Origin: Mytilus trossulus
Taxonomy: Eukaryota
Assembly: GCF_036588685.1 (NCBI RefSeq)
Contig: NC_086380.1
Location: forward strand, 19,034,001 to 19,098,000
DNA: 64,000 nucleotides
Reading direction: 5' to 3'
Shown here: positions 1-64,000 of the stretch, piece by piece
How the letters are laid out: each line of letters opens with the position of its first letter
Numbering within the stretch: position 1 is the first letter of the stretch
Notes under the pieces: model-generated
Database searches by the model: none
What the model saw: the letters and a program-made list of their open reading frames with translations, nothing else
Told to the model about the DNA's origin: nothing
Program-made: the position numbers and the translations under genes

Positions 1-829
1 TTTTTTAATATTAGCCAAAGCTTTACTAGAACAGATATTTTACACATATAGTATTCTGTGTAAAATGAATCTTGTTGCAAATAATTTTGTTTCTGTAAAG
101 CCTTGTCTGATATCTGAATATCAACAACAAGGTCCAAACATAAGTCTGTCCAATTTTTCTTAAATGTGATATAATAGAATTTGACTTATCACTTTCACCG
201 CATTTGCACTTACATAAGCAATATGACGGGACCATTGCTGTTTCCAATTAATAACTTAACAGCAGACGTTTGAAGTCTAAATGAACATAAAATTTCAATT
301 GCAGCTATAAATCGCTGAGCTGCTTTTAAATGCAATTTTTTAATCAATATTAAAGAAAAAGCTTCAGACAGTACATAGTGTCAAGGACAGTACATAGTGT
401 CAAGGAAATCGTATTCCCTGACATACTTTAAAACCAGGTGCTCTTCAGGGAACAGCTCTATACGACAGCAGAGGTCAAACCCTGAACAGTTGGGGCCAGT
501 ATGTACACAACATCCAAGCTCTGAATTTGAATTGTGATCAAAGGAGTAAGGGACGATTTTGGCCTCAAATTTCAGGTTCATCTTACAAAAGTGTTTGGAC
601 AATTTTTAAACACTTAAGTGTCTATTTTAATTGATTCGATTAGTTTTTGTGAAAGATTTTAACTGATTTAGTCATTAAAAATGCTCTAATTCAAGCTTAA
701 TTATGAAAAATCTATCAAATATGCCAAAAAACGTCACTTTTCAGATGTTTTTTGTCAAAAATGAATGTGGCCACATCCGTGTTCATCCTCGATCTTTATA
801 TATGTTTTGTATTATCATCAAATTTTGGC

Positions 830-1150
830 ACTTTTACCCCTAATTCTAAACAATGTTGAGTGATAATCCCAAGCGTCAATACTAGCCATCCCTTCATGTT
901 ATGGAAACTTGTGGTATAATTTCAAAGAGATTCATACACTAAAACACACGTTATTGTTTGAAAATTACAAAACAAAATCAATCCAAACCTTCCTATAGTG
1001 GTATTGAACCTTCTGGTAAAACATCATAGAGATCTATTCACTAAAAAAAAAGTTATTGTCCGGGCACAAAATGTGTCTTCGAACGACGACGCAGACGACG
1101 CAGACGACGCAGACGACATAATACCATTATGCGACGCAAAAATGTTACAA
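830..1150. mobile_element. End of a Helentron-type non-autonomous element (HINE-like) with a (GACGACGCA)n microsatellite
   Basis: GACGACGCA x3 at ~1085-1116, followed by ATAATACCATTATGCGACGCAAAA; resembles the microsatellite-bearing element end at 57430-57505. Boundaries approximate. Confidence 0.45.
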
Positions 1151-1632
1151 TGGAAGACACACCCAAAACGTAATCCCAACAATATTTGTAATTTGTTTTT
1201 AACCGAACCAAGCAGTAGCAATTTGTAATGTAGATCAAAGTTCAGATTTTGTTCTGGGGGTGTTATCCACTGTTCGTTTATGACTTTTAGTCGAGATATT
1301 TGAAATATAATTTGTTATGGTATTCATCACTTTACTGAAGTAATATTACTTGTTATGTAATTCTTGAATTCTTTAAAATAAATGTAGTAAATATTTATAT
1401 CAAAAATGGTTTCGTACAACGTAATTGTAATGTAGTTACTACTTTTGGGTCATTTTCTGCTTTTGAAAGCTTTTAAATAACAAACTGCTACTCAACTGGA
1501 CTTACCACATGCGAGCCACATTTTGAATATATGGAATAGACGTATGCATTTTTTTTAAGTTGAAAAATGTTAAACTACATAAATAAGATAAAAAAGATTT
1601 ATTTAATTATTCAGTTGTATCTTCTATTGCAG

Positions 1633-2027
1633 TTGCAATGTCCGCATGCAAGAGAACTGACGAAACTAAATCAAGTAACTCCGTGATCAAATTCGATGTA
1701 GTTAAAAGTGTGTATGGTATCTCAAACGTTAATTCATTTCAAAGCTCAGGAATATTCAGATGTGAAATTTCAGGAGTATATTTATTTACTGCTACAATCA
1801 TGTCAACAACCAGAAGTGCTAATTTCTACATGTTAAAAAATGGACAGGGACTTGTGCGTATTTTATTTCAAACATCAAGTCCTGGAAGCTCTGACTTTCA
1901 AACAGGAACCGGTAATTTGGCCATACACCTGAGTGTAGGAGATACACTGATGGTAAAAACTGGCACCTCTATGAAAGTCTATGGTGAAAACGAACTCTCT
2001 TGCATAACTATAATAAAACTAAAGTAA
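1633..2027 (+). CDS. C1q domain-containing protein, terminal exon (globular C1q domain)
   Basis: Acceptor ttgcag at 1631-32, then (V)AMSA...VIKFDVV...SSGIFRCEISGVYLFTATI...IHLSVGDTLMV...SCITIIKLK*, carrying the gC1q motifs G.F.C...G.Y.F and L..GD. Upstream exons were not located. Confidence 0.88.
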
Positions 2028-2653
2028 ATCGTGTATTCTGAACTTTATTGTAAAACATCAAGTTTGCATGTTTTGTATTATTAAACAAGATGACACTGTT
2101 GTTTTTTTTTGTTTTTTGTATCTTTTCTAGCTTATTTATGGATATATTAAAAGGATCAACCGATCTTATATAAAAATAGTACTGCATACATTGTAAATAA
2201 GTTACGAAATGTTTAATAACCGTTTGTACGCTAATGTGACCGTTTTCAGTCCACTAATTTCCATCACAAACTTACAATCAAATTGACGATAAGGTTAAGA
2301 CAAAACAGCTGTATGACAAACACGTTCAATCAGTTTGGAAGCTCCTATGGAATATAAAAACTTTCGGATAAACGGTCTGATTTGAGTACAGGTAATAATA
2401 TCAATAAGCAACAAAAAACTTTTAAGATAAAAATGCTTTGCACAAACAAAAATAAATCTATAAAGTATGGATAGCCACAAAAACAGGTTAAATCAACCAT
2501 TGTTTTTAAAACGAATGTCCTGTACCAAGTCAGTAAAATGGCAATTGTTTTTTTATAATTTGTTTCTGTGTGTGTTGCATTGTCGTTTATTTTTGTTCAC
2601 TCCTGTGTTTCTGTTGTTTCGTTGTCGAAATGTACATTATTACATTATTTTAT

Positions 2654-5600
2654 TAGTACGGCGGCTTTGTGAAAAAATGTGCACATCCTGCTACAAGCAT
2701 GAAATTTGGCATAGATCTTCCTCAACTAACACTCTTTCATTTCAGATAGGGAGGCATTTGAAAAAAATGTCTCACTTCCGGTAAATCCAAAATGGCGGAC
2801 GTCATACTTAAATCAGCCCAATATCGAAGGCTAGTGTGTAAAAATGTGTTATTACTTGCAGACACATGCACCATGATTTTAGTGTCTGTCTCTTTATGTG
2901 AACATGATGCTACACATGAAATACATCACGTGGTGGATAAGATTGAATATCCTGAGCATTTGTTGCTACAACTACCATACTTAGCAAAGACTTCATCCAC
3001 TCTTGTTACAGTTTCAAGGTATTTTATTAAGGACATAATATCCAATCATCATATTCGTTAGGAAACATCTTGAAACTGTAACAACAGTGGATGTAGTCTC
3101 GAATGCGAACATAGACAATACTGGTAGTTTGAAGGCTGCTAAAAGAAGCAAGAGAAACATTTAGGGGAAAGGGAATACACAGACGAATCCAGGGTTAAAA
3201 ACATCCTCAAATTTGGCAAAGTTTTCTGAGAGATTACGACAAGAAGAAAGATATTTAAAGTTTTCAATCACAGCAGCTTGCTCAATACAATTTTGAGTAC
3301 AAGGTAGTTGTAGCAACAAATGTTCAGGATGTTCAGTGTTATCCACACCTTGATGATGTTTCAAGTTAAGCACCATGTTTACACATGAGACTGACACTAG
3401 AATTAAGATCGATGTGTCTGAAGCAGTGAAACACAAACTTAACTGAGTCATTATTCGAACAGTACATACTGATGTCATTGCTGTTTCGCTATTCCGTAAC
3501 ATAGGGGAGGACAACTTTGGTTTGCATTTGGAAGGGGGAAAGCTTAAGATATATATCTATCCATGACCTTTCAAATATGTACTAGCCTACTAGGCATAAA
3601 AAGATTACAAGTTTCCTGGAAAAGGAACTGCGTTAGTGACATTAATGGCGTTTGAAGTTGTGACTTAAGCATTTAGAATGATGATTGACCAACCAACATC
3701 ACCATATGGATTTGATAAATTTAATGTCATTTAAAACGACACGTGGTTTTGTTGTAAATTCGAAAAAAACCTATCAGATTGGGTTAACAAAGCAAGCAAA
3801 TATGAGTTTTTGAAGTTTATGTACCGGTATGTGAGAAAGAATTCCACAGTCTTTGTAAATGTGGAAAATCAGCTCTCCAATTCTGAATTGCGGCCTTACA
3901 AGTATGATGATTAGATATTATGTCTTTACTTTAATAAAATACATTGAAACTGTAATACGAGTGGATGAAGTCTTGGATGCGTATGGTAGTTATAGCAACA
4001 AATGGTCAATATATTCTATCTTATCTACCACGTAATGTATTTCAATTTAAGCACCAAGTTCACATTCAGAGGTGGACACTAGAATTATTGACATGTGTCT
4101 GATGTAGTGAAACACGAACTTAAACGAGTCATTATTCGAACAGTCGTTAATGATGATGCTGTCGCTACAGTTTCGCTATTCCGTGACAAAGGGATAGACG
4201 AACTATGGATTGTGTTTGGGAGGGCAAAGGACTTTGTATTAATATCGTTTGAGAGGGCAAAAGACTGTGTATTAATATCGATTGGGAGGGCAAAAAACTT
4301 TGTATTAATATCGATTGGGAGGGCAAAAGACTTTGTATTAATATCGATTGGGAGGGCAAAAGACTTTTTATTAATATCGATTGGGAGGGCAAAAGACTTT
4401 GTATTAATATCGATTGGGAGGGCAAAAGACTTTGTATTAATATCGATTGGGAGGGCAAAAGACTTTGTATTAATATCGATTGGGAGGGCAAAAGACTTTG
4501 TATTAATATCGATTGGGAGGGCAAAAGACTTTGTATTAATATCGATTGAGAGGGCAAAAAACGTTGTATTAATATCGATTATCTTTCAATGGCCTTTCAA
4601 ATTGACAAGGCAATGAGTTATCTGACACACTTATTGTTATACATGCCTTTGCCTGTTGTGATATGGTTCTCTCTTTGCTTGGTAAGAAAAAAAGACTATT
4701 TGGATGACACTGATTGCATTTGAAGATATGACTTTAACATAAAGAATGATGATTGATCAGACTAAATCACCGGGGTTTTACTGTAAGATCGCACAAACTT
4801 TACAGATGGGTATAACATGGTTAAAGAAGCAAGAAAATAACAATTTGCGTAAAAGGGAAGGCTTTTTGAGGCTATTCCCTCAACTTGGTCTAGTTTTTGC
4901 CAGCATGTAAATCACGCAATATACTTAGGTAGGTGTTTAGGGGGACGAGCTTGGGATTAGCTCTTATGCTACCCACTCCAGGCGGGGACAAAGAGGATAA
5001 CTTTTAAATAACTGTTTTTGAGGCCATATTATTTTATCAGAAGCTTGGACATTATGGATGTAAGAAAGGATGCCACGGTCATTTTCAATGTGGAAAATCG
5101 GGTATCCCGTGCACTGCGATGTGTGCATGTCGTGGTGATCGTTATTTTTGGCCGAAAAGTGTAGTAATTTTAAATATATTTTAGTACTATAGGGATTTTA
5201 TTTTGTATTAATCAATGTATCCAAAACTCTACATCAAAGAAATGGGTTGAGGACTCATCTTTGAAATTTTCATCATATTTTTACCGGAAGTGTCAACTTT
5301 ATATTTAAGCATCTACAACAGGATAGAATAAGTGGTTTTGGGGATAACTTGAAGCCAAAAGTTTCATGACCAGCACAACAAAAAAAATTTTTTTTACATT
5401 TTAAAAAAAAGTTGAAAATTTGAATAATAAATTGATATTTCTATGTCCGCCATTTTGGATATTACCGGAAGTAAGGGTTTTTGAGACATATGTCTTATAC
5501 AATGTATCCATCAGAAGCACCAAAGAAAAGTTCCTGCATAATGTAATGATAGTAGCAATACGTTAAAAGACATTGCAATTACCCTCTCTAAAAAATGAGC

Positions 5601-5944
5601 TTATTTAAGTACAATGTCTGCCCTGTTGGATTTTGATCGGAAGTAGGGTTTCTGAAAACATTTTACCTATTTATTTTATCCAAAAGTAGTAAAATACAAA
5701 GGTTTGTACCAAATGTTATGCTAGTAGCATGATAATAACACCTTTTTAAATACTAGCCTTCGATATTGGGCTGATTTAAGTATGACGTCCGCCATTTTTG
5801 ATTTTACCGGAAGTGAGACATTTTTTTCAAATGCCTCCCTATCTGAAATGAAAGAGTATTAGTTGAGAAAGGTATATGCCAAATCTCATGCTTGTAGCAG
5901 GATGTGCACAATTTGTCTGAAATATGCTTGTAGCCGCCGGACTA
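2654..5944 (+). mobile_element. Defective Academ-type DNA transposon with ~200-bp TIRs
   Basis: TIR 2654-~2853 (TAGTACGGCGG...) is the reverse complement of ~5733-5944 (...CCGCCGGACTA). Degenerate transposase motifs: H.E.DTRI..VIIRTV..D..(V)SLF...ELW..FG, HAF.CD.V.S.LGK.KK..W, and a C-terminal GCKKGC..QCGKSGIPCTAMCAC at ~5056-5130. TTTAT flanks both ends. Confidence 0.8.
4215..4577 (+). repeat. 33-bp minisatellite, 11 copies (ATTGGGAGGGCAAAAGACTTTGTATTAATATCG)
   Basis: Read directly; translates as (I/F)GRAKDFVLIS x11 within the Academ transposase relic. Confidence 0.95.
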
Positions 5945-6929
5945 TTTATTTGCGTATTGCTCTGTTATGAATGTCCTTGCATATTTTTGTACTGTATTCC
6001 TGTCACTAAACGATGTCATTTTCATGTTATATTTAACATTGCCATACAAGCGACAGGGTTGGTTAGTCACAAAACCAGGTTCAACACATCATTTTTGTCT
6101 TAAAATGTTCTTTACAAAGTCAGGAAAATGTTACTCAAAGTATACGTACCAATTAGTAGAGATTTATAATAACTACCCAACAGCGAGTTAGAGTACGAGC
6201 ACGACTGAAAATCATACAGGTGAGCTACAGGGATGATCTCAAAATAGTTTGTACACTAATTAATTTTGCTGTGTTAGCTCTTTGCGGTGCAAAGTGATAG
6301 GACAAAACCATTTCAACAAGTTGATTTTTTTTTTTAGTTTCTTCAGAATCTGTTACTTTGACACAAATCATTCACTCGTGTTATCTGATCACTTCTGTAT
6401 GCATGTTTTGGTCTGGGTTTTTTTGGAAGGAGTTGTGTGTAAAAAGGGGGGGGGGCTGAAAAAATAAATTGATTTTTTTTTTGTGGCTTATTGATATACA
6501 ATTTTAAAAAGAAAATATAATATTGTAATGCCGTCGATCCCCCTTTTTGAATATACTATGGTATTACGTACAACTAATAATACGGAGATATCTGTCAGAT
6601 AATATGCTAAATGCAAATGAGTCTATTATATATGCTGATTGTACTAAACTTGATTTAATCTTATTGTGTTTCAAGTGATGCTATGACTGGAATTTATTCG
6701 CGGTGACAGAGTTTGTTCCCGGATTAACGGTACCTTAATTTTTGTTGTTTATTTGAGATATTAATCTTTTTCATGTATTTCTAATAACCTTCATGATAAA
6801 AAAAATATTTTAGTTCTTATTGGTTTTTAGCTGGAAAACATCTGTACATAAAACGTCCAGTGTTTACATTTTTGTAAAAATGCCATTTCTAGAGTTTCCC
6901 AAAACAGAGAAATGGTGAAGATTGGTCCA

Positions 6930-7260
6930 AAAAAAGAGGGACGAAAGATACCCAAAGGGACAGTCAAACTCATAAATCTAAAACAAACTGACAACGCCAT
7001 GGCTTCAAATGAAAAAGACAAACAGAAAAAAACAATTCACATGACACAACATAGAAAATTAAAGAATAAACAACACGAACCCCACCAAAAACTAGGAGTG
7101 ATCTCAGGTGCTTCGGAAGGGTAAGCAGATCCTGCTCCACATGCGGCAACCGTCGTGTTGCTTATGTGATTACAAATCCGGTAAATAGTCTAATTCGGTA
7201 GGTCAAATTCATGAAAGGGAAGGGGATTGTAGTTACGATCCGATATCATTTGTGAACATA
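6930..7260 (-). mobile_element. 3' end fragment of Penelope-like element family A
   Basis: Nearly identical to 20180-20520, 42350-42690 and the reverse complement of 54690-55015 (AAAGAGGGACGAAAGATACC...). Confidence 0.75.
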
Positions 7261-7820
7261 TGTAAAATAGTATGTGATTGGGTGACAGTCTAAAAAAAAA
7301 ACTGAAATGATCAAATACCATCAATACGGAAAGTATTTGTGATTAAGAACTAATATAATTATAAAACGCAAAACTTAAAATCTTGGGTGTAAATACAGGT
7401 GATAATTTGGGAGTAAATCTCGGTGACTTTGAAAGTTAATTAAGGTGATAAGTTGGGGGTAAATCTCGGAGATTTAATGAGGGGTGTAAATCCAGATGAC
7501 AAGTTTGGAGCAAATCTTGGTGACAATTTAGAGGGTATATTGTACCAATATGTTTAAGCATTAATGACATAGATGTCTTGGTGACAATAATAATACGCAG
7601 TTTCATACTGATAGTTATTTGAAATAAATTTTGTTGATTTAAGGCCACATACTTTTATAAGTGTTCTTTTATAGAGGCACATTTGTAAGCTTGTTCGAGT
7701 TATACTCTACATGTAGTTTTTAAACTAATCGAAGTTTACAGAGTGGAGAATCTGGATTGTTATATATATAATTAATAGATATAAATAAGATAATACAATT
7801 AACGGTACCAATTTTTCCTG

Positions 7821-7863
7821 CAACAGATGCGCATTTCGACAATACATGTCTCTTCAGTGATAC
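7821..7863 (-). ncRNA. Type I hammerhead ribozyme (retrozyme family 2)
   Basis: Minus strand: GUAUCA-CUGAAGA-GACA(UGUAU)UGUC-GAAA-UGCGCA-UC^-UGUUGC. Canonical core, 4-bp stem II, palindromic stem III, one mismatch in stem I. Sits in a ~170-bp repeat (7797-7970). Confidence 0.8.
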
Positions 7864-9199
7864 TCGCGGCCAAAATATTTGAAATCCAAAGCTTGTATAA
7901 AAGACGAAGAGCTAAAATACAAAAGGTTAAAAAGATATAGCCAAATCCGTGAAAGTAATCAAAGCTGAAGAGCAATAATTTAAGATTTAAGCCCAACTAC
8001 TCCGAGGACCAAAAAAACCTGTAACGAAGCCTGCACAGTCATTCTCTCAGCGATTTTGATAGTAAAAAAAATAATCAAAACTGTAATGCGTGCTGTGTCT
8101 TATACTTCTCACTCATATATTTTTTTTAATTTAAATCATATATGTTTCCAATATTATTTCTGGAACTGTGCATTAAATGGGAATACGTTCAGTATAAAAA
8201 TTTGGGACCCTTTACAGTTTACCTAGCGGTATGATTTTTTCTCTTCTCAAAACTGTACATTAGTAGTTTTAAACTAAGTCGTTTAGTATCTGATAGAAAG
8301 TAGTCTTTTTGGAAATCATGCAACTTCTTGTTTTTAGGATTATTCTTCGATTTTTCGGGGGTTTTTTCTCCCAAAAAACAGAAGAACAACTTAACACAAA
8401 TAAACGATAAACCATCCAAAAATTATACCTTAAAGTAGCAAAGATGAATAATTGAATAAGAATTGTTGTTTTTAAAAATTATTTTGTCAGACAGATGAAT
8501 CTGCTTGCACATCTAGGCTTTTGAACAGACGTATAACAGAATACCGAGTTTTCGTTAAACACATTGATTGCAAGTTGAAATGCTATAAATTCATGGGAAC
8601 TCTTTAATGACATCTTCGGCACAAACTAAAAGCCATTGTTAAAGTTTATGGGGGGTTTGGTTAATCACCGGCAAAGACAACTATTCAATTACGTAATATA
8701 ATAAAATCACAATGGTTACACTTTTTTTTATTGTTTTGAGGTAGCCCATGTCATTTAAACGGCCTTACTATGACTCGTAGTCAGACTGGTGTCGGAGAAA
8801 GACATTTATCGTTAATCTCTATTAAGAATACTTTATGTGAATGATAAATTTGATGTATGGTTTTTTTTTGTGCTCTTTGTGTAATATTTGTTTGTTTTTG
8901 TAATTCTTTAGATTGTGACACGGTGATGGCTGCTGTACACCTACTTAGACATTTTGCACCTGTTATATCTGGGATTTTTCACGCTTCGTTATCATTATAA
9001 TGGAATTGGATGCGACTGTCATACACGTGAGATGTTAAGCGCTATAAAACCAGGTTCAATCCACCATTTTCACTGTCATACAAATGAGATGTTTGGCGAT
9101 ATAAAACGATATAATCCTTAAGTTTATTAAGAGTTACAATGTTTAAACGTCTATAATCAACGCAAAATACTAGAGCTTTCGTCTTTATTTTTTTTCATT

Positions 9200-10030
9200 T
9201 AGACTATCCATGCCGCCCGGGAATGTGGGTGGATTCAATGATTATTCCTTTTTGTAACATCGTCAAGGTTGTCATTGATATCATTGTACAATGGTAAGGC
9301 TTTTGGTGAGGCATTTCTTTGATTGACTTTGTGTTTCTCGCATTGATTTTATGTATAACAAGATAGGTCCTTCCCAAGTCAACACTAGTAGAGACAAACA
9401 AGTCTTCGTTCTCTGTCGGCAAAAGCTAATCAATTCTTATGTTGTTCTTACCAAAAGATCTTCTAAATTTGATTTTAGTCTGTCATGTGTCTGTTCATTT
9501 GAAAAAAAAACCATATTTCCGTCTAGTACTGGATCAACCTCATACATTTGGGCTATATAAGTATCTCCACAGATTGTCTTAGAATCTAGTAATGTGTTCA
9601 CTAACAGGGAATTTTTCGCACCTGACCGTACAACGTTTGAGCAGTCAAAATGTTCAGAATTTTCTCCATTGTATGCATCTATAATCCAAAATCTTTTGTT
9701 GACGAGTCAGTTCTATTCTAATATGTCCTTCCCTACTAAACTCGCCATCATTCATAGTCACTCATTCGTCCATCTCTTACATAAGTTTTGACTTTATTGT
9801 ACAAGTCTAAAAGAACAGAAAGTCTAGCGGCATCATTTAAACCTTTCGGCCGCGATTGTGTATTTTACGTCCCATATTGGAATCAATTAATAGAATATGA
9901 ATAAATTGTTTCTCCCCAAAGTTTTGCATACGTCCAACAGGGAGAGTCGGATATACCAAGTTGGACAATCTCCGAATCAGTGATATTTTCAATACTATTC
10001 CTTTCGGTTCAATTTCTCGAACAAAAATAT
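9200..10030 (-). mobile_element. Degenerate Ty3/Gypsy LTR-retrotransposon fragment (gag to start of RT)
   Basis: EDLF...DLGRTYLVIHKINARNTKSIKEMP..P...MLQKGII.ES matches the Gypsy protease-RT junction; many stops. Confidence 0.65.
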
Positions 10031-13000
10031 TATTTAACTTTTTGATTTACAATACCAAGAAAAGATGTAAAATGTAACCAGAAAGCTTTGTAAAAACAAG
10101 TTTAAAACAAGCAAATACAAATATATCAGTTGAATGTCTGAGTTCATTTGTACTTAAAGATGTTTCGTGATTTACATATTTTGTGAGCACAATCTTCCTG
10201 TTTGATTATTTTTACCATTTTATAGAATAGGGAAGGGAAAATATTGTAAACATTGTGACATGATATAAGTATAATAAGAAAACCCAACAGTCGTTCATGA
10301 TTGATCATTGCAGTAACTAAAATGTGTCTGTAGGATAAGCAACAACAATCTTATTAAATCTATGTATTATGGTGGAACTACGTGAACAAGTGCTTACAAG
10401 ATTTTGTATTTAAGTGAAACATAATTTTGTTTTTTTATTGTTATGAACTGATCATCTTTGACAAAAAATAAAACAAAATACTGTATTCAGAAACATTTTG
10501 GGGTTTGTTTTTTTTCGCTTCTGGGTTATTTGAAAGTCATTAGTTTTTATAATTTGTGTTCAAATCTCTCATCATTCTTTTATTTTTGGGGCGTAATGTC
10601 TTTTTCATGGTGATAACAAACATATAGCAGTATCGTGTACGCTGCGGCAATCAAAGGTCATGATTTTGAACGAATTGTATCATCTTTTTTTTCAACTTGC
10701 TGATAAAAAATATGTTGTCTTGTCAATTTTACGCCTGTGGGATAATACAAATATCGTTCGGTTATTTTAAGGATAGGCATTATAGTTACCTTTTGTATCA
10801 TCAATGGCAGAATTTCGAAATAGGTTGTGGATTACAGTTTTTGAAAATAGTTAAAGAGAACATCACTTACCGTGCTTGATATTCAAAACAACCGAACGAA
10901 AATGAGAAGTAAATATTATGAACTCATTTTAATCCTTTCGGTGACATACGAGATTGATTTAAGCTACATTTATTAAATTAGTACTTAAAAAGTAAATGTT
11001 GTCTTGCGTATTTTAGAGAATCAAATTGCCCTTGATAGAAGGTAATACAAATTATCACGTTGAGAGTGGAAACAATAGAAACAAAAAAGGAACGTCTGTC
11101 CATAAACTCAATCAAACTAATTGATTTAGTTATAATAAGTAAATCTTTCTTTGATCATTTTTTTCTGTACAGTGAAATAAAACATCATAAAAATAAAATT
11201 GAGAATGGAAATGGGGAATGTATCAAAGAGACAACAACCCGACCATAGAAAAAACAACAGCGGAAGGTCACCGACAGGTTTTTTGTGAGACTCATGTTTA
11301 TGAACAAAAAGAAAACGAATATACTATCTTCTTATTGATGTGAACAAAAAAAAACATAATTTTTCTTATCCAGTTAAGTAAATTGTATGTTGAACCTGAT
11401 ATACCTGATATACATCTTTTTTTTTAGGTTGAATGGAGATGTTTCAAATAGTGTACTCAGGATTTTTTTTAACCATTACAGGTATGTGTATCAAATAAAG
11501 AAATGCATTCTACTAGAGAGAACTTATATGAGCTGATCGTTAAATATTCAAAGACATGTTTCAAAATACTATAAGATTAAGGGATGAATACTTCTCGTCT
11601 TTATTCATAAAATTAACTTTGAACGCTAGACATTTATCAGTTGTGGGTTGTATTTTGAGACTTTAATATAAACATAAAATTTCTTACTTAGGTCTGATGT
11701 ATTGAATTTTACGTTCCTATTCTAACGGTAACTGTGCAGTCCATGCAGTAAAAACTGTTTTCTATTATTTCGGGTCTTTATATCACTGACTATGCTGTAT
11801 TGGCTTTGCTCATTGTTGAAGACCGTACAGTGACCTATGGTTGTTAATTTCTGTGTCAGTTGTGGAGAGTTGTCTAATTGGTAATTACCACATCTTCTAT
11901 TTGTTTATTTTTGATGTCGGTTTTACAAATTCAAATTCAATGCAAAATGACAGTCGCATTATATTCCAATTTATTACATTGGTTGCAATGAAGTACATTG
12001 ATTTCCCAGTTAAAAAAGACGTCGATAACGGTGGATCAAAACAAATTGTGAATGCGTAGAAAAAAGATATAGTTCCTTACATGTTTTACATCAATTTCTT
12101 TTAAAAAAAAAAAAAGCCATTTGCCAATGTAATAAAAACAATAACTAATTAAAAAATTCAAATATCGAAAAATATTCAACTACGCTACGCGCATTCGTGA
12201 ATTAATGTAATGTTCGGTCACTCGTTGAATATTTTTCTCTCTTTGAATTCTAAGACTAGTTATTCTATAAACATTTAGAGCGATCTGTGAACAACACAAA
12301 CAGATATAATAATTATAAATGTCACAAAAGGGGGGAAATATGTCAACAATGATAAACCAAAAAACAAGACAAGTAGTCGATGAAAGTTATAAACCCTTTG
12401 TTGAAACAAAGACCCAATCCCAGTTCCCTCAATATATTTGACCATTAAACAAATGCAGTACTAAGTGTAACACTTTCCCAATTGCATTTTATAAATATAC
12501 TAGGTAAACTGTATGTATGCTCTTATAAATTTGTTTTATGTAATGGCGAATTTACTCGTCGATAACTTCTCTGATGTATATGCTATACCAATATTCAAAT
12601 TAAGATTTACACCATCTTTTCGTAGCCCCTTTTGTTTTTAAGTTAATGGTTTCTATTTCATACATTTATGAGGAAGGAGTCATTTTACCGTTATTTACAC
12701 AACAGACTTTACTAGTTACCGGAAATTTGGATACACCAAAACAGGTACCCCATACACAATGATCTTCTGAGAAACAGGATATGTATGCCCTCAGTTTTTA
12801 TTCATTCTTTCATTTTGTTTTACTCAAAATGGTCAATCAAACATAAATTCTACAGGAATCACCTGTAATCCTTCACCTGTTATTGGTTACTTTAAATTCA
12901 AATACATATTGTATCGTTTGATATTTACACCTATGCCTAAGAACTATTTATTTTATACATGTGGTTATCTAACACATGTTTCGATGAATTTTGTGGGTGA

Positions 13001-16000
13001 CTAAATGTTTGTATTGAACTTAGCACGCTTTAGAATGATATTTGGGCTAAACTACAAGGTAACAAGTCATTTCGTATATTGATCAGATTTATTATGTTAT
13101 TGTTTTTTTTCGATGGCTTTGTTCTTTAATTCACAATTGTTAATCGCCAGTTTGCAAAGAATACCGCTAACACCGGCGTTACAGATGAAGCCTCCTTAAA
13201 CCTTCAGTGATGTAAAAGTTGTTTTTGATCCATGTAAAATAATCACTGTGACTTTGCAATGAATAGTTTAATAAAAACGTGGTTTCCTTCTTTTTTTTCA
13301 GATATGAATTTACTAATTATGTGTTATATCTATCCTTCTTTTTTTACATTCAATTTCAAGTATTTTTATCAAGAGGGACTGAAAATATTGATCAGGTTTA
13401 AACAAAATCGATGCTTTTATTTTCAGCTGAGGTGTATGCAGCTTGGACAGAATACGGAGGCAAACATTATACAATAATCAAAGATAGTGTAGGACAACCA
13501 CTTGAAATGTCATGGTACCAGGCTGAAGATGAATGTAGAAAACAGGGTTTTGCTCTATTTTCTCCGAACAGGGATATAATGGATTGGGTTTCATCATTCT
13601 CGAAAGGTATATATCATGTATGCATTTATCTACCTTACATATTATATCAACGACTTCTGAAAATGTATTCTTCATGGCAAATATAAATTGATAAAAACGT
13701 GTTCTGCGTCTGTCATTAGTTAGACATTTGAAAAATACTGTCATTTGGATACAAAGTTCATTGAGACGATAACTTTCAGAGGTTGATAACAGTTTCACTT
13801 TGGTTGTATAGATTCTTTTAAAGAATTCGACTTCCAGAATGTGTTTTGTACCTTTTATTTTCTTTATAGCACTCGATCAGAATCAATACTCCAAACTATA
13901 CTTTGCTGTATGTAAGGACTGTTCTTAAATGCATTTTTTGTAATTAGTAACCACATAGCCAAAACTGTTTCCCCCGTTCGTGAATTTCTCATTGGTTCCT
14001 AGCTTTTCCATATGAATAATAGTAACTTTCGTTTTGGTATTATTTAATCTAAATAGAACCAAATTTCGGATAAAATCAATTAAAGAAGACAGCCCAATAA
14101 TAAATTTAACAAACAAATAAACGATAACAACAAAAAAAATATCTTGTTTGTCTAAACGTAGTGTATTTCATGCAAAAAATGTTTTTAACGTATGTGTCAT
14201 GGCTATTGTTTTGAACTACAGTATTTGTATCCTTATTTTTGATTTTGTTAGAACTTTACGCGAAAGCACTTTTGTGTGGATAGGACGAGACCAAAATGTT
14301 TAATAAAATATCAAATATGAAGAAAAAGGTATGTAATGTGCATTGAGAACAAAAGAGATGGTTTGGGTTACCATATTACCATGAAATATATATATAACAA
14401 GACGGGTAATAATAATTGTTCATTACTTGTATTCAGACTTTTATATTTGCATTATCTGACATCATGTTCTTTATAAGTTAAATAAAAAGACATAACGATC
14501 AGGTACAATTTTGTTTTCCCATTTGATTACAAAATCGTACATATATTCAGCACATCAACCAAACTACAATATTTCATTAAATCTCCAATCATATGCAGCT
14601 ACTTGCGATCAGAATATACTGAATAACCTTCTTTACATTTTAATCGACTTGGCTCTTTCAATATATACTGCAGAATTATCGCAGTGATTGTTTTAACTAT
14701 GAATTCTATTTCAGCAATGAACTTTCACGGGCGTGGATTGGTATAAGTGATATCTATGTAGAGGAACGATGGTTTTGGTGAAACGGAACACCATTGTATC
14801 CAAGCGAATTTGCGTGGTTAACAGGTAGTTAGAGAGTTTAATGTCAATATGTTTTAACCTAATAAATGCAAACTGGTCCCAGTCTCAGTTGCAGTGAGTA
14901 CATGAGATCTCAATTTAATTTAAAAATATGGTCATCTCTAATCGAGTCAATTGTAGCTAACTACAAGTATGTAACTAGTGTCATACTGCCAAGCATAAGA
15001 ATGATGAATGCGTAAGTAATGACACATCTAAGACTATACGAAATGAGTGGTTTTCTCAATTGCAGTAGACAAATAGGTTTTCAATTAGATGAAGCTTTTC
15101 TACTTTTCAAGCGTTTTTTGTTAAATATCACAGTTATCTTTTCCTACCAATATATATACCTTTCCTAAAATTATATAGAATTTGTTTCATACTCCTCAAA
15201 ACCAATGCAAAGAAAACCCATTGAAATGTCTCCTGTTATCTCATACAACCAACTTGTTTCCGTTAAGTTATCCGTGGATATTTTTACTCCTTATGTCAAA
15301 TGAATGTAACCATAGACATTGCAGATTTAAGTTATAGACAATGAATTAAATCTACCTATAATATGAAATCAATTTGAATAGTTATGCGTAATAAAAGAAA
15401 CGTTAGAATAACTCCATTTCTCTGTTCAAATACTAATCTGGAGCAAAACTTTTGTTCTGCCTTTATCTTTATACAACGTATAACGTATAATGTAGATTAT
15501 TTTACCAGAATACAATGCGAAGCTTTGTTGTGCAATGTGCAATAGTATAGTCGACTTCAACGTTTTGCAATTTAATGCATTTTGCGACTATGCACCGATT
15601 TTTTATGATCTTCGTCTATCCCCCCGTTTGCTTACAACCAATTTTACAAATACACATAACATTATAAAGTGGGACTCGAGTAACAATCACGAATATTATC
15701 AACTTCTTTTAGAACACTTTTGACGCTCGTAAATTACTTATCCAGCGAAGACGATTTGAATGATGCTGTAAGGCAGATAAGTTTTGTTTTGTATGACAAT
15801 GCATTTAAAGTATTTGGGGAAACCATATTCGTGAACAATTCTAAAAATGTGAACAAACATACTAATGAATGGTTTAATGCGAACTATGCCCTTGAACGTC
15901 GAAAATTTAATTCATCCCGCTATTTGTACCAACGTCTTTCTACAGACACAAATCGACATTTATATATTTTAGCCCGCAATAGTTACAGTAAGGCTGAACG

Positions 16001-16955
16001 TGTAGCTCGAGCCAGTTTCAAACGTGCTAAAAGACTTGAACTTTGCAAAATAGCTAAAACAAACCCACGACAATTTTGGTCAACAGTTAAGCCGCGAAAG
16101 AAATCAAAATGTTTGGCAGATAGTGATTTGTTGTTGCGTCACTTTGAACAATTGTTGGAGGAAGACCCTCCAGAATTATGTGAAGAAGTTATTGGTCTAA
16201 TTGAAAATAGCTCGTTTTTAGACACTATTACAATAGACTCTTTAGATAACGAAATCTTGGAAGATGACATTATACGTGCTATAGATAAACTTAAATCTGC
16301 AAAGTCTGCTGGGAATGATTCCGATATTACCGAAATGTTGTCGTCGAATCCAGTTTTCTTCGCTCCTATTTTTAAAACTCTCTCCAAATATATGTTTCAA
16401 AACGGCTTTTTTCCTGATCCGTGGTCTGAAGGCACAGTAATAGCGGTTCCAAAACGTGTTGACTTAACAAACCCGAATAATTATCGGCCTATAATTTTAG
16501 TGAGTATTTTATCAAAACTGTTTACATCGATATTAACCGAACGACTACTTGGCTGGGCTGAGGATGAGAAAAAAATATAGATAATCAGTTTGGTTTTCGA
16601 CCTTATCGCTCTACTGTAGATGATATAGTTGTACTCCATGGTATAATAATACCTGTTCTACAACATAAATCGAAATTATATTGCGCATTCGTCGATTTTC
16701 GGAAGAATGTATTCGACAAGGTTATCAGAAGAATTCTATTTTACAAGCTACTAAAGAGTGGAATAAGTACGAAATTTGTTTCAATTATAAAGTCAGTTTA
16801 TGAAACTGTTCGTTTGAGAATTCGCAATGAGGGTGAATTTTCAGCGGCTTTTGACAATTTCTTGGGAATGAAACAATGTGAGCCATTATCACCTCTGTTA
16901 TTTCTATTCTTTGTGAATGACATTATCCAAGATATTCCTATGGACAATGACAATG

Positions 16956-17292
16956 CCTCTGCTGGTGGGCGTTTCGTCCCCGAGGGTATCACCAGCCCAG
17001 TAGTCAGCACTTCGGTGTTGACATGAATATCAATTATGTGGTCGTTTTTATAATTTCCTGTTTACAAAACTTTGATTTTTTCGAAAAACTAAGGATTTTC
17101 TTATCCAAGGCATAGATTACCTTAGCCGTATTTGGCACAATTTTTTGGAATTTTGGATCCTCAATGTTTACAATTTTGTATTAATTTTGTTTGGTTTATA
17201 ACTTTTTCGATATGAGCGTCACTGATGAGTCTTATTTAGACGAAACGCGCGTCTGGCGTACTAAATTATAATCCTGATACCTTTGATAACTA
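16956..17292 (+). mobile_element. ~340-bp retrozyme monomer (family 1) inserted in the LINE RT
   Basis: Splits the LINE frame (..PMDNDN | VFTINNYLFYLILFADD). Flanked by ATGACAATG/ATAACAATG. Contains a hammerhead; homologous to 44018-44370. Confidence 0.85.
17216..17259 (+). ncRNA. Type I hammerhead ribozyme
   Basis: GCGUCA-CUGAUGA-GUCU(UAUUU)AGAC-GAAA-CGCGCG-UC^-UGGCGU; predicted cleavage after C17253. Confidence 0.9.
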
Positions 17293-18190
17293 ATAACAAT
17301 GTCTTTACTATCAATAACTATCTCTTTTATTTAATTTTGTTTGCTGACGATACCGTCCTGTTTGGAAAATCCGCCGAAACATTACAAGTCTTACTAGAAA
17401 AACTTTCATTTTATTGTAAAAAGTGGATTATATCTGTTAATACCTACAAGACAAAAGTAGTCGTTTTTAGAAATGGTTGGCAACCTGTTAATAACCGCTT
17501 TTTCTTTGACAATCAGGAGCTGGAAATTCTAAACTCCTATGTATACTTCGGCACGTTACTTCATTTCAATGGAAAGTTCTTGCAATCACAGAAGAAGATT
17601 TCTCAGCAAGGATCTAGGGCACTTTCTTCCTTATTCAACACTCTCCAGCGAGTGTATATTAAACATAGTCAAGCTTGTTTCTTGTTAAACTTAACTATGC
17701 ATCTGAAATTTGCGGATTTCATCGAGCCAATGAAACTGAAGTCGTTCATTATCGTCTTTGTCGTTTTATATTAAAGCTTGGTAAAACTGTACTAATCACC
17801 TTTTTGTGTGGTGAACTTGGTTATCTACCTATGTTCATTTTAAGGAAACATAGAGTTATAAAGTTTTGGTTGCATATACTATATGATAAATCTAATATTG
17901 TATATGATATTTATAATCTCATGTGCCTTGATGCCTTAAATGGCAATAGAAACTGACTATCACATGTTCGTGATTTATTATGTAGTCTAGGTATGAATTA
18001 TGTATGGAATGATCAAGAGAACACAATTGTTGCATTTGAATATATAAAATGTCGTATAAATGATCAAGAGAACCAGAACTAGTTTACTACTTTGAACGGT
18101 TATGAAAAATTGTGTTTATATAGAAAAATGAAAAATTAGTTTTGTTTAGAAGATTACTTAAAGTAAGATTTTAATAGTAATATACTGACT

Positions 18191-18522
18191 GAAAAGGGGA
18201 GAATGTTTGGATCCATTAAAACGTTAAATTCCGCTGCAAATGTTTGCAACTGTCCTAAGTCAGGAATCTGATGTACAGTAGTTGTCGTTTGTTTATGTTA
18301 TGTATACGTGTTTCTCGTTTCTCGATTTTTTATATAGATTAGACCGTTGGTTTTCACGTTTGAATTTTACAATAGTAATGTTGGGGCCATTTATAACTTG
18401 TTGTTCGGTGTGAGCCAAGCATCCGTGTTGAAGGCCTTACATTGACCTATGGTTTACTTTTTTTAATTGTTATTTGGATGGAGAGTTGACTCATTAGCAC
18501 TCACACCACATCTTCCTATATC
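18191..18522 (+). mobile_element. Short interspersed repeat inserted in the LINE 3' region
   Basis: Flanked by TACTGACT/TACAGACT. Its 3' part recurs at 40588-40775 and, inverted, at ~25310-25405. The LINE frame resumes after it (LRSGTLKLNIEVGR). Confidence 0.65.
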
Positions 18523-20179
18523 TACAGACTACGTAGTGGAACATTAAAACTAAATATTGAAGTTGGTCGTTTTGACAACATTGTAAGAGAAAACCGTATA
18601 TGTACAATTTTTTCTTGTATGTCCTGCCTTTAGATCATTGACACTACAGTTTTTACCAAAATATTATTGTTCATTGCCAACTAATAGAAAACTGTTATTT
18701 CTTTTACAGGTTAGATCAAAGAGTCTAACTAAACAATTGTGTAAATTTCTTAATGCGGCATGAAAGTTGAGATCACAAATAATCATTGAATAGCAGTTGT
18801 TATTATATAATTATATATGCTTATTATTACCATATTGTGTTGTTCTCTGTTTGTTTATTGTCATTATTGTAATTGTATATTATGTTATTTTGCTATAGCA
18901 TTATGTTTGCTTCTGCAATAAAATATATTTATTCATTCATTCATTGTTCACTTGTTTGATTATTTTTATCATCCATATCATTCATTTGTATTCTATCAGT
19001 GCCATGATTAAATGCGATTAATCTGATTTCAACTTAAACAGACGTCATGCCTACAATTTAATTCCTTTGAAAGGCTGTTTACTGACCAATATTTTCATTA
19101 TAAGTCTGAGGAGTGTTCGACTAAACTTTAACTCAAATCAGACAAAAAATATTCCATAGCATTTCTTTTCTAATAAAGCAATTTGAAAATGTAAGTGACC
19201 CAGGCTTTTGCTGATGGTCAGGTAGTTCTTTACATAATTAAGGAACAAGTAATTTTTACTTGTTCATTCTTTTTTATAATCAACATTACAACAGAAGAAC
19301 ACCATATCCACAAATTAGTTGAAACAGGCCTGTTTACTAAACATGATTGGTCATTAGCACACAATAAACTCCTTACAAAAAAACAAAGTGCGGATCAAGG
19401 AGATATTGCGATAAACAAAAGCTAGTCAATTTCAAGTACAAACCATGTACAATCATAAACTCATCGTGTTATATTCAATTAAATGCCTTTTCTGAATCTT
19501 CATGTTACAGTTTTCCCTTGTATTGCTACTTTTTTTCTTATTTTCTCCCCATCTAAAGGTTTCTAAACTTATTGTTTTACAAAAATATTGTTTAAGCGAT
19601 ACACACTATGTGTGTTTCTTGTTTGGTTGCTGGCATTTTGATGTATATAACATGTTCATAGAACCGATACTATATAAAAGAGACGGCATATACCACATGT
19701 ACCATGGACACTGAAACTCAAATTGAGAAAAACTGACAAAACCACAAAATTCAATGAAAAGACAAACACGCTCACAAAACACTTCAAAGTTTCGGATGAA
19801 ACGGAAAAAAATATGTACAGAAAATAAGAATAATGTCAAGAATATGTTTGCTTAGGTCAAACATACCTCTTTAGGTCAATTTTGGAGCCCTTTCCGAGAT
19901 TGTTGTAGTTACAAGATGTACGTGTAACAGAACATGAATTCACATTTATGTTTTAATAGGAGAACCAAATGATGTTTATTCAAATGAAAAATGTGGAGAA
20001 ACATATGTAACCGGGTGAAATGATTTGGATTGTACTATAGAACTACCAGTGGTATGTCAAATAGGTTAGTAAAAAATAACCGACCGTGCAAGGGCTGTAT
20101 AGCCAGTCCAGGTCGTTTAAAAAAATTATTTGTTGTACGTTAGTAAGATTAGAGGTCTCTAGATTTCAATCATATACCT

Positions 20180-21545
20180 CTAAAAGAGGGACGAAAGATA
20201 CCAAAGTGACAGTCAAACTCATAAATCTAATACAAACTGACAACACCATGGCTAAAAATGAAAAAGAAAAAAGAAAAACAATAGTACACATGACACAACA
20301 TAGAAAACTAAAGAATAAACAACACGAACCCCAACAAAAACTAGGGGTGATCTCAGGTGCTCCGGAAGGGTAAGCAGATCCTGCTCCAAATGCGGCACCC
20401 GTCGTGTTGCTTCTGTGATTACAAATCCGATAAATAGTCTTATTCGTTAGGTCAAATTCATGAAAGGAAAGGGGATTGTAGTTACGACGTAAGGAACATA
20501 TCCGATATCATTTGTGAAACGGTTATTCCATAACGGTCAACCTACTCGTGATGGCGTCCGTAAAATTTACGAAGGGTTGATTTCAACTTCACCATTTGGA
20601 ACTCTTGGTTTAATAGCTTCCTTGTGAGCAGTAACCCTCTTTCAATAAAATCATGATAGGAAATGCAAAAACGGGAATATCGTATCAATTCGGAGATATA
20701 TACCCCGTATGCAGGTGATGCTGGAATGTTGCTACTAAGAAATGGAGAGTTCACAATTGGAAAGCTGAAATCATCTCTTTTTGGCGTTTTTGGCGTATTG
20801 AATTTTAAACCTGATGCTTTTTGTTATCTATTAATTATGTTTTTCTTTGTCTAATATGTTCTCCTAGTTACTTGTTTTGTATTCCTGTAATATTATGTTG
20901 TCATTTCAATGTTATATTTAACTTTGCCATTTAAGTGCGAGGTTTGGCATGCCATAAAACCAGGTTCAACCAACCACTTTTATTCCCCTTTAAAAGTGTC
21001 CTGTACCAAGTCAGGAAGATGGCCATTGTTATAATATTGTTCGTTTATGTGTGTGTTACATTTTAACGTTGAGTCGTTTGTGTTTTCTCTTATTTTTGAG
21101 ATATTGAGATAAGACGTGGCACGGTACTTGTCTATCCCAAATTCATGTATTTGGTTTTCATGTTATATTTGTTATTCTCGTGGTGTTTTGTCTGTTGCTT
21201 TGTCCGTTTCGGTGTTGTGTCGTTGTTCTCCTCTTATATTTAATGCGTTTCCCTCGGTTTTAGTTTTTACCCCGAATTTGTTTTTTGTCCCTGGATTTAT
21301 GAGTTTTGAACAGCGGTATACTACTGTTGCCTTTATTTGTCGTAAAGTGTTGTCTTCAACCGATCCTCAATGTCAATTTCTAGATGTAAGTCAAGATATG
21401 AAGCCGACTTAACTGTATCTGTAGTATCCTTTATCTCCAATTCGATGGGATAGATGCGTTCCACGTAGTCACCAAATTTTGAATTGTTTAGTGAAAGAGC
21501 GTCATATATATAGCAAAAAGTAGAGTTAATGGATATTAAATGATT
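20180..21545 (-). mobile_element. Penelope-like element family A, 3' part (end of RT/thumb), split by an insertion at ~20781-21336
   Basis: IYPIELEIKDTTDTVKSASYLDLHLEID...LKT.LYDK / PFLSSNIPASPAYGVYISELIRYSR...KLLNQEF...KFYGRH. Confidence 0.8.
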
Positions 21546-23756
21546 CGGGAAAATGAGACGGACATAACAGATAAGACAATTTGAAATGACGAACATGTGC
21601 TTAACACAAAGACAACTGTGTAGATAACCCGTGTAATAATGGTGGATCGTGCAGTAACAGTATTTAGAATGACAATGTTAGGTGTGATTGTTATGATAGA
21701 TATGAAGGGATTACATGCGAAAGAGGTATATTGATCTAGTGTGCAGCAATCATACGTCTATATATATAAAAATGTATATGTATATTTGAAAATCATTAGA
21801 AAATACATCTTTGTCTATAGCTATGAAGTATTTCAACATAAACACAACTACAAACGGCACATATTCTAAGTATGGACAAAAATTGAAGTATTGAGTATTT
21901 TAGACAAAATATTTATTTAACACTAAATCTATTATAACATGTCAAATATTAATAACTCCTGTAAGGTGTTTATACGCATATATCAATTGAAACCACTTGA
22001 CTCTTCTTTACAAATAGAATTCGATGAAAAATATTTAATTGATTTGAGAATAAGAAACGGAAAGAATGACATTGAAATTGCTTTATTGAGTGGCATCTAA
22101 AGGTTTTAATTCATTTCATGTTCGAAAGTTGTAGGCCCTCAGCTGATTTAATGTTCATCGAGAAGTTTTGATGATTACTTAGATGCTTTTAAACAATTTA
22201 CACGCTTACCGATTGGTCTAGATGATTTCAAAGATGCTTGTATCACTTAAAACTTTAATGCTACTGTAGTTTTCGACTTTTACAAACATACAAATTTATC
22301 ATCATTAACATCAGCCATTCAGTCAATTACAAAAGGTGGAGGACCTACTTACACTGTTCATGCTTTACGAAAAGCAAGAGAGGTAAGTAACTCGTTTTGA
22401 TATACTAGTATATCAAAATTATATATATACTGCGCATGCTATCCGTCCGATAATTCAAAGTTGACACATCCTCACAAAAACTAAGGTTCAAATTCTGCTG
22501 AGTGTAGACCTAAATTTAGCTAGTGTTCATTTGTAGACATAGCAATGTTGTCATAATTGTAGACGTTAGGCCTTGAATATAAGCGTATATTCTAAGATTT
22601 GTGCAGGATACAGACAGTTATTAGGAAATAACAATTATATACGAGCAAGATGTAAAAGATTCATATTGACAAACATTTCGGCTCGACAAATGACCTTTTT
22701 AGTGTCAATATTTTTGTCAAAGGCAATACAACATGTACAATAACTGTTCATATGTAAACTTACCCCACTATGTTGATGTTGATGTTATCTGACAAGTTGC
22801 ATCTAATAAAGAGTTCAATACTATAATAACGTGGCTGCGCACTAAGTATACATTTTACTGATTTGTTTTTGTGTATGTTTTTGAGATTCTCAATTCAAAG
22901 CTTAAGTATCAATATGGCAACACTCCGCCCACTTATATTTAGTAGTTTCTTTGAGGCGATTCGATAACATACTTATAAAGAACTGAATATAATGTGAAGA
23001 CCAAACAATGACAATTTTCAAAGTGTTTTTTTCTTTTCTTTTCAAGTCTATTACAGTCTTGTTTGTTGTATATTCTGTTTGATGAATTCAGTGGTGTACG
23101 ACCTTATGCCAAAACATTTATTATTCTACTGTACGATAGTGTATCATCTGATAGACACACAGCCTTTACTGTTGCCAAACTACTACATAGAAGTACTATT
23201 GTTACAGCTGTAGGTAAAGGTAACTCTGTAGGTCATAGTGACTTGGAAAACATTGCATCAGATGCAGACCATGCATTTACATACCTCCATGAAGAAGATT
23301 TTTGCAACAGGCTGTTGAAGGACACTGTTGACGAAGATTTGGTGCAGGTAGGAGTATTATCATTCCAACTGATATATTTCAAAAAATGTTAAAAAATGGC
23401 TTCTGATATAAGAATAAGAATATTAGATATGATTGCCAATGAAACAACTCTCCTAACGAGGACACGTTGCACATGGTGTAGAAATTATCAACTACAAGTC
23501 GCTGTTTGTCCTTAAACTATGAGCAAAGTTCATACTGCATAGTCAGCTATAGACGTCACAAAAATAACTAGAATGAGAACTAACGGCCTAATTGATGTTC
23601 AAAAAAGAAAAACAAACAATCAAACACTAACTTAATCTAGATATTTGCATACTCGCAGTTACTGATAGCTACAGAAGTCAAAAACAGCTTGAATAAAATT
23701 TAATCAATTAAAATTTATTTAGTTTTGCGTACTGAAACATACTCTTCGATTAAAAT

Positions 23757-23980
23757 AGTTCTCAAAGGTACCATGATTATAATTTAATACGCCAGAAGCG
23801 CATTTCGTCTACATAAGACTCATCAGTGACTAAAATAGTTATAAAGCCAAACAAGTACGTATACAAAGTTGAAGAAATTGTGCCAAATACGGCTAAGATA
23901 ATCTATTCCTGTGATAAGAAAATCCTTAGATTTTCGAACAATTAAAAGTTTTGTAACAGAAAAATTATAAAACTGTTAAT
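23757..23980 (-). mobile_element. Degenerate family-1 retrozyme copy (hammerhead 23789-23830 with mutated stem III)
   Basis: ACGCCAGAAGCGCATTTCGTCTACATAAGACTCATCAGTGAC, with downstream sequence homologous to 44018-44370. Confidence 0.75.
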
Positions 23981-25403
23981 TAAAAAAACAAAATTCTGAA
24001 ATATAGGTTTTCGAACAGCGGAATATTGCTGTTTCTTTATTAATAGAACACTATGTATGTTAGAATGAAATTTTCAGTTTGCAGCAAAAACCATGTCAGT
24101 GAAAAGTTACAATAAAAAGAAAGCTTTTGCAGATAATCAAATTCAAACAAACGAATTCCACAGAGTCATGTGTTACGATGTTTGCCATGCACCGGCCAAT
24201 ATTCGAATTTGATGTGATGAGAATATGAAGTTATCTAGCTTTTTCAATCCCTATACTTACTGGTATTACGTTATCAATACAGTTCTTTCAAGTCTTCCAC
24301 AATTGTAACCTTACTATAAATGTTATAGTTTTTTATTTATATTGTATTAAAGTTTTTAGTTTCAAGTATCTAACAGATGAAATAGTAATATCTGTGTCAC
24401 TTTTAGTTTTATATTTTATTGTAGATTGCGTCCATCATTCCAGCGTTGAAATTATGATAGTGTTTGATGCACAATTTGACGACTTCATGGATCCAAAACA
24501 AGCATTAGGACAAATTATAATCATTTTAACTTCATTTAGATTTAAAGAAAACATGACCATAGGGGTTGTTGCGGATTCATCAAATCCAAAATTCATTTTT
24601 ACAACGTGTTGGTCAAAAAATTTAACTAAGGACAAACTTATTTCTGCCGCATTTACGGTTGACCAAGAAAAAACTGACAATTTGGAGATGCATCGATTAC
24701 TTGACTTTGTCATACAAAATGGGTTTTCAAACAAATCGTGTAGTTCAGATGATGCCAGTAAAATTATCTTAATTATATCAAATGGCCAATAGAGTAACAT
24801 TGCAAAGATGAAAGAGATTGTAACAGCATTGCATGCTGTCAATATAGAAGTTTATGGTATTGCATCGTCTTACAATATTTCATCGGAATCATTCCAGCTC
24901 GTTCTTGTGGATGGAAGTAACTTGATTTACATCAAAGAACAAAATGATGCATTAAAATATTGTCACCTATAATAAACCGACATATATGTTCTGAGGATGT
25001 TTTCAAGAAAAGATCTTAGTAAAATAAATGAATAGCATACTTTAGATTTAAATCTATATCTCAAGATAAAATCTGATTAAAGAAGAAGATTATCTATAAC
25101 TTATCGAGAAGATTAAAAAGATATATTTTAAAGAATTACTGTTTGCAAAAGTATAAATTGTCCAAAATACTTAGGTTTTTCTTATTCCAGGCAGATAACT
25201 TTAGTCGTATTTGGCACTTCTTTTTGGAATTTTCGGTCATTTTTTAGGCACTTTCCGTCATTTTCGGTCAAGGGAAAGTCACAATGTGTAGAATGTTAAC
25301 AATATGAAGTCAAAGAAAGGTTTTCTACATGGAGCATACGACATCAAACTGCAAGCTATAAGGGGCTCATAAACGACTGGCGTTAAAAATTGTAACAGGA
25401 AAA

Positions 25404-28400
25404 CCCAGAAATCCTCACTTTATGAAGATTTTTACAGTATTTTGCCAAAAAATGACTTTGAAATGCGTTCTTATGTATTTTTAAAGCTTTGATATTGTTA
25501 ACTGTATCTATTCAAAACATATGCACCATACTTGTTTTTTGAACTATTTGTGGAGTGATTGTTATTAAATAATCCCAGAAATCCTCACTTTATGAAGATT
25601 TTTACAGTATTTTGCCAAAAAATGACTTTGAAATGCGTTCTTATGTATTTTTAAAGCTTTGATATTGTTAACTGTATCTATTCAAAACATATGCACCATA
25701 CTTGTTTTTTGAACTATTTGTGGAGTGATTGTTATTAAACAATCCCAGAAATTCTCACTTTATGAAGATTTTTACAGTATTTTGCCAAAAAATGACTTTG
25801 AAATGCGTTCTTATGTATTTTTAAAGCTTTGATATTGTTAACTGTATCTATTCAAAACATATGCACCATACTTGTTTTTTGAACTATTTGTGGAGTGATT
25901 GTTATTAAATAATCCCAGAAGTCCTCACTTTATGAAGATTTTTACAGTATTTTGCCAAAAAATGACTTTGAAATGCGTTCTTATGTATTTTTAAAGCTTT
26001 GATATTGTTAACTGTATCTATTCAAAACATATGCACCATACTTGTTTTTTGAACTATTTGTGGAGTGATTGTTATTAAATAATCCCAAAAGTCCTCACTT
26101 TATGAAGATTTTTACAGTATTTTGCCAAAAAATGGCTTTGAAATGCGTTCTTATGTATTTTTAAAGCTTTGATATTGTTAACTGTATCTATTCAAAACAT
26201 ATGCACCATACTTGTTTTTTGAACTATTTGTGGAGTGATTGTTATTAAATACTCCCAGAAATCCTCACTTTATGAAGATTTTTACAGTATTTTGCCAAAA
26301 AATGACTTTGAAATGCGTTCTTATGTATTTTTAAAGCTTTGATATTGTTAACTGTATCTATTCAAAACATATGCACCATACTTGTTTTTTGAACTATTTG
26401 TGGAGTGATTGTTATTAAACAATCCCAGAAATTCTCACTTTATGAAGATTTTTACAGTATTTTGCCAAAAAATGACTTTGAAATGCGTTCTTATGTATTT
26501 TTAAAGCTTTGATATTGTTAACTGTATCTATTTAAAACATATGCACCATACTTGTTTTTTGAACTATTTGTGGAGTGATTGTTATTAAATAATCCCAAAA
26601 TCCTCACTTTATGAAGATTTTTACAGTGTTTTGCCAAAAAATGACTTTGAAATGCGTTCTTATGTATTTTTAAAGCTTTAATATTGTAAACTGTATCAAT
26701 TCAAAACATATTCACCATACTAGTTTTTTTAACTATTTGTGGAGTGATTGTTATTAAATAATCCCAGAAATCCTCACTTTATGAAGATTTTTACAGTATT
26801 TTGCCAAAAAATGACTTTGAAATGCGTTCTTATGTATTTTTAAAGCTTTGATATTGTTAACTGTATCTATTCAAAACATATGCACCATACTTGTTTTTTG
26901 AACTATTTGTGGAGTGATTGTTATTAAACAATCCCAGAAATTCTCACTTTATGAAGATTTTTACAGTATTTTGCCAAAAAATGACTTTGAAATGCGTTCT
27001 TATGTATTTTTAAAGCTTTGATATTGTTAACTGTATCTATTCAAAACATATGCACCATACTTGTTTTTTGAACTATTTGTGGAGTGATTGTTATTAAATA
27101 ATCCCAGAAGTCCTCACTTTATGAAGATTTTTACAGTATTTTGCCAAAAAATGACTTTGAAATGCGTTCTTATGTATTTTTAAAGCTTTAATATTGTAAA
27201 CTGTATCTATTCAAAACATATGCACCATACTTGTTTTTTGAACTATTTGTGGAGTGATTGTTATTAAATAATCCCAAAAGTCCTCACTTTATGAAGATTT
27301 TTACAGTATTTTGCCAAAAAATGGCTTTGAAATGCGTTCTTATGTATTTTTAAAGCTTTGATATTGTTAACTGTATCTATTCAAAACATATGCACCATAC
27401 TTGTTTTTTGAACTATTTGTGGAGTGATTGTTATTAAATACTCCCAGAAATCCTCACTTTATGAAGATTTTTACAGTATTTTGCCAAAAAATGACTTTGA
27501 AATGCGTTCTTATGTATTTTTAAAGCTTTGATATTGTTAACTGTATCTATTCAAAACATATGCACCATACTTGTTTTTTGAACTATTTGTGGAGTGATTG
27601 TTATTAAACAATCCCAGAAATTCTCACTTTATGAAGATTTTTACAGTATTTTGCCAAAAAATGACTTTGAAATGCGTTCTTATGTATTTTTAAAGCTTTG
27701 ATATTGTTAACTGTATCTATTTAAAACATATGCACCATACTTGTTTTTTGAACTATTTGTGGAGTGATTGTTATTAAATAATCCCAAAATCCTCACTTTA
27801 TGAAGATTTTTACAGTGTTTTGCCAAAAAATGACTTTGAAATGCGTTCTTATGTATTTTTAAAGCTTTAATATTGTTAACTGTATCAATTCAAAACATAT
27901 TCACCATACTAGTTTTTTTAACTATTTGTGGAGTGATTGTTATTAAATAATCCCAGAAATCCTCACTTTATGAAGATTTTTACAGTATTTTGCCAAAAAA
28001 TGACTTTGAAATGCGTTCTTATGTATTTTTAAAGCTTTGATATTGTTAACTGTATCTATTCAAAACATATGCACCATACTTGTTTTTTGAACTATTTGTG
28101 GAGTGATTGTTATTAAATAATCCCAGAAATCCTCACTTTATGAAGATTTTTACAGTATTTTGCCAAAAAATGACTTTGAAATGCGTTCTTATGTATTTTT
28201 AAAGCTTTGATATTGTTAACTGTATCTATTCAAAACATGTGCACCATACTTGTTTTTTGAACTATTTGTGGAGTGATTGTTATTAAATAATCCCAGAAAT
28301 CCTCACTTTATGAAGATTTTTACAGTATCTTGCCAAAAAATGACTTTGAAATGCGTTCTTATGTATTTTTAAAGCTTTAATATTGTTAACTGTATCTTTT

Positions 28401-29360
28401 CAAAACATATGCACCATACTTGTTTTTTGAACTATTTGTGGAGTGATTGTTATCAAATAATCCCAGAAATCCTCACTTTATGAAGATTTTTACAGTATTT
28501 TGCCAAAAAATGACTTTGAAATGCGTTCTTATGTATTTTTAAAGCTTTGATATTGTAAACTGTATCAATTCAAAACATATTCACCATACTTGTTATTTGA
28601 ACTATTTGTGGAGTGATAGTTATTAAATAATCCAAGAATTCCTCACTTTATGAAGATTTTTACAGTATTTTGCCTAAAAATGACTTTGAAATGCGTTCTT
28701 ATGTATTTTTAAAGCTTTGATATTGTAAACTGTATCAATTCAAAACATATTCACCATACTTGTTATTTGAACTATTTGTGGAGTTATTGTTAACAAATAA
28801 TCCCAGAAATCCTCACTTTATGAAGATTTTTACAGTATTTTGCCAAAAAATGACTTTGAAATGCGTTCTTATGTATTTTTAAAGCTTTAATATTGTAAAC
28901 TGTATCAATTCAAAACATATTCACCATACTAGTTTTTTTAACTATTTGTGGAGTGATTGTTATTAAATAATCCCAGAAATCCTCACTTTATGAAGATTTT
29001 TACAGTATTTTGCCAAAAAATGCCTTTGAAATGCGTTCTTATGTATTTTTAAAGCTTTGATATTGTTAACTGTATCTATTCAAAACATATGCACCATACT
29101 TGTTATTTGAACTATTTGTGGAGTGATTGTTAATAAATTATTCCAGAAATCCTCATTTTATACAGATATTTAATGGTTTTTGCCCCAAAAAATTACATTT
29201 AATTTCAGTTTAATGTCTATTAAAAACTCTGATATAGTTGTTGGTGTTGTTATATAACATATGCATTATTGGATACATTTAACTTGTGTTTAATAAATTT
29301 GTCATTACTTATATCAAGAAATTCTCACTTTTCCTGATTTTTTTACTTTTTTGCCCAAAA
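25404..29360. repeat. 170-bp satellite array, ~22 conserved monomers plus a diverged right edge
   Basis: CCCAGAAATCCTCACTTTATGAAG recurs at 25404, 25574, 25744, 25914 and onward with period 170 (169 in two copies). Confidence 0.97.
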
Positions 29361-30034
29361 ATGGTGAAAAAATGCCCCAAAGTGTTAGAAAATAATATTT
29401 TATGGCAAAGTCATGTTAGTTTCACCAGGAAATCCTTCACAGCACTAGTTTTGAGATTGGGCCAAACATGGCCCTTCATGACCCTTCTCCTTTAAAGTCG
29501 GAAATGTGTACACTTATGAACACTTTTATGAGCAATTCAGTGGATTTCGTTTGTCTCTATGTTATATATTTGTTTTAGTTTATTATTTTGCATACACATT
29601 ATTTTTTGTTTGCATGTTTGAATTGTTTTACTTTTGTTATTTTGTGTCTTTTTTTCAGCTGACTATTCTGTATAAGCTTTGCTAAAAATGGACGGCCATA
29701 TGGTCATCTATAGTTCTTAACGTCTGTGTCATTTCATGCATTTTTGCAAGTTTGACATCGACAATTATACCATATCTTTTTATTATTAAAGAAACTGTAA
29801 TAAACGCAGGGAGCAGAAGGGTAAGCAAACCTGTATCAGCGATAAGACCTTTTGAGTCATTAATATATATCACGGGTGTTTCAAAGCACCATTTGTTGCT
29901 GTTTCTATAGAAAACTTCGAAAACTTTAAGTTACATGGTTATTAAAGCTCGTACTAAAAAAAGAAGGGATTGAATTTGATTTGTTAACTTCGAGTGATAG
30001 TTATTTTCTTATATGCAATGAAATGTTATGTAAA

Positions 30035-31070
30035 ATGTAGAATGGAAATGGGAATGTGTCAAAAAGACCCGATCGAAGAGAAAAACACAACCGAGGGACA
30101 CCAATGGTTATTCAATACCACGAGAAAAGCCCGCACACAGAGGCGTACTTTATATCTTCCCTTAAACATAAATAATTCTAGTTCAGTGACAATCAACATC
30201 ATACTGAACTCTTAAATATATGACAGAAACTAAAACTTGAAATCCTTTAAAACCCAAAAGGCCAAGGGCTCCTGACTTGGGACAGGAGAAAAATGCGGCA
30301 GGGTAAAACATGTTTTGAGATTTCAATCCTCCGGATCCTCTTATACCTCTAGCCCATGTAAAACAAACGCACAACAATATGCACAGTAAAATTCAATTAA
30401 GAAAAAAGTCCGAGTCCGATGTCAGAATAGGTTACAAAAGAAACTAAGCAAACTGACAATGATACACAAATTAACAAAGGTCTACTAACAGTTACTGACA
30501 TGCCAGCTCAAGACTTAATTTAACTGATTGAAATACTATGTCTTTATCTAATGAATATCATATCATAATCCCTTCCGTTAGGGATTTATTATCATACATG
30601 TAACATCTTAAAATATATGAGATGAAAAATCCGTATCATGCACACACCAATTGATTTTAGAATAGATATGTTTCTTTTGGATGCAAAGATCCTATAAGGA
30701 CTCATCAGTAACTCTCAGATCAAAAACGTTATAAAGCCAAATAAATACAAAGTTGAAGAGCAATGAGGACCCAAAATTTTAAAACGTTGTATGAAATATG
30801 GCTCAGGTAATATTAAAGCCAAATTGTGCCATATTTAATTAGCCGACAACAGTATCGTAACTATATTCCTTCTTAATAAGTCTGTTTTACGTTACTTTAA
30901 ATTTTAAGGTGAATGTCGACATTATTGCGCTTTGTAAAGAAAGTTACTATAAAAGATAAAAAAAAATACCTGAACGTATAATAAGTCTGCCTGTTGATTC
31001 TTTTTAACGAATGATGTCCTTATTCCGATGATAAAATCAGTAAATGTGTTGACTAGTTTTAGATATCGAA
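30035..31070 (-). mobile_element. 3' region of Penelope-like family B, with a partial retrozyme piece at ~30699-30810
   Basis: Reverse complement of 48430-48980. Its terminus (GAATGGAAATGGGAATGTGTCAAA) also occurs at 11195-11280 and 38205-38295. Confidence 0.6.
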
Positions 31071-32690
31071 AACACTGTGTGATTTTAGAGCAGATTAAAT
31101 AAAATAAAAATAGGGAAACTCAAAGGCAGTGTACACCTAACACAAGTGAAACAAATTACTTCATGTATGGTCAACAGCTTTTCCGTAATTGTAAACCATA
31201 TCCGATATACACTCTATTACTTTAAAAGACATTTCCAGGACTTCAACTTGTTTTAATGTCTAACAAAAACATTTATTACATGACAAAATCCTTGATCAAT
31301 GATTATGCACGAACTTACTAGAGGAAAACCCAATCACATGAAACGCTTATCATTAAAAAGGTAAACAACACGTTATAAATTCCATGCGTTTGAAGCGCAT
31401 TTCTGTATTGACGTTCATCAGGAAGACTTAACGCAGATTATTTAGTAGCCTAGGATACACAAGAATCGCAAAAGTTGAAAAGCTATATGCTCAGAAAAAC
31501 ACTCAGCATGAAGCAAAATCCATGTTAGGTCAATTTTGGGGAATTTTATATGCAACTTGGAACTGGGGATTAACCATTATTTTGGACTTTAGAAGACGTA
31601 AATTCAAACCTATTTAGTGTTAATACCTTTTTATTCATCTACCCTGCACATAGAAATTTATATTAATATAAGTCGAAATAAAAATTTGTTGTATTTGTGG
31701 AGTTGTTTGTTTTATGTTTGACTGGATAAGTTAGATAACTAGGAAGAAAACAAAAAAAACTCCGTATACAAACAATTAACAGAAAGTAGATGAGAAAAAA
31801 GATGTCTCTATATTAGGTTTTCCAAAATTGCTGACAAAGATTAATAGCGTGAACATCATAACGTTACTTTAATATGTCCATCAGTCTGTCATACCCTTCG
31901 CTTATCTTTTTTATCGACCGGTGTAGGTATATTAGATTTCTTAACAAGTGTAATGTTTCCACTCGAGACAGTTAAATTCTAATATTTACAGCCATGCTTG
32001 CTGAGCTTTTTAAATAATCAAAATTAACTGTTGAGAGTGGAGAAATGTTGTAATACACGAGTTAATGTGGTGGAATCTGTTTCTCTTATGGTTTTTATCC
32101 TTCCTTTTATAAAATTTGAAGAAAGTTGTGTACTTTTTATGTGATGTCATCAGGCCTTTTTTCATAGAGTCACAATAGGAAAATCCATAAGAAATCAAGA
32201 AAATAAACGTCACAATTAAACTTCGGCCAATCATTTGCTGAGAACGGGGTTTTCACTAGTGAGGAGAAAGCTTTTCTCACACCGATCAAGAAATGAGAAA
32301 AATTGCACAAATATTAGAGAAAACATATTACACAATAGGTGCTCAATTATAAAACAATGTTTTGAAACTTGATTTATTTTCAATTTTCAACTCGAACTGC
32401 AACTTGCATTCTGATTCAAATGTAAGCATAAACTCCAACTATTTAGCAGACAATATAATTATGATCATGCAAACAGGTGGCAATAAGAAGACATATTTTG
32501 CCAAAAGTATAGATTAACACTTCCATAATGTAACCATTTTATAGAAGAAAACAAATTAAAGAAAATCATTATTTCATACACACGTATATGAAATACTATC
32601 ATGTCCTATTCATTTTTCTAAAAGTCAAAATAATTGTTTTTTAAAAATTGGTGTGTTGAGCGTTCTATCTTTTCTTGACATAACACACTT

Positions 32691-33142
32691 TTATGAGGAA
32701 CTTATTCTTTTAAGAATATCTTTCAACGGAGTCACTACTGTCATTCCTCCACAGAATGCGATAGCCATTCCAATACAGCCATTTTTATTATATGGATGTT
32801 GTACAATATAAATGCATGTCCCTGAATCACCAGGCTGTAGTCTTAAATTGATGGTTATTTGATTGTACATGCGAAATATCCTCTTGTCATTCAAAAAGCC
32901 AGTTGAAAGTTGCATATGAGCTTGTGAATTTATCCAAAGTGGTTGAAAAACATTTCCATTAACTACAGTTGCCGTTTGGCCGGTACTTGAAAACAAGATG
33001 TCTACATCAGTTTGTTTAGGAAATTGTACATTTTCCTCTAATTTGGTCATAGATCCAGCTCCTACAACTTTAGCTGTTTGTTGTGGGATACAAAAATCTT
33101 CATGATCCAAACAATTATCATTTAAAAACGGACTTGATAAAC
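32691..33142 (-). CDS. Terminal exon: protease second half with the catalytic Ser
   Basis: Acceptor tttcag at 33144-43; KVVGAGSMT, LQPGDSGTCIY, CIGMAIA...TVVTPLKDILKRI*. Confidence 0.88.
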
Positions 33143-36100
33143 CTGAAATTAAACATCCAAAATTACGTTTTAGAATTATTTAATACTGTTTGTATAGACA
33201 AATCATGTTGAATCTTATAACATAATATAAATAGCACTGAGAGGGTGCTAGAGTAGATCGGTACTCCAAGAAAAATGTGTCAACCGCTGCGTAGCCAAAT
33301 TGGCAATGCATATTTGAGGAAAACTAATCTACTCTATCACTCTATCAGCTGTTTGCTATTTAATTTATTATACTGAATGTCCTATCATTATTGTCCTTTA
33401 CAGATAAATTTTATTTAAAATTATTTGCTATGAAGTCACGTACATATACAAATGTTGCGGGTATCTGTAAAATCAACAGAAGTAACGCAATATTATTATT
33501 TTTTATTTGACTGTCAAATAATAGAATCTGACCCAAAACGTAAAACTTAAGCACTGTCTCAAATGACTTGATGTAAATTCAATTCATTGTCCTTTAAATA
33601 ATCGATTCTTGATAGGTCTGGACTGGAGGGTGACATTCAATAAAATTGTCACCCGCTCAGCCATGTGATAATTAAATTAACAACCTCGTTTTAGCCAATC
33701 AAAATATGGCATTTTAACGTGAAGTTTAATTAAACAAAATACTTACACATGAAAGAATTTGACCTGTAGTTGTTAATGTCTTTGCCATTTTGGTCTTTTG
33801 TGAACAGTTGTATCATTGGCAATTATACCACATCTTCTTTTCAATATATATTATGTGTTTAAATGCCTCGCTTTCTCGAGCAATACAAACCATTTTGTTA
33901 TTTCAATTTCATGTTATCTTCCGGGATCATTTGAATTCGAATTTAAGTAAAATTTAAGAAAGTATTACAAAATCTGTAAATAACCTTTGCATAAAAAAGA
34001 TATTTGAAAGCAATTACATATACATACCTAGTTTTAGAAAATGACAGGCATTACCATAACGATCCAAAATAAAATCATTTTGGTCAAAAGATGCATTGTT
34101 TTGCATCATCACTAGAGCTGCATCAATACTTGTTTTAAGTTTGTCATCATGATCAAATGTTCTCCAAAGAACTTTGCCACAGTTAACAGGTCCTTGCAAC
34201 GAATGGCAAAATGCTTTGGCCCCAAGAAGAGAAAAGTCGTAAGATGACGACAAAAGGGTCTGTAAATCGAACATAACATGAGCACAGGTTAAAAAGCACT
34301 CAAAATCCATGTACTTTACAAATCCCCCTAACGTTCCAATGCTTGTCTGCGGTCCTATCTTTTCTCCAATCCGTAATTTTGTAATAAAACTAATGTTTCC
34401 TTCGATGATATCTGTTGGAATGCCATGAATTGAAGTTGGAAAATGATCTTCTCCTAACGGAATTATTCCTTTCTTTTTACAATAAAGATGGATGCATATT
34501 CGCTCTTGCACGGCATGGACTCTATCAAACGATTTCGACATCAAGACTGATGGGCATATTAAAGTAACGTTTGAATGACGATTGAAAATATTTTCTACGC
34601 TATTTTGCGGCAAATTTACCTTTAAGAAGTATGAATTTGTGTATTTTGAGGAAAGCAGGTTGGAGATTGTAACGGCTTCTGAGTCATCTGAATTCGATAA
34701 GTCGGGATTTACTTCTTCAATTGTAAATCCATGATATGTATCGGGTTTTTCTTTAATAGCCGTACGAGTCAAAATTATGATAACTCTTTCATTCGTGCAG
34801 AATGAACAATCTAAAACAATAGATCCTCGACATGAACAACGTATACCTGGGAAAATGTCTGTTGCATCTTTAAGTTGATTTGCAAATTTAACAAAGAATT
34901 CCCTCGTCATATACCATGATATTGCTTTTGCTATATCTTTATCATTTTTCTCAATGGCAATATCGAGCGTTCCCTTAATATCATCAACCGTCATATTATT
35001 TTCTTTCATATGCGCTATCACCCATCTTAACAAAATGTGATATCTATTTGTCGATGCCTCAGTCAGTATATTTTGCATTAAAAGTCTGTCATCACAATGC
35101 TTCTTTGACTTGTTTGAATAAATTCGTTCAAACTCGGATAATTTGTTCTTCTTACTCTGGGATGAACTGATATTGGAATCCAGAATATGCCCTATAATCA
35201 TAACAAAAACATTATTTAAATCATTCTAGCTTTGCACAAGTGGGTATTACATTTTATTCGTTTCTATATTAAATAAGATCAGGAATAAGCGATAATTTTG
35301 TTCCAGCTATAGACTTGATTTGATTTATTACAAAGTTTATTACAGTTGGGATCATTAAAATCCCTTTTAAACACTTTGAGTTACATATTTGAATGAAAAT
35401 AGGACAGAAAGTACAACTACATGTTTAAGTTTGGGATTAATCTTTCTCATAATGGAGTTTGGGGGTGACATAAAGAGCTGCAGTTTATTATATTAAAAGT
35501 ATCTGAATTACTCCATTTCTACACTTAAATCGTTATGACAGATGCGTTCATTTTTTAAGTGCGCAAACCAAAACGATGGTGTTAAGTTCCGCGTAATACA
35601 TCGTACCCGCTGAATATGGACGCAATTTGCCATCACTGTGCTTTAACATAGTCAAGTTTTCCTAAATTCTGAAAACAATCTTTTTTATGTACTTAAATTC
35701 CTTAGTGAATCTGACCCTAACCCCCTGTGTCGTGAATGTACAGAGATAAATTTCTTGGCGGATTTGTTTTGCTAGTTTTAGTAACACGACTGGCGAACAT
35801 ATGGAATAAGAACAGTTGACCATCTCGTGTTACTTGCCTAATCGGTCATTCCTTCTGTAGTATGCCTGTAAATATCTGTATTTTATTTCCAGTCTTTCAT
35901 CTATTATACAATGGATATCAATATTGTCACAAGTCATGTTCAGCTGGTAGAACCAATCTGTAAAAAAATGATTGACATAGATTCGAAGAAGACTAAAATA
36001 GAGCTTATAAAAAGCATATGTTGCTCACCTGATTGAAATGTGATAAATCATATCACTTAAAATGTTTTTGTTGCGGATCATTTTTTACAGCTACTGTCTA

Positions 36101-39100
36101 CTATAGGTTTTTTATTCCAAAAATACAAAAAAGTAAAACACACAATTCTGTAACATGTGTAAGCACAAAACTTTCTACAGAAAGGAAATACTAATTTGAG
36201 TTTTGTGATTTATTTATAAACAATACTTTATTTGCACTAACAACAAACAAATAAGAATCACTCAATAAGTTTGTCAAGTTAGGATATACACTTTGTTGAT
36301 CTCATGGTAGATCTTGTCCTGCTACTCATTTACGTTTGTATAAGTTAGAGGCATAGGTTGTCTTAAATACACAATATTCAGAAATTTATTTCCAATTCAT
36401 CTGTTTTGATTCAATCTCCAAATATGAGTCTTGTGTAAACATTAATTCGGCGTTTTAACTTATATCCCCAGCATGTTTGATAAGATTTTATTCTATATAA
36501 ACGCATTTTGTTGTCATTTAAAATACTGCATATGTTTGCTACAACCTAAACGACACTTGAGAAGCAGTAATACAATAACTGTTTGTTAAGAATATGCGAC
36601 CATTGATATTGACATTTTCAGAAAACACAGTCATGATGGGAAAAGTGTTTAACATAATTGGACGTATTTTAAAAAAAAATCATTCAATGCATAACTTAGC
36701 TTAGAATGAATTTCTTTAGTGCTTTCCTTAAAGCATGTAAGTCTTTAAGGGTAGACATTTAGAACACTCACTTACATTTATAGTTATACTCTTCCTTTCT
36801 CGATGAAGACATCATATCTAAAAATGCATAAAACGTTATAAAAAAACAATTATCACAACGTTATTTGATATTCACAACGACTAATTAACAACAATTAATT
36901 TGAGGAATACAATTTCTCAAGGTTTCTGGAACATAATACTGGTTTTTGTTTAACTGTTATAGTATTTCATGAGCATATTCTTCAAATGAAGTAAATTATT
37001 CGGAATTTGAAGTAGAAAATGCCTGGTCTTGAAAAAAACATTTTTACTAGTTTTCTTCCGGCAACTGTGATTTCGGACAATATGTAGAAGAGAAAGTCGG
37101 ATACACTGAAAATTTGTATTCGATTTGTCTTCTCAATAGATTGCGCATCAGGATCCACCAAATGATATATAACATTTTTCTTTTTTTTTAAGTTTTATAA
37201 CCACAATATTGATGCAAAGTCGACTCTTAAGGTTATGTACTTTTCGTTTTGAATTTTCCTCGGAGTTCAGTATTTTCGATATTTTACTTTTTTTAAACCA
37301 CTAGCCTAGAAGCCGGAATCTATGGTAACAAGACAAATTACAGATTCGTTTTCCGTGAATTTATTGTTGATGGAATGTGGAAATATTCAGTCTTTTGATT
37401 ACCCGTGCCTTGATGGTTATAGCCGACTTGAGAAAGCTTTTCAGACATCTGGATTTCAATTTTCTAAAATGTATCTAATTTGGCCTTTAAGCGATTTGTT
37501 TGTGTCCTAACTATGAAAAATACAAGAAGATGTGGTATGAGTGACACTGAACAGCAAGCTATAAATGGGCCTTGTTTGAATAAAAAAAAACTTCCTGTGG
37601 CTTGCGTTCCAAAATTTTTGATAGGTATGTTTTGTGATTTTATACAGAATTTTAACATTTGTAAGTATTTTAATTTGTTTTCAGCGCAGAACTACTTCAT
37701 TGATGTACTCAGTCTAAAATTACACATGTTTCGTGTCATACGGTTATTATTCTTAAAGAATGTGCGACCTTCGAAAATGATACTTCTCAAGAAATATTAG
37801 CCTGTAAAAGTAAATGAACAGAGTATATTAACTTTCACTTACGTTTATATACAAGCCTTTCTTTGTTCGATGATGTCAGCATTCTGATAACTATAAAATA
37901 GCATAAATTCCATGCAAATCATTGTTTTTATCAAAACGTAATAGTTATAAAGACCAAGTTACCACAACTCACTTGATAAATAAAGGTTATGTAACTCATT
38001 TTGCTTTGTATATTCTAGATCACTTATTTACTAAAGGTACATTAAATATTAAGTCATTAACAGCATATCCGTACTCGTTTTTAAATGTCTATCGTCTAGA
38101 ATCACATAGATTGGCTTCGTTTGAAATGTTTGAGCTTTTGATTTTGCCATTTGATTAGGGACTTTCCTTTTTGAAAGTTCAGTAGTTTTTTTCATATAAT
38201 ATAAAATTGAGAGTTGAAATGAGGAATGTTTCAAAGAGACAACAACCCGACCATAGAAAAAACAACAGCAGAAGGTCATCAACAGGTCATCAATGTTCAT
38301 TTGTCTCTATTTCTGTAGAAAAGTGACAATCCTATTCAATAAAGATTTCAGTCTAGGGCACCTGCTCGTGAGTGATTCGAATTCACAATTTCAGTGTTCA
38401 CATGATAGTTATACAGTAGTTTTACTACTAAAACCACACGACCAACCGACCAACGAGGTAGCTCATTAAATATGACTACTGTTCAGGACGATTAAATCAA
38501 TAATAAAGCGTTCATATTTGAAACAGTGTATAAAGAACACATTGGAATTTATTGCTAGTCATTAAAGAAATTAAATCATTTTTCGGAGACAAGGATTATC
38601 TTAATGAATTTTTGTCGAATAGTTGAATTTTCGAATCTGATAATAAACTGGTAACCAGAAATTAATATTTATTTAATAAACAATACTAGTAGTGTATAAA
38701 AATGTTCACCAGGTAAATTCATTTACCACAAAAGCAACGATCAAATAATGTCGGGTTATTTTTTATGATAGTTCTGTTAGTCTGTTTATTGATTGTTTAT
38801 ACGACAAATAATATGATACTTACATAAGATAACTAACAGTCCTGGAGAAAATAGTATAACGATAAATATTGTGACTATTTTTTGGAAACAACAACCTGGA
38901 ACACACAAACGAAATTTTATAAAAGAAACAAGACAGCTTTTCAGATAAATATTGTATTAAACAATGTACGCTGCTCTGAATTATTAAACAAACAATTGTT
39001 GCTCATTGTTGAAGGCCGTATTGTGACCTTTTGTTGCTAATTTCTGAATTTTTGGAATTTCTTCGCAGGAATTATAATTCCCACATCTTTGTTTTTTATC

Positions 39101-42100
39101 TACCTTTGGTGGTTTTTTGACGAGCCTGCATCTTTTGTTGCAAAAAGCTCGACATAGGGATGCGGCGGCGGCGTTAGCTAACTTCTTTCAAGCTTTATAT
39201 TTTAGAAGGTAGAGGACCTGGATGCTTCATACTTTGTATATAGATGCCTCATGTTACGAAGTTTCCGTCAGTCACATGTCAAATGTCCTTGATCTCATTT
39301 TCATGGTTCAGAGACCACTTGAAAAAAAGTTCAGATTTTTTGTAATGTTGAATTCTCTCTTATTATAAGTAAAAGGATAACTATATTTGGTATGTTCGTA
39401 CCTTGCGAGGTCCTCAGGCCCGTCAGTCAGTTTTCACTTTACCTCGATGTCATTTCATGGATCAGTGAACAAGGTTAAGTTTTGGTGGTCAAGTCCATAT
39501 CTCAGATACTATAAGCAATAGGGCTAGTATATTCGGTGTATGAAAGGACTGTAAGATGTACATGTCCAACTGGCAGGTGTCATCTGACCTTGACCTCGTT
39601 TTCTTGGTTCAGTGGTTATAGTTATGTTTTTGTGTTTTGGTCTGTTTTTCTCATACTTTATGCACTAGATCTACTATATTTGTTGTATTGAATGATTGTA
39701 AGGTGTACATGTATAGCGGGCAGACGTCATCTGACCTTGACCTCATTTTCATGGTTGAGTGGTCACAGTAAATTTTTGAGTTTTGGTCTTTTTATGTAAT
39801 ACTATATCCCATAGGTCAACTATATTTGGTGTATGGAAACATTTTATTATCTATTTGTCAGTCGCGCAGGTTTTATTTGACCTCGATGTCATTTTCACGG
39901 TTCATTGCTCAGTGTTAAGTGTTTGTGTTTTGGTCTACTTTTCTTAAACTATAAGTAATAGTTCAACTATATTTGTTGTATGGAAGCATTGTTAGCTTCA
40001 CATGTCTGTCTGGCATGGTTTATATGACCTTGACCTCATTTTCATGGTTCATTGGTCTTTGTTTAGTTATCTTGGTTAATGTTAAGTTTATGTGACAGTT
40101 TTTAATAATGCTTTATACTTATGACTTTCAAAATAACATCAATGACTAGTAAAGAAGGCGAGATATTTCAGCGTGTGCACTCTTGTTTTTCAATTAACGA
40201 GATTTCAACTACGGTTTCCTTCCAAAACAGTCATTGATTATTTCAATTTCAATTTCAACAACATGTAATTACAAAATAAGATAAGAAACAAACACTGGTC
40301 AGTCCGTAATTCAAATCGGATAGATCTTACATAAGTTTACTAGTTATTTGACTACGATATATACCGAATTCAGAGTCACAACAAGATTGCCAAAATCTTG
40401 ATTTACATCACAAAATAACAAAAAAAAAACAACAACCGTCATAAAAACAAAAATTACCGCAAAACAATACCCATTAATCTCCTTTTCAAAATCACTTCCT
40501 CTGCTATTCTAAGACTGTTTCATTTCATATTCCTTAAAATTTTCCTACTGACATGTCTCAAATATCCGCGAAAACAGTTGGTTAATTACGTTGGTTTTCT
40601 CGTTTGAATGGTTTTACACTAGTAATTTTGGGGCCCTTTATAGCTTGTTGTTCTGTGTGAGCCAAGGCTCTGTGTTGGAGGCCATACATTATCCTATAAT
40701 GGTTTACTTTTTTTAAATTGTTATTTGGAGGGAGAGTTGTCTCATTGGCACTCACATCACATCTTCCTATATCTAATAACTGGTATTCCCATTCTTTAGT
40801 TGTCTTTAGCTAATCCTCTGACTTTTTTATTTACAAATTTAGAACATCAGGAAGCTTGAAAAACATATTACTGCAAGTTTTCAATAAGATCTTAGTTAGC
40901 AGGTGTATGATTGATACATAATTTTATATCCAACTCACATAACAATATAGCTACCATCATTATTTCAAAATCATCTTTGCAATCACCGCTCACATCATGG
41001 GGCACGCGATATGAGAATTCTGAAAATGTTAAATGCAAAAATTTATCATCATCTTAATCTTAAATCAAACAAATTTATATGCTCTTGTGATTTCTTATCT
41101 GCGTACACTTCGGAAGTACCTCAAATCAGTGCCATTTTTGGTAGGGTTTGTGTGGCTCAATCTAAAGTGTTTTGTTTACTATGTTTGGCTGTCTATCCTC
41201 TTTTTTTACTTTTTTAGTCAGTTTGTTCTGAACTGATGAGTTTAAATGTCCATCTGGTATCTTTCGCCTCTCTTTTTTATTAGAAAGATAGATCGATATG
41301 TAGTCGATACTCAATCGCGAGTAAATTAAAACAATCTCCAAAATTGACAAAATTATCTTCCAAAAGTGTCCATACCATTGTCAGGGTATGCGATTGACAG
41401 AAATGAATAGGTCTTTAGATTACCTGGCCGTCTCGTAACACATGTATGTTTTAAACTGGCTTTGTGATAATTGATTGACATATTTTCTCTTGAACCTGAA
41501 GCCCCTTATAGCATCCAATTTTTATTTCTTATTTATGAGCACTAATTCTGAATTTTGTTAACAATATTTGTTTCCATGTTGTTGCTTACTCTAAATCAAC
41601 AGTTTATATTCTGAGTTAAACGGGTTGAGATAATGCGGGTGCTTCAGATAGCAAGGAGTTATTAGGTTTATGTATAGGTATTGCAACTTAAACAGTCTGA
41701 CTATTACTTCTAAAAATAAGGGATATCACCCAGAATCTGCCATAACAGCTATATGTGTTACCCTATTATTTACATCCAAAGAGAATTTACAAAATTTTAA
41801 ATGTTGTTCATCTGCAGTTATTTCCTGTCATAACTTATTATTTAAGTATTTATCCCCTCCGGCTGCAAGTTTTTCAAAACACCTCACACCTCACTACCAA
41901 ATAACAAGACTGGCTTAACAGAATGATAAAAATTATAAATTAATATCAGGAAGATTTTTTTTTAATTTGAATGGTTCTTTTAAACATCGGTTATACAAAT
42001 CTTGTTTAGCATTTGTAAAACTGCCATTTATACTTGAATACTAGTTCTAAATATTTATATTGTTTTGCTCTCTCAATAGGAATATCACATTTAAACAAAG

Positions 42101-45100
42101 TATCATTTAACCTACATGTTTTATTGAAAACAGGCGATTTATTTTTTTAACATTTAGTTCTAAACCTTACTTGTTACAATAGCTAAAGAGCATTTCTTAA
42201 CACATCTGTAACCCCGTAGCAGTTTCTGATAGTAAAACAACATCATATGCATGCAAGAGACAATTTAAATCTTTTGTATGAGTTTTACTGGTTTATTATT
42301 AACAATATTTTGGAGGTCATTTATAAATAATTTAAACATATAAGGGCATAAAAGAGGGACGAAAGATACCATTGGGATACTCAAACTCATAAATTGAAAA
42401 CAAACCGACAACGCCATGGCTGAAAAATGATAAACACAAACAGACAAACAATAGTACACATGCCACAACAGATAAAACTAAAGAATAAGTAAACACAAAC
42501 CCCACCAAAAACTGTTGGTGATCGCAGGTGCTCCGGAAGGGTAAGAAGATCCTGCTCCACATGTGGCACCCGTCGTGTTGCTCATGTTATAATACATCCG
42601 ATAAAAAGTCTAATTTGGTAGGTCACATTCATGAAAGGGAAGGGGGTTGAAGTTACGACGTAAGGAACATGTCCGAAATTATCTGTGAAACCGTTATTCC
42701 ATAAAGGTCAACCAACTCGTGATGGCGTGTGTAAAATTTACGAAGTGATTATTTCAACTGCACCATTTGGAACTCTTGGTTTAATAGCTTCCTTGTGAGC
42801 AGCAACTCTCTATCAAGAAAATCAGTATAGAAATAGAACCAGGGGAATATCGTAACAATTTGGAATATATATACTCCGTATGCATGTTCTGTTGGAATGT
42901 TGCACTCAAATCAATGAATGTGTTTGTAGATTTTTTTGTGTTCTGTTAAATTGTCCCTTTTAAAATTGTTATACGATGATGACTGATGTAGCCATATATT
43001 GACTGTTATATTTATTGTGTCTGTTTATTGAACCTATCATTGTAAATATAACGGAATTTGATGACCCTGTCATTAAAGTGAGAGGGTTAGCGCTATAGAA
43101 CCAGGTTTAATCCACCATTTTCTACATTGGAAAATGCCAGTACCAAGTCAGGAATATGACAGTTCTTGTTCATTCGTTTTTGATGCGTTTTGTTATTTGA
43201 TTTTGCCATGTGATTATGGACTTTCCGAATTGATTTTCCTCGAAGTTCAGTATTTTTGTGATTTTACTGTTTGCTACTTAGAAATCGATAGATCACAACT
43301 GAAAACCTGAAAACATATTTTGTGTCGTTAGGTTTTGTTTTCAACCGACCCTTATTGCCAATATCTAGATGTAAGTCACGATATGAGGCCGACTTAACTG
43401 TATCTGTCGTATTCTTTATATCTAGTTCGATTTGATAGATGATTTCAAAATCGTCACCAAAATTTGATTTATTAGGGAGAGAACATCATCTTTATAGTGA
43501 AAAGTAAAGTTAAAGAATATTGCCAAGTTCTTATCTTTCTTCCTTAAAAATTTCTGCATGAAGTCAGCTTCAAAATAATAAAGTCAAAATAATAAAGAAA
43601 CAAGTCGATAAGAAGAGGGGCACAATTGGTTTCCATTGGAAAGCCGACAGTCTGTTGAAAAACACGTATTCCGAACGTCAATTAAGAAATCAAGCATCTT
43701 GATATTGTCAGATTTAGATATTTTATGTTTTGAATCAGAGTGATCCTTTACAAAGTAGGATTTATCCCTCCCTAAGACAAAATACTTAAATCTATTGCAA
43801 TATTAAAGAGAGTTAGATTGTATGTAGTCTAAAAGATATTTGACTTTTTTTTAGTACCCACATCTGATTCACGCCACCTCTACAATCAAGGTTTCGTGCA
43901 GAACTTGGTAGACCGTTATGTGTAAGGACACTTATGTAGTTAAGGTATCCAATACAAGGATGGAAGATCCAGTTCTTCATCTTTGGTTGAAATCTAAAGG
44001 AACATAGAACAGACCTATAGTTATCAAAAGTACCAGGATTATAATTTTATACGCCAGACGCGCGTTTCGTCTACATAAGACTCATCAGTGACGCTCAGAT
44101 CAAAACAGTTAAAAAGCCAAATAAATACAAAGTTGAAGAGCATTGAGGATCCAAAATTCCAAAAAGTTGTGCCAAATACGGCTAAGGTAATCTACTCCTG
44201 GGGTAAGAAAATCCTTAGTATTTCGAAAAATTCTAAGTTTTGTAAACAGAAAATTTATAAAAATGACCATATAATTGATATTCATGTCAACACCGAAGTG
44301 CTGACTACTGGGCTGGTGATACCCTCGGGGACGAAACGTCCACCAACAGTGGCATCGACCCAGTGGTGTAATTATCCGGAATTTACTCTTTGGTAAGTGT
44401 CGTAAGGGTTTATGTTGAGTTTCAAAGTGATTTGTCAATACCTAATTCGTTTATCGAGTAGTTATTAAATGGGTTTTACACACAAAACCATGCTGTTTGG
44501 GGCTTTATCTGCGGGAACAACATATTTGTCATGGAGGCAGGATAAGTGTTTTGCGATATTTTGGTTTATAAAGATTGACGTAGCATGGGCATTGATGGAC
44601 CCATTCAGTTTCTTAATTCTGATTTGTAGGGGAAGTGTTATTGACAACGATGAGGTCACCGGTAAAAAACGTGTCCAGCCGGATTATGTGTGAATTGGGA
44701 ACTAGAACAAGTGCAATCAGGAGGTTTAGTCTGAAGTCGTCAATATTAATATCCTGTAAAACGTGTTTGTAATTGAAAAGTTTAGTTGCAATAGGTTTGG
44801 TATAGGTATAAGAAATGATTGGTACAGACTGGTCTTTGAAATGAGGAGGTATTTTCGATTTATGAATTTATGATGAAGGACTTTGCCCAAGTTGACGCCA
44901 TTGAGACCTTTTTGGGGCAATGGAAAGATTAAGAAAAGATCGTTTCTCTTTTTTATCTTTTTTCAATGCAAACTGGTTTGAAAAGTCGGTGACTTACAAT
45001 ATCCAAAATAATAGCTGTACGTTTGTATTAGTTTGAATGAAGGTTTGTAACAGTGGTTTCAAAACATTACTTGAACAGAGTATGAAGTTTTGAAATGGAT

Positions 45101-48100
45101 ACAAAATACTGTTTCGTGCGAATGTGATGAATTTTTCGCATTATTTTAAAATCTACATTCTTGTCTTTACTACAGGGCGATAAGTAAAATACCCGCAGGA
45201 AAAACTTCCTTTGTGTGTTTTCGAATATATAAATATTCTTTGGGCGGACCCTTCAATCAATCGGATTCAGTAACCTACAATGTATTCCGAATAACAAAAC
45301 GAAAACATAGCATATATTTTCACTTATGGATCACGCTATTTCATGGAGCGATAAATAGATTTGAACAGTTATGTCAATTAATAATATTTCAAGAAAATAT
45401 CAAATGACCAAAAAAAACGAGTAAGTATACCAATAAGGGTTTTTAAAAATTTGGACGAATCCTAAATTTTGAAGTCACATTTTCACTTGTATTGTACATG
45501 TTGTAGTCTGTTGTTTGTTTACAAAATATTTGACAATCACTGGCATTTTATAGTATGCTATATTTTCACCTCTTGGGATTGTGTTTGTTGCAATTGTATA
45601 TTGTGTTATGTGTCATCGTCTGTATTTCGATGCATATCATATTTATAGTCTTATTTGACTTGATTTCCTTTTTCTGTGGATAGTCATTATTATTATTTGG
45701 ACTAGTCTTGTGAAAATAGTTTTGAATGTTTGGATCTAGTTCCAAATATGAGTTTAAATTTCAAGATTATATTTTCGTCAAAAAAACCGTCAGTGTTTGT
45801 GGTGTCCTGTGCTTTCGTTATTTAGAGATGTCTGATATCATTCTGTGATTTACATGTTGTAATGTACTTTTATATTATTTATTTATTAATACATATCGGT
45901 CTGTTATGTAGTGTTGTATTGTGTGGTATTGTATTGGTTGCAATTGGTAGTGTATTCCTGACAAGAGAGAATTTCGGCTAGCTAAAATGTCCTATACTAT
46001 GAAACCAATATGACAGTTGTTTGTTTTGTTTTGTTGCAGTTCAGTGTTTCTATTGTTCCGTTGTTTTCCTTGTATAGTCGATGTGATTTTTTTCATTTTA
46101 ATTTTGTTACCCGGATTTGTTTTTTTCTCTAAAAGAGGCTGCGAGACATATAAAATTCTGAAAAAATGAGTCGCTTTTAACAGTCAGTATCGTTCAAGTT
46201 AGTCATATTACGCTAAGGAACATTGATTATGAATTATTCCCTTGTAAGTGAATAATTTGACAACATTGAATCCGTATTCGTGTGAACTTCAGTAAGCTAG
46301 ATATGGATAACTCATGCATAATTATTTGTCATTGCAGCTAAGAAAAGAGCACTTAAGATACTATTTAAAAAAACGCATGAATTGTGCGTGTTCGGTTTAT
46401 TAAAGGGAAAGAATGTCAGCATTGATAGTAACCAACGGTAAATCAGTCAATTGACTGATTTGACCTAGAAAAAAATCATTCTTATACAGGTAAAACGATG
46501 ATTAACATACATATTTAATCTTTAATATAAAATTTAACAAACCAAGAAAAATCCAATTTCATGATTTTGATTTTGATCTATATCAATATGCATGTTTATA
46601 TCTCTTATATGACCACCTGTGCAACACCAAGATAGAAGCTACTAATGGGACTTTTAGGGAATTCCGTTAGAGGATTACCTTACAAAGGCAAATAAAAAAT
46701 ATTAACATAATGCATCAGTGCATGGAAAAGGTTTGAGATACACGAATTCAAGCTGTGTGTCACCATAAATACTTCAACCCCGTTCAAAAAAAATTGTCAT
46801 TGCTAAGTGTATCCCTCCGTTCTTAGAGCACACGTACCCCACAAAGAAGGAACTTGACTCGCACATTTCAAAAAAAGAAACACTACAAACTAACACCACT
46901 GAAAATGTTTTAATCATCAGTGTTTCATGTTGTCCTCTTCTTCTCTGAGTTATTTACTCAGTTCTAGCAGAATAAGTGAAACAGCGAGACAGAAGCTAGT
47001 AATTGGACATTCAAACTTCTATGGAAGAAAAACAGACAAACTAATAAAAACAAAATGCATCAGTGCAAATAAACAGTGCATATATACGGTTTAAGAAACA
47101 CGACCCAAGATATGTATCACCGTAATCATTTGAAGTAGCCTTTAACCCCCTCTCGTACAATATAAACATATTAATTACATGTTGAGTATTTACCTGAAAT
47201 CATAAAATAGTTCACGTCTGTGGAAAGTGCTTTGCCTCTGTCATACATATTTTGGATGATGAACATATCATCTGGATTTATCGGACACAAAAGTCCGTGT
47301 AAATTACCGCTGCTTTTTGTAATAAAACCCATTCCTAGTCCAACTTTTGGGTAATACTTCATAAATGGCATTGAAAATTGTAGTACAACTGAGGAGTAGA
47401 GATGGTAATCTATTTTACGTAAGATAAAGTTTTTTAATTTCAAGAAGTCGAATTCTTGAATTTCCTGTGAACTCCACAGCTTTGAAATTAATGATAGATC
47501 CCTCTGTTCTTTGAGTGCACCGAGTGCACCGATACTAAAACGCGTTTGCCATGGATACAATCTTTGAGAAACAAGGGAAGAGATTCCAGTGGCGCTGTGA
47601 CCAACCATGTGGGAATTTTTTGTGAGCGAATATTGCTCATCTAATTCAAAATACATTTGAAGGCTGTTGATTATCCCGTTGAATATATCCAGTACCATAT
47701 ACCCTGAAATAAACAGTAACCATATTTAAACGTTAATAAAATGTGTATCACAATTGTGTGTGTATGTGTGTGTGTATGTGTGTTGGTGCGTTGGTGTGTT
47801 TGTGTGAGTGTGGTGGGATTGATTTTGACAACAATAAGATAAGTTCGAAAATATGACTCGATTAAATTTAAACAACGTTTTTCTAACAAAGTTTGGGTAT
47901 GGATAAATAAAATAAGAAAGACGGAATTTCAGTATGAAAATATATATATATATATAAAGAAACTAATTAATAACAGTGAATATGTATAATCAGGGATTAT
48001 GTAGAATCCCTAACATTTTCAGGGATTATGTATAAATTTGGATATTATCGACTATTTAACATTTGCCCTGCTTTTTTACAGGCATATCTATCAAATTCAC

Positions 48101-49769
48101 ATCTGTTTTTACCACAATACCAACATTTAAATGTCAGTATTCACCGCAGAAACTGATACATGTTCAGGGATTATGTATAAATTTGGATATTATCGACTAA
48201 AACATTTGCCCTGCCTTTTTACAGGCATATCTATCAAATTCACATCTGTTTTTACCACAATACCAACATTTAAATGTCAGTATTCACCGCAGAAACTAAC
48301 GAAAACTTTAAAAAGACTTATTCAAAAGGGATACAGTTACGATACTGTTGTCAAGTCATAAAAGATTGCATATTTTGGCGTTAATATTAATTCACTTATA
48401 GGGTCTTTGCATCGGAACTAAACACATTTATTCAAAAAACAGTTGTTGGCATGACACGGGTTATGTTCTTCTCATATATGTAATGATGGTATGATACTAA
48501 ACCCCTAACGGAAAGGATTGTGCCTGATATTCATACGATGAAATCATAAGCTTTCAATCATTTTGAGTATGGAGCTGGCATGTCAGTTAACTGCTTGTAG
48601 TCTGTTGTTATTTATGTATGATTGTCATTTTGTTTATTTTCTTTGGTTACATCTTTTGACATAAGACTCGGACTTATCTTGATTTGAATTTTAAATGTAC
48701 GTATTGTTATGCGTTCACTTTTTTTCATCATTGGCTAGAGGTATAGGGGATGGTTGAGATCTCATAAACATTTTTAACCCCGCCGCAATTTTGCGCCTTT
48801 CCCAAGCTAGGAGCATCTGGTCTTTGTTAGTCTTGTATTATTTTAATCTTAGTTTCTTGTGTACAATTTGGAAAATAGTATGGCGTTCATTATCAATGAA
48901 CTAGTATATATTTGTTTAGGGGCACGCCTCCGGGTGCGGGAATTTCTCGTTACACTGAAACCCTGTTGGTGACCTTCTGTCTGTTCCTGTGCCGAGCATA
49001 TTTTTTAGTGACATAATGAGGTTCAACACGTGAATAAAATATAAAGGGAAAAACTCATCACTTAAGATCCACACAGTAGATCAGGAATGAAAACTGTTAA
49101 CTTCAAGGAATAAAAAAAAGCTTTTAATTATTGATTATCCATGTAATCATGTTTAAATTGGTAGAATGGTAATTAAAATTTTCAGTGAATATATATATTT
49201 AGGTAATCTTTATAATCAATAATGATTTTACTGATTCTACATAATCCCTGAAAAATTAGAGATTCTGCAGAATCCCTGATTACACAAATTCACTGTAACA
49301 TATATACGTATTTCAAACCAGACATCCCATCCTCTTTCACACGCATTTTTTATTCATCGTGACCCGAACTTTAGAAACTATCCTGGTAAACTTATCAATC
49401 CTTTTGTTAAACTTAATCTAAAGGTTTACTATTTCAAAATTGTATTTTATATATGAACTGTTTATTTTATTGGTCTTAATATTGATATTGCTATATAACG
49501 TAATGGTACTCAAATTGCAACGAGTACCCAAATTGCACCTATTTAGCAAAAAAAGCGACGGAAATCTTTCCTAGAGACTAAACAAATTGTATTTTTATGA
49601 TCCGATATTATGCACGTCTATCAACATAGGTAGATATATTTAGATATACACAAAACGTTTACAGTATTTATCAACAGATGAAGTGTTTACTGAAAAAGCA
49701 AAATGAACTGAAACGTCGCCATCCGACGTCATCAAAACGTCATCTTTAAACAATTAGCAAATACAATAT

Positions 49770-49804
<35 letters not shown>

Positions 49805-52800
49805 AAATATGTTGTCAAGAATCCATTTCTAAAAAAAAGAAGAATAAGCATAGACAAATATCCAATTGTTCAAAATATTTGAAAAAAATAAACAAAAGCT
49901 CAGTTATTCGACTTTTGACGATGCTATTTGGGTACTCCTCATTACAGAATCATTGATGATTTGGAGGTTGGTTCAGACCAATGTTTCTATGATTCTATAG
50001 GAATTGAAAAACAAAACGGTGTACCTATATAATAAAGAATGATACGGCTACAAAATAAACACAAAATGGAAATGTTTGTATTGATCATAAAAAAAACGTA
50101 TTTGAATAAACTGTCAAAACAGGTGCAATTTGGGTACCGTCACATACCGTTACATATACACATTTATGCATCTATAATCTGTCGCTGATTGTATCTTGAC
50201 ATTGCACTAGGTCATGTTTTCTCGGACTTTTTATGACGTCTGTACACTAAATCAATTGGGTGTTTAACGTAGTCTGATTGATAACTGAGTCTGAGATACT
50301 TGATTTTTATTTAGTTGTTATTTGCTTTGAAATACTTGTCAGTAACTGCGATTACTTTCAGATCTGTACTTAGTTTCTTCTTTTTTTGTTGTACCAAACC
50401 ACGTCCACGCTGTGTTTTTGTATGTTGTTTTTCTTTTTGTATACAAGTCTAAATAAGTATGTTTCAAGGTTGATAGCTTTATTTTGTGATGAATGCCGAC
50501 AAAGTTTGGATGTAAAATGCCTGATCATGAAATATGTCTGCATGTTGATTTTGTTTACGAATGATTTCCTTTTGACGATGATAAAATGTAGTCAATGTTT
50601 TGACAAAGGCGTGATATCGACACCACCGGTGTATTTTTTATTTATTTTTTTAATTATGTCTTTCCACCTTTCCTCGGAAAAACGTATTGATTTTGTTCTG
50701 GTTATTATTTTTTGTCTTCCGCCTAATTATTTTCTTGCGTAGTTTTGTTGCTTCAAAAGGTGTCGCTTAGATATTTGGAATATGATATAGTATAGTTTAT
50801 ACGCTTTTAAAACTGACAACCGCGTAACCAAATACTTTACGTTGTTAGAGTAATCTCCCCAAACACTGTTTTTCTTGTGCCTACTACTCCTTCCAAACCG
50901 TAAAAAATTGCGACAAATTCATTTTACCTAATTGATCCTTACATCTTCAGGATAAGGATTTTTATTTTGACCGAAGCTATACAGAGACTCCATATGAGAG
51001 TTATGCCCCTTTTGTATTTGATGTAAGTGATATGCGTTTTTAACTGGTAAACAATAAGTGACATACGTCAGGGTCTTTGAATTTGGGGTCATTGGTCCAA
51101 AAAATGAAAAATAGGTCAAGGTCAAAGGTCAAGGTTATATTTTTAATTTTTGATTTTTGCTGATTTTCACTTTTTATTAAAACCAGTATAACATATCGAC
51201 AAATTATGTTTACTAAATTGTTAGTGGCGACATGTTGTAACACTCAAATTTTGATTGCGAAGTAAATGGTTGTTATCCCCCCTTTTATGTTTAAAATAAC
51301 TCATTATCCATACATATTACAGACCTAAGGTCTTTTTTTAGGTACTCGGTTTATGACCTTGAAATTGAGGTCAAGGTTATAAGCAAATTCGACTTTCTAG
51401 ATATTGTCCCTTGCTCTAAATTCATCTTTATACATCATAAAGGAATTGCATGACATTTAAATTGAATTTCAATGATATATTGTAAATGGTGGAAAGACCT
51501 GTAATTGTTCTATGAAAAATTCGTTTTTAATTAGGTCTTTCCACTTTTCTGTGGAAAGACCTATTGTTTTTCTTCTGATTATTTTTTTTTTTTTTTTTTT
51601 CTTCCGCCTAATTTTGTTCTTGCGATAAACATTTGTTTCGCAATATGTCGCTTAGATATTTTTTATATGATATCGAACAGTTTATGCGCTTTTGAAATTT
51701 ACCCTGCGTAAACGAATACTATTCTTTGTAGGAGTTATCTCCCAAAACACTGTTTTCTTTGTTAGCGCATCTCCTTCGCAACCGTAAAAGATTATGACAA
51801 ATTTATTTTACAAAATTGCTCGTTATATCCTTCGCATGATTTGTCCTATTTTGACCGAAGCGATATGACCGCTCCATATGAGAGTTATTTCCCCTTATGC
51901 ATCTGATATAAGTGATATGAATTTCTATCTTATAAATCATAAGTGAAAGAGACCTAGGATCTTTTGATTTGAGGTCCTTGGTCCCAAAAAATGAAAATTA
52001 GGTCAAGGTCAAAGGTCAAGGTCATATTCTGATATTTGAATTTGGCTTATTTTCACTTATATCCAAAGACTGTATAAGATATCAACAAATTATTTTTACT
52101 AAATTGTTAGTTGCGACATGTCGTAAGATGTAAATTTTGATTGCAAGCGTACGTTGAATGTAAAAGGGAGTTTTCTCCCCTCTTGTATGTAAAAATACGC
52201 GTTTGGTGATATAACTCATTAACTAAATATAATTAAGACCTATGGTCTTTTGATTTGAGGTCCTTGGTTTATGACCTTGAAAATGATCTCAAGGTCATAG
52301 CTTAATTTGACGTTCTAGATTTTGACCTTTGCTTTTACTCTATATGTATACATGATAAAGATATACAACTTTTAAAAAAAGGTATCAAACCATTTAACCT
52401 TGTAAAAAACAACCGGAAGTGACCTTTTGTAAACCGGAAGTAGCTATTTTTTTGTACTTTATTAATATAAAAGTATATAGAACCAAATATTTTTGGAATC
52501 AGTGTCAAGTAAATATTCAAATATAATCGGAAGTAACATTTTTCAAACCGGAAGTAACAAATTATCTCCCTTATTTAAAAAAAATGTATGGAAACAATAT
52601 ATTTTTGGAATCAGTTTACTAGGAGCTATCATTTGACGATTGAAATGACATTTTAAACTTAGTTTCACAACTTTTCATATCAAAATACATTGTTTTGATG
52701 GAAAGACCTTCAATTGTTCTCTGAACAATTGGTTTTTAATTATAAAGAGATTTGTTCCGTTGAAATCAAAAACGCTGTAACAAATCTAACATACACGAGC

Positions 52801-55607
52801 CATTCGAGCAAGTTGAGATGTGTAAACATCATAAGATGTTGAAAAGGGAACACCACCATCTAAAAATGGACAATTAATCACCTATTGTATCGTACATTAC
52901 TGAAGTAAGAATCCCCTTAGATATCAAGACCCAGGAAAGGGCAGTGTTCATTGTTTGACTTAGCATCTTTCAAGTCAGTTAAGAAAATGAATTTCTTTTT
53001 ACTGTATATCCTGAACTCGTTATTCTTGAGATCCAATATTTACCAAATACTGTGAAAGTACTTTAATTCGTGGGTATCAATTTTAGTGGTTTAAGCAATA
53101 TTTACATGTCCGTGGCTTAAATTCGTGGATTTTAGTTTTGCGTTATTCAATATAATTATTCTATAGATCATATCAGTAGTCCAACCTACCGATGAGGATC
53201 TTTCCATGTCTTGATTTGGACAATTGTTGTTTGATTTCGTTTGTCACTTAAATTCGTGGATAAAGTTATCCACGAAAACCACGAAAATTAGTACCCAACG
53301 AGATTCTAAAATTAGATGCCACATTAAAAATGACATGTATTTTCTCGTACGGTCTTGTTTAACTTACTCACTGTCTCGATGACAATGCCAGCGATTTCGG
53401 GATTTCTAAATATTGTCTTAACATGCATACTAAGAAACTTTCCATAAAATTTCATCCAGTCGGGTTTAATAATAAAACATCGATCATTTAAAACTATGTT
53501 TCAAATTTATATTGTTTCCATGGTAACGATAATCATTTTCAACCATTCCATAAATGAATGCACGACTTTACAAAACTTTAAATTATTGAATACTTAGGCT
53601 CGTCTACATCAGAAATATATTACCTCGGCTGTATTATTAATTTGACAAAACCTTTAGTTTTTTTTTAGACTTTAGTGCTCTTCAACTTCATAATGTTTAT
53701 AATGGCCATTCTAACTTTTTTATTCGGTTGTCAATAGTGAACTTTTGTAGACGAAACGTACGTCTGGCGCAAATATAGATTTCCAAACCTGGTATCTATG
53801 AGGATTTTTTTTACATGAGAGTGCTCATTGTAGTATAATTACATTAACATCGAGTCAGTCAATTCCGAGAAATATCATGGACAAAAGATGTGGAAGAATA
53901 CGAAAAAAAAGAAAAAGGTAACTTTGTTGTGGGATGTTCTTATTATTATAAATTGAATAATTTAACTTCGACATAAAGTGTGGGGTTGTGATCAATTTCA
54001 TTTTTTTATGTAATGAACAGTGTTCAGTGGTGTGTATAATTGTTTTTTTAAATAGTTATTACGTCCAAAATATTTGTATTTTCGGTACAAAATTTTCTCT
54101 GAATATATATTTCTACGATGTTCTACGCCTATGAGAAAGATTTTAACGAATTAGTTCAACAACTATACCATTAACCTTCACGGAATAGGTTCTTTGTATG
54201 TAGTCTTATCATTAAGACCAGGAGTGTTGACTGTCGGGGAAAAAACACATTTTAAGTCAATTATTATCCGTGATCGTTCAAACCAGGCTGCTTATTACGC
54301 ATATATCCCATAGAACTAGAGATAAAGAATAAAACAGATACAGTTAAGTCGGCCTCATATCTTGACTTACATCTAGAAATTGACAATGAGGGTCGATTGA
54401 AAACAAAACTTTACGACAAAAGAGATGATTACAGCTTTCCAAATGTGAACTTTCCATTTCTAAGTAGCATCATTCCTACAGCACCTGCATACAGTGTATA
54501 TTTCTCCCAATTTATATGATATTCCCGTGCTAACATTTCCTATCATGATTTTCTTGATAGAGGGTTGGTGCTCACAAGGAAGCTATTCAATCAAGAGTTC
54601 CAAATGGTGAAGTTGAAATCATCTCTTCGTAAATTTTACGGACGCCATCACGAGTTTACCGTTATGGAATAACCGTTTCACACATGATATTGATTATGTT
54701 CCTTACGTCGTAACTACAATAATCCCCTTCCCTTTCATATATGTGACCTACCGAAATAGACTATTTACCGGATTTGTTATCTCATAAGCAACACGACCGG
54801 TGCCACATGTGGAGCAGGATCTGCTTACCCTTTTGGAGCTCCTGAGATCACCCCTAGATTTTGGTGGGGTTCGTGTTGTTTATTCTTTAGGTTTCTATGT
54901 TGTGTAATGTGTACTGTTGTGTGTCTGTTTGTCCTTTTAATTTTTAGCCATAGCATTGCCAGTTAATTTTCGATTTGTGAGTTTGACTGTCCCTTTGGTA
55001 TCTTTCGTCCCTCCTTGTGTATTAAGTTGATATTCTGTGAGTATACTGATTGACGCTATTTAAGCTGTCATATTTTAATAATGTAAAATGAATACTCATT
55101 TTTTAAATAAAACCATTTGACCTAAAACACTATTTATATGATTGAGGAAATTATAGACTGCTGGTATCAATAGATTGCAAATGTAATTTGTAAAACGAAA
55201 TGAATGTTTAGCGCCATTGTCTTTTCATTGTCTTTGTCTTGTTTGTTAATTGTTTAATATCTATTGGAGAGAGCAAAACAATTTCCCGTCGCCAGATTGT
55301 CTGTGATGTACACATATAAAAGAAATCATAGACTTAAATTAAGTTTTGAATGAAGTGGCATGTGTATCCTTCCAAAAAAATTCTCATGGGATAATTTTTT
55401 ATATCAAATTCTGGTCGACTACGATGGATTTTTTTAACGATCTTGACAAGCTATAAATAATTATGTTTGCCTTATTTATCACTCAATTTAAAATTAAATG
55501 CTTTCCTTACCTGTGTTAACAAGCAAGGCTGAAAATTTTTGCGTAACTAGTTCATGCCCGTAAAACGCAATAATTGTTCCAAAAAAACAGTTAAATGCAA
55601 AACCCAT
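32691..55607 (-). CDS. Predicted ~834-aa membrane-anchored NAL1-like (bacterial-type S1) serine protease, 8 exons
   Basis: Exons 55607-55511, 47703-47194, 38895-38824, 37890-37843, 36817-36776, 35957-35838, 35191-34028 and 33142-32691. All have AG acceptors and GT donors (one GC: AG|GCAAGT), all introns are phase 1, and the joined frame of 2505 nt is open. Linkage of the first two exons to the rest is less certain. Confidence 0.65.
34028..35191 (-). CDS. Exon: helical region, NAL1-like N-domain and first half of the trypsin-like protease (His, Asp)
   Basis: CIHLYCKKKGIIPLGEDHFPTSIHGIPTDIIEG; GTLGGFV...FLTCAHV; SIDAALV. Confidence 0.88.
38824..38895 (-). CDS. 72-nt exon encoding a transmembrane helix
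   Basis: ttccag|GT TGT TGT TTC CAA AAA ATA GTC ... ATC TTA T|gtaagt = GCCFQKIVTIFIVILFSPGLLVIL. Confidence 0.7.
39113..40187 (+). mobile_element. Helentron-type non-autonomous element (HINE-like) with internal ~147-bp tandem repeats
   Basis: T-run then GACGAGCC...AGCTCGAC inverted motif and (GCG)n. TGACCTTGACCTCATTTTCATGGTT recurs at ~39286, 39440, 39586, 39733, 39880 and 40027. Ends ...GGCGAGATATTTCAGCGTGTGCACTCTTGTTTT. Confidence 0.75.
41330..42250 (-). mobile_element. Degenerate 3' fragment of a LINE (CR1/L2 group)
   Basis: Minus-strand EQHLKFCKFSLDVNNRVTHIAVMADSG*YPL resembles the LINE C-terminal E..H.KFCK..L.V......AV..ELGR.PL. Confidence 0.55.
44018..44370 (-). mobile_element. Full-length family-1 retrozyme monomer
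   Basis: Reverse complement of 16956-17292 with high identity. Confidence 0.85.
44051..44094 (-). ncRNA. Type I hammerhead ribozyme (intact)
   Basis: Minus strand: GCGUCA-CUGAUGA-GUCU(UAUGU)AGAC-GAAA-CGCGCG-UC^-UGGCGU. Confidence 0.9.
47194..47703 (-). CDS. 510-nt exon encoding an unrecognised domain
   Basis: tttcag acceptor, open 170-codon frame (GYMVLDIFNG...VNYFMIS), cag|gtaaat donor; non-repetitive and protein-like composition. Confidence 0.7.
47754..47812. repeat. Imperfect (GT)n microsatellite
   Basis: Read directly. Confidence 0.9.
47974..49295. mobile_element. TIR element (CAGTG...CACTG) enclosing a Penelope-like family B 3' fragment
   Basis: ~58-bp TIRs at 47974-48031 and 49238-49295. 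The interior encodes KCQYSPQKLTK.L.RLI.KGYSYDTVV.S, with a ~147-bp tandem duplication at 48020-48300. Confidence 0.65.
49500..50145. mobile_element. MITE-like element
   Basis: GTACCCAAATTGCACCT (49524-49540) is inverted as AGGTGCAATTTGGGTAC (50121-50137). Confidence 0.55.
50650..52740 (+). mobile_element. Two head-to-tail HINE-like elements (50650-~51525 diverged; ~51530-52740 more intact)
   Basis: Each starts with a GTCTTTCCAC...GGAAA inverted pair and ends in GGAAAGACCT plus a hairpin (CAATTGTTCTCTGAACAATTG in copy 2); collinear homology. Confidence 0.75.
53049..53305. mobile_element. MITE-like element
   Basis: TTCGTGGGTATCAATTTTAGTGGTTT (53067-) is inverted as AAACCACGAAAATTAGTACCCAACGA (53276-). 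Confidence 0.55.
53620..53800 (+). mobile_element. Decayed family-1 retrozyme (catalytic core destroyed)
   Basis: ...TTGTAGACGAAACGTACGTCTGGCG is retained but CUGAUGA is mutated. Confidence 0.6.
54290..55015 (+). mobile_element. Penelope-like family A 3' fragment
   Basis: IYPIELEIK..TDTVKSASYLDLHLEIDNEGRLKTKLYDKRDD.SFP.VNFPFLSS.IP.APAY..., followed by the family 3' end. Confidence 0.85.
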
Positions 55608-56400
55608 GTCTTTAAATGAATTACTATTAAAGTTGATATTTATAAACCAGACAGTCTTGTGGTTTGTTGTCGTTTTCGGAAATACACTTCATAGAACAAG
55701 GTGAAATTAGTCAAAAAGAATGAATACGCAGTCATTTAAACCTTCTGTGTACCGAATTTTCCACACTGACTTTACAACCTTGATGATTTAAATTATCGAT
55801 TGGTATCAAATAACCGTATTACATTGTAGTGGTTGTGAATGTGTTCATACTTTGCCAAAACGTAGTATCTATTGATACAAGTTGAAAAATATAATAAAAA
55901 TGATAGGTCACCGCGCATTTTCTCAAGCTTCAGGACGGGACAAAATGACAGATTTTGTATGGATTATACAGGGAAAAACGCCATTTTGTGATTTGAAACT
56001 AAACAAAAGGATAGAATACTTCAGGATAAGATAGATTTCAGACACTGCTTTGAGAATATCAAAAGAAAAGATAGGGTCACCGTACGTTTTTCCCGGCTAA
56101 AGTACAAAATAAGAAAATTCCATGTAGGAACCTTCAGAAAATGAACTGTTTTAGAGTAACCTCCCCTTAAAATTTCAACTAGAAAAAAAATAAAACCAAC
56201 CAAAAATGATTAATACTTGCAAAAATATTAATATCAATAAGTTATACGTTATATTCGTATAAATTGGTTCTTATAAATGAAAATTCACATTGAATAACTG
56301 CATTCCTGCATCAAATTTTGCTAACTTGATCGAAAATCTGGACCTTTGGTTCTCTGTTTTTTACAATCCAAGATGGAGGAAAACACCCATACCACCTTAA

Positions 56401-56982
56401 GCTAGATAGGGTGTTTTCCTGCATTTTGGATTTTGACGTACCAGAAAACAAGGTCTAGATGTTTGATACAATGTGCAAATTTTGATAGTAGTAGGTAATT
56501 CATGAGTAAGATTTTTATCATGTTTACGGTTGTATATTACCAAAAAACAAATACTTTTGTTTGATTCATTTTTTTCCAACTTTGCCAATTAAGGGGAGAC
56601 AACTCAAATGCAAGGGCAGATAATTCAGATAGTGTTACTTTTGCAATAGAATGTGTTAGGAATTTACCCATGTTATTATGTAGCAAGAAAACGAGTCTGG
56701 TGACCCCATTTTTTCTTTTTTTTATCTGAAAGAATAATATTTGAGCTATTTTCCTATATTTTATCTCAAAATTCTATGGTGTAGTTTTCGTTTTATAACC
56801 GAAAATTGGGTTTTCCATGCATAATCTATACAAAATTTTACAATTTTGCGCAACCTGTAGTAAAAAATAAGTCTGGTGACCTATTATTTTTATTAATGTT
56901 CTTAAATAAGCAGGATATAAACTACATTTTGGCAAATTATTAAGAATTTCTATGAATTATAATTTAGACACCCTATCTACCT
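56401..56982. mobile_element. Non-autonomous TTAA-target DNA transposon (Kolobok/piggyBac-like)
   Basis: TTAA-GCTAGATAGGGTG ... CACCCTATCTACC-TTAA; a related truncated copy lies immediately upstream (~55900-56396). Confidence 0.65.
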
Positions 56983-56985
56983 TAA

Positions 56986-58781
56986 GGGGTCAACTGACCG
57001 TTTTGGTCATCTGACTTATTTGTAGATCTTACTTTGCTGAACATTATTGCTATTTACAGTTTATCTCTATCGATTAAAATATTCAAGATAATAACCAAAA
57101 GAGGTAAAATTTCCTTTAAAATTACCAATTAGGGGGGAGCAATCCAACAACCAGTTGTCGGATTTGTCTGAAAAATCCAGGGCATGAAGATCTTAACTTG
57201 ATTAGCAATTAAATCCAGTCAAATTTTTTCTAAATGTTTTGGTTTCAGAGTTCTAAACTAAAATCTACATTTTACCCATATGTTCTATTTTCAGCCATGG
57301 CGGCCATCTTCGTTGATTGGCCGGGTCATACCACACATTTTTTAAACAAGATACCCAAAAGAAAATTTTGCCCAAATTTGACGTGATTTGGCACAGTAGT
57401 TTCAGAGGATAAGATTTTTTTTAAAGTTAACGACGACGGACGACAACAGACGACGGACGCCATGTGATGAAAAGCTCACTGGGCCCTTCGGTCCAGGTGA
57501 GCTAAAAAAAAAAAAGGTGATAAAACGGATAATCATGATGATCTTAGTGAATTTCCTATGTCCAAGGGCTGTGACTCTGCACAAAATTATCAGACAGAAC
57601 AAAGTTAAAACTTGATCTGAAACCTGTCATGATACAACTATATATCAATTTTCATATCAAAATCAACGAGTATGACAAGTACACAAGAGGCTCTAAAGAG
57701 CCTGTGTCGCTCACATTGGTGTATGGGCACATATTGAATCATAACACAATTGTGTTTTGGTGATGGTGATGTGTTTCTAGATTTTTACTTTACTGAACAT
57801 TCTTGATACTTTCAATTTTCTGTTTCTATAATAAACTTGGCCCATTAAATACAGAGGAAAATATTTCGTGAAAATTTACAAAAATTTACTTAAGTAATAA
57901 AAATTATACATCAATGTAAGGCAAACTGTGGCAATGTTGCTTCAATTTTTTGTTAAAGATTTAAAAAAAAAAACATTAAACATTCATATATAATTCTACA
58001 TGTATGTTCATTTAAGGAATTAATCACTAAGGCAAATAATTCATAGTTTATCAAGGTTTCAAAAGCAACGCATATATCAAGTATATATTTTTTTTCGTGG
58101 TCATGAATCTTGATTCTGCAGAGATTTAAAATTTACAAAAAATAGGTAAAAAAATACTATAAAGGGCAATAACTCCTTAAGTGATCAACTGACCATTTTG
58201 GTCATGTTGACATATTTGTAGATCTTACGTTGCTGAACATTATTGCTGTTTAAAGTTTATCTCTATCGGTAATAATATTCAAGATAGTAACAAACTAGAG
58301 GTTCTCAGAGCCTGTATCGCTCACCTTGGTTTATGTGCATATTAAACAATCGACACAGATAACTTCATGACAAAATTGTGTTTTGGTGATCGTGATGTGT
58401 TTGTAGATCTTACTTTATATAACATTCTTGTTGCTAAAATTATCTCTATCTATATTGAACATGACCAAAATATTGTTTTCTAAAGTAGATACCCCAATGA
58501 TGATTGTGATTAAGTTTGGTTAAATTTGACCCAATAATTTCAGAGGAAAAGATTTTTAAAAGCATTCTAAAATTTTAGAAAAATAGTTATATTGGCTATA
58601 GAAGGCAATTACTCCATAATGGGTCAACTTACAATTTTGGTCATGTTGGCTTATTTGTAGATCTTACTTTGATGAACGTTATTGCTGTTTACAGTGTATG
58701 CCTATCTTTAATAATACTCAAGATAATAACCAAAAACTGCAAAATTTCCTTTAAATTGCTAATTCATGGCAGCAACCCAAC
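56986..58781. mobile_element. Cluster of HINE-like element fragments
   Basis: Repeated GTAGATCTTACTTTGCTGAACATTATTGCTG units, ACAAGAGGCTC..AGAGCCTG..TCGCTCAC ends at 57683 and 58295, and a GACGAC microsatellite with an AGCTCAC...GTGAGCT hairpin at 57430-57503. Confidence 0.6.
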
Positions 58782-58992
58782 TGTGACGGATGGGTTAACT
58801 AAAGTCTAGACAGGCAGTAAAACAACGTCTGGTTCGTTTGATCGTATAATCTCAAATCAATATAGCAACATGATACATAACAATAGCACAACGTTAACAG
58901 AAGATATGATGACGTTAACAATGTTAATGGAAACGGCGTTAAAAGTAGTTAACGTTTGACGCGTAAGTTAAACTGTCTCTAAATCACCAACA
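58782..58992 (-). repeat. 3' LTR of the BEL/Pao element (~211 bp)
   Basis: Minus strand begins TGTTGG (58992) after GGCCCCGAGTA and ends GTCACA (58782), where the HINE sequence resumes. Confidence 0.65.
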
Positions 58993-61900
58993 TACTCGGG
59001 GCCACCAGATGCAATGTCCATTAGCTGTGATATGTAGTGGCATGCGGAAAGAACAAAAAATAGATTGATCTCACAAATAATTAAAAATTAACAAGTCTGT
59101 TCACACACGTTAGTTGCTACGTTCACTTCGTCTCAGATAACAGTCCATGCTGTTGACTTCTAATGGGTAGAGTTTCGTCACGGGTCGATTTGTAATTCCT
59201 GATTTGGTACGCACCAAAGCGACGCGTACTAAGCCGTCCTTGCCTTTAATAGTGTCCTGCACAACTCCAAGTCTCCAATGCACGCGCTTTGATTCGACGT
59301 GTATCTGAACGACATCGCCTTCTTTAATCTTCCGAACGTCGACTCCAGCTCTTTGGTGATATTCTCGCAATGAAGTAAGGTATTCTCCTTTCCATCTTGT
59401 CCAGAAGTTCTCAATCAATTGTCTCTGTCGTATCGCTTGATTGTTCAAGTTTGTATGTGTTACTTCACAAACATTTAGATTGTCAATAGCACTATTTGAC
59501 GATACATACGGTAAAGTTGTTATTCTTCGTCCATGTATAAGATTGGATGGTGTAAGCGGCTCCGGATCTCTAATATCTGTTGAAATATACGTCACTGGTC
59601 GATCGTTGAGTGTGGCTTCGATCTCTGTTAATACAGTCCTTAGAGTCTCATTGTTGACATGTGCACGTCCTAATACTTTCTTAAGTGATATTTTTGTTAA
59701 GCCAATCATTCTTTCCCACATGCCTCCGAACCATGGAGCTCTATTTGGGATGAACTTCCATTCAATGCCATAATTCTGAATATTTTCTTTAACTTTTCTA
59801 GAATTGCAAAGTCGTGAAATTTCGTTTGAAGCAGCTTTAAATGTGAGCGCATTATCTGACATCATTTTTTTCGGCACTGATCGTCGACTTGCAAATCTCC
59901 GGGAACACAATAAAAAAGATTCCTCGCTGAGATCGTAAACTAATTCCAAATGTACGGCTCGAGTGACAGCACATGTAAATAGGCAAATGTAAACCTTCGA
60001 TTATTCGTTGTGTCTGTTTCTTGTCGTTAGCGCACCTGTGAAGTCTACACCGGTTATGCTAAAGGGTGAAGCATCTTGAACTCTCTCCTTTGGTAATGGT
60101 GGAATTTCTGGTGCGGGATAAGATTTTCCGATTACTTTTCGGCACGTTACACATTTCGACAATATAGATTTCACGCACTGTCTTAATTTCGGAATCCAAA
60201 ATGTTTGTTGTATGTATGCTAGAGTGATATTTATACCTGAATGTAGTGTGTTCTCATGTGCGTCTAACACTATCAAATGTGTAAGACGGTCCTTTGCTGG
60301 TAACAGATATGGAAACTTGACTGTTTCTCCTACTGTCGCATTGTCTATTCGGCGGCCACCACATCGTAATAATTGTTTTTCGTCTAGAAAAAGCTTTAAT
60401 TGTCGCACAAGTGTTTTACGTTTTGTAGAATTATCTATACAATTTATTTAGTCACTAAATATTTTACCTTGTGTATATCTTATCCATAGGAATTTTCAAT
60501 TTTCAATTTCATCACTACGTAACAAATATTTCTTTCGTTCGGTTTCCGTTGCTCTGCAGTTTGTTGCAAATCTCATTACATATGCGGTAATGCGGGTTAA
60601 TTTTCTATAAGAATTTTACCGTTCGATATCTATGATTTCTCCTATACCAATACATACATTTTGAGTTTTCTCTATAGTTTCAATTTTGTCATCGTTCTCC
60701 GACATTGTTGTACATACACTAGACGTTACATTGTTTCCGTTCCATGTCGGCCAATCTTCTTTGCTGTTTAACCATTTGGGACCACTAAACCATATTTCAT
60801 TCTGTTGCAGTTCTTCAGATGTTATACCACGTGTAAGCAGATCTGCGGGATTGTCTTTCGTAGGGCAGTATCTCCATACATTATCTCCACACAAACTTTT
60901 AATTTCTTCAATTCTATTTCGGATAAATTGTCTCTGTGGTTTTACGGATGTAAGCCAACTTAGTACGATTTGACTATCACTCCAAACTTGTATTTCACTG
61001 AAAGTTTCTGGAAAGTTTTTGCAGATATGATCAGCAAGCCTCGCTCCAATTACAGCCCCCATGAGCTCTAGTTTTGGTAAAGTTATAGTCTTGATAGGCG
61101 CAACTCAATTCTTTGCCATTACTATTGTTGGTTTTCTGTCATACATGATGTACACGCATGCGCCATACGCATGAGTTGAAGCATCGGTAAATACATGAAG
61201 AGTTGGTAAATTTCTGTTATTCTCGTTTTGTGTTTGAGTACTTCGATGAATCTCTGTTTCTAAGCTCGTTGCTAGATCTCGTGAAATTAATATCCATTTT
61301 GATTGGATGTCTTCCGGTAATATTTCGTCCCACTCCAAGTTAAGCTTCCAAAGTGATTGCATAAAGATTTCCGCTTTTACAGTAACTGGGCTTAATAGTC
61401 CAAACGGATCGAAAATCTTGGATTATTGCCGTAAAATATATCTTTTAGTCAGTTTTCCTTTTTTGTCCATCTCGAACGTGTTACTTTGATAAAACAACTT
61501 GTCCGATTTAGCGTTCCATTGCATACCAAGAATTTTAGGAAGCTCATCTTTGTCTAAGGTTTTTTCTTTGCTAGCGATTTCTTGTAATTTTGGACTGTTT
61601 GAATTCCATGAGCGTAGGTTAAATCCGCCTTTCGTAAGTAATTCTCTCGATCTCCTGTAATAATCTATTACGTCATTTTCGTTATCAAAGCTAGTTAAAA
61701 TGTTGTCTACATATAACCCATTTTCAAGTGTATCTGAAAGTTTCCCCGGATTTTCCTTAACGTGCTTGAGAAGTGTGGCGCTCAAAATGAATGGCGAACA
61801 TGTAGCACCGAAGAGTACGGACTTGAAGCGATATGTTATTAGCGGACTTGATGTGTTTGTAGGATCGCTCAGCCATAAGAACCTCGTTGCATCTCGGTCT

Positions 61901-64000
61901 TTCTCGTCGAGCTGTATTTGTAGAAATGCCTTTTCTAAATCTGATGTTGTAGCATATTTCTTAGCGCGAAATCTCATAAGTATTCCCGTAATATCATTCA
62001 TAACAGATGGGTGTGTTTCTAAGCATTCATTTAGACTTGGATTATCTCTTCCATCTTTGCAGCTACAATCATAAACAATGCGTATTGGCGTAGTAGATTA
62101 TTCCTTGGCAACAGAATGATGCGGGATATAGTGCACTGGTCGATCGGTAGGAAGTTTTGTTTCCTCAACCTTTTCAATAAAATGTCTTCTCTCCTGCTCC
62201 CTTATGATATCTCCATACATTTTCAATAAATCGGGTTTGTTTGCTAAACACCTAATAACGCTACTTGTCCTCCATGTTATGTGGTAGCGGAAGGAAATCT
62301 AGTTTCCATGGTAACTTAGCTGTGTACTTTCCATCTTCTAGTATTATAGACTTTTCTCCGTATTCTCGTACAACTTCCGACTGACTTTTAATGGTATCGC
62401 TTCCTGAAACCCCCAACGCTTCTAAGTTCCAAAACTTTTCCAAGTCGCAAACAACGGCTCTGTGATCAGTCAAAATATTCAACATTGCTGATTGTTTTGA
62501 ACTACTTCCGTTTTTAGTTAGTACGGGTCCCGACAAGAGATAACCTATTTTCGACTTTACTGCGGTCGGTCCATTTCCTCTTATTATTTCGTCTTCAACT
62601 ATTGACCAGTAATAGTCTGCACCAATCAATAAAGATATGTTAAACTTGTCTTCTGCGCATATCGGATGTGCGAGTCGTAAACCACGTAAGTATGGCAGTG
62701 CTTTGATTTCCTTTTGTGATTTTGTCTGAATAGGAGCGGCAATTTTCGGTACAATTATTACTTCTATTTCTATTCTTTGATTATCAACTGTTTCAATAGC
62801 TATGTTTGCTTTATCAAGATGATGAACTTGTCCTTCGTTTCCTCCAAATCCCGATATTTTCAGTGCAATCTTTTCGGTGGATTCAATTTCTAGTTTTCTA
62901 GCTAAATCTTCAGTTATGAATGAGTTTTGTGCTCCCTCGTCAAGTAGAATATTTGTCATGATAGATCGATTTTCGGACCAAACTGGAGTTACGGCAGTTT
63001 TCAGTAAAACATCTGTATGTGCAGTAACAGTAGAATGTAAGGATGTGGTTAGCTCCAGTGGCGTTTCCTCTACGGCGGTATGTGCTACGGTCATTTGTGT
63101 ACTATACTGGTTTTCGGTCAAGCTCTTTGGTTCTGTGTTATGTACTTGTACATGTATACTCGTGTGATGTCTCTTTCCGAACTGGCGGCATTTAAATTCA
63201 GACTTATATTCAGCTACTCTATGATTTCCGAAACAGTTAAAACATACCTTTTTTCGCTTCACAATTTCTATTTGTTTCTCAACATCTTTCACGTTTTTGC
63301 ATGTATTTGGATGATGGGATTCTTCACAAAAATAAACATTTTTTACGTGACTGTTTTCCGTTCTTTCCTTTAAATGTTTCGGCAATAAACGAAGCGGTCG
63401 GTAAAATTTCTAAATCTTCATTACTTGAACCTGTAGATTGTCCTGCGACCTGTACGCATACTTCCCTCTTTATTGCTGTTCTCAATGATTCGATGTCCCA
63501 GTCGTCGTTTCCGCGGTCTCGGGTTATGTTTTTTCGTACATAGGACGGCAACTTATTGTATATTATAGGCGTAAGAATAACTCCAAATGTACTCTCGTTT
63601 GTTCCTAACGATTCTAATCCGCGTATGCTACACTCAATTCTATCGGAAAAGTTTCTCAAACTGTCTGCGTTTGACCTCGGTGCGGGTAAATCAATTAAAT
63701 TCTGAATATATGCGTTCGTGATTTTGTGGTTCTGACCAAACCTCTCTCTCAGTATTGATACGGCTTGATAGTAATTTGCATTTGTGAGTGGTAAACCGGC
63801 GATACATTGCGCGGCTATTCCCTGAATTTGATTTTGCAAATACGTAAATTTCTGCACGTCTGTTAATGTTTGGTTATCGTGTATTGTTGATTGATACGCA
63901 TCCCAGAAAGGTTGCCAGTTTAACAAATTGCCTTTAAAATATGGTAGATTCAATTTTGGTAGCTTGTGGTAGATGCTAGAATTTGTTGCGCTCATTGACG
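58782..64000 (-). mobile_element. BEL/Pao LTR retrotransposon, defective, running off the window edge
   Basis: gag KLPKLNLPYFKG...W..FW, CCHC-like knuckles, protease LLDEGAQ, RT DLEKAFLQI/FGATCSPF/YVDN, RNase H FTDAS..AYG, integrase H-H-C-C and GVDFTG/SDNA/WERM, GPY-like RPVTKLYPLE. Several frameshifts and stops. Confidence 0.95.

Follow-up and report, generated by a model that had tools for sequence, protein, structure and literature searches.

We examined if the protease-coding region within a 64,000-nucleotide stretch of the Mytilus trossulus genome (the window; contig NC_086380.1, positions 19,034,001 to 19,098,000, with all coordinates below numbered from its first letter) encodes a ligand-activated "receptor protease", as a first-pass annotation made from the letters alone had proposed, or an effector protease of some other kind. 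That annotation described a hidden eight-exon gene. The gene is genuine and is not hidden: it is already annotated in RefSeq on the minus strand as LOC134727419, with an 866 aa product, XP_063447871.1, named "uncharacterized protein". The three ORF fragments and the five small exons from which the eight-exon model had been assembled were found as described, with the coordinates and peptides given for the small exons; all junctions fall in phase 1, the required frame is open in each exon, and the total exon length is 834 codons. Exons 3 to 8 are residue-identical to XP_063447871.1, including all split codons; whereas, exons 1 and 2 are in no retrieved gene model.

The identical part, all on the minus strand, begins with exon 3 (38895-38824; RefSeq residues 236-258), which holds the transmembrane helix core, IVTIFIVILFSPGLLVIL, followed by exon 4 (37890-37843; residues 260-274), with the basic juxtamembrane stretch IRMLTSSNKERLVYK, and exon 5 (36817-36776; residues 276-288), a short charged linker. 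Exon 6 (35957-35838; residues 290-328) is a conserved family exon for a beta-hairpin and the start of a helix; exon 7 (35191-34028; residues 330-716) encodes the N-terminal module and the first protease barrel; and exon 8 (33142-32691; residues 718-866) encodes the second barrel with its GDSG motif, and ends with the stop codon at 32693-32691. The limits of the large exons (35191/34028 and 33142) differ from the ORF ends. The splice sites are canonical, as claimed, except at exon 6, where the donor is GC (gcaagt), not GT.

The minus strand from 47193 to 35192 (12 kb) was scanned for exons having a Y-AG acceptor with a pyrimidine tract, a strong donor, phase 1 to 1 and an open frame. Exactly five candidates were obtained: the small exons 3 to 6 and a further one at 41019-40939 (exon B; acceptor ttttcag, donor gtgagt, phase 1 to 1). 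Randomising the region by a first-order Markov procedure, which preserves base transitions, gave 0.5 ± 0.8 candidates (maximum 4 in 200). All five candidates are used, in frame, in the gene structure. Exon B had been overlooked; it is identical to residues 209-234 of XP_063447871.1 and is used both in the RefSeq model and in that of VDI06722.1, the M. galloprovincialis protein that is 93% identical to the M. trossulus protein over 640 aa. Within exon B lies ATG ATG (40960-40955), encoding MMVAILL and a split Cys, and the first residue of VDI06722.1 is the equivalent Met. The exon-B ATG is probably the start codon, judging from these alignments; with a start there, only ~13 residues precede the helix and there is almost no ectodomain.

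The first-pass annotation instead gave the protein a signal peptide (exon 1, 55607-55511, minus strand) and a ~170-aa ectodomain (exon 2, 47703-47194, minus strand; ORF 47171-47698) ahead of the helix, making it a type I receptor with a cytosolic, ligand-activated protease. Exon 1 exists as a 32-codon hydrophobic ATG-to-GT stretch, in frame; it and exon 2 have open phase-1 frames with plausible splice signals. No other long candidate in phase 1 lies from 59 to 41 kb, and the 175-codon frame of exon 2 is unlikely to have arisen by chance (~0.016 expected per window at 33% GC, an estimate from base composition). A search of 5.8 billion proteins gave a single homologue with 75% identity, in which the frame stays open despite two in-frame indels. 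The exon 2 frame thus probably codes for something, but nothing ties it to the protease gene. The homologue continues across the proposed donor as far as the same stop, and both RefSeq and VDI06722.1 enter the transmembrane exon from exon B; no retrieved gene model joins exon 2 to the protease, and none contains exon 1. No paralogue of exon 2 was found in the M. trossulus genome, as against ~25 for the protease. With a single Cys and without any N-X-S/T sequon, the exon 2 peptide would be unusual as an ectodomain; a Pfam search with it had no match, and the ESM Atlas gave only unconvincing outer-membrane-barrel look-alikes below the recognition mark. With the signal-peptide and ectodomain exons unsupported, the ligand-binding receptor picture therefore falls, and we regard a type I receptor as very unlikely.

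RefSeq starts the CDS 227 residues ahead of the exon-B start, in an exon at 59865-59244 (minus strand; residues 1-207; DUF5641 match) that ends at a GC donor (gcaagg). If the 866-aa protein were real as written, a transposon-initiated transcript would join a retroelement integrase fragment to the anchor and protease. The exon is indeed in frame, and GC donors are normally accepted by gene predictors only with transcript support. The exon, however, lies within a decayed retroelement of the BEL/Pao type: it is a piece of the integrase ORF, with frameshifted neighbours and gag, RT and integrase ORF fragments around it, and the M. galloprovincialis orthologue begins at the exon-B Met. We consider it quite improbable that the functional protein has this form; exon 59865-59244 probably stems from the transposon, as a chimeric 5' end lying outside of that protein.

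The C-terminal domain is predicted to be a chymotrypsin-fold (PA clan) serine protease with an intact triad. The motifs reported for it (TLGG/LTCAHV, IDAAL and GDSG) are all present, in His-Asp-Ser order, with the catalytic His (TCAHV) at codon 34280-34278, the Asp (IDAAL) at 34124-34122 and the Ser (GDSG) at 32825-32823. The His is invariant and the Asp nearly invariant in 61 family members; 12 close members all have GDSG. The fold was assessed on the AlphaFold model of the 93%-identical M. galloprovincialis orthologue (mean pLDDT 77), in which the two beta-barrels superpose on SGPB with VIA-align Z 19.3 and rmsd 2.2 Å over 175 residues, compared with Z 16 over ~204 residues for rice NARROW LEAF 1 (NAL1) and Z 14 for HtrA. 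In Foldseek, NAL1 chains took ranks 1-31 (E 2e-9) with alpha-lytic protease next, and animal trypsins were absent among the top structural matches of either program. A 61-member family profile run against 177,635 distinct PDB sequences detected only NAL1 at E below 1e-4 (nine sequences, E 3e-6), the sole non-NAL1 row being at E 3.7. Family profile, Foldseek and structural alignment thus agree with the proposed kinship to NAL1 and bacterial S1 proteases, in this case those of the streptogrisin/alpha-lytic type, rather than with one to animal trypsins, and NAL1 is the nearest solved relative both by profile and by fold.

Single sequences gave less. Neither the exons of the window protein nor the full RefSeq protein matched the Pfam models Nal1_C, Peptidase_S64 or Trypsin, even at E≤1, and the three ORFs had no Pfam match; among the 61 relatives, ten match Nal1_C (down to E 1.8e-6) and three match Peptidase_S64 (best E 1.2e-6). 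PDB searches with exons 7 and 8 singly had no match, and the ESM Atlas had no usable match for exon 7. A BFVD search returned generic 3C-like matches and two uncharacterised proteins (E 1e-10 and 3e-9); a viral origin was rejected, given the conserved introns and many intron-bearing paralogues of the family. The N-terminal module of exon 7 (~267 aa, helical plus alpha/beta) is family-specific and has a confidently predicted fold without a solved counterpart. It matched the NAL1 ATP-binding domain weakly, over ~80 residues (E 0.3-0.9). A likeness to the alpha-lytic pro-region (Foldseek best E 0.1) and other PDB matches of the module (VIA-align Z≤6.2) were treated as noise.

The gene belongs to a large family. 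Exon 7 has 27 further matches in the genome (~25 paralogues), with stop-free frames in all but two, and exon 8 has 25 (~24 paralogues). Exon 6 has nine paralogous matches (four with E<0.01 and five weaker, up to 0.84), each of them on the same strand as a paralogous exon 7 and 0.5-11 kb upstream of it. HMMER searches with exon 7 gave 358 cluster representatives. Elsewhere the protease module stands alone or forms the C-terminal end of nSTAND3 NTPase (5 proteins), HEPN_DZIP3, Ank or FN3 proteins, and such fusions occur in other bivalves. All named family members are from bivalves, and a search with two conserved peptide patterns recovered no bacterial or archaeal relatives. Lineage-specific expansions of STAND/HEPN immune architectures are described for bivalves, and trypsin-like effectors within STAND/HEPN-type systems for bacteria (PMC8195603). 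We infer from its fusion partners that this bivalve-expanded family is of an immune type. The first-pass annotation had taken an innate-immune hint from neighbouring genes. A C1q neighbour does exist; it says little, because C1q genes are very numerous in mussels.

The transmembrane helix claimed for exon 3 is present and very hydrophobic, with the basic stretch next to it. Its Kyte-Doolittle 19-residue mean is 2.9 in M. trossulus and 3.2 in M. galloprovincialis, and the substitutions between the two species keep hydrophobicity, so that a hydrophobic helix of about 20 residues, as in a single-pass protein, is conserved across species; AlphaFold draws one long helix over residues 2-37 of the M. 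galloprovincialis orthologue. Among the family members scanned, a strong transmembrane helix occurs only in this orthologue pair: the 36 others had hydrophobic windows that were at most marginal (1.9-2.3) or interrupted by charges. One Lys precedes the helix, and R, K, R, K (net +3) lie within the 15 residues after it. The placement of the protease in the cytosol by the positive-inside rule agrees with this charge balance and with the kind of domains to which family members are fused, which are cytosolic; resting on these two grounds, we would say that the protease domain probably faces the cytosol.

Hydrophobic segments at the N-terminus can enter the membrane in either orientation, and the helix could be the signal anchor of a type II protein with its protease luminal or extracellular, as in the vertebrate type II transmembrane serine proteases. 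The 227-residue retroelement-derived N-terminus, if translated, would tend to remain cytosolic, as this orientation requires. Hepsin, matriptase and TMPRSS2 likewise have a single N-terminal anchor and a C-terminal serine protease. Type II transmembrane serine proteases have an extracellular S1A trypsin domain, stem domains and an activation cleavage site. The mussel protein has the anchor but no Pfam Trypsin match, its nearest folds are NAL1 and S1E, and its predicted orientation is the opposite one, the charge balance favouring a cytosolic C-terminal side. Furthermore, the fusion partners in the family (STAND, HEPN, ankyrin) are cytosolic modules, and none of the 36 other members scanned has a comparable hydrophobic segment or a signal-like N-terminus. 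We consider the type II orientation unlikely.

The anchor might also lie outside the functional protein, the upstream exons being 5' UTR or annotation noise and a soluble cytosolic protease starting from a Met in exon 4 or 7, as in M. galloprovincialis VDI06723.1 or M. edulis XP_071180981.1. Of the five orthologue models that are full-length or informative at the 5' end, three lack the anchor, namely those of M. edulis (501 and 392 aa) and VDI06723.1 (606 aa), and the remaining family is soluble; a spliced, transcript-derived paralogue, P0005 (513 aa), begins ~20 residues ahead of the conserved module. No convincing transmembrane exon was found in the 10 kb 5' of each of the three closest paralogues, and a search for other models with exons 4-6, using the N-terminal 72 residues of VDI06723.1, returned only VDI06723.1. 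Against a soluble product, the phase-1 reading frame through exons B and 3-5 stays open in two species, which differ there by conservative, hydrophobic substitutions; the five scan candidates are all in frame; and two independent annotation pipelines translate the helix. We judge a soluble protease to be an improbable account of this gene, with about the same weight as the type II orientation.

The systems nearest to the mussel protein each share part of its design. NAL1 (PDB 7Y77 / 8PMG / 8HAU; Nal1_C PF25819), in which an ATP-binding domain stands ahead of the protease and the chains form a trimer-of-dimers cage, is alike in the contexts of GTLG..LT..HV and GDSG, in 20-22% identity to the orthologue model over the superposed residues, and in being located in the cytosol and not secreted, with an accessory module N-terminal to the protease (the location of the mussel protein being predicted); it differs in having no membrane anchor and an ATP-binding domain that the mussel module matches only weakly, and the window protein falls below the Pfam Nal1_C cut-off. 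Streptogrisin B and alpha-lytic protease, which we take to be MEROPS S1E, give the best superposition (Z 18-19, rmsd 2.2-2.4 Å, 175-180 residues, 14-23% identity). They differ in being secreted and disulfide-bonded, with a folding pro-region to which the mussel likeness is at noise level, and they were not matched at the sequence level in the PDB searches with exons 7 and 8. Yeast Ssy5, the receptor-activated protease of the SPS amino-acid sensor (Peptidase S64), is an intracellular chymotrypsin-fold protease that works at the membrane and has a large N-terminal prodomain. The Peptidase_S64 matches link it to the family; Ssy5 is, however, peripheral, without a helix anchor of its own, and S64 does not match the window protein. 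The trypsin-like effectors of bacterial STAND and ternary conflict systems (Kaur et al. 2020, 2021; PMC8195603) resemble the mussel family in the joining of a protease to STAND NTPases and HEPN-type domains and in lineage-specific expansions, and differ from it in that the named members of the family are all from bivalves, with no prokaryotic relative reached through the two peptide patterns. We found no paper tying NAL1 to animals or to Ssy5.

On balance it seems rather probable that LOC134727419 encodes an effector protease that is tethered to a membrane and probably faces the cytosol, from an immune-type family that has expanded in bivalves, and not a ligand-binding receptor. The functional product would most likely have ~639 residues, from the ATG in exon 41019-40939, with a transmembrane anchor in the first ~32 residues, a short basic linker, the family module and the C-terminal NAL1/streptogrisin/alpha-lytic-type protease, which the anchor would hold at the membrane on the cytosolic side. 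Such an intracellular effector protease may be turned on by self-assembly or proximity, as NAL1 requires its hexamer for a competent triad (PMC12012508) and as the STAND fusions imply. A broader reading, which is possible though doubtful, is that in bivalves a protease of the NAL1 type, activated by assembly, was recruited to serve as an effector of death or immunity, attached to STAND NTPases, HEPN RNases and repeat sensors; LOC134727419 would be its membrane-tethered version. The protease would then have a role like that of caspases downstream of vertebrate NLRs, and clustering of the anchor might switch on the membrane-held catalytic domain, or release it by autoprocessing as in yeast Ssy5.

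NAL1 is called plant-specific in plant papers (PMC12915138), yet it is the sole solved relative detectable by sequence for this animal family, which has at least 25 genes in the mussel genome and no Pfam model of its own. Its fusions in oysters, mussels and ark clams involve STAND NTPases and HEPN domains, which are hallmarks of the expanded systems of immunity and cell death in invertebrates, and the family is a candidate, amenable to testing, for a protease effector other than caspases in the innate immunity of bivalves. LOC134727419 would be a natural membrane-anchored variant, with which localisation and activation may be studied.

The locus on the minus strand of the window, which the first-pass annotation had described as a hidden 8-exon gene (32691-55607), proved to be annotated already, though unnamed, as LOC134727419. 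A cluster look-up led to XP_063447871.1 ("uncharacterized protein LOC134727419 [Mytilus trossulus]", 866 aa), and an exon-by-exon comparison, in which the exons were tested singly by reference rather than as one joined model, showed that the window encodes this protein exactly, split codons included. The three ORF fragments and five small exons lie at the positions proposed for them, all are in phase 1, and the peptides quoted from them are encoded. Of the eight exons, six match RefSeq exons exactly, i.e., exon 3 (38895-38824, -), exon 4 (37890-37843, -), exon 5 (36817-36776, -), exon 6 (35957-35838, -), exon 7 (35191-34028, -; 387 codons) and exon 8 (33142-32691, -); whereas the proposed signal-peptide exon 1 (55607-55511) and exon 2 (47703-47194) are used by neither RefSeq nor the M. 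galloprovincialis model VDI06722.1. The proposed receptor architecture is unsupported. The splice sites are not all canonical as had been stated, the donor at 35838 being GC and not GT. An exon scan of the 12-kb interval from 47193 to 35192 (pyrimidine-rich Y-AG acceptor, strong donor, phase 1 to 1, open frame) gave exactly five candidates, compared with 0.5 +/- 0.8 in shuffles; these were the four small exons 3-6 and an overlooked exon at 41019-40939, and RefSeq uses all five.

Single exons gave no match when compared with Pfam and PDB. A profile of 61 family members searched against PDB recovered nine sequences, every one from rice NAL1 (NARROW LEAF 1), at E about 3e-6, the sole other row being at E 3.7, and Pfam matches among the 61 members were to Nal1_C (10/61), Peptidase_S64 (yeast Ssy5; 3/61) and Trypsin_2 (1/61). 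The AlphaFold model of VDI06722.1 had a mean pLDDT of 77, with values >90 across most of the catalytic core. Foldseek placed NAL1 chains at ranks 1-31 (E 2e-9) for this model, followed by alpha-lytic protease and streptogrisins, and VIA-align gave Z 19.3 for SGPB (2.2 A, 175 residues), Z 16 for NAL1 (about 204 residues, 20-22% identity) and Z 14 for HtrA/Deg. The earlier sequence-based assignment of the protease to a NAL1/bacterial type and not to animal trypsin holds. The catalytic residues are present and conserved (His 34280-34278, Asp 34124-34122, Ser 32825-32823). Against the full model, two uncharacterised viral proteins, BFVD A0A0N9MU75 and A0A7S9XDX3 (Virus NIOZ-UU157), scored at a level similar to that of NAL1 (Foldseek E 1e-10 and 3e-9, over 369-463 aligned columns).

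The N-terminal module, encoded by the first 267 codons of exon 7 (34389-35189, -), has a confidently predicted fold (pLDDT 87, pTM 0.84) that combines a helical bundle with an alpha/beta domain. Foldseek and VIA-align found no convincing solved counterpart in PDB: the best Foldseek match was the alpha-lytic pro-region (E 0.1), NAL1 pieces of ~80 residues followed at E 0.3-0.9, and VIA-align gave Z<=6.2. Several Cys and His positions of the module are nearly invariant and may form a metal site. In the M. edulis model CAG2232284.1 an exitron-like, 159-nt in-frame GT..AG segment of exon 7 (34688-34846, -) is spliced out, at a cost of 53 residues that include the module's nearly invariant R-C-x-C motif. 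Exon 6 is likewise a family exon. It has nine matches to paralogous sequence, of which four reach E<0.01 and the other five are weaker, and each of the nine sits 0.5-11 kb upstream of an exon-7 paralogous copy on the same strand.

At the 5' end, the exon at 41019-40939 terminates in ...EIMMVAILL plus a split Cys, and the start Met of VDI06722.1 (640 aa; 93% identical and 98% similar to the M. trossulus protein) aligns with the first of its two Mets. The RefSeq frame runs 227 residues further upstream, into an exon (59865-59244) that forms part of an integrase ORF belonging to a decayed BEL/Pao-type retroelement (DUF5641 match, with broken gag, RT and integrase frames nearby), and it exits this ORF through a GC donor at 59244/59243, the second GC donor of the gene. 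The decayed LTR element itself spans 59110-63995 (-), where gag-like, protease/RT, RNase H and integrase frames are seen in fragments.

Read from the Met in the 41019-40939 exon, the first ~32 residues of the protein are mostly hydrophobic. The 19-residue Kyte-Doolittle mean of this anchor is 2.9 in M. trossulus and 3.2 in M. galloprovincialis, the differences between the two preserving hydrophobicity; hydrophobic windows in 36 other scanned family members were at most marginal (1.9-2.3) or charge-interrupted. The helix has a single Lys before it and R, K, R, K (net +3) within the 15 residues after it. By the positive-inside rule the more positively charged flank of a helix is expected to be cytosolic, and on this charge balance the C-terminal (protease) side should be in the cytosol; the same orientation is suggested by the partners of the family elsewhere (STAND NTPase, HEPN and ankyrin modules) and by the absence of signal peptides in the family. 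The anchored form may be one isoform, or limited to some species, because three other orthologue models have no anchor, namely VDI06723.1 of M. galloprovincialis (606 aa) and, in M. edulis, XP_071180981.1 (501 aa) and CAG2232284.1 (392 aa).

Exon 2 of the first model is probably coding DNA, since an open frame as long as 175 codons is unusual at 33% GC and the frame is kept open, despite two in-frame indels, in P0151, a Logan protein 75% identical to it that has the same start and stop. We treat it as an orphan frame inside the long first intron rather than as an assigned exon of LOC134727419, because no paralogue was found in the genome (versus ~25 for the protease exons), its sole homologue found continues through the donor proposed for it and ends at the same stop, and it had no Pfam match and no Atlas recognition. 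The ORF (47171-47698, -) may represent a small taxon-restricted gene nested in that intron. A (CA)n-type microsatellite lies at about 47740-47800 (-), just upstream of its proposed acceptor.

Elsewhere in this 1.3-Gb genome exon 7 has 27 further matches, of which only two contain stops, and a HMMER search with it returned 358 cluster representatives; the named family members are all bivalve (Mytilus, Saccostrea, Ostrea, Tegillarca). The protease module occurs as a stand-alone form of about 500 aa (including the paralogue P0005, from a spliced transcript), and as a C-terminal fusion in nSTAND3 NTPases (five proteins), DZIP3-type HEPN proteins, ankyrin-repeat proteins and one FN3 protein. In the M. 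trossulus genome both HEPN_DZIP3 (582 candidates at first look; 150/150 of those scored over cut-off) and nSTAND3 (595 candidates, 21 scored) have undergone very large expansion. Lineage-specific immune and apoptosis expansions have been described for sessile marine invertebrates, and trypsin-like effectors for bacterial STAND systems (PMC8195603); the fusions of the family and the nSTAND3/HEPN expansions follow this pattern. Dense HEPN_DZIP3/nSTAND3 clusters occur also on the chromosome of the window, e.g., at 68.7-69.4 Mb. The C1q neighbour noted in the first-pass annotation is present as a C1q-domain ORF within the window (1638-2024, +), which also holds two VWA-domain ORF pieces (23063-24789, +) and a reverse-transcriptase fragment (17283-17771, +).

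A recent plant paper terms NAL1 plant-specific (PMC12915138), and our literature search found no paper tying NAL1 to animals. What the analysis leaves is an animal, bivalve-expanded family of NAL1-like proteases that includes immune-style fusion proteins and a single membrane-anchored form. STAND NTPases work through oligomerisation. The NAL1 triad reaches active geometry only in a hexameric cage (PMC12012508). By analogy with both, we propose that the protease of this family would become active on assembly or through proximity, and that the LOC134727419 product would put such a protease at a membrane, facing the cytosol.
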